Source: Bacteriovoracaceae bacterium (GTDB lineage: Bacteria; Bdellovibrionota; Bacteriovoracia; Bacteriovoracales; Bacteriovoracaceae). Taken from it: 33,943 nucleotides of DNA. The DNA lies in NCBI GenBank assembly GCA_041586955.1, contig JBFGZE010000024.1:1-33943 (forward strand), read 5' to 3'. Positions 1 to 33,943 of this stretch are shown here, one piece after another; the stretch's first letter is position 1, and each line of letters starts with the position of its first letter. The notes beneath the pieces are model-generated. The model saw only the letters and a program-made list of their open reading frames with translations, was not told the DNA's origin and ran no database searches. A program made the translations under genes and the position numbers.

Positions 1-168
1 CATAGCTTATTCAGCTTCAACATCAGCGATTGTACGATCTAGTTACATCAGGCTTAACCCGTTTAAAAAACGATTTGGGACCTTTCTCATCTTTTTCTAA
101 CCCGAAGGCCAGAAATATTGTTCTCTATTAGAATGTCAAATATCCTATTCACAACTGCATATTATGCA
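1..168 (-). other. rRNA-spacer-like sequence downstream of tRNA-Ala, possibly leading into a 23S rRNA 5' end at the window edge
   Basis: boxA-like GATATTTGACA (144-134); 9-bp cUUCGg hairpin (115-94); last minus-strand bases GAATAAGCTATG resemble 23S 5' starts. The 23S itself is not visible. Confidence 0.4.
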
Positions 169-244
169 TGGTGGAGATGACAGGAGTTGAACCTGCGACC
201 CCCTGCGTGCAAAGCAGGTGCTCTCCCAACTGAGCTACACCCCC
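169..244 (-). tRNA. tRNA-Ala (anticodon UGC)
   Basis: Minus strand reads GGGGGTGTAGCTCAGTTGGGAGAGCACCTGCTTTGCACGCAGGGGGTCGCAGGTTCAACTCCTGTCATCTCCACCA: 76 nt, cloverleaf, anticodon arm CCTGC-TTTGCAC-GCAGG, G3:U70 Ala identity pair, encoded CCA. Confidence 0.98.
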
Positions 245-267
245 GTAGTTGTTTCAAGGTGAAGCTG

Positions 268-338
268 AAAATAGATGGATAAGGGTCCGATGTCAACACT
301 ATTTTTTCTTTTTTTTATTTTTTTTTTATTTTTTTTTG
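268..338 (-). promoter_or_regulatory. sigma70 stable-RNA-type promoter with A-tract UP element
   Basis: TTGACA (296-291), 17-nt spacer, TATTTT (273-268), preceded by ~38 nt of A-tracts (338-301); lies ~24 nt upstream of the tRNA. Confidence 0.75.
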
Positions 339-387
339 TAGCGATGAAAAATTACTCATTCCAAGCTATTTTTATATATAGTATTTA

Positions 388-420
388 CCAAAAAAAAGCC
401 CCTGATAGAGGGGCTTTTGG
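388..420 (-). terminator. Intrinsic terminator closing the oxidase operon
   Basis: Minus strand AAAAGCCCCT-CTATC-AGGGGCTTTTTTTT: GC stem plus U-tract, just after the last minus-strand ORF. Confidence 0.85.
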
Positions 421-444
421 TCATATTAAATGTTTTTACTTGTT

Positions 445-612
445 TTACTTGCCACTTCTTTTACCATCTTTGATGTAGATAAAAGATTTTAAACTAATCA
501 TGGCAATAATTAGAAAAATAATTAATCCAACTGTGGACATGGAAAACTGATCCTCTGTCGCCGCAGGCTTAACTTTATCCGTAACAATCGATGATGGTTT
601 TGAATTTTCCAT
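445..612 (-). CDS. Small single-TM protein (55 aa), last gene of the oxidase operon; not in the ORF track
   Basis: Translated by hand: MENSKPSSIVTDKVKPAATEDQFSMSTVGLIIFLIIAMISLKSFIYIKDGKRSGK. Purine-rich GGGGAAGG upstream, 12 nt after the subunit IV stop, ends before the terminator. Confidence 0.75.
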   Translation of the reverse strand: MENSKPSSIVTDKVKPAATEDQFSMSTVGLIIFLIIAMISLKSFIYIKDGKRSGK

Positions 613-624
613 TATACCTTCCCC

Positions 625-909
625 TTATCTGTAGATTGACTCTAAAATAACAACGACTGCGTAAATACCCGCACTAACAGGTATCGCTGCAATGAACTTT
701 AGCCAGCGTGTTTCCTCTTTTAGGTGCATATAGAAATAAGCAACCGTACAGGCCTTTCCAATAGCGAGAAAGGTCAGCGCACTGCCTTTCGCAATCTTAC
801 TCAGGCTTTCGGCCTCTGGAATGTATATTTCGATAATCGTTAAAATAGTTAAAAGTATAAAAACGGCAAAGTATTCTTTCTTGTGGCTTTTGTGAGCATG
901 GGCTTCCAT
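625..909 (-). CDS. ctaF: Cytochrome c oxidase subunit IV (prokaryotic COX4/CtaF family)
   Basis: His-rich N-terminus, 3 TM helices, LTIIE and K..VAYFYMHLKEE motifs; operon context. Confidence 0.85.
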   Translation of the reverse strand: MEAHAHKSHKKEYFAVFILLTILTIIEIYIPEAESLSKIAKGSALTFLAIGKACTVAYFYMHLKEETRWLKFIAAIPVSAGIYAVVVILESIYR

Positions 910-919
910 ACAAACTCCC

Positions 920-1612
920 CTAATTAATTTTATGTCTATTTACTAAAATTCCTAAATCAATCATTAACTTATTAATCGAATTTTTATCCGTGGAATAATA
1001 ACCCCGAATCATTCCCGTTTTATCAACAAGAACTAGTTTTTCGGAGTGTACAATATCGATTAAATCGACTTCCTCATTATCAACGAGTTTTTGAATGGGT
1101 TCTTTCCCCCCCATTGCTAACTTAAAGCCATTAACCACCAAATCATATATTTTTTGATGATCCCCGGTAACAAATTTCCAAACAAAAGGATTGGCCTTCA
1201 AGTCCCTCGCAAATTTATTAAGCACCTTGGGAGTGTCTGTTTCGGGGTCAACTGTAAAAGTCACCAGAGCAACTTTCGTTCCCAATCCACGAACTCTTTT
1301 TTGCACCTTTTGAACTTTTTCCATTAGGCCCGGGCAAGATGTTGGACAAGATGTAAACATGAAGCTAGCAAGATAAAACTTGCCCTTCAGCTCATCTGAA
1401 CCAAAAGGCTTATTAAATTCATCAACGAAACGAAAATGGGGAACCTGAAAGTAATTGGGGAGTTCTGGTGGCAATTCTCTATTCATCGAACGATAAATAG
1501 GAAATCCAAATGTGAATACGAAAAAAATAAGCCAAAACGATTTTTTGCGAACAACATTTTCAATAAAATTATAATTGCGAACAAATGTCGTCGCGCTAGT
1601 TGGTTGACTCAT
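920..1612 (-). CDS. sco: SCO1/SenC family copper chaperone
   Basis: N-terminal TM, FTSCPTSCP (CxxxC), TVDPETD, distal His in IVHSEKLVLVDKTG. Confidence 0.93.
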   Translation of the reverse strand: MSQPTSATTFVRNYNFIENVVRKKSFWLIFFVFTFGFPIYRSMNRELPPELPNYFQVPHFRFVDEFNKPFGSDELKGKFYLASFMFTSCPTSCPGLMEKVQKVQKRVRGLGTKVALVTFTVDPETDTPKVLNKFARDLKANPFVWKFVTGDHQKIYDLVVNGFKLAMGGKEPIQKLVDNEEVDLIDIVHSEKLVLVDKTGMIRGYYSTDKNSINKLMIDLGILVNRHKIN

Positions 1613-1613
1613 C

Positions 1614-2495
1614 TTACTTCAAACTCTCCATTAACTTTTTCCTTTTAGGCGTATCTTTCATTTCCATTAAGTGTTTAACGTAATAGGCGACGGCCCACAC
1701 ATCATCATCTTCAATTGTGTCTTTCCATGCTGGCATGGCAGTTCCACCAGCTCCTGCAGCAATTCTGATTGCCAAATCATTAATATTTTGAGCTGAACGA
1801 ACTTTATGCCAAGTAAAGTCCGGTGGTAAGGTGACATAGCCATGATCACTGTCTTGAAGCTTAATTTTAAAATAATCTTCATCTACGTCGTCAGCTGTTT
1901 CCTTTGTCAGTCTCATTGTCATTTCTTTAAGCTCAGTGTTTGAAACATAACCTCTGTGACAACTCTGGCATTGAGCGACAACATGGTAAACTTCTCGACC
2001 TCGTTTAATTGCCGCCTCTTTATGAGCAAGACCAAAAGGATCTTTTCCTAATGTCATCTTCTCACCAAGCTTTTTGTCTTTACCGACCCATGTTTTAGGA
2101 GCGAAAGTTTTAATATATTGCCAAACAGCTTCCATCTGGCCGGGCTTTAAATCCCAAGGCAACATTGCTGTTCCATCGAGTCCTTCTTTTAAAGTTTTAT
2201 AGACGGCCTCATCGTGAGTTAAATCACCAGAGGTCACATCGCCAAATTTTATCAAGCCTAGTGTAAAATTCCGCGGTGGAACGGGTAAACCTTTTGCTGC
2301 GACACCATTACCATCACCTTTGACGCCATGGCAGGGCATGCAATATTCCATATAAATCTGATGCCCTTTATTGAGGGTTTCTGCACTCACGTACTGACCC
2401 CCGGCCATAATGACACCCTCGCGAAAATTACCTTCTTGGCAGCCAAAAAGTAGTACCTGGCATAAGACAAAAATAAGAACTGACATTCTATTCAT
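1614..2495 (-). CDS. Diheme cytochrome c, probable lipoprotein
   Basis: CMPCH and CQSCH with distal Met motifs AMLPW and AMPAW; signal peptide ending LLFG-C. Start placed at ATG 2495 behind GAGGA. Confidence 0.88.
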   Translation of the reverse strand: MNRMSVLIFVLCQVLLFGCQEGNFREGVIMAGGQYVSAETLNKGHQIYMEYCMPCHGVKGDGNGVAAKGLPVPPRNFTLGLIKFGDVTSGDLTHDEAVYKTLKEGLDGTAMLPWDLKPGQMEAVWQYIKTFAPKTWVGKDKKLGEKMTLGKDPFGLAHKEAAIKRGREVYHVVAQCQSCHRGYVSNTELKEMTMRLTKETADDVDEDYFKIKLQDSDHGYVTLPPDFTWHKVRSAQNINDLAIRIAAGAGGTAMPAWKDTIEDDDVWAVAYYVKHLMEMKDTPKRKKLMESLK

Positions 2496-2507
2496 ATTAA
2501 TCCTCAA

Positions 2508-3083
2508 TTAAATCAAAAATATAGTAACAAACATTATTAACCAAATGACGCCTAAGAAATGGAGAAAGCTTCCAACATTTTTCCCCGTTAGAGTATCCAA
2601 CTCTTTGGCCCCCTTAAAAATCATTCTAAAATCAACCCATAAAAGACTGATTAGGGCCATCACCATATGAGCAGCATGTATCCATGTGAACCCATAAATG
2701 ATCGATCCAAAAATACCGGTATTCGCAAAAATACCCAATTCTTTCAAATCACTCCAAAGAGTAAACTGTGTTCCCAAAAAGAGAGCGCAAAAAAGTGTTG
2801 AAAGATGCATTAATAATTGCGAATAAGCTTTATTTTTTTGAGACAAAAAATAACACAATGACGAAAGACCAACACAAATCGTGCTTACAAAGGGGCCGGC
2901 CAAGGGTAAGGCCTGCAGATTAGTTGGTGGCCAATCTGTAGCAGTTAAACGAAAAACTGCATAACCCAAAAATAAAGTCGCAAATAACATTGAAAAAGAG
3001 ACAAAAAGAAAGACCATCGCCACCTTATTAGCTTGGGCCCTTCCTTGCTCATTTTTTAAGTCATTTGCTGTCATTGTCGTCAT
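2508..3083 (-). CDS. ctaE: Cytochrome c oxidase subunit III-like protein (short 5-TM paralogue 1)
   Basis: TWIHAAHM and FLHFLGVIW correspond to subunit III TGxHGxHV and YWHFVDxVW; directly downstream of subunit I. Confidence 0.85.
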   Translation of the reverse strand: MTTMTANDLKNEQGRAQANKVAMVFLFVSFSMLFATLFLGYAVFRLTATDWPPTNLQALPLAGPFVSTICVGLSSLCYFLSQKNKAYSQLLMHLSTLFCALFLGTQFTLWSDLKELGIFANTGIFGSIIYGFTWIHAAHMVMALISLLWVDFRMIFKGAKELDTLTGKNVGSFLHFLGVIWLIMFVTIFLI

Positions 3084-3096
3084 TACGCCAAAAACC

Positions 3097-4824
3097 CTAT
3101 GCTAGTTCTTCAGTTTGAAATTGAAAGTCTTTTCCTGCTGGTAAATTAGGATTCCCATACTCATGAGGTCCACATTTTACGACAGGGATTTCTTTAAAGT
3201 TATAATGAGGTGCAGGAGATGGGATTTCCCATTCTAATGTTCCAACTTCCCATGGGTTATCACTGGCCTTTTCTTTCTTGAAGAAAACGGCGTGAACAAA
3301 GTTAACGACAAAGATAATTTGAGCTAAGCCCATAATAATTGCAGACCAAGTAATAAACATATTCATTGGAATTAGTTTTTCTAAGAAGTCATAAACAAAA
3401 GGGTTATAAAGTCTTCTATGCATTCCAGCATAACCAACAAGCATCATGCCAAAAAAGACACCATTAAGACCCATCATGGTAATCCAAAAGTGAACCTTGG
3501 CCCAAAACTCATTCATCAGTGTTCCAAACATCTTTGGCATCCAAAAATAAATGGCCGCAAATCCCCCTAAGAGAACTGATGCCGCCATAGTGTAATGAAA
3601 ATGTCCTACAACAAAATAAGTATCATGGAGATAAAGATCCGTTGTTACAGTCCCAAGATAAAGACCAGTTAAGCCTCCAAGACCGAAAACAAAAACCACG
3701 CCCATGGAAAAAAGCATAGGGGAATGAAGTCTAATAGAACCTTTCCATAAAGTTCCCAACCAATTCGCAAAAAAGATGGCCGATGGAATGGAAATAGTCA
3801 TCGTCAAGGTCATAAAGGTCTGCGTTAAAAGCGGACTCATTTGCGTTGTAAACATATGATGACCGTAAACCAAAGTCGAAAGAATTGTAATTGACGTCAT
3901 TGATAAGGCAGTGGCCTTAGCACCAAAGGCAGGCTTTCTCGCAAAAAAGCTCAATAAATCAGAAACAATACCCCAGGCCGGTAGGATCAAAATATAAACT
4001 TCTGGGTGACCGAAAATCCAAAAAACGTGCTGAAATAGAACCGGATCTCCCGAGCCACTGGTGGCGGCTGCTCCAGCGAGGAAAAATGTTGTTCCAAACA
4101 CACGATCAAAAACAAGAAGTAAAACACCTGCACCCAATACTGGAAGAAAGATCGCGTTCAAGACCGCTGTTAAACCAAGACCCCAAACAGTTAAGGGCAT
4201 ATCAAAATATCCCATACCAGGAGCTCGAAGAGTTATAATAGTGGTAATATAATTAACCGCGCCCATCGTCGAACTGATACCGAGAACAAAAATTGCCATT
4301 GACCAAAGTGTCTGACCAACACCCGGGCTACCGATTAAGGTACTAAGGGTTGGATAAGAGGTCCATCCTCCAGCAGCTGCACCAAGTGGGGTAAAAAGCG
4401 AGGCCATAAGAAAAAGGCCCGAGACCACGGCAAGGTGAAAAGACAGCATATTCAACAAAGGAAATGCCATATCTCTCGCACCAATCATCAATGGAATACA
4501 GAAATTACCAAAGGCCCCTATTAAAATAGGAGTAATGGCATAAAAGATCATAATTGTTCCATGCATTGTGAAAAGCATGGCGTATGTATCCGGTGGGACG
4601 GCCCCTCCAGTCTCAGGAAATAGGAAAGATCCAAACATGGGAAACGGCTGTCCAGGGTAAGCTAATGTCCAACGAATCATTAGCGCCATTAGGCCACCAA
4701 TTAAAAGAAATAAAATTCCGTACCACAAAAACTGCTTACCAATCACCTTATGATCATAGGAGAAAATATACTTTGATAAAAAGGTGGTGGGCTTTGGATG
4801 GATATGCTGCTCAAAAAAAGCCAT
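3097..4824 (-). CDS. ctaD: Heme-copper oxidase subunit I, A1 type (K-channel Lys absent)
   Basis: DHKVIG, TMHG, GWTSYP, FGHPEVY, GHHMF, HDTYFVVGHFHY, GMHRR: all six His ligands and the cross-link Tyr are present. Confidence 0.97.
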   Translation of the reverse strand: MAFFEQHIHPKPTTFLSKYIFSYDHKVIGKQFLWYGILFLLIGGLMALMIRWTLAYPGQPFPMFGSFLFPETGGAVPPDTYAMLFTMHGTIMIFYAITPILIGAFGNFCIPLMIGARDMAFPLLNMLSFHLAVVSGLFLMASLFTPLGAAAGGWTSYPTLSTLIGSPGVGQTLWSMAIFVLGISSTMGAVNYITTIITLRAPGMGYFDMPLTVWGLGLTAVLNAIFLPVLGAGVLLLVFDRVFGTTFFLAGAAATSGSGDPVLFQHVFWIFGHPEVYILILPAWGIVSDLLSFFARKPAFGAKATALSMTSITILSTLVYGHHMFTTQMSPLLTQTFMTLTMTISIPSAIFFANWLGTLWKGSIRLHSPMLFSMGVVFVFGLGGLTGLYLGTVTTDLYLHDTYFVVGHFHYTMAASVLLGGFAAIYFWMPKMFGTLMNEFWAKVHFWITMMGLNGVFFGMMLVGYAGMHRRLYNPFVYDFLEKLIPMNMFITWSAIIMGLAQIIFVVNFVHAVFFKKEKASDNPWEVGTLEWEIPSPAPHYNFKEIPVVKCGPHEYGNPNLPAGKDFQFQTEELA

Positions 4825-4855
4825 TTGACTCTCCTAAATTAAATTGAAACCTAAA

Positions 4856-5620
4856 TTATTGCCACTTCCAACCCCAAAAGAGGTCAGCTTTTTCAACGTC
4901 GTTTTCCGTTTTGGCGATCTGCTGAGCAGTATTAAGCCATTGCTGGTACTCTTCTTGGGTATAGACAGTTAGTTTTGCTTGCATTCTGTAATGATAGGTC
5001 CCGCACATTTCAGCGCAGGCAATATCATAGACGCCAGGGGTTTTAAGCTTGTACCATAAGCGAGTAATACGCCCAGGAATAGCATCGACTTTCCGACGAG
5101 CATTTGGAAAATAAAGTGAGTGAATTACATCTTTTGAAATAATTTGAAAAACTACTTTTTTACCAACTGGAACTCTAAGGTCGTTAACAGTTGTTATGTC
5201 ATCATCTGTATTAAAAACACCATCTTGACCTGCATAACGAAAGTTCCACATCCATTGCTGGCCTAAAACCTCAACTCGGACAATGTCCTCATCCTCAGAA
5301 GGCCAGTTAATGAAAACATTTGTGAAGTCATCGTTGGACATTCTGGTGATATTCATATCGATACCAACAAAAACAGCAATACCTATAATTGTAGCGACAA
5401 GAATATGAGTCTTTTTATTGCCATAGGTATAATACGGCCTAGGATGTCTTTTATGATGATAAAGAATGGCAAAACCAAAAAGGCCCAAACATACCAAAAT
5501 AAAGAAAAATACATTCAAAGTAGTGGTGTAATTAAACAACCAATCAATCAAATGGCCATTCTCAGAAATATCCTGTGGCGGGGTTAAACTATTTAAAAAA
5601 TCGGTAATCATTTGCATCAT
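4856..5620 (-). CDS. ctaC: Cytochrome c oxidase subunit II (CuA, no fused cytochrome c)
   Basis: Two TM helices, QQWMW, DVIHS, CAEMCGTYHYRM CuA motif; no CxxCH. Confidence 0.96.
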   Translation of the reverse strand: MMQMITDFLNSLTPPQDISENGHLIDWLFNYTTTLNVFFFILVCLGLFGFAILYHHKRHPRPYYTYGNKKTHILVATIIGIAVFVGIDMNITRMSNDDFTNVFINWPSEDEDIVRVEVLGQQWMWNFRYAGQDGVFNTDDDITTVNDLRVPVGKKVVFQIISKDVIHSLYFPNARRKVDAIPGRITRLWYKLKTPGVYDIACAEMCGTYHYRMQAKLTVYTQEEYQQWLNTAQQIAKTENDVEKADLFWGWKWQ

Positions 5621-5737
5621 AACGCCGTCCTATTATTTAACAGACCTCAAGCAATTCGGGTTAACATTAGAATTTAAATTATTCTAACTTTAAAGATAAA
5701 GTTTTGCTACTTTTCTAATATTTCTGGGATTAAAAGT

Positions 5738-7591
5738 CTATTTTAAAAATGCCATGGCACCCAATAATAAGGGTAAATAAAAAATAGAGCCGAGAAAATA
5801 AATACGCGCCCAACTTCTTTGCGCCGCTCCCTTCACCGGATAAATAAAACCCACTGCAGCAATTAGAGTAAAAATTCCGCCCATAACAAAGGCGGCTTTA
5901 GCGTAGGCGGGGCCAGCAAAACCATAGAAAAAAGGTAAAATTGAAATACCGAGCATTAAAAAAGTAAACCAAAAGATCAGACTACGTGTCATATTCAAAC
6001 CTTTGAGGTTTGGAAAAACCTTAATACTGGCCTTGCCGTAATCTTCAGCATGATAAATTGAAATTGCTAGAAAATGAGGTAATTGCCATATAAAAAGCAC
6101 TAAAAATAGAATCCATGCCATGGGATCTATATGGCCAGTCACTGCTGTCCATCCCATTACCGGAGGAATCGCACCCGGAATTGCCCCTACAATTACGGCA
6201 AGTTCGGTTTTTTGCTTCATTGGTGTGTAGAAAAAGAGATAGAGGATAGTCGCTAAACAGGCCAATAGGCATGTTAATGGATTAATAAAGATAGCGAGAA
6301 TTGGTAAACTCACACATAAAAGAAAGCAACCAAAAAAGAGCGCCATACCAGGATCAATACGGCCAGCGGGAAGAGCGCGATTTTTTGTTCTATCCATTAA
6401 AAGGTCAACATCCCTTTCTAGATAACAATTCAATACAGCGGCTCCATAGACAACCAATAGGCAGGAAATGATCGCAAACGCACCCTTAAAAAAACCTATT
6501 TCACCTGGCGCGATAAACATTCCAATAAAAATTGTTGCGACCACCAAGCCGGATAACTTCGGTTTGGTAAGTTCTACGAGGTCTTCTAAGGTTGAATAAA
6601 TTTTATTCGGGAAAACTTCGCTTTCTAAACGGCCAATGAATAAAGATAAAGACCATAAGGTTCCCAGTATTAATGCTGCACCACCGAGATGAAGGGTTGT
6701 CGGCATCGGGCTAAGATTATAGGCCACAGTAAAGAAACCTAAACAAACCTGTGCAAAAATAACAATAATCCCAAACGTTCCATGAAATATAATATTTTTA
6801 AAAACAGAACTGCCAATTAGGTTTTTTCGAGTAATCGAAAAAATAATCGCTCGAAGAAGAGATAGTAAAACAATAATACCTAAACCGACGCCGATATAAC
6901 GGTGAAGCATATGGAGCTGGGCAATTGGCATTGCCGGCCAAAAGCTTTTAATCCAGGTATTTGTATCAAGACAGAGAAAGGCATTATCCCAGCCAAGGCC
7001 GCAGGAGACACCAGCGCCACTATGGCGCATAAAGGCCCCGAGGATAATCTGGATATAAATTAAGAAAGAAGAAATTTGGAGAGCGTTCTTAGTCCCTGTT
7101 GACCAACCCTTTTGCAAAGCAGGGATATCTTCTAATTCCAGAGGGTTCTCGCTCTTTTCCACTAGGAAGCGGGCCTCATGGAAAATAAGAATTAAGGTAC
7201 AGAAAAATATCATCGACAGGGCCAGGTGAGACGTCGAAACAATTGTTGGCAAACGATAGATGACAGTTATCCCGCCCAGTAAACCTTGTAGAATAACAAA
7301 GAAAAGCGCCAATAATGTAAGTTTTGAAAAATGAGAATGCTTTTCGCTTTTCTTTCTAAGCCGAAAGGCCATTGCTGCCATTATGAGCGTCAGAAGGCCG
7401 ACAAAGGAGGCCAGTAAGCGGTGACCGTGCTCAATCAAAATGCCGCCTTCCATTTTAGGAAAAAACTGACCGTAACATAAAGGCCAGTCAGGGCAAGCTA
7501 GAGATGAGCCCGTATTATGCACGACCCCTCCCAGCAATAAGAGGAGAAAGGTAGTGAGTAATGTTAACAAAGATAGTCGTCTATACAGCAT
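5738..7591 (-). CDS. ctaA-ctaB: Heme A synthase / heme O synthase (protoheme IX farnesyltransferase) fusion
   Basis: N-half has CPDWPLC, EHGHR, HLALS, HMLHR, HLGGA (CtaA/COX15). C-half has ELTKP, NCYLERDVDLLMDRTKNRALPAG, WQLPHF (CtaB/COX10). One continuous frame; start placed at ATG 7591. Confidence 0.95.
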   Translation of the reverse strand: MLYRRLSLLTLLTTFLLLLLGGVVHNTGSSLACPDWPLCYGQFFPKMEGGILIEHGHRLLASFVGLLTLIMAAMAFRLRKKSEKHSHFSKLTLLALFFVILQGLLGGITVIYRLPTIVSTSHLALSMIFFCTLILIFHEARFLVEKSENPLELEDIPALQKGWSTGTKNALQISSFLIYIQIILGAFMRHSGAGVSCGLGWDNAFLCLDTNTWIKSFWPAMPIAQLHMLHRYIGVGLGIIVLLSLLRAIIFSITRKNLIGSSVFKNIIFHGTFGIIVIFAQVCLGFFTVAYNLSPMPTTLHLGGAALILGTLWSLSLFIGRLESEVFPNKIYSTLEDLVELTKPKLSGLVVATIFIGMFIAPGEIGFFKGAFAIISCLLVVYGAAVLNCYLERDVDLLMDRTKNRALPAGRIDPGMALFFGCFLLCVSLPILAIFINPLTCLLACLATILYLFFYTPMKQKTELAVIVGAIPGAIPPVMGWTAVTGHIDPMAWILFLVLFIWQLPHFLAISIYHAEDYGKASIKVFPNLKGLNMTRSLIFWFTFLMLGISILPFFYGFAGPAYAKAAFVMGGIFTLIAAVGFIYPVKGAAQRSWARIYFLGSIFYLPLLLGAMAFLK

Positions 7592-7621
7592 AAAATTCTT
7601 ATATTTGAAAATTTTTGATTT

Positions 7622-7650
7622 CTTATACACAGTTGGCCAGGATTCGACAA
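7622..7650 (-). promoter_or_regulatory. Possible sigma70 promoter for ctaA-ctaB
   Basis: TTGTCG (7650-7645), 17-nt spacer, TATAAG (7627-7622), ~30 nt upstream of ATG 7591. Confidence 0.35.
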
Positions 7651-7740
7651 TCAATCTAGTGATAATTTCTTATGGACAAGTGGCCATAAAAATTCGTTAA
7701 TGAGGTGGCCTTAAATCACTATTTTGACAATGAGAGCATT

Positions 7741-8829
7741 ATGAAAAATAAAATAAAACCTATTTACTATGGCGATTATTTAAAATTAAATCAACTGCTT
7801 GACTCACAACACCCAGTGTCACCATCATACGACAACCCGTGTCATGACGAGATGCTATTTATCGTTATTCACCAAGTTTATGAGCTATGGTTTAAACAAA
7901 TAATTCATGAAATTAAATTTATTCAAAGTATTTTATCCCAAAAGCCAGTGCAGGACTCTCAATTATCAGAAATTGACCAAAAATTGGAAAGGATCAAGAA
8001 AATTCAATTTGTTCTTAATAACCAAATTGAAATTTTGGAAACAATGTCTCCTATGGACTTTCTCGAATTTAGAGATTATTTAGTCCCAGCTTCCGGCTTC
8101 CAAAGCGTGCAATTCCGTGAAGTAGAAATTAGATTAGGACTCTCCACTCATAATAGACATCAAATCGATCGCGAATATTTTCTTGGCCGCCTTAATGCCA
8201 AGGATAGGGACCATATCGAAGAAGTAGAAAAAACCCCCTCTCTCTTTTCTTTGCTATCTGACTGGCTAGAAAGAATGCCCTTTACGTATAAAGGAGAATT
8301 TGATTTTTGGAAAGAATATCAATTGAGTGTTGAGAAAATGCTAGATGAAGACAGGAGTACTATCGTCAATAACCTAGCGAATCTTTCCGAAAGGGAAAAA
8401 GAAATTCAATTTGAAAATTTAAAAATTACTCGTCAAACCTTTGATAGCTTATTTGATGTGAAGCTACATCAAGAAGAAGTTAATAAGGGTGAGCGCAAAC
8501 TCGGTCAAAAGGCCTTATTAAACGCTTTATTTATTTGTTTATACAGAGATTATCCTCTCATGGCCCTTCCTTATAAAATTATCACACACCTTATTGATAT
8601 TGATGAGCAGTTTTCCTCTTGGCGCTACCGTCATGCCATGTTGGCCCATCGAATGCTCGGTACTAAAATTGGAACGGGTGGCTCATCAGGGCATCAATAT
8701 CTCAAGCAAACAGCTGAAAAAAATCGCATTTTTGTCGATTTCTTTAATATTTCTACATTTATTATTCCAAGATCAAAACTTCCTCCATTACCAGATAAGC
8801 TAAAATCACAATTAAGCTTTTTCTATTAG
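7741..8829 (+). CDS. kynA: Tryptophan 2,3-dioxygenase (long form)
   Basis: YGDYLKLNQLL, HDEMLFIVIHQVYELWFKQ, PASGFQSVQFR, WRYRH...RMLG.KIGTGGSSG. Start placed at ATG 7741. Confidence 0.96.
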   Translation: MKNKIKPIYYGDYLKLNQLLDSQHPVSPSYDNPCHDEMLFIVIHQVYELWFKQIIHEIKFIQSILSQKPVQDSQLSEIDQKLERIKKIQFVLNNQIEILETMSPMDFLEFRDYLVPASGFQSVQFREVEIRLGLSTHNRHQIDREYFLGRLNAKDRDHIEEVEKTPSLFSLLSDWLERMPFTYKGEFDFWKEYQLSVEKMLDEDRSTIVNNLANLSEREKEIQFENLKITRQTFDSLFDVKLHQEEVNKGERKLGQKALLNALFICLYRDYPLMALPYKIITHLIDIDEQFSSWRYRHAMLAHRMLGTKIGTGGSSGHQYLKQTAEKNRIFVDFFNISTFIIPRSKLPPLPDKLKSQLSFFY

Positions 8830-8839
8830 GGGGTGTCTT

Positions 8840-9994
8840 ATGTACAAAAAATATTATTCTGGGTTTTTAAAATATAACTCTCATATTCAGCATATGGCCT
8901 GCCATTCCCATCATTTTTGGCCGGACGTCACAAGAGAGGGCATGCTCGAATACTGGGAAGATTCAGCAAAGCTGGTCGATCACAAATGGAATAAAATTTT
9001 TAGTGAAAAGATCCCCACCGTACAAAAGTTTATTGCTGAAGTTTTAGATGTTGATCATTTTGAAAATATTACTTTTGCACCCAACACGCATGAATTGGCC
9101 TATCGCTTAATTTCTTCTCTCGAAGGCCAAACGCCAACCATCGTGACAACAGATTCTGAATTTTATAGCTTTAATAGGCAAATAGACCGTCTCCAAGAAA
9201 GTGGCGATATAAAAGTTATCAAAGTGCCCACTATTCCTTTTGAATCATTTCCAGAGCGTTTTCTTTTGGCCATTGAAAAAAATAATCCCGAAATGATTTT
9301 TTTAAGCCATGTTTTCTTTAATTCTGGCGTGAAGATCCCAGATGCACTCATTAGTATGATTTGTCATAAAAAGCAGAAAGAAAGTATTTTTGTTTTAGAT
9401 GGCTACCATAGTTTTATGGCCACCCCCTACTCACTGCGAGAAGTTCAAGAGCAAATATTTTTTATCGCTGGTGGCTACAAATATGCTCAAGCAGGAGAAG
9501 GCTGCTGCTTTCTCTACTCTCCTCCGCAAACTAAAATTCGCCCAAAGAACACCGGTTGGTTCGCAACACTTGGCCAATTAGATGAAATAAAACCTGGATC
9601 CGTCAGTTTCCCTGAGGATGGACTGCGTTTTGCGGGCTCAACCATGGATTTCTCTCCACTCTATCGTATGGAAAAAGTTTTTAATCTTTTTAAAGATAAA
9701 AATATCACGGTGGAGGTTATTCATCGCCATATTCAATTCTGCCAAAAACAATTTCTTGATGAGTTGGAAAAGCAAAATCATCCACAAATTAATAAAAAGA
9801 CCCTTATTCACAGGGATCTCAATGACCATGGCCATTTTTATACTTTTAAGGTTCAAGATAATAAGACGGCGAAAGAAATCACTAAGTTTTTAAATGAACA
9901 TAATATTATAATTGATTCACGAGAAAACCTGGTACGCTTCGGATTTGGACTCTATCATGATGGAAATTACGATTTATCATGCCTTAATAATTAA
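8840..9994 (+). CDS. kynU: Class V PLP aminotransferase-fold enzyme, probable kynureninase (divergent)
   Basis: LSHVFFNSG, LDGYH, GGYKY (PLP Lys), TGWFA, RFAGST, RFGFGLYH; 10 nt downstream of kynA with an SD-like GGGGTG. Confidence 0.7.
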   Translation: MYKKYYSGFLKYNSHIQHMACHSHHFWPDVTREGMLEYWEDSAKLVDHKWNKIFSEKIPTVQKFIAEVLDVDHFENITFAPNTHELAYRLISSLEGQTPTIVTTDSEFYSFNRQIDRLQESGDIKVIKVPTIPFESFPERFLLAIEKNNPEMIFLSHVFFNSGVKIPDALISMICHKKQKESIFVLDGYHSFMATPYSLREVQEQIFFIAGGYKYAQAGEGCCFLYSPPQTKIRPKNTGWFATLGQLDEIKPGSVSFPEDGLRFAGSTMDFSPLYRMEKVFNLFKDKNITVEVIHRHIQFCQKQFLDELEKQNHPQINKKTLIHRDLNDHGHFYTFKVQDNKTAKEITKFLNEHNIIIDSRENLVRFGFGLYHDGNYDLSCLNN

Positions 9995-10511
9995 GAAATT
10001 TTAAAAATAAAAATACCAGAACCCCTGTAACTGAAACGTATAACCATACAGGGAAAGTGATTCGAGCAATTTTTTTATGGGCCGAAAATTTTCCGAGGGC
10101 CGCAAAGCTGAAAGTTGCGAGAATCAAAGGTACCTGAACAATACTCAAAATAATATGAGTGATTAAAATAAAGAAATAGGCATATTTTTTTATCCCAAAT
10201 CCAATAAAGCGCGTGTCACCGTGGAAATAATGATAGAGCAAATAGCCAACGAGAAAAATTGCTGATGTAAGGCCAGCAGATATCATTAACCTGATATGTT
10301 TTTCTTTATGACCTTTGCGAATGGCACGAAAACCAAGTATTAATAAGATACTGGTTAAAGTGTTTAAAATGGCGTTAACTGCCGGAAGAAATGTTAAATT
10401 AACCTCTGTTTGTGCCTGAGTTCGGAAATAAATAAACCAAACGAGAAAAACAAGTATCACACCACCTAGGCCTAAGGATAAGGCCCAAATGCTTTTATTA
10501 TTATTTTTCAT
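9984..10511 (-). CDS. DUF420 family membrane protein (CtaM-like oxidase assembly factor)
   Basis: LPAVNAILN, GFRAIR...H...M, FLVGYLLYH, YFFILITHIILS, HKKIARITFPVWLYVSVTGVLV. Confidence 0.88.
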   Translation of the reverse strand: MKNNNKSIWALSLGLGGVILVFLVWFIYFRTQAQTEVNLTFLPAVNAILNTLTSILLILGFRAIRKGHKEKHIRLMISAGLTSAIFLVGYLLYHYFHGDTRFIGFGIKKYAYFFILITHIILSIVQVPLILATFSFAALGKFSAHKKIARITFPVWLYVSVTGVLVFLFLKFLNY

Positions 10512-10743
10512 CAAGGATTAACTCAGAATTGCGGTTTTTAATGATAGTTCTATAGAGAATATAAAAAGGTATATAAGTCAAAGCAATAAAACCCATCAAA
10601 ATATAGACAATATAACCATCGCGAGGATTATCAGACGAACCTGCGCAAAGGGGGCATGCCTGCGCAAATTCGTTCGCAAATAAAAAAAAAGTGAATATTA
10701 ATTTACCTAAAGTAGGTAAATGAAAGTGAAAACGAGAATCCAT
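10501..10743 (-). CDS. Small exported membrane-anchored CxxC protein
   Basis: Signal-like segment ending AQA followed by CPLC, then one TM helix and a basic tail. It fills the gap between the subunit III paralogue and DUF420 and overlaps both. Confidence 0.65.
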   Translation of the reverse strand: MDSRFHFHLPTLGKLIFTFFLFANEFAQACPLCAGSSDNPRDGYIVYILMGFIALTYIPFYILYRTIIKNRNSELILDEK

Positions 10744-11333
10744 ACTAAGTCTACAAAGTGCCAGAAAAGTCCGGCGAGCTCTAAAAGGTTATAATCGCCA
10801 TTATCGAAGCGACCGTCAAAGGCCATTTTGAACATATACATTAAATAAATAGTACCCGCTAGAACATGAAGACCGTGAAAACCCGTAATTGCAAAGAATG
10901 TAGAGGAAAACAGGCCATTACCAGTAGGACCAGCATAGGTATTAAAAGTCATTCCCAGGTCATTTATCAAATGCATGTATTCGTAAGCTTGGATCGCTAG
11001 AAAGCTAACGCCACCAGCAATGGTCAGGCCAAGCCATAGAAGCATATTTTTGCGATCTCTTCCCTTACACGCATCAATCGCGAGCACCATGGATAAAGAA
11101 GAGCAAATTAAAAGAAAAGTCATAAAACCAGAAAGGCCAACACCACCGAGGGCCTCAACAGGATTTGGCCATTCCATGGTCGCTCTAAGAATTCCATAGG
11201 CAATCAATAGTCCTGAAAAGGACATTGCATCGGTTCCCAGGAAAAGCCACATACCGATTTTTCCAGGAGAGGCGACCCCAAACTGAGGGTCATTTGGGTA
11301 TTTTAAAGGTCCATCATGGGCTTTAGTACTCAT
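10707..11333 (-). CDS. ctaE: Cytochrome c oxidase subunit III-like protein (short 5-TM paralogue 2)
   Basis: KIGMWLFLGTDAMSF, TFLLICSSLSM, QAYEY, TGFHGLHV, GLFWHFVDLVWILVFTFIYL. Confidence 0.92.
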   Translation of the reverse strand: MSTKAHDGPLKYPNDPQFGVASPGKIGMWLFLGTDAMSFSGLLIAYGILRATMEWPNPVEALGGVGLSGFMTFLLICSSLSMVLAIDACKGRDRKNMLLWLGLTIAGGVSFLAIQAYEYMHLINDLGMTFNTYAGPTGNGLFSSTFFAITGFHGLHVLAGTIYLMYMFKMAFDGRFDNGDYNLLELAGLFWHFVDLVWILVFTFIYLL

Positions 11334-14170
11334 TATTTAGTCTCCCAATATTTCGTTTGAGAATCTGGAAGAAAGTCATGTCCAATCTCAATTAAATATT
11401 TCGTCAATGCATTGATCTGCTTTTTCGGATCACCATCAAGGATAGAAGGCTCAGTTGCCTCACCATCCTCCCAGAAGTTAGGCATAACTGTTTCACTAAG
11501 AATCGCTTGTGGGTTAGCTAACCATTTTTTTATCCAAGAGGGACGCAATCTTCTTTTCGCAAAATAAAGATTTGGCGCAGTGGCCTCTTCATTATTAAAG
11601 CCAGCGGTATGACAAGAAGCACAGGCTAAACTGTCAAATAGCTTTTTCGCAGCAACTCTTTCACCCGGCTCCCATTGAACACGAACCTTATTATCAACAA
11701 AGGTTTGCTGCTTTTCTTTGGCCTGAAACATTGAAACAATGGCGTTTCTCTCTTCATTACTAAGGTTAAATGTTGGCATCCTCACTTTTAACCATGGGCG
11801 AATAGGATAGACATCCTTAAGGAAGTGATGAAACCAATCAGCTTGAACCCGATGCCCCTGCCCGACAAGGAGGGGAGGTCCCTCGTTAATATCTTCATCA
11901 TACATTTTTAGAATATCACCACGAACTCCATCGACTTGGTGACAACCGATACAATTGAACTTATTAACAACTTTCATTCCATCAGCTGCAATTTGTTCAT
12001 GGGCATCAAGCCTCTTAATACCAGAGAGTGGAATTTTATCCGCAACCTGACCGATTAAGGCAATAGTGATTGAATTTGCCTCTTCCTCAGTCATATCAAA
12101 GTCAGGCATTCTTAAAAGATCTTTAAAAGGCTTATCAATGCCGTTATCCCACCGTCTGGGATTAAGTAAATGTGCCTTAATCCAGCCATCTCGAGAATGT
12201 TCAACATCATGCTCATGGCCAAAACCAAACTGAGTTAGTGGCTTAGAGCCAACTTTGGTTAGCTCTGGACCAATTGGTGCGCGCCCTTCAAAACCATCGA
12301 TATTGTGGCATGAATAGCAACCATATTTACCAACAGAGCGATGGCCAAGCTCGAGCGTTCTCTCTCTATCACTCATTGAATCGAGTTTTTTCTTGGCGAC
12401 TGCGAGAGTGTCGAAAGCTGAGAAGTAAGTTATCAAAATTTCGTCGCGAACTTTTGTGTCTAATTTTTCAAACTCTAAAGACTCAAACTGACGATTCTTT
12501 AAGGACATGAGATAAGCTGTAATATCATTCGCTTCACGATCGGTGAGCCTAAAGCTCGGCATGATCGTATCTTCTTGATAATGAGTTGGTTTTTTAAGCC
12601 AAGAAACCAACCAATCAGGGTTCACTTTAGAGCCAGTTCCTGTCAAATGCGGACCAGCAAAAGCGTCAATTTTATCCGAAATATCTTCGAAGCCCTCTAC
12701 CCCGTGGCACCCCATACAACCAATTTCCTTAACCAAATTTTTACCTCTCTCGGCATTACCACCGGAAAAAGTCTTAAATGGTTTATAATCAGCTGACTTA
12801 TCGAAAAGGTATTCTGCAATTGCGTTAACCTCAGCAATATTCTTTTTCATGAACTTTGGATCTTTATTATTATCCAGCCCAAAAAAGCTCGGCATTTTTG
12901 CATGCTTATTAAATTTTTTGGGATCCCAAACCCAATTTTTAAAGAATTCTTTACTTACCTTAGAGGCAATCTTCTTAAGGCCTGGGCCAGGTTTTCTCTT
13001 GTGCTCCCACCCTTCGATTTTGTGGCAGGCATAGCAACCAAATTTTTCAATATTTCTCTGGCCTTCATTAACAACCGTTCCTTGAGGAATAAACTCCACT
13101 CCCTGGTGACATTTAATACAGGCGGCTTCAGTTTGTCCTTTTTTGTACATTGGCTGAGCGATTTTATGAGGAGGGTGGTAATTATATTTTTCGACCCATT
13201 CTTTTTTCTGCTCTTCATTTTGAGGAGTGTGAGCAGGAGAGCTGAAATCAGTTACTCTATGCCCTTCACCACCATGACAAGAAGTACAACCAAATCTCTT
13301 CATTGGATGGTGAGACTTTAAACCAACCATTAAGTCCAGGTTGGGGTGAGTTTTAAAAGGATTTTTCTCTTTTTCGTAGCCCTTTTGATCGATAAAGGTA
13401 TGACAAGTAATACATCGATCGACTTTAGGTACATGTTGAAAATACCGGTCATCAGTTACATCTGTGAGTACTAATTGTTGAATCTTCAAAGTTGGATCTA
13501 AGAAATCAATAAGAGGAGCATTCCGAATAACAAAAATACCATTCATATCCGTTTGAGCTTTGGCCTGACGGAGAAGATCAATTGAACCAGTTAATGCCTT
13601 AAGTTCTTTTTCTGCAACAATTTGTTCTTTCTTTAGTTCCTCTAATCTCTTCTGAGCTTTTTTAAAGCGACCATCAAGATCTTTCATTCGATCTCTCGAC
13701 TCAGCAAAAAGACGTTTTTTATGAGACATAGTCTTAAAGAGTGACTTGGCATTTGGGGCGTGATTAGTGTGGGCCACACCATAGTCAAAAGTTAAAGCAG
13801 CAACTTGAGAATTTAACGTACCATTAATAATGGTTTCGGCCTTAATCTCTTTTTTAAGCTCCATTATTCGCTTTTCAACTTTACGAATATCTTGGACACG
13901 GCTTTTGGCGAGGGCCTTACCTTTTTCAATTTCTGCTAGGACTTCCTCTTTTTTCTTTTTATCAAGTTTTTCCTCGGCCAACTTAAGCTTTTCTGAAATT
14001 TTTTCTCTTTTTATATTCATGGCCTCAATCTGAAAGGCCTTCCACGGACGAATATAATCATCAAGGAACACCCAGATAACACTCACAAGAAAAATAAAAG
14101 AAAGAAAGGCAAAAATCTTATTTAATTTTTTAATATTAAAGGCCATGCCTGGTTCAATATCTTTTTTCAT
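11333..14170 (-). CDS. Membrane-anchored octaheme cytochrome c of the Rieske/cytochrome b complex
   Basis: N-terminal TM, long coiled-coil-like segment, and eight CxxCH motifs: CITCH, CTSCH, CIKCH, CYACH, CMGCH, CYSCH, CIGCH, CASCH. Confidence 0.92.
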   Translation of the reverse strand: MKKDIEPGMAFNIKKLNKIFAFLSFIFLVSVIWVFLDDYIRPWKAFQIEAMNIKREKISEKLKLAEEKLDKKKKEEVLAEIEKGKALAKSRVQDIRKVEKRIMELKKEIKAETIINGTLNSQVAALTFDYGVAHTNHAPNAKSLFKTMSHKKRLFAESRDRMKDLDGRFKKAQKRLEELKKEQIVAEKELKALTGSIDLLRQAKAQTDMNGIFVIRNAPLIDFLDPTLKIQQLVLTDVTDDRYFQHVPKVDRCITCHTFIDQKGYEKEKNPFKTHPNLDLMVGLKSHHPMKRFGCTSCHGGEGHRVTDFSSPAHTPQNEEQKKEWVEKYNYHPPHKIAQPMYKKGQTEAACIKCHQGVEFIPQGTVVNEGQRNIEKFGCYACHKIEGWEHKRKPGPGLKKIASKVSKEFFKNWVWDPKKFNKHAKMPSFFGLDNNKDPKFMKKNIAEVNAIAEYLFDKSADYKPFKTFSGGNAERGKNLVKEIGCMGCHGVEGFEDISDKIDAFAGPHLTGTGSKVNPDWLVSWLKKPTHYQEDTIMPSFRLTDREANDITAYLMSLKNRQFESLEFEKLDTKVRDEILITYFSAFDTLAVAKKKLDSMSDRERTLELGHRSVGKYGCYSCHNIDGFEGRAPIGPELTKVGSKPLTQFGFGHEHDVEHSRDGWIKAHLLNPRRWDNGIDKPFKDLLRMPDFDMTEEEANSITIALIGQVADKIPLSGIKRLDAHEQIAADGMKVVNKFNCIGCHQVDGVRGDILKMYDEDINEGPPLLVGQGHRVQADWFHHFLKDVYPIRPWLKVRMPTFNLSNEERNAIVSMFQAKEKQQTFVDNKVRVQWEPGERVAAKKLFDSLACASCHTAGFNNEEATAPNLYFAKRRLRPSWIKKWLANPQAILSETVMPNFWEDGEATEPSILDGDPKKQINALTKYLIEIGHDFLPDSQTKYWETK

Positions 14171-14188
14171 ACCTACAAATCCCTAAAA

Positions 14189-15265
14189 CTAAAGGTTCAA
14201 TTCCCATTCTGGTAACGCAACAATGTACTTCAGACTAAATAACCAACGCAGTACCATTTTGATTGGTAAGCTACACATCAGCAAAACCAGGACAGTTAAA
14301 ATATAAAACCTCATCTGCCCCATATCCTTGATTAATTGCTTACCCTTTTTACTCGCTGCCATAATTGGGGGCAGACCGAACATATAAAGGAAGGATAGTA
14401 TAATTCCTAAACTTTCCCGTATCACGAGGTTTTTTGGCATAGACGTATTCAGCCATTTAATCCACAAAAATTCGGATAGATTAACGTTATATTCGGCGAC
14501 AACTTTATGAAAATCCCAAAACTCAAATGGTCCATAGAAAGTCCAGTTTGGCCCTCTTAAAAAGGTTCCCACGATAATAAGGTAAAGCCATAAGGCCAAC
14601 CAACCAAAAAGAAATAAAGAGACGGCCATCTTTCTTTCAACAAAGGTAAAGTAGCCATTACCTTTAGGGTTGGTATCAATATAGGGAATAGCAATTAGTC
14701 CCACAACAATAACACCTGGTAAAACCACCCCGGCCATCCAAGGGTCAAAATAAACAAGCATTTCTTGCAGCCCAAGAAAGTACCACGGGGCCTTCGCCGG
14801 GTTTGGTGCCCAAGTTGGGTTGGCGGGCTCCTCGAGTGGCGCCTTAAAAAGGATCGCCCATACAATCAGGAAAACAGTTGTCGCAATAATGCAAAATAAT
14901 TCGATATAGACAAGATTAGGCCAACACCAAACCTTTTCTCTATTTTCAGGTAAGGCCTCGATTGGGCATTGCCCGGCCTCAATACGCGTATCATTAACCG
15001 CACATTTATAAAGGGCAAACCATGTCAAAAACGACACAAGGACAATCAAGATTACGATTGGAATATTATCCGGCCAGGTTATAATGGCCCAAAAATTCGG
15101 GTCAGCAGCGAACCATCCGACAACAGGTATAGACAATAGGGCCGAAATGATTCCAAATTTTTTCGTCCCTATAACTTTATAATTCTTAATCATTAAATAA
15201 AATAAAAAACAAAAAATGGGGAACGATCTAATCGGATCAGCTAACCAGTTAATAATCTCTTTCAT
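14189..15265 (-). CDS. petD: Cytochrome b6 subunit IV-like protein (C-terminal half of split cytochrome b) with extra TM helices
   Basis: WPNL, APLEEPANPTWAPNPAKAPWYFLGLQEML, IPYID; follows the b6-like gene. Confidence 0.88.
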   Translation of the reverse strand: MKEIINWLADPIRSFPIFCFLFYLMIKNYKVIGTKKFGIISALLSIPVVGWFAADPNFWAIITWPDNIPIVILIVLVSFLTWFALYKCAVNDTRIEAGQCPIEALPENREKVWCWPNLVYIELFCIIATTVFLIVWAILFKAPLEEPANPTWAPNPAKAPWYFLGLQEMLVYFDPWMAGVVLPGVIVVGLIAIPYIDTNPKGNGYFTFVERKMAVSLFLFGWLALWLYLIIVGTFLRGPNWTFYGPFEFWDFHKVVAEYNVNLSEFLWIKWLNTSMPKNLVIRESLGIILSFLYMFGLPPIMAASKKGKQLIKDMGQMRFYILTVLVLLMCSLPIKMVLRWLFSLKYIVALPEWELNL

Positions 15266-15282
15266 GAATCTAAATCCTTAAA

Positions 15283-16065
15283 TTAAAGTGGAGCTGAAAT
15301 ACCGCCGTCTTTACGCACTCTCCAAAAGTGAACTGCAATCAAAACCCCAACAACAAGTGGGATAAATACGCAATGAAGAATATAAAAACGAAGGAGCGCC
15401 GGCTCACCTACAAAACGACCTGCCAATAATTGAAAGCGGACATCGTTCTTGTCTGAAACCATAACGAAGTCACCGATCTGGGCAAGAGCTGCCCCGGGGC
15501 CACCATGACCCATGAACGGAGTTGCTTTTGCCATATTAGATCCAACTGTAATGGCCCAAATTGCCAATTGATCCCACGGTAACAAATAACCTGTAAAGGA
15601 TAAGAGCAATGTTAAAACGAGAAGAATAACACCAATACCCCAGTTGAATTCACGTGGCGGCTTATAAGATCCCGTCATGAAAACGCGGAACATATGAAGC
15701 CAGACGGTAATAACCATGGCGTGAGCGCCCCAACGATGGATTTCACGCATAATTCCCAAAGGCACGTGCTCTTTGAGAGCGATAATATCATTGAACGCAT
15801 ATTCCGCTGTTGGACGATAATAGAACATTAACAATAGGCCCGTTACAGTAAGGGCCAGAAAGATAAAAAATGTTAATCCCCCCATGCACCATGTATAACC
15901 TAACTGAACGCCAGACTTTTTTAACTTAATGGGGTGTAAATGAAGAAACACGTTTCCTGCAACAACTGCTGCTCTATTTCTTGAATTATCAGGTGGACCA
16001 TGTCTAAAAATAGACTTCCATACCTGAGTCTCTCTCACTTTATCAGCAAATCCCTTGTTCGCCAT
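15283..16065 (-). CDS. petB: Cytochrome b6-like protein (N-terminal half of split cytochrome b)
   Basis: WCMGG, IHRW...[24 protein letters not shown], helix D histidines separated by 14 residues, C-terminus GISAPL. Confidence 0.95.
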
Positions 16066-16084
16066 AATAACTATCCTTTACCTA

Positions 16085-16591
16085 TTAAACTGAAAGATAG
16101 GCATCGGGGTGATCCCATTGCCCTTTTTCGTAACGATATATTTTTGTTTTATCCACTTTGATAACGCCTTCTGGAGTTAACGAAATTTTATAACGCTCCA
16201 GAGGACGAGGAGCGGGCCCCTCAAAGTTAATACCATTCGTGTAATAACCTGAACCATGACAGGGGCATTTAAATTTTAATTCTGCTGGTTGCCAGTTTGG
16301 AATACAGCCAAGATGAGTACAAATATTAGAAAGCGCCACGAGCTTTCCTTCTTGCTTAACCATCCACACGCCGTAACCATTTTTCCAACGTTCATCGACA
16401 CCCTCTTCATAGTCTTCAGGCTTTCCTGCAAGAAACTCCATTTCAGGCTCAAAGTTAACGTTAGGGTAACTAAAGCGAAAAGCTAAACTAAGTAGCCCCC
16501 CACATGCTGCTGAAAATAAAATCCACGCGACACTGAGAAAGCTGAAAAACTCACGTCTATTCAGGCTTTGCCTTACTGCACTATCACTCAT
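16085..16591 (-). CDS. petC: Rieske [2Fe-2S] subunit
   Basis: Tat motif NRREFF, TM anchor, CTHLGC and CPCHGSGY boxes, GPAPRPL. Start placed at ATG 16591. Confidence 0.96.
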   Translation of the reverse strand: MSDSAVRQSLNRREFFSFLSVAWILFSAACGGLLSLAFRFSYPNVNFEPEMEFLAGKPEDYEEGVDERWKNGYGVWMVKQEGKLVALSNICTHLGCIPNWQPAELKFKCPCHGSGYYTNGINFEGPAPRPLERYKISLTPEGVIKVDKTKIYRYEKGQWDHPDAYLSV

Positions 16592-16618
16592 CAAAACTTC
16601 CTTTTCTCTATATAAAGG

Positions 16619-16652
16619 ACACTTTACCGATTGATTTTAAAAGGTAAAGTGT
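16619..16652. promoter_or_regulatory. Perfect 10-bp inverted repeat upstream of the Rieske gene
   Basis: ACACTTTACC-N14-GGTAAAGTGT in the HEAT-Rieske intergenic region. Function (operator, RNA hairpin) not determinable. Confidence 0.4.
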
Positions 16653-16698
16653 AAAAATATATTTAACATAATTGTGCTTAGATTATGCTAATTCTCTC

Positions 16699-17565
16699 CT
16701 AATTTTTCAATATATTTAGAACTTCTCTTTCCTTAGCAAGAATCGTCATATCCTGCTCTATCTCAACGCGTCTCTCCAAAAGGCCCCGAGCGTCATCCCA
16801 TTTTACTTGGCCGATCTTAGTAAGTATCGACAATTTCAAATTTTTAATTTGTTGGGGCTCCAAATTACTTTGAGTGATTGACTCTGCATCCAATTGGAAA
16901 ATTGCTTCGATTACTTCAAGAGCAGCAGGGTCTTTAAAATTAACTAAGGCCTGTGCGGCAGCGTATTTGATTGATTGTGCCGGATGAGTGAGGTGTGTCC
17001 TAATGGCCTGATGAGCGCTTTCTACCCGATGGGTTCCAAGGGCCAAAATAGACGCTTGAAGCAGGGGCTGGTCTTCGCTTTTCAATAAATTTTCTATAAT
17101 CTGCCAATCCTGAACGCTACCATAGGGCAGATTGGCGTAGGCCACTACAGCGTGAAATCTAATATTGGGGTCAGTATGCTGAACTGCTTTCTTTAGCACA
17201 GGCAAGCAGCTTGGTTGCTTAAGGGCACCGAGGGCCACGACAATAAAATCCTTTGACCTTGGGTCTTCGGTGCTATCATATAATTCCGATAAATTAGTAA
17301 TTAGCCAGGGAAGCTCGTCTTCCGGAATTTGAGAAGTAGAGATCAATTTGGATAATTCATATGCTGCAATCCAGCGATTACCAAATGTTTTTGATTTCAT
17401 CTCTCTAACTAAATCTTTATAAGAGCGGTCAGAGTTTAGCATTTTGGTAACGCCAAATACGATCAGTGCCCCTACTAATACAATCGCGATTGGGACCATT
17501 AGACTACCCAGAATAGGGTTTTCCAATAGTTTCTTTTTAGGTGTGTCATTTTTTATTTCAGACAT
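16699..17565 (-). CDS. Membrane-anchored HEAT/PBS-lyase-like repeat protein
   Basis: One N-terminal TM, then repeats such as NRWIAAYEL, VVALGAL, NIRFHAVVAY, SILALGT, SIKYAAAQAL. Start placed at ATG 17565. Confidence 0.8.
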   Translation of the reverse strand: MSEIKNDTPKKKLLENPILGSLMVPIAIVLVGALIVFGVTKMLNSDRSYKDLVREMKSKTFGNRWIAAYELSKLISTSQIPEDELPWLITNLSELYDSTEDPRSKDFIVVALGALKQPSCLPVLKKAVQHTDPNIRFHAVVAYANLPYGSVQDWQIIENLLKSEDQPLLQASILALGTHRVESAHQAIRTHLTHPAQSIKYAAAQALVNFKDPAALEVIEAIFQLDAESITQSNLEPQQIKNLKLSILTKIGQVKWDDARGLLERRVEIEQDMTILAKEREVLNILKN

Positions 17566-17671
17566 AGGAGCGTGATACCTTTTCAAGCCATTAAACGTGT
17601 CATATGAAAGTACATAGATGGATGAAATAACAAATTCACCCGATGATGACAATCACTGAAGAGGCCAAACT

Positions 17672-18217
17672 GTGCATAATTTACTAAGATTTCTTATTTT
17701 ATTAATGTTTTTAGCTATATGTCTGACAACGGCAGTCGCATTAAAGCTGATCGAATTTCCGCTAGGCCATATTCAACTGGCCATCATAAGTTTTATTTAT
17801 ACCATTTTCGCCCAGGCATTTGTAATGTTTTATTTTATTGGAGTGTCGCGGTTAACTCAAAACGTTTACGACATTTTGAATCAAAAAGGTGATATCAAAG
17901 AGCTATTTGATAATCCCCCTGCCGACCTAGCGCCCTATCTCAAAAAAACAACAAAATTTGTTCAAGATACAACACGCTGCAAACGCCAAACAATCCCCTG
18001 GACTATGCTTATGCTAGTACTTGGAACAATTGCCTTTCTCCTGGGAGGGGCGCATGACACAGGCCTGGTCCGGAAAACAACCCATTCTGGTGTGGTTTAT
18101 GGTTTTTTAGCGGCGATGATTATTGGCTTTATCCGCCAATGGTATTATCTAGGCGTAAGCAATAAAACATTGAGAAGACTCAAGACCCTATTTGAAATAC
18201 CTCAGGGACAAATGTAA
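17672..18217 (+). CDS. Uncharacterised 4-TM membrane protein
   Basis: Four hydrophobic segments, with His residues near TM ends (GHIQL, GAHD, THSG); divergent from the HEAT gene. Start uncertain. Confidence 0.75.
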   Translation: MHNLLRFLILLMFLAICLTTAVALKLIEFPLGHIQLAIISFIYTIFAQAFVMFYFIGVSRLTQNVYDILNQKGDIKELFDNPPADLAPYLKKTTKFVQDTTRCKRQTIPWTMLMLVLGTIAFLLGGAHDTGLVRKTTHSGVVYGFLAAMIIGFIRQWYYLGVSNKTLRRLKTLFEIPQGQM

Positions 18218-18220
18218 TTT

Positions 18221-19516
18221 TTAAATACTCTTGACCCAAATGAAGACTTTATCATGACCCTTTTTAAAGGTTAGCGAGCTCGTTCTCGATTGATAAACAC
18301 GGCTATCTTCTTCTAGCGTAACACCCGATATAAATTCTTTAACTTTTTCCCGGGGCACGTAAATATTATAATAATGGCCCCCCGGCACCATTGTGCCCGG
18401 CCTTACATTATCAACTTGCTCTATTGGGAATTGTGATAAAACTTGTTTCAACTTTTCAGTAGTAGTCGCAGTATCGCTCGATCGAATCATAATGCGATAA
18501 ACTTTTGTCCGTCCATAACGAGTATCTCGATAGCCTCTTTTAAGAACTTCCTCATAAAGTGAGGTTTCGCCATCTGTCGTATCAATATCTTGCTGGGAAT
18601 CAATGGATGTCAAAATTGTTTCCGATTCCGTTTCGTATCGCTTCTCTTCTTCGGGTATTTCCAGCTCAAGACGGTTTTCGATCTCTGCTTTTTCTAAATC
18701 TTCAACATTGAGATTAAATTTAGATTTCCCTTCTTTAACCTTTTCTTGAAAAACCAGTTTATGATTTAGCCACTTTAATTGGGGCTCATAAATTGAAATT
18801 TTATCCGCTAAGTGCTTCTGATACCATTTATTGACATGAATAATCGCGACTACTGAAACATAGCCAAATAACATAAGAAAGGCAAAATCTCTAAGCCAGT
18901 AAATAAAGCGACGTCTCTTTTCCCTAGAAAAGTCATTCTTTTTTTTATTTTTATTTTTTCCTGAATTTGAATAAAGGGAAACAATATTATCCCAATCTTC
19001 ATAAAGCGTAATCTCAAGAGATCGAAGAATTTCATCCTCACGAGTACCTTGTGTAATAAGTGTGTTACGCCCTAAGTATTTTTTTAAGTTCTCCACACGA
19101 CGGTCAACACTCGAAGAGAACTCATTGGAAATATGAAAGAACGAAGATAATTTTTGCTCTTCTTCCGGAAATCGTTCTAAAAAATAATTGCGCAAAGTGA
19201 GTGCGATATGGCCAACTGGACGATTGGCCATTTCAGATAATTCAATGATCGATAAATCTTTATACAAAAAAATAAACGAAATATACTTATCCAATAACCA
19301 ATCAAACCAGGATAGGATTGGACCAATATTAACCTTACTTTTTAAAAGGTCGAAAATCTTAAAAATCCAATTCAAAGGCTGATTTTCAAGTTGGAGCATG
19401 AGACCATTCCACACCTTATCAAAGGATTCCCGGTTACGCCCCTGCCAAGTAATGGCCTCAACATCAAGCTGAAGCCATTTTTCAAATTTTTCAATATCGG
19501 TTTTTTCTAATTCCAT
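18221..19516 (-). CDS. Hypothetical bitopic membrane protein with possible N-terminal HTH
   Basis: 431-aa ORF; central TM preceded by a basic patch (REKRRR); LSIIELSEMANRPVGHIALTLR resembles an HTH; its ATG abuts the thiolase stop. Confidence 0.7.
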   Translation of the reverse strand: MELEKTDIEKFEKWLQLDVEAITWQGRNRESFDKVWNGLMLQLENQPLNWIFKIFDLLKSKVNIGPILSWFDWLLDKYISFIFLYKDLSIIELSEMANRPVGHIALTLRNYFLERFPEEEQKLSSFFHISNEFSSSVDRRVENLKKYLGRNTLITQGTREDEILRSLEITLYEDWDNIVSLYSNSGKNKNKKKNDFSREKRRRFIYWLRDFAFLMLFGYVSVVAIIHVNKWYQKHLADKISIYEPQLKWLNHKLVFQEKVKEGKSKFNLNVEDLEKAEIENRLELEIPEEEKRYETESETILTSIDSQQDIDTTDGETSLYEEVLKRGYRDTRYGRTKVYRIMIRSSDTATTTEKLKQVLSQFPIEQVDNVRPGTMVPGGHYYNIYVPREKVKEFISGVTLEEDSRVYQSRTSSLTFKKGHDKVFIWVKSI

Positions 19517-20728
19517 TTATAAATCACATGAGCGAATTAATAGAGAAATACCTTGGCCTCCTCCGATACAAGCAGAAGCGATCCCTGTCTTTTTACCTAC
19601 TGTCTTTAATTGGCGAGCAAGAGTCAAGGAAATCCGGGTGCCCGTCGCAGCCAGAGGATGGCCTAATGCAATCGCTCCTCCCCAAATATTTAATTTATTC
19701 TCAGGGATACCTAATTCTTTTTGACAGGCCAAAACCTGAGGGGCGAAGGCCTCGTTAACTTCAAAAAGGTCAATGTCTTCAATGCTTAAGTCATGACGCG
19801 AAAGAAGTTGTGAAATCGCAGGAACTGGCCCTATTCCCATAATGGAGGGGTCAACCCCCACAACAACCCCATCAACTAATTCTGCCATTGGTGTTATTGA
19901 GTTTTCCTTAACAAAAGATTCGCTGGCAATCACGATAGTACAAGCGCCGTCTACAATCCCCGAAGCGGTCGCAGGCGTAACTGTTCCGGCCTTCTCAAAT
20001 GATGGGTTTAATTTTGATAATTCTTCGCTATTAATACTCTCTCTAAAGTGTTCATCTTTAACGATATTTTTCCCTCGAACTTCAACTGAACAAATCTCTC
20101 CCTGCAAATGACCTTCTTGATAGGCCTTGGCCACTTTTTGATGAGAAGAAACAGCGTAAGACTCGCACTCCTCTCGCGAAATATCATATTTTTTAGCAAG
20201 GTTTTCAGCTGTCACGCCCATTGGCATTTGACTATATTGATCAGTTAAAGAATCTAGAAGCATATCAACACTTTTTAGACTGCCATACTTTTGCCCGAAA
20301 CGGGCACCGTAGGTCAAATGAGGGATTAATGACATATTCTCTGTGCCTGCGCATATAATGGTCTGTGCTTCGCCGGAACGAATTAACCTCATCCCATCTA
20401 ATAACACCTGAATACCTGAACCACATAGCCTGTTAACGACATAACCTGGTGTACTTATGGGGCAACCCAATTTTAAAGCGAGGTGGCGACCACCATAAAG
20501 ACAATCTGTTGTTGATGGACAAACATTGCCTAAAATAACCTGATCTATCTGATCGGGAGATATTCCAGAGTTTGTCAGTGCAACTTTGCCCGCTTCCACG
20601 GCCAGGTCAACCGGAGAAATTTTCTGAAGGGCGCCTCCAAAACGGCCAAAGGGGGTCCGTGCACCGGCGATTAGAAAAACCTTTTCCTTATCATTACGAG
20701 TAGTTAGGGGTCTCGCGCTATTGGTCAT
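19517..20728 (-). CDS. Thiolase (acetyl-CoA C-acyltransferase)
   Basis: RTPFG, NRLCGSG, NEAFA, GHPLAATG, CIGGGQG. Start placed at ATG 20728 behind AAGGAGG. Confidence 0.96.
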   Translation of the reverse strand: MTNSARPLTTRNDKEKVFLIAGARTPFGRFGGALQKISPVDLAVEAGKVALTNSGISPDQIDQVILGNVCPSTTDCLYGGRHLALKLGCPISTPGYVVNRLCGSGIQVLLDGMRLIRSGEAQTIICAGTENMSLIPHLTYGARFGQKYGSLKSVDMLLDSLTDQYSQMPMGVTAENLAKKYDISREECESYAVSSHQKVAKAYQEGHLQGEICSVEVRGKNIVKDEHFRESINSEELSKLNPSFEKAGTVTPATASGIVDGACTIVIASESFVKENSITPMAELVDGVVVGVDPSIMGIGPVPAISQLLSRHDLSIEDIDLFEVNEAFAPQVLACQKELGIPENKLNIWGGAIALGHPLAATGTRISLTLARQLKTVGKKTGIASACIGGGQGISLLIRSCDL

Positions 20729-20813
20729 TTTTTCCTCCTTGTGGCAAACGAACCTCTCCATTAGCCTTTATAATAGAATGCCCGGCGGGCTTTTCCAAAT
20801 TATAAGGTGAATC

Positions 20814-21233
20814 ATGGCCGATATATCTCAAATTCAATACAAGCGATTCAAAGAAAGCGAAAATAAGCGCATTAGTCATGATATGAAGAAGCTGAAGAAT
20901 AAAAATGATGATGCCTATAGAAAAAAGGTCAAGTCTCACGAGCATACGATGACCCGTATGACTGAAGAATATGAGCAAAAGATACGCAATCTTGATATTG
21001 AACTTCAACGTAAATTGATCGCTCTCCGAAATAAACAAAAGGCCGTCATTAAAGAAGAAAATCTTCGATTAGGAGAGGAGGTTGAAAACCTTAAAAAGGT
21101 TCACGGCGACCAAGTCGCAGAAATCAAAATCTCTCATAAAAATGAAATCAACGATTTAAATGAATCTCATCGACGGGCCCTAGAGAACGCAGAGACAAGA
21201 TACATTAAAGAAAAAACGAAATGGGAAGTTTAA
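20814..21233 (+). CDS. Hypothetical highly charged coiled-coil protein
   Basis: 139 aa, K/E-rich with heptad character and no Pro; AAGGTGA SD; cotranscribed with the next gene. Confidence 0.75.
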   Translation: MADISQIQYKRFKESENKRISHDMKKLKNKNDDAYRKKVKSHEHTMTRMTEEYEQKIRNLDIELQRKLIALRNKQKAVIKEENLRLGEEVENLKKVHGDQVAEIKISHKNEINDLNESHRRALENAETRYIKEKTKWEV

Positions 21234-21246
21234 ACAAGGAACTTAA

Positions 21247-21675
21247 ATGACTGCAAAATCTGAAAAAGGATATTTTATTAACGGTAAAGCTCAAGCGATT
21301 GAGATGTTGCAGTACATGACACCAGAAGAACGTGAAAAAATACTCTCTATTATAAAAACAAGAAATCCCCAATTGGCATCAGAGTTAATGGAAAAAAGTA
21401 TTAGCTTCGCTAATATTACTCAAATTCAAGATGAAGACTTCCGTTATATCTTTCACTTCATCACTGCTCCAATTATGGGTATGGCGATAAAAACTCTGCC
21501 TAAAGAAACACAACGTAAAATTCTCAAACTAGCGCCGAGAAATTATGCAGAGGAAGCTTTTAAAGTTATGACAACCGCCTTATCTAACGAAGCTGATAAA
21601 ATTAAGCGATCTCAAGAAAAAGTCGCCTCTTTAATGGGAACTCTCATTAAAAGAGGTCAGATTACTTTCCATTAA
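21247..21675 (+). CDS. Stand-alone FliG C-terminal-domain-like protein
   Basis: NGKAQAIEML..M...EREKIL..I...NPQLASEL...SISF.NI and SQEKV...M..LIKRGQI parallel the FliG GG-linker, MFxF and C-terminal helices; AAGGA SD. Confidence 0.7.
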   Translation: MTAKSEKGYFINGKAQAIEMLQYMTPEEREKILSIIKTRNPQLASELMEKSISFANITQIQDEDFRYIFHFITAPIMGMAIKTLPKETQRKILKLAPRNYAEEAFKVMTTALSNEADKIKRSQEKVASLMGTLIKRGQITFH

Positions 21676-21677
21676 GC

Positions 21678-22118
21678 TTACTCTTTTCTGTAATCTAAAA
21701 TTATTTTTCGATAGCGAAGTATTTCCTCTTCGCTTAATTCGACTAAATATTTCTGATCATTGTGGATACGATGCTCGCTCATCAAATCGATCAATGAATT
21801 GAGCCGACCACATAGAGTATTGATAATATCATTAATCCACTCGGGGCATTTTGTAAGAACTGATTGAATATCCTGAATAGGAACATGAACCAATTCTGAT
21901 TCGGAATAAGCGATCGCAACGAGGCCTCTATCTTTATTTTGCAGAGCTGAGATTTCACCTACAATATCCTTTACCCCTGCTGTATCAACATGAAGAAAAG
22001 TAGAGCCTTCGCCTTCCTTAAAAAGAAGAATTTTGCCAGACTTTACAATATAGAGCCCATCGGGAAAATCCGTTTGATCAAAGAGAACTTTATTTCGTGT
22101 TAATATTTTAGTTTTCAT
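21678..22118 (-). CDS. Cyclic nucleotide-binding domain protein (no HTH)
   Basis: LFDQTD...LYIVKSGKI, VGEISAL...R...A pattern; 146 aa, too short for a full Crp. Confidence 0.85.
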   Translation of the reverse strand: MKTKILTRNKVLFDQTDFPDGLYIVKSGKILLFKEGEGSTFLHVDTAGVKDIVGEISALQNKDRGLVAIAYSESELVHVPIQDIQSVLTKCPEWINDIINTLCGRLNSLIDLMSEHRIHNDQKYLVELSEEEILRYRKIILDYRKE

Positions 22119-22121
22119 AAC

Positions 22122-23021
22122 TCAAATACCAAATTTAGTATCAATTTTTCCTGCCAATAGTGTACCATATCTTAGGCCTCGGGCCGAAATAAATAGCTCC
22201 CTTTGATCTAAATGCTCCATGACTCTCATTAAAATGACTAATCCTCCCAAGAGTGAGGATGATCTCTTCCCTAGAATGGGAAATCGACTTAGCAATTCTT
22301 GAGGAGAGAAAAATTCTATCTCTTTCCACAAACTCTTAAGTGCATGAAGTTTAAGTACGTAACCGTCAACTTCCTCCCTCGAGAAATGGTTCGCCTCTAA
22401 TAAAATCATGGCCAAAGAAACAATTGTTCCTGCAACACCTATTGCTTTATTGCATTGATAATTTTCTTTGGCGATTGAATTGATGACTTTTGACAATTGA
22501 TCCTCAACATTCCCCTTCAAAATCCAATCACTGCATCGAACGGAGCCCATGGGAAAGCTTTGATCGTAAATGATGTTTCCATTTCCATCTATTTTAATAA
22601 GCTCAGTTGAGGCACCACCGATGTCAATAATAAGAAAATTTTCACTTCCTTTAACCTCAAATCCAGAAAGGACTCCTTTAGCGGTGTAAAAGGCCTCCCC
22701 TGCACCTGAAATTAATTGAATATTAAATCCCAATTGCTCTTTAATTTTTTTAAAAAAGGGGCCAGAATTATTCACAACACGAGAGGCCTCTGTCGCGGTA
22801 ATGATAACATCTTCTGGCCTTATTTGATGATCCGCCAATAAGGTTTTGTACTCACTCAGAACCGAAAAGGTCGCGTCCATCGATTCGTCAGAGAATAATT
22901 TTGTGTCATCGATATTCTTACCGAGACCGGTAATGCGACTTTCATCGATGAGTATGGTATCCTTGTCCATCGCCAAAAGAAGTACGGAATTAGAACCAAT
23001 ATCAATCGATGCTTTTTTCAT
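22122..23021 (-). CDS. ppx: Ppx/GppA family phosphatase (short form)
   Basis: SIDIGSNS, TATEASR, ISGAGEA, IDIGGASTE, GVAGT, GLRYG. Confidence 0.92.
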   Translation of the reverse strand: MKKASIDIGSNSVLLLAMDKDTILIDESRITGLGKNIDDTKLFSDESMDATFSVLSEYKTLLADHQIRPEDVIITATEASRVVNNSGPFFKKIKEQLGFNIQLISGAGEAFYTAKGVLSGFEVKGSENFLIIDIGGASTELIKIDGNGNIIYDQSFPMGSVRCSDWILKGNVEDQLSKVINSIAKENYQCNKAIGVAGTIVSLAMILLEANHFSREEVDGYVLKLHALKSLWKEIEFFSPQELLSRFPILGKRSSSLLGGLVILMRVMEHLDQRELFISARGLRYGTLLAGKIDTKFGI

Positions 23022-24080
23022 TTAAGATCCCACAATATCAGATAAATTATTGCTATCAACGGGTTGAATTAGGCCCTTTTCACAAATAATACCAGTGATA
23101 TGCTGATTAGAAGTGACATCAAAACTTGGATTTAGCGCAGTAGAGGATTTGGGAGCTATTTGCACGCCTTTATATTGAAGAATTTCCTCTTCTGGCCTTA
23201 ATTCAATATTAATCCCATCTCCATTGGCAGTCGAGAGATCAAAAGAACTGGTGGGTGCTACGACATAAAATGGTACACCGTAATGTTGGGCAATAATGGC
23301 CAGAGAAGAGCTCCCAATTTTATTGGCCGTATCTCCATTGGCAGCAATTCGGTCAGCTCCTATAAAAATGGCATCCACAAGTTTATTCTGTAATAAATAA
23401 GAAGCAGCACCTTCGACAACGATATTATGCTCAATTCCCTCTTTCGCCATTTCATAAGCGGTAAGTCGAGAACCTTGTAAGTAAGGACGAGTCTCGCTAG
23501 CATAGGCATGTTCTAGCTTATCTTGAGAGTGCATATATGAAATGACTCCTAATGCGGTTCCCATAGGCCCACAGGCAAGGTACCCAGTATTACATAAAGT
23601 CATTAAACGTAATTTTTTAGAACCAAATTTTTTTTGTAGTTCTTGTTCTGCGATTTTCGCCATCGCTATATTGTCATCATAAAGTTTTTGCATCTGACAA
23701 AGGGCAAAGTCCTTTAGCTTTTCGTAGAATCCTTCAAAGTTATCGTTTTCTGCGAAATACTTCCTACCCATGGTTAAACAATTGCGGGCCTCAAACTCTA
23801 AATTAACGGCAGTGGGACGCGCGGTGATGATATAATTTACCGCTTGTTCAAATTCAGAAATAATAAACGTGGGATTATTTTTAACCCATAAGACTAAACC
23901 CCAAATTGCGGTGAATCCGATTAAAGGAGCTCCTCGCACGACCATTTCTTTAATACAAGAATGAGTTTCTTCTAGGTTGCGACAATTAATATAGGTTTCT
24001 TTTATTGGTAATGCCCTTTGATCCAAAAGATATAATGTTTCATTTTCCCATTTTAAGGGGGCATCAACTTTTCCAAACAT
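23022..24080 (-). CDS. mtnA: S-methyl-5-thioribose-1-phosphate isomerase
   Basis: LLDQRALP, MVVRGAPLIG, ARPTAVNL, CNTG.LA, ETRPYLQGSRLTAYE, GADRIAANGDTANKIG, NPSFDVT. Start placed at ATG 24080. Confidence 0.95.
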   Translation of the reverse strand: MFGKVDAPLKWENETLYLLDQRALPIKETYINCRNLEETHSCIKEMVVRGAPLIGFTAIWGLVLWVKNNPTFIISEFEQAVNYIITARPTAVNLEFEARNCLTMGRKYFAENDNFEGFYEKLKDFALCQMQKLYDDNIAMAKIAEQELQKKFGSKKLRLMTLCNTGYLACGPMGTALGVISYMHSQDKLEHAYASETRPYLQGSRLTAYEMAKEGIEHNIVVEGAASYLLQNKLVDAIFIGADRIAANGDTANKIGSSSLAIIAQHYGVPFYVVAPTSSFDLSTANGDGINIELRPEEEILQYKGVQIAPKSSTALNPSFDVTSNQHITGIICEKGLIQPVDSNNLSDIVGS

Positions 24081-24088
24081 AAGGCCTC

Positions 24089-26311
24089 TCACATTCTTTG
24101 TAAGGGTGCAAACTTCACCATAAATTTCTTTTTAGTTCCATCGTTAAACTGGACGACCACTTTATCATCTGATCCTAGGCCTTGGCTTTCAATCACCTTT
24201 CCCGAACCATATAGAGCGTGAAGAATTCCTTCACCTTTTCGGTAAGTAGAATTTTCCACTGCCACTTTTTTAGAATAATAAACTTTTTCCTCTTCAATTG
24301 GATAATCGAGAACATCATCATCCCATCCAGAATCATCTGACTGATAAGAAGACTTTTTTTCTTTGTACCAATTATAATATTTATTTGGAATTTCAATGAT
24401 AAAGCGACTTGGCCCATTAAACTTTAATTGCCCAAAAAGCATTCGCCCCTGAGCAAAACATATATACAACTTCTTCATGGCCCTCGTCATTGCCACGTAA
24501 AAAAGTCTTCTCTCCTCTTCTAATGCCATCTCTCCCATTTCCAAGCTTCGATAACTGGGGAAAACATTTTCCTCCACTCCTGTAACGAAAACATAAGGAA
24601 ATTCAAGTCCCTTGGCGCCATGAACGGTCATTAGAGAGATCTCACCTTTCTCTGCTTCTTCTAAGTCTTCATTCATGCTCTGATCTAAGGTAATATTTTC
24701 TAAGAAGGTTCCAATACCACCATCAGGATTAGTTTCTTCAAATTGGCTAAATGCGTTTCCTAATTCTTCTAGGTTTTCCATCCTCGCCATTGATTCATAA
24801 TCTTTTGATGCTCGTAAATACTCCCAATAGCCTGATTCATGTAAGGCCTTTTCAAAAATTAAGGATGGGGACTCCTTGGCCTGGTCGAGGGCCATTAATT
24901 CTTGATTAAGACAAACAAAGTCCTGTAAAGAACTGCGTATTTTAGCACTTAAGCGCAAATGCTTATAACTTTCATAATCACTGGTCACCAATTCACATAA
25001 TTCCCAAAGTGAAAGACTGCGCTGAACGGCCTCATTTTCAAGCTTTCGCAAGGTCGTTGCTCCAATCCCTCGCGCCGGTACATTAATAATTCGACTTAAA
25101 GCGAGCGAATCCTTTTGGTTAACAACTAAACGCAAATAGGCCAATAGATCTTTAACTTCTTTTCTTTCATAAAACTTAATGCCACCAATTATGCGATAAG
25201 GAAGACGTACTTTTCTCAAATAATCTTCAATCAAGCGAGACTGAGAGTTGGTGCGATAAAAAATCGCCATATCGCTCCAAGGAACATTCTCTTGGCCAAT
25301 TTTTTGGATTTCTTCCGTGATATACTCAGCTTCTCTTTTGTCACTATCAAGCTCACAAATAAGAATCGACTCCCCCTCAGGGTTGGCGGTCCACATACTC
25401 TTCCCTTTTCTTTGGGTATTGCGGGAAATAACATGGGAAGCGGCTTCAATAATATTTTTACAAGAGCGATAATTTTGCTCTAATTTTAAAATTTCGGCCT
25501 CTGGATATATTTTTTCAAATTCCAAAATATTATTAATATCGGCGCCTCGCCAGGAATAAATAGACTGATCCTCATCGCCAACAACACAGATATTGCGATG
25601 AGACTCAGACAACATCCTCACCAAGAGAAATTGAGCGCGGTTTGTATCCTGGTATTCATCCACCAGCAGGTAATTAAATCTCTCTTGATAGCGCTTTAAA
25701 ACATCTGGGTATTTTTCGAATAATTCGATCACACCTGTAATAAGGCCGCCAAAATCTGTTGCGTTAGCCCGGTGAAGCTCAGACTCATATTCAAGATAAT
25801 AATCATAAAAGGGGTCTTCTTTTTCCCCTTCCAATAGGCGCTCATCTGTACCAGGATAATGCCCTCTATTTCTCAATTCTTCGATGAAGTTCAGAATTTC
25901 AAAAGGACTGATTTCTTTGGTACTCACCCCTCGCCGCTGGAGTAACGTTTTAACAACAGCTTTGGATTCTGAGGTATCATAGATCGTAAAGTTTTTAGAT
26001 AGGCCAAGGTAATTGGCCTCACTTCTTAATAGGCGTGCACAAAAGCTATGAAAGGTCGTAACCTGCAAGGCCCCAATGTCTGAGGAGACCTCCTTAGCAA
26101 TTCTCTCTCGCATCTCGCGGGCCGCTTTATTGGAGAAGGTTAGAGCGAGCACACGAAAGGGACTCACTCCTTTTTCTCTCAATAAATAGCAAATTCGGGA
26201 AACTAAGGTTCTCGTTTTACCGGAGCCTGCTCCTGCCAAAACCATGGAAGGACCTTTCACATTTAAAACAGCTTGTCGCTGTGCTTCATTTAAATTTTCT
26301 AGATTAAACAT
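24089..26311 (-). CDS. uvrD: UvrD/PcrA family DNA helicase
   Basis: AGAGSGKT, TFSNKAAREM, VDEYQDTN, VGDEDQSIYSWRGA, LEQNYRS, TVHGAKGLEF, EERRLFYVAMTRA, C-terminal Tudor-like domain. Confidence 0.96.
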   Translation of the reverse strand: MFNLENLNEAQRQAVLNVKGPSMVLAGAGSGKTRTLVSRICYLLREKGVSPFRVLALTFSNKAAREMRERIAKEVSSDIGALQVTTFHSFCARLLRSEANYLGLSKNFTIYDTSESKAVVKTLLQRRGVSTKEISPFEILNFIEELRNRGHYPGTDERLLEGEKEDPFYDYYLEYESELHRANATDFGGLITGVIELFEKYPDVLKRYQERFNYLLVDEYQDTNRAQFLLVRMLSESHRNICVVGDEDQSIYSWRGADINNILEFEKIYPEAEILKLEQNYRSCKNIIEAASHVISRNTQRKGKSMWTANPEGESILICELDSDKREAEYITEEIQKIGQENVPWSDMAIFYRTNSQSRLIEDYLRKVRLPYRIIGGIKFYERKEVKDLLAYLRLVVNQKDSLALSRIINVPARGIGATTLRKLENEAVQRSLSLWELCELVTSDYESYKHLRLSAKIRSSLQDFVCLNQELMALDQAKESPSLIFEKALHESGYWEYLRASKDYESMARMENLEELGNAFSQFEETNPDGGIGTFLENITLDQSMNEDLEEAEKGEISLMTVHGAKGLEFPYVFVTGVEENVFPSYRSLEMGEMALEEERRLFYVAMTRAMKKLYICFAQGRMLFGQLKFNGPSRFIIEIPNKYYNWYKEKKSSYQSDDSGWDDDVLDYPIEEEKVYYSKKVAVENSTYRKGEGILHALYGSGKVIESQGLGSDDKVVVQFNDGTKKKFMVKFAPLQRM

Positions 26312-26320
26312 ATCCCTTTT

Positions 26321-28144
26321 TTATTCTACTGTGACGGATTTGGCCAAATTTCTTGGTTTATCAATGTCAGTCCCTTTAAATTTGGCCATATAGTAGGCCA
26401 GCAATTGATTCGCCACATTAACATAGAGTGGTGCAAGCTCTTCTAGCCCTTCAAAATCCATTGGAATATAAAAATCTGAAATCTTCTCTAGGCCCTTATC
26501 GCCTTTAGGGCCAATTGTGACAATTTTCCCCTTTCTCGCTTTTATTTCCTGAATATTGGAAACCGTTTTGTCATAGAGCTCTGGCCCAACAATGGCAATA
26601 TTCACCATATTCTCGTCAATAAGTGCAATCGGCCCATGCTTTAACTCTCCAGCGGCATAACCTTCAGCGTGGACATAGGCAATTTCTTTTAATTTTAAGG
26701 CGCCCTCAAGAGAGATGGGATAGTATTGTCCACGGCCAGTGTAAAAATAGCCTTTATAATTATAGATGTTTTCCGCGATATCTTTTATGTAATCACAGTT
26801 TTCTAACAGCTGATCAATACGTTCTGCCAAAAGATTATATTTTTTAATTAAACCGCTCTTTAAATTCTCGTCGGCCAGTTCTCCCTTAAGTCCAGCAACC
26901 ATTAGGCGTCCCGTTAAGGCCTGTTGTGTAAAGGCCTTTGTCGAGGCCACACCAATTTCAACGCCTGCTCGAATCAAAAGGTTTTTATCGCATTCTCGAA
27001 AAAGTGTTGACCCTTCAACATTCACGATAGCAAGAGTTGAAACGTTATTTTCTTGGCATAATTCTTGAGCGGCCAATGTATCAGCAGTTTCTCCAGATTG
27101 AGAAATAAATAACCCGAGATCCTCTTTGCCAATAATCGGGTTTCTATAACGAAATTCAGAGGCCAACTCTACATTGGCGGGGATGCGTGCGAGGCCCTCA
27201 ATATAATCCCTAATCACAGATCCCGCATAAGCAGCTGTACCACAAGCGGAAATATGTACTTTTTTGGGGCCAAGCGCCTTCATTTCTTCAATGGCCTTAA
27301 GACCCTCGCCATTAAGATAAAATTGAGAGAGGGAGCGAATAAGCGCTGGCTGCTCATAGATTTCCTTAAGCATAAAATGTTCAAAATTGCCTTTGTCGGT
27401 GGAATCAAGACTCATTTCTTGATCTTTAATATCGAAGCGACTCGAAGGCGTACCATCCAACTCAAAAAATTGAACCATCTCTTTGCTTGTGTGAGAAACT
27501 CGACAAACAACTTCATCTTCAGGAAAGTATAGTTTATCGACCAGGCCGACAAGCGCATAGGCATCAGAGGAAACCATCGCTCGTTGACTTGATTTGAGAG
27601 TGCCACAAACCAGAGGTGCTGATCTTTTTAAAGCAATTAATTCTTGTTCATCAGCACTGAGAATAACAAAGGCCGAATTACCTTCGATTTTTTTGAAAGA
27701 TGTAGTGACAGCGTCGAAGAAACTTAAACCAGAATCCATAGCAGTGCAGACAATAGCAAGAAATACCTCTGAATCTGTCTCTGATAAAAATTGGAAGCCC
27801 TTTTCTTTTAGGTCGGCCCTAAGAACATCTGCATTTTCTATAATTCCATTATGGACTAAGGAGATTCGCCCGGCCATATGAGGGTGGGAGTTCTCATCTG
27901 TCACACCACCATGGGTCGCCCAGCGAGTATGGCCAATACACGACTCCGCTGTAAATTGAGTATCACCCAAAGCATCAATCAGGTTTTGTAATTTTCCCTC
28001 TTTCTTTATCAAATGTAATTGGTTTTTTTCATCAAGAAAGCTGACACCAGCTGAATCATAACCCCGGTACTCAAGTCGCCTTAATCCTTCAATTACGACA
28101 TCAACTGAATTTTTAGGTCCAATATGACCAACAATTCCACACAT
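26321..28144 (-). CDS. glmS: Glutamine--fructose-6-phosphate transaminase (isomerizing)
   Basis: MCGIVG, LEYRGYDSAG, GHTRWATHG, SQSGETADT, VASTKAF, ELKHGP, PRNLAKSVTVE. Confidence 0.99.
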   Translation of the reverse strand: MCGIVGHIGPKNSVDVVIEGLRRLEYRGYDSAGVSFLDEKNQLHLIKKEGKLQNLIDALGDTQFTAESCIGHTRWATHGGVTDENSHPHMAGRISLVHNGIIENADVLRADLKEKGFQFLSETDSEVFLAIVCTAMDSGLSFFDAVTTSFKKIEGNSAFVILSADEQELIALKRSAPLVCGTLKSSQRAMVSSDAYALVGLVDKLYFPEDEVVCRVSHTSKEMVQFFELDGTPSSRFDIKDQEMSLDSTDKGNFEHFMLKEIYEQPALIRSLSQFYLNGEGLKAIEEMKALGPKKVHISACGTAAYAGSVIRDYIEGLARIPANVELASEFRYRNPIIGKEDLGLFISQSGETADTLAAQELCQENNVSTLAIVNVEGSTLFRECDKNLLIRAGVEIGVASTKAFTQQALTGRLMVAGLKGELADENLKSGLIKKYNLLAERIDQLLENCDYIKDIAENIYNYKGYFYTGRGQYYPISLEGALKLKEIAYVHAEGYAAGELKHGPIALIDENMVNIAIVGPELYDKTVSNIQEIKARKGKIVTIGPKGDKGLEKISDFYIPMDFEGLEELAPLYVNVANQLLAYYMAKFKGTDIDKPRNLAKSVTVE

Positions 28145-28238
28145 TTTAAGGCCCCTCGAAAATCGATAAATTTATACCCTATTACCACTTAGCAATAGGT
28201 TAAACAATCCCTTTCGGGACTCGCTGCAGCATACGTTC
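28145..28238 (-). promoter_or_regulatory. Structured glmU-glmS intergenic region (three hairpins)
   Basis: Minus strand: GTCCC-GAAA-GGGAT; CCTATTGCT-AAGT-GGTAATAGG; TCGA-TTT-TCGA abutting the GAGGGG SD. Confidence 0.4.
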
Positions 28239-29651
28239 TTATTTCTTGTCTTCTTTAGACTTAATAAAGCGCTTCGCCATCCCTAATTTTGTCACCTGCT
28301 TGGCCCTCGCCACGGCAAAGGAGCCGGAGGGCATATTTTGGTTAATCGTCGAACCGCTTCCGACATAGCAATTATCGCCCAATTCGATAGGGGCAACCAT
28401 TTGGGAATCGGAGCCAATAAAACAATCCTTTCCAATTTTTGTTAAATGCTTATTAGCGCCATCATAATTGCAAGTAATGAAGCCGCAACCTATATTTGTA
28501 TTACTACCAATTTCAGCGTCACCAACATAACTAAGATGAGAAACCTTAACGCCGTCACTCAGCTTTACCTTTTTTGTTTCAACAAAATTACCAATCTTAG
28601 AGCGACTACCAATATCTGATTGCGGACGAATGCGAGCAAAAGGTCCGATGACAGCTTCTTGGCGAATACGACTATCCTCAAAACACGAATAGGCCTTAAT
28701 ATGAACCTCATCCTCTATTATGGAATTATCAATGATTGCTCCATTATCAATTCGCACTCGGTTACCTATAGATGTTTGCCCATAAATAGAAACATTGGGA
28801 TAAATCTTTGTTCCCTCTCCTATTTCCACGTCTTGATCAATATAATTAGAAGTTGCGTCTTTAAAGTAAACCCCTATATTTTGCAGTTCGCGTATTTTGC
28901 GCTCACGTAAAATTCTCTCTGCTTCTTCTAATTGTATTAAATTATTAACACCCATGAATAATGATTCATCTTGAAATTTTAAAGTATCGACATTATTTCC
29001 GGGCTTAAATATATCTGTTAGGTAAAACTCACCACTCGCATTCTTATTATCAAGATTATTCAACATCTCTATTAAATAAGTTGTCTTTACAATATAAAGA
29101 CCTGAATTAACTTCAGTAATTGTTTTTTCTTCCGCCGAGGCATCTTTTTCTTCGCGAATTAAAAACCCATCTTTGCCCTTAACAATCCGACCATAACCAG
29201 AAGGCCGACTTGCCTCAAATGAGGCAGCGACACCATTCAGTTTATTTTTTTCGACATGATTGAATAATAAATCCAATTCGACTTGAGTAATTAAGGGTGT
29301 ATCAGCACATAAAATAAAAGTATATTCCGTGCCTTGGAGGGACTTGCTCTGGTCAAAAGCACATTGAACAGCATGGCCAGTACCGAGCCTTTCTTTTTGG
29401 ATAGATAATTCTAAAGGCAGTTTAGACCAATTGTTATTTAAATGGGTTTCCACCACATCTGATTGGTGACCTACAACAATATTAATAATGCTATGGCCGC
29501 CCCTTTTAATCAGGAACTGATTGGTCGCTCGCATTGGGTAATCAAGCAATTTTTTCCCCATAATTGGGGCCATTGGCTTTGGTATTCCTAATTTCATTCG
29601 CGTACCTTCACCTGCGGCCAATAATATGATGCCTATTCCCCTTTGGTTCAT
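28239..29651 (-). CDS. glmU: Bifunctional UDP-GlcNAc pyrophosphorylase / glucosamine-1-phosphate N-acetyltransferase
   Basis: LAAGEGTRMK, LGTGHAV, GYGRIV, EFYLTD, GPFARIRP, GNFVETK, HLSYVGDA, CNYDGANKH, hexapeptide repeats. Confidence 0.98.
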   Translation of the reverse strand: MNQRGIGIILLAAGEGTRMKLGIPKPMAPIMGKKLLDYPMRATNQFLIKRGGHSIINIVVGHQSDVVETHLNNNWSKLPLELSIQKERLGTGHAVQCAFDQSKSLQGTEYTFILCADTPLITQVELDLLFNHVEKNKLNGVAASFEASRPSGYGRIVKGKDGFLIREEKDASAEEKTITEVNSGLYIVKTTYLIEMLNNLDNKNASGEFYLTDIFKPGNNVDTLKFQDESLFMGVNNLIQLEEAERILRERKIRELQNIGVYFKDATSNYIDQDVEIGEGTKIYPNVSIYGQTSIGNRVRIDNGAIIDNSIIEDEVHIKAYSCFEDSRIRQEAVIGPFARIRPQSDIGSRSKIGNFVETKKVKLSDGVKVSHLSYVGDAEIGSNTNIGCGFITCNYDGANKHLTKIGKDCFIGSDSQMVAPIELGDNCYVGSGSTINQNMPSGSFAVARAKQVTKLGMAKRFIKSKEDKK

Positions 29652-29845
29652 GACCTTCTCCTTTCATACCCAAAAATTTTTGGTCATTATACATCGACAT
29701 AATTTGGAACACAAAAATATTCGACCACAATGTTCGGGTTTTTGAATAAAAAAAGTTCATAGAAATACTTAAAGACTTTTAATTATATCCCGATCCGTAA
29801 AAAGATGCGCAATTTAGTGGTGTGTGTCTCTTTGGAGGAACCTGT

Positions 29846-32296
29846 ATGATGACTAACTATGAGGGTGATAATATCGAACTTAAGGAAAATCTCCCTCTCC
29901 TGCCTATCCGTGAAATCGTAGTCTATCCTTTTATGATTCTACCCCTTTTTGTAGGAAGAGAATCTTCAATTAAGGCCGTCGAACATGCCTTAAACGAAAC
30001 AGATCGACTCATTATCCTTTCCAGTCAAAAGGATATTACTGCAGAATGCCCTGAACCATCAGAAATTTATGACCTTGGCACAGTGGCGATGATTATGCGC
30101 ATGAGAAAGCTACCTGATGGCCGCATTAAAATTCTAGTGCAGGGCCTCACAAAGGCCAAAGTTTTAGACTATCACCAACAGAAACCATTCTATATTGCAA
30201 AAATTCAGAAGGTTGAAGATGAGCAACCAAATAAAGATGCTGTCGCGACTGATGCATTAATGCGAACAATCACGGAGCAATTAGAAAAGATAATCGCTCT
30301 CGGTCGAATTCTGTCACCAGATATTCTAACGGTTTTAGAAGATATTAAAGACCCTGGTCGCCTTGGAGATCTTGTTGCATCAAACCTTAATCTTCATGTC
30401 GCAGAAGCACAATTGATTCTTGAAACTCTTGATCCAGTTGAAAGACTCCATAAAATTAACGATATCTTGTCGCGCGAATTAGAAATACTTGCGATGCAGG
30501 CCAAAATAAAAAATGTGGCAAAAGATGAAATTACAAAAACTCAAAAAGAATATTTTTTGCGTGAACAAATAAAAGCGATCAAAAGCGAATTAGGCGATCA
30601 ACAAATTGAACCTCCTGATGATGAAATTGGCGAATTAAAAGCGAAAATTCTTAACGCTAATATGACTGAAGAAGTCGAAAAAGAATCACTCAAGCAATTA
30701 AAAAGACTTGAAAAAATGCATCCTGATAGTTCTGAATCTAGTATTATTCGGTCTTATTTAGAGTGCTTAGTTGATATCCCTTGGGGCCATTCAACAATTG
30801 AAAACATTGATCTTGATTATGCTAAAAAAGTTCTGGATGATGACCATTTTGAACTTCAAAAGGTAAAAGAAAGAATCCTTGAATATCTTGCCGTTAAAAG
30901 CTTAAAAGGTAGAGAAATGAAAGGACCAATCCTTTGCTTAGCAGGCCCACCTGGCGTTGGTAAAACGAGTCTAGGAAGATCTATCGCGCGAGCGATTGGA
31001 CGCAATTTTGTGCGAATCAGTCTTGGTGGGGTAAAAGATGAGGCCGAGATTCGAGGGCACAGAAGAACTTATGTTGGTTCCATGCCTGGCCGCTTTATTC
31101 AGGCAATCAAGCAAGCGGGCTCAAATAATCCAATTATCCTATTAGACGAAATTGATAAATTAGGTGGTGATTACAAGGGTGATCCTTCAAGTGCCCTTTT
31201 AGAGGTTCTCGATCCGGAACAAAATAAAGAGTTTAGAGATCATTACCTCAATCTGCCTTTTGATCTAAGTAATGTCATGTTTATTGCGACAGCTAACAAT
31301 TTAGAAAGTATTCCTGCTCCCTTAAGAGACAGAATGGAAGTTCTCAGTCTATCAGGTTACTCGCAAGAAGAAAAAGTTCAAATTTCTAAGAAATATCTCA
31401 TTCCAAAACAAATGGAAGAAAATGGTGTTTCCAAAGACTATATCGAATTTTCCGATGAAGGCGTCGAGAGCATTATTAAGCAATTTACTGCTGAAGCTGG
31501 TCTAAGAAATCTCGAGCGTAGAATTGGGGCCCTTTGTCGCAAAGTTGCCATGAAGATTGCAAAAGGTGAAGGGGAAAAAACTCATATTATTCCTAATGAA
31601 GTCACACGATTATTAGGTCCACCAATCTACACGAAAGATGATGAAAAAGATGAAGATGAAGTCGGAGTCGCCACCGGGCTTGCCTGGACATCGGCAGGTG
31701 GGGAAATACTTTATATTGAAGCAACTAAAATGAAAGGATCCGGGCTCACTCTAACAGGTAAACTGGGTGACGTCATGAAAGAGTCTGCTCAAACTGCAAT
31801 TGGATATATTCGCTCGCGTGCTGAAAACCTAGGCATTAAAGAAAATATTTTCAATGAATATGAAGTCCATGTTCACTTACCCGCAGGTTCGATTCCCAAA
31901 GATGGCCCGAGCGCCGGAATAACATTGGCCACGACAATCGTATCCTTAATGACTGATACTCCTATTGACCGCAAGGTCGCCATGACTGGAGAAATCACAT
32001 TAACAGGAAAAGTTTTACCAATCGGTGGTCTTAAAGAAAAGGCATTGGCCGCCATGAGAATGAATATTGATACCGTGATCATTCCATGGAAAAATAAAAA
32101 AGATCTCCAAGATATTCCAGAAGAGTATCGAAAAAAGATTAATTTTGTCCCCGTTAAAACAATTGATGAAGTTCTCGATATTGCCTTAGTGGATTGGCGA
32201 GTAAAAAAAGCTCAATTAATTGAGTTGCGGCAGAGCGAAGAGGAGGAGGAAAAAACTCCCCCTGTACCGAAAAAGGTGCCAGTGATCGCCGCTTAA
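29846..32296 (+). CDS. lon: ATP-dependent Lon protease (endopeptidase La)
   Basis: LPLLPIRE N-domain, GPPGVGKTS, RGHRRTYVG, LLDEIDK, PKDGPSAG (catalytic Ser), PIGGLKEK. Start placed at ATG 29846 behind GGAGG. Confidence 0.99.
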   Translation: MMTNYEGDNIELKENLPLLPIREIVVYPFMILPLFVGRESSIKAVEHALNETDRLIILSSQKDITAECPEPSEIYDLGTVAMIMRMRKLPDGRIKILVQGLTKAKVLDYHQQKPFYIAKIQKVEDEQPNKDAVATDALMRTITEQLEKIIALGRILSPDILTVLEDIKDPGRLGDLVASNLNLHVAEAQLILETLDPVERLHKINDILSRELEILAMQAKIKNVAKDEITKTQKEYFLREQIKAIKSELGDQQIEPPDDEIGELKAKILNANMTEEVEKESLKQLKRLEKMHPDSSESSIIRSYLECLVDIPWGHSTIENIDLDYAKKVLDDDHFELQKVKERILEYLAVKSLKGREMKGPILCLAGPPGVGKTSLGRSIARAIGRNFVRISLGGVKDEAEIRGHRRTYVGSMPGRFIQAIKQAGSNNPIILLDEIDKLGGDYKGDPSSALLEVLDPEQNKEFRDHYLNLPFDLSNVMFIATANNLESIPAPLRDRMEVLSLSGYSQEEKVQISKKYLIPKQMEENGVSKDYIEFSDEGVESIIKQFTAEAGLRNLERRIGALCRKVAMKIAKGEGEKTHIIPNEVTRLLGPPIYTKDDEKDEDEVGVATGLAWTSAGGEILYIEATKMKGSGLTLTGKLGDVMKESAQTAIGYIRSRAENLGIKENIFNEYEVHVHLPAGSIPKDGPSAGITLATTIVSLMTDTPIDRKVAMTGEITLTGKVLPIGGLKEKALAAMRMNIDTVIIPWKNKKDLQDIPEEYRKKINFVPVKTIDEVLDIALVDWRVKKAQLIELRQSEEEEEKTPPVPKKVPVIAA

Positions 32297-32300
32297 TACC

Positions 32301-32326
32301 GACCGACTCTACGAGTCGGTTTTTTT
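32301..32326 (+). terminator. Intrinsic terminator after lon
   Basis: ACCGACTC-TAC-GAGTCGGT followed by a T-tract, a few nt after the lon stop. Confidence 0.85.
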
Positions 32327-32380
32327 ATTCTTTTTGAAAAAGGGCCACCTGCATATACAATATTTATGAGGTAAAAAATT

Positions 32381-32785
32381 ATGGCCGCTAAAAAACTTAA
32401 ACCATCAGATTTAAAGATTGTCGTTATAGATGACTCTGATTTTTCCAGAAGTACAATTGTCGAAATACTTGAAAGCGAAAACTATAAAGTTGTAGGGCAA
32501 TGTAATAATGTCGACGATGCCATTAAGTATGTTGGAAGCGGAATGGCAAATGTCTTTATTATCGATATCGTCATGCCCCAATCAAGTGGAATTGAATTGG
32601 CAAAAATGATTAGGGATACACGCCTCGATCTTTATACCATCTTAATGACGTCATTAAATATGGAACATCTTCAAGTCGAAGCGATTAATGCTGGAGCAAT
32701 TGATTTTATTCCCAAACCATTCACTAAATTTGAAATTTTACAATCACTTGAAAAGCTTAAAAAACATATTGAGTCAGAACACTGA
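32381..32785 (+). CDS. Single-domain CheY-like response regulator
   Basis: VIDDS, IDIVMP (phospho-Asp), MTS, GAIDFIPKPF; no output domain. Confidence 0.93.
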   Translation: MAAKKLKPSDLKIVVIDDSDFSRSTIVEILESENYKVVGQCNNVDDAIKYVGSGMANVFIIDIVMPQSSGIELAKMIRDTRLDLYTILMTSLNMEHLQVEAINAGAIDFIPKPFTKFEILQSLEKLKKHIESEH

Positions 32786-32792
32786 GGTTTAA

Positions 32793-33131
32793 ATGTTCTC
32801 TTTAATAAAATTCTCTATTTACTTTGCAGTTAGTTTTATTATTTTAAGTTTCCCTGTAAATAATAAAACTATATTTGGCCATTTGAATGGGTATAGCAGG
32901 CCCTACACTGATAAAATATTCAATACGATCACAATCAATGCTGAAAACCTATTTAATAAGGGCAGTGATGCTTCAAAAAAGCTTTTTACCAATACAAAAC
33001 CGAAAAATACCAAAATTGATAAAGTCAAAATGAAAAGAAGCTCAATAAGAAAAGATATTGAACATGCTCAGGAAAAGTACACCATAGAAGAACAAGAGAT
33101 GATTAGAAAAATACTTGAAAAGTCACAATAA
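32793..33131 (+). CDS. Hypothetical protein with N-terminal membrane anchor
   Basis: Hydrophobic N-terminus, Lys-rich body, GAGG SD; directly downstream of the regulator. Confidence 0.7.
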   Translation: MFSLIKFSIYFAVSFIILSFPVNNKTIFGHLNGYSRPYTDKIFNTITINAENLFNKGSDASKKLFTNTKPKNTKIDKVKMKRSSIRKDIEHAQEKYTIEEQEMIRKILEKSQ

Positions 33132-33134
33132 AAA

Positions 33135-33160
33135 TAAGAGAAGGGAGAACCCTTCTCTTA
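33135..33160. terminator. Hairpin between convergent genes (possible bidirectional terminator)
   Basis: TAAGAGAAGGG-AGAA-CCCTTCTCTTA, perfect 11-bp stem, with an A-rich flank on the left. Confidence 0.65.
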
Positions 33161-33382
33161 CTTACTCAAGCCCTCTTCTCTCACTTCAATTTTTGGAGCG
33201 GCGTCTCGATTGATATCTTCACTATGGCCGCGGTTACTCAATTGCGTCTGGACACAATCGGCCTTAATATGCTCTCCCAATTCACTCTTTGCGTGAATGA
33301 TATTTTTCGATTCTAATAATAAGTCCATTCCAAATGTCATACTGGAACTTGTTAATAAGAGTAAAAATACAAGTGCTTTCAT
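33158..33382 (-). CDS. Small secreted hypothetical protein
   Basis: MKALVFLLLLTSSSMTFG signal peptide; GGGAG SD. Confidence 0.7.
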   Translation of the reverse strand: MKALVFLLLLTSSSMTFGMDLLLESKNIIHAKSELGEHIKADCVQTQLSNRGHSEDINRDAAPKIEVREEGLSK

Positions 33383-33414
33383 GTCATGCTCCCTATTTGT
33401 TTACTCATAGTTAA

Positions 33415-33430
33415 TGCATATTATGGGCCA
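33415..33430 (-). promoter_or_regulatory. Candidate sigma54 (-24/-12) promoter
   Basis: Minus strand TGGCCCATAATATGCA gives GG-N10-GC with exact spacing, 32 nt upstream of ATG 33382. Confidence 0.5.
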
Positions 33431-33567
33431 ATTTTGACCATGTAATATTAAGGGGTTTAGCCGGAAAAATATGTAATGATTCCAGCATGTGTCCAAAACT
33501 TAAACGATAATACAGCAATTATAGGGACTTCAGGCAATTTCACCATCACCTTTGAAGGCCTAAAAAT

Positions 33568-33942
33568 TTAATACGGAACAGATATTGTAATATCTGAAAG
33601 GGAACAAGACTGACTGGAGTCAGAACTCATAAAGGCCTTCCAATACAAGTTTCCAGCCCCTGCTTTACTCGTAAAACTGGTAATATTAGCGGTCATCATT
33701 GCGGCGCTAGAACTTTGAGAGGTTGTTTCACTGGCGGCAGTAACCCAGTCAGATCCATTATGATAATAATAAGTCGATCCATTAGGAGAGAGTTGATACG
33801 TTAATGAGCAGCTCCCGTTTTCAGTCATTTTAATGCTTTTTAGATCGCTGTAAGCAATAGGTGATTTTGGTTTGATCACAGGTGAGCCGCCATAATACCG
33901 CCCAGTCGGTTCAACTTCGATGGAGGTCAGCTCCGGCATACA
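33568..33942 (-). CDS. C-terminal part of a Ser/Thr-rich beta-sandwich (surface/secreted) protein, truncated by the window edge
   Basis: Frame stays open to the window end; YQLSPNGSTYYYHNGSDW and YWKAFMSSD..Q.CSLSDITI are beta-rich extracellular-type segments. Confidence 0.6.
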   Translation of the reverse strand, partial: CMPELTSIEVEPTGRYYGGSPVIKPKSPIAYSDLKSIKMTENGSCSLTYQLSPNGSTYYYHNGSDWVTAASETTSQSSSAAMMTANITSFTSKAGAGNLYWKAFMSSDSSQSCSLSDITISVPY

Positions 33943-33943
33943 A

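Follow-up and report, generated by a model that had tools for sequence, protein, structure and literature searches.

Mechanistic studies of cytochrome c oxidase hold the lysine of the K-pathway to be indispensable, and its replacement in the enzymes of R. sphaeroides and P. denitrificans nearly abolishes turnover. K-site mutants of the A-family enzymes that have been studied are not rescued by the D-channel, and in model oxidases peroxide-driven partial reactions survive mutation of the K site. B- and C-family oxidases work through a K-analogue channel of Ser, Thr and Tyr that contains no lysine.

Family-A subunits that lack this lysine have been listed before. Degli Esposti et al. 2021 (Front Microbiol, PMC8239418) set out a 'KC-channel' class of family-A COX1 in the supplementary Table_3 for Fig. 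S7, and the available text of that paper bases the class on three positions matched to S244, H247 and Y255 of the V. cholerae cbb3 oxidase (CcoN). One row assigned to this class, 'Halobacteriovorax multispecies, A1, WP_114706215' (a Halobacteriovorax A1 COX1), gives K354=F, together with Y280=Y, S291=S, T351=S, S357=N and E292=D, the residues G/T/S/S at the KC positions, and Ile at E78 of COX2. Other K-less family-A rows in PMC8239418 cover the Acidithiobacillus rus-operon CoxA, Elusimicrobia, Methylacidiphilum and CyoCAB types, and the ba3 row has T at K354 and S at T351. A sequence-only reading of the DNA described here had named an existing description of the subfamily as grounds against its proposal; at sequence level this table is such a description, and the absence of the lysine is already in print. 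Our literature search found no activity, spectra or structure for any member of the clade considered below, nor any biochemical work on K-less oxidases of Halobacteriovorax or Myxococcus; PMC6431628 holds no text on the K-channel.

Results

The window, by which we mean the whole stretch of 33,943 nucleotides that was analysed (contig JBFGZE010000024.1 of assembly GCA_041586955.1), comes from a marine, Halobacteriovorax-like predator of the Bdellovibrionota, and its oxidase is a member of a large clade that is shared with the Myxococcota. The oxidase genes (Table 1) lie near those for a Rieske/cytochrome b complex and next to genes for haem A and copper assembly (CtaA-CtaB and SCO1/SenC), in agreement with the sequence-only reading of an otherwise intact oxidase with its assembly genes alongside. 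The cytochrome c protein of 297 residues probably serves as electron donor or as the entry subunit. A CtaA-CtaB fusion is mentioned for Bdellovibrio and Halobacteriovorax in the available text of PMC8239418. The CoxI locus is the only A-family oxidase in this genome, which additionally encodes a cbb3 oxidase and, elsewhere, a qNOR with an Rrf2 regulator and ScdA. A listing of sequencing runs for expression returned four marine metagenome runs from one study, with no RNA data among them.

Table 1. Positions in the window of the oxidase genes and of the residues discussed in the text.
Feature	Positions	Strand	Description
Prokaryotic oxidase subunit IV	625..909	minus	PF03626
SCO1/SenC copper chaperone	920..1612	minus	PF02630
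Cytochrome c protein, 297 aa	1614..2507	minus	PF13442 (two stretches matched), PF00034
Short CoxIII, 191 aa	2508..3083	minus	PF00510
CoxI, 575 aa	3097..4824	minus	ORF; A1-type haem-copper oxidase subunit I; GHPEVY motif; full ligand set; K-pathway Lys absent
Phe351 codon TTT	3772..3774	minus	K-pathway Lys position (R. sphaeroides K362 / P. denitrificans K354); gapless alignment
Ser345	3790..3792	minus	Six residues N-terminal of F351; Ser with hydrophobic K site, Ala or Gly in K-bearing oxidases
Helix VII segment K303-Y320	3865..3918	minus	Clade-specific hydroxyls T305, S308, T313, S316, Y320; ends two residues before H322/H323
CoxII, 254 aa	4856..5620	minus	Two TM helices and CuA cupredoxin domain; cytochrome c domain absent; PF00116
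CoxII His72 codon CAT	5405..5407	minus	At or beside the entry Glu (R. sphaeroides E101-II / P. denitrificans E78-II)
CtaA-CtaB fusion (haem A synthase and haem O synthase)	5738..7654	minus	PF02628 and PF01040

CoxI matched solved A-family subunit I chains of the PDB at an E-value of 1e-111 (phmmer) and the PF00115 profile at 451.8 bits. The helix VIII segment 'tisipsaiffanwlgtlw' stands opposite 'liavptgikffnwigtmw' of mycobacterial CtaD with zero gaps in the phmmer alignment, which identifies F351 as the site of the K-pathway Lys, as had been read from the sequence. The codon TTT differs from AAA/AAG at all three bases. All six conserved His of the A1 subtype (two for the low-spin haem, one for the high-spin haem, three for CuB) were found when CoxI was aligned to solved chains, with H88, H408 and H410 as haem ligands and H273, H322 and H323 as CuB ligands. 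The same alignments showed the D-channel residues N107, D118, N125 and N191 to be kept, along with H400/D401, R470/R471 and, within GHPEVY, both the cross-link residue Y277 and the A1 signature Glu, E275, so that the reading of an intact D-channel and metal core was correct. Because F351 replaces the helix VIII Lys that is a feature of the A1 subtype, CoxI is filed as A1 by homology and by its helix VI signature, and not as a canonical enzyme with both D- and K-channels.

The claim that the K channel itself had been lost goes too far. Its other positions in CoxI are retained, namely Tyr277, S288 (= R. sphaeroides S299), S348 (= T359) and N354 (= S365), extra hydroxyls are present on helices VII and VIII, and a His occupies the position of the subunit II Glu in two of three alignments. 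The Asp of GIVSDL, which had been called unusual, is an ordinary variant, as Glu or Asp is common there in K-bearing oxidases.

CoxII matched subunit II of P. denitrificans at an E-value of 3e-24 (phmmer), and its CuA ligands are complete (H167, C202, E204, C206, H210 and M213). The stretch at the K-pathway entry reads YGNKKTHILVATII. With moderate posterior, phmmer places H72 opposite the Glu of 'HNTPIEVIWT' in P. denitrificans and of 'GNDRLEVVWT' in Thermus; His72 falls on the Glu column in this and one MAFFT alignment, and the third alignment has a gap there and sets Gly76 on the Glu. Whichever alignment is used, the entry position holds neither Glu nor Asp, as the sequence-only reading had noted. 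Across 30 family loci this residue is His, which is protonatable, in 24 and Gln in 6. Sequence comparison thus confirms an A1-type oxidase that is otherwise intact and carries neither of the charged K-pathway residues (Lys-I and Glu-II).

The hydrophobic K site is a property of the whole clade. Phe was found at this site in 119 of 120 CoxI homologues of 84-100% identity (Leu in the remaining one), in 27 of 30 loci of the window's own family (Leu in 3), and in 6/6 loci of a second family at 58-64% identity. In the Myxococcota sister group, which includes the cultured Corallococcus, Myxococcus and Pyxidicoccus, the Lys was missing from 80/80 loci, and a BLAST-based search located CoxII upstream in 78 of these. 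Across the clade the K site holds Phe, Leu, Met, Ile or Val in place of Lys, and the subunit II Glu gives way to His, Gln, Ser or Asp. Sequencing error or chance as the source of F351 is ruled out by the recurrence of Phe among the homologues, which, with the three codon differences, upholds the earlier view that the change is no sequencing slip; the expectation that relatives share the loss as a clade was likewise borne out. Identity among 29 family loci was 80-93% for CoxI, 57-78% for CoxII and 35-51% for CoxIII, the last of which therefore evolves much faster than CoxI. For cox1, dN was 0.07-0.10 with dS saturated, and dN/dS was 0.016-0.034 where computable. A missing 'essential' residue might point to a decaying or non-functional copy, but we give this almost no credence: dN/dS is about 0.03 or less, the K-site residue is the same in nearly all close homologues, every ligand is intact, and the gene is the only A-family oxidase in its genome and the sole oxidase in seven relatives.

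These relatives emerged from a sample of 40 family genomes that were at least 95% complete, searched with two Pfam models (PF00115 and PF01654). In 7 of the 40 the sole PF00115 match was accompanied by no PF01654 match, that is, cytochrome bd was not found (the draft genomes G204, G206, G210, G034, G215 and G113, and G216, the only one in a single contig); the K-site residue is F in six of them and L in one. No alternative oxidase (PF01786) was matched in five of the single-oxidase genomes, and control genomes were equally silent. The available text of a preprint (bioRxiv 10.64898/2026.07.03.736386) describes these organisms as presumed obligate aerobes. Taken together, conservation, low dN/dS, breadth of the clade and the sole-oxidase genomes suggest that the K-less oxidase is very probably a working O2 reductase.

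The sequence-only reading had also raised a change of chemistry (peroxide or NO). On such a view the enzyme would mainly reduce NO or peroxide, or would be a non-pumping or low-turnover O2 scavenger, and not the terminal oxidase that conserves energy. The peroxide-driven reactions that K-site mutants of model oxidases keep, and the cbb3 oxidase in the window's genome that could carry respiration, are consistent with this idea. We nevertheless judge it very improbable, as no other terminal oxidase was detected in the seven relatives, a dedicated qNOR is encoded elsewhere in the window's genome, and the genes lie near those of a Rieske/cytochrome b complex, with genes for haem A and copper assembly next to them. 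In NOR families (cNOR, qNOR and newer ones), as the available text of PMC11214002 describes them, the cross-link Tyr is missing and FeB has Glu ligands or a replaced His; CoxI keeps this Tyr and the three CuB His, and NOR-type Glu ligands were not seen. Its match to A-family chains (1e-111) also far exceeds that to B-family ba3 chains, which are the most distant haem-copper relatives among the matches listed (4e-11, covering part of the sequence), and the presence of the D-channel likewise sets it outside the B family.

We then compared residues that accompany the loss of the Lys. In 134 sequences (a set of 177 minus 43 that covered less than 88% of the query), the position six residues before the K site was Ala or Gly in 73 sequences with Lys and Ser in only one, and it was Ser in 44 of the 49 whose K site is hydrophobic. 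This Ser(-6) was invariant in 120/120 close homologues and in 80/80 loci of the Myxococcota group. It recurred in 5 of 8 maximal hydrophobic-K clades, a count of about five independent clades that comes from an approximate, midpoint-rooted FastTree tree of the 134 sequences, in which kin share residues by descent. A clade with Gln at the K site keeps Ala at -6.

On helix VII, the 74 K-bearing sequences carry M, A, G/A, G and W at the positions of T305, S308, T313, S316 and Y320, respectively. Among the 120 homologues T305, S316 and Y320 were found in 120/120, T313 in 119/120 and S308 in 63/120; as position 308 is Ala in 56/120, this ladder of hydroxyls is incompletely conserved. Their i+3/4 spacing and the periodicity of a helix suggest that the ladder residues share one helix face. 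In the query's clade a screen for clade-specific polar residues turned up no additional Lys, Arg, Glu or Asp within the membrane helices, the exceptions being the basic residue 303, with which helix VII begins, and a Glu at K-2 that occurs in 43/80 loci of the Myxococcota group only. At the level of sequence, what is new here is that Ser(-6) accompanies loss of the Lys in several separate clades and that a conserved ladder of hydroxyls runs along helix VII.

It could be argued that the K-pathway is truly absent, that chemical and pumped protons alike pass through the D-channel, and that the hydroxyls are packing that fills the space of the Lys. The canonical D-channel residues (N107, D118, N125, N191 and E275), the bulky K site (F, L, M, I or V), the missing entry Glu of subunit II and the variability of S308 all fit such an enzyme. 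However, S345, T305, T313, S316, S348 and N354 are near-invariant among the 120 homologues, which with the recurrence of Ser(-6) suggests selection for polarity rather than filling, and the failure of the D-channel to rescue K-site mutants in studied A-family enzymes also speaks against it; we therefore regard it as unlikely.

Alternatively, the clade may never have had the Lys-based channel, and its enzymes may preserve an older cbb3-like ('KC') path; Degli Esposti et al. put forward such an ancestral K-less state on the basis of their ML tree. The features of the KC class, a residue other than Lys at K354 and hydroxyls at the matched positions, were found as F351, T305, S308 and S316, where the mapping of the last three was inferred from matching spacings (4, 3 and 8 residues). 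In our tree the K-less clades X1, X2 and X3 are grouped and adjoin the midpoint root, and the available text of the PMC8239418 supplement favours an ancestral KC or hybrid channel. That rooting is arbitrary, however (midpoint, FastTree, no outgroup), one sequence with Lys (P0131) nests next to X3, and other K-less clades are surrounded by groups that bear the Lys. We consider an ancestral origin rather unlikely, and it concerns history only, being compatible with a Lys-free polar path as the mechanism.

Discussion

We infer that the enzyme is functional, and by which path it takes up protons, from residues whose presence, conservation and distribution were observed directly. A hydrophobic K site poses a real functional problem for any such path, because replacement of the Lys nearly abolishes turnover in model oxidases. 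A Lys-free polar proton path appears the most likely mechanism. On balance, we favour a working aa3-type (A1) cytochrome c oxidase that would reduce O2 to water and bring in the protons of the reductive phase by a Lys-free path of water and hydroxyls in place of the Lys-based K-pathway. The D-channel is canonical, O2 reduction to water would continue, and the protons of the reductive half-cycle would move along a path lined by water and hydroxyls, as in B- and C-family oxidases. This path would combine the retained Tyr277, Ser288, Ser348 and Asn354 with the clade-specific Ser345 and the helix VII ladder of T305, S308, T313, S316 and Y320, and K303 of subunit I and His72 of subunit II might form its cytoplasmic mouth.

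More tentatively, the A-family may have evolved a Lys-free path repeatedly, marked by Ser(-6), by helix VII hydroxyls on one face and, here, by Tyr for Trp before the CuB His-His, and this path may fully replace the K-pathway in the sole oxidases of obligate aerobes; we put this forward as a possibility somewhat short of even. If it is true, the 'essential' Lys would be only one of several solutions, and protonation in the reductive half-cycle could be tested in natural, culturable systems, the enzymes of Halobacteriovorax and Myxococcus. A whole clade manages without the residue, and in some members no second terminal oxidase seems to be present, which offers a natural experiment on reductive-phase protonation of the binuclear centre. 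Culturable representatives are Halobacteriovorax marinus, Corallococcus, Myxococcus and Pyxidicoccus.

Relative to the published KC-channel row for Halobacteriovorax, which belongs to the same genus-level group, the window's Y277, S288, F351, S348, N354, D289, G301, T305, S308 and S316 all match, and the difference lies in subunit II, where that row has Ile at COX2 E78 and the window's CoxII has His72 or a gap. The table does not cover Ser(-6), Tyr320 or T313, and the available parts of PMC8239418 contain no biochemistry and are silent on where the enzyme is the sole oxidase and on how widely the clade extends in Myxococcota. What the present analysis adds is this breadth, evidence on function, and candidate compensating residues that can be mutated (Ser -6 and the helix VII ladder). 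The other K-less family-A oxidases resemble the window's enzyme in that the K site is hydrophobic or at any rate not Lys, the rest of the oxidase is intact and the subunit II Glu is often lost, but they form separate clades on the tree, and most of their rows are of A2 type or have other helix VII residues. With the canonical A1 aa3/caa3 oxidases (P. denitrificans 1AR1/1QLE, R. sphaeroides 1M56 and mycobacterial CtaD 6ADQ/8HCR) the window's enzyme has in common the fold, metal ligands, GHPEVY, D-channel, Mg site, Arg pair and CuA subunit II, whereas it differs from them in having Phe for Lys on helix VIII, His for Glu in subunit II, Tyr for Trp before the His-His, Ser for Ala at -6 and several hydroxyl substitutions on helix VII. 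The B-family ba3 (T. thermophilus 1EHK/3S8F) and C-family cbb3 oxidases, in contrast, lack the D-channel and the A1 Glu, both of which are kept in the window's CoxI.

An A1 oxidase with phenylalanine at the K-pathway lysine position

CoxI (575 aa) matched A-family subunit I in a phmmer search of all PDB chains (E 1e-111). Helix VIII aligned gap-free, the query's tisipsaiffanwlgtlw over liavptgikffnwigtmw, and Phe351 (codon TTT, 3772-3774) therefore stands at the position of the K-pathway Lys (R. sphaeroides K362, P. denitrificans K354). In CoxII (254 aa), phmmer set His72 of GNKKTHILV, with moderate posterior probability, over the entry Glu in subunit II of P. denitrificans and Thermus; one MAFFT alignment agreed and another was gapped at that column, and no acidic residue occupied the entry-Glu position in any of the three. 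This His is a conserved residue, found in 24/30 loci of the window's family, with Gln in 6/30. No ligand to haem, CuB, Mg or CuA was missing, and the enzyme kept Glu and Tyr of the GHPEVY motif, its Arg pair and the Asn/Asp/Asn/Asn set of the D-channel. The sequence-only reading was confirmed in its claims that the K-channel Lys had become Phe351, that the CoxII entry Glu seemed absent, and that the D-channel, ligands, cross-link Tyr, Arg pair and CuA were intact.

ORF calls and Pfam placed CoxI in a complete minus-strand oxidase operon. The region upstream of it (9984-16594) encodes a DUF420 protein, a second COX3-like protein, and a Rieske/cytochrome b complex that includes a multihaem cytochrome c. 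Because the COX3-like gene sits within this bc-type operon, following the multihaem cytochrome c gene, the arrangement hints at a bc-oxidase supercomplex. Two plus-strand genes separate the operons, and a HEAT-repeat gene and two adjoining ORFs without Pfam match stand beside the Rieske gene. Names on close homologues place the source organism among Halobacteriovorax / Bacteriovoracaceae (Bdellovibrionota).

Genes of the oxidase and bc-type operons and their neighbours
Feature	Position	Strand	Basis
Subunit IV	625-909	minus	ORF + Pfam
SCO1	920-1612	minus	ORF + Pfam
Cytochrome c, two matched cytochrome c stretches	1614-2507	minus	ORF + Pfam
Short CoxIII	2508-3083	minus	ORF + Pfam
CoxI	3097-4824	minus	ORF + Pfam
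CoxII	4856-5620	minus	ORF + Pfam
CtaA-CtaB fusion	5738-7654	minus	ORF + Pfam
Tryptophan 2,3-dioxygenase (PF03301) + class-V aminotransferase-fold protein	7705-9994	plus	
DUF420 gene	9984-10514	minus	
80-aa ORF with CPLCAG motif	10501-10743	minus	
Second COX3-like gene	10707-11333	minus	
Multihaem cytochrome c, 945 aa	11333-14170	minus	
Split cytochrome b	15283-16065 + 14189-15265	minus	
Rieske protein	16085-16594	minus	
HEAT-repeat protein	16699-17652		
ORF, 181 aa	17672-18217	plus	no Pfam match
ORF, 431 aa	18221-19516	minus	no Pfam match

Conservation and respiratory role

The Lys replacement is a conserved clade trait, shared as such by 120 homologues of 84-100% identity (Phe in 119, Leu in 1), in which T305, S316, Y320, S345, S348 and N354 were invariant and T313 was present in 119/120. 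Across 29 loci of the family, identity was 80-93% for CoxI, 57-78% for CoxII and 35-51% for CoxIII; cox1 dN was 0.07-0.10 with dS saturated, and dN/dS was 0.016-0.034 in the only two computable pairs. A decaying copy is ruled out by the Phe conservation, the CoxI identity and the low dN/dS, and cox1 is predicted to be functional.

We surveyed 201 genomes of the phylum and then examined 50 loci. A1 enzymes without the Lys occurred in the window's family (30 loci; Phe 27, Leu 3), a second family of 58-64% identity (6 loci, all Phe), a third group of 43-47% identity (8 loci; Ile 7, Val 1) and one further locus (Ile); the five loci from five other families were A2 (SHPAVY) and all carried Lys. One genome of the window's family (G042) has a canonical Lys-bearing A2 enzyme instead. 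The third group, from Bdellovibrionota families, forms a separate K-less A1 type with AHPEVYV and VWAHH motifs and mostly Ala at the R. sphaeroides S299 position; all 8/8 loci conserve a Glu close to where TM2 of CoxII begins.

The window's genome (88% complete) encodes three haem-copper enzymes: the K-less A1 oxidase, a cbb3 oxidase (L002, G000:C55; CcoN-FixO fused in one 713-aa protein, adjoining FixP) and a qNOR (L003, G000:C41) flanked by an Rrf2-family regulator and a ScdA/hemerythrin protein; cytochrome bd was not found in this 88% of the genome. Seven of 40 other genomes of the family, at least 95% complete (G204, G206, G210, G034, G215, the single-contig G216 and G113), matched PF00115 once and PF01654 not at all, and in all seven the PF00115 match was the K-less A1 enzyme (Phe in six, Leu in one). 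As the sole terminal oxidase detected by two Pfam models in these draft assemblies, from relatives described as presumed obligate aerobes in the abstract of a preprint (bioRxiv 10.64898/2026.07.03.736386), it would be their respiratory oxidase, and the earlier suggestion of different chemistry goes too far.

Proton delivery and candidate compensating residues

We somewhat favour a Lys-free polar path over a lost K channel or changed chemistry; the earlier claim of K-channel loss also goes too far. The main rival is proton delivery through the D-channel only. Comparison of polar residues in 19 clade members and 74 Lys-bearing sequences identified as clade-specific T305 (commonest Lys-bearing residue Met), T313 (Gly/Ala), S316 (Gly), Y320 (Trp) and S345 (Ala/Gly), and further T212, N223, T395 and Q502; position 303 was basic in 18/19 clade members versus 19/74. 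Because residues 305, 308, 313, 316 and 320 show i+3/4 spacing, they are predicted to line up on a single face of the helix, running towards the CuB His pair.

Ser six residues before the K site (S345) accompanied a hydrophobic K site in 44/49 sequences, versus 1/74 with Lys. It was uniform in five of eight maximal hydrophobic-K clades, and a sixth had it in 7/8 members. Of the remaining three, two have lost a CuB His; a Gln clade keeps Ala at the -6 position. Since these counts include kin and the tree is approximate, the association is a lead rather than a statistic.

Comparison with other lineages and with earlier descriptions

Among the best 150 representatives at 50% clustering, the K site was Lys in 89, another residue in 54 (L16, I13, Q9, V5, F4, A2; T, H, E, Y and M one each) and gapped in 7. 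Three CoxI-like representatives (P0135, P0234, P0255) have GQH instead of the CuB His-His pair, lack the Lys and are probably non-oxidase paralogues. On a FastTree of 134 sequences (43/177 dropped as too gappy), the query's clade adjoins six K-less representatives, two bearing Kofleriaceae and Myxococcaceae names, all with V-Y-[G/A]-H-H for the usual V-W-x-H-H.

A species-genome scan gave 510 confirmed relatives. The best 80 were mostly Myxococcota, including cultured Corallococcus, Myxococcus, Pyxidicoccus and Hyalangium; none of these 80 had the Lys (L59, M15, V4, F1, I1), all had Ser at -6, and 77/80 had VY[GA]HH. The His72 column in 77 CoxII sequences from these loci read S33, D12, Q11, H8, A6, E1 and 6 others, with Glu in four canonical and three second-family sequences of the same alignment. 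This Myxococcota sister clade (L061-L140) has Glu at position -2 relative to the K site in 43/80 (PAEVLF or PAEVMF) and Ala at -3, replacing the K-pathway Thr/Ser, in 64/80. By these motifs it is remodelled differently from the Halobacteriovorax clade, and its Glu may be a relocated protonatable group.

The Lys-to-Phe variant is already described at the sequence level. The accessible sections of Murali et al. 2024 (PMC11214002) do not cover the K-less A1 case. Degli Esposti et al. 2021 (PMC8239418), in the sections accessible a sequence-level description without biochemistry, discuss, as alternatives, at least six Lys losses and an ancestral KC-like channel, and state that COX2 Glu loss often accompanies Lys loss. 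Their supplementary Table_3, which tabulates K-channel residues of bacterial and archaeal COX1, records the Lys as absent from many other family-A lineages and the K site of Bacteriovorax stolpii as F, and its row "Halobacteriovorax multispecies, A1" gives K354=F, T351=S, S357=N and KC positions G/T/S/S, with the class "KC-channel".
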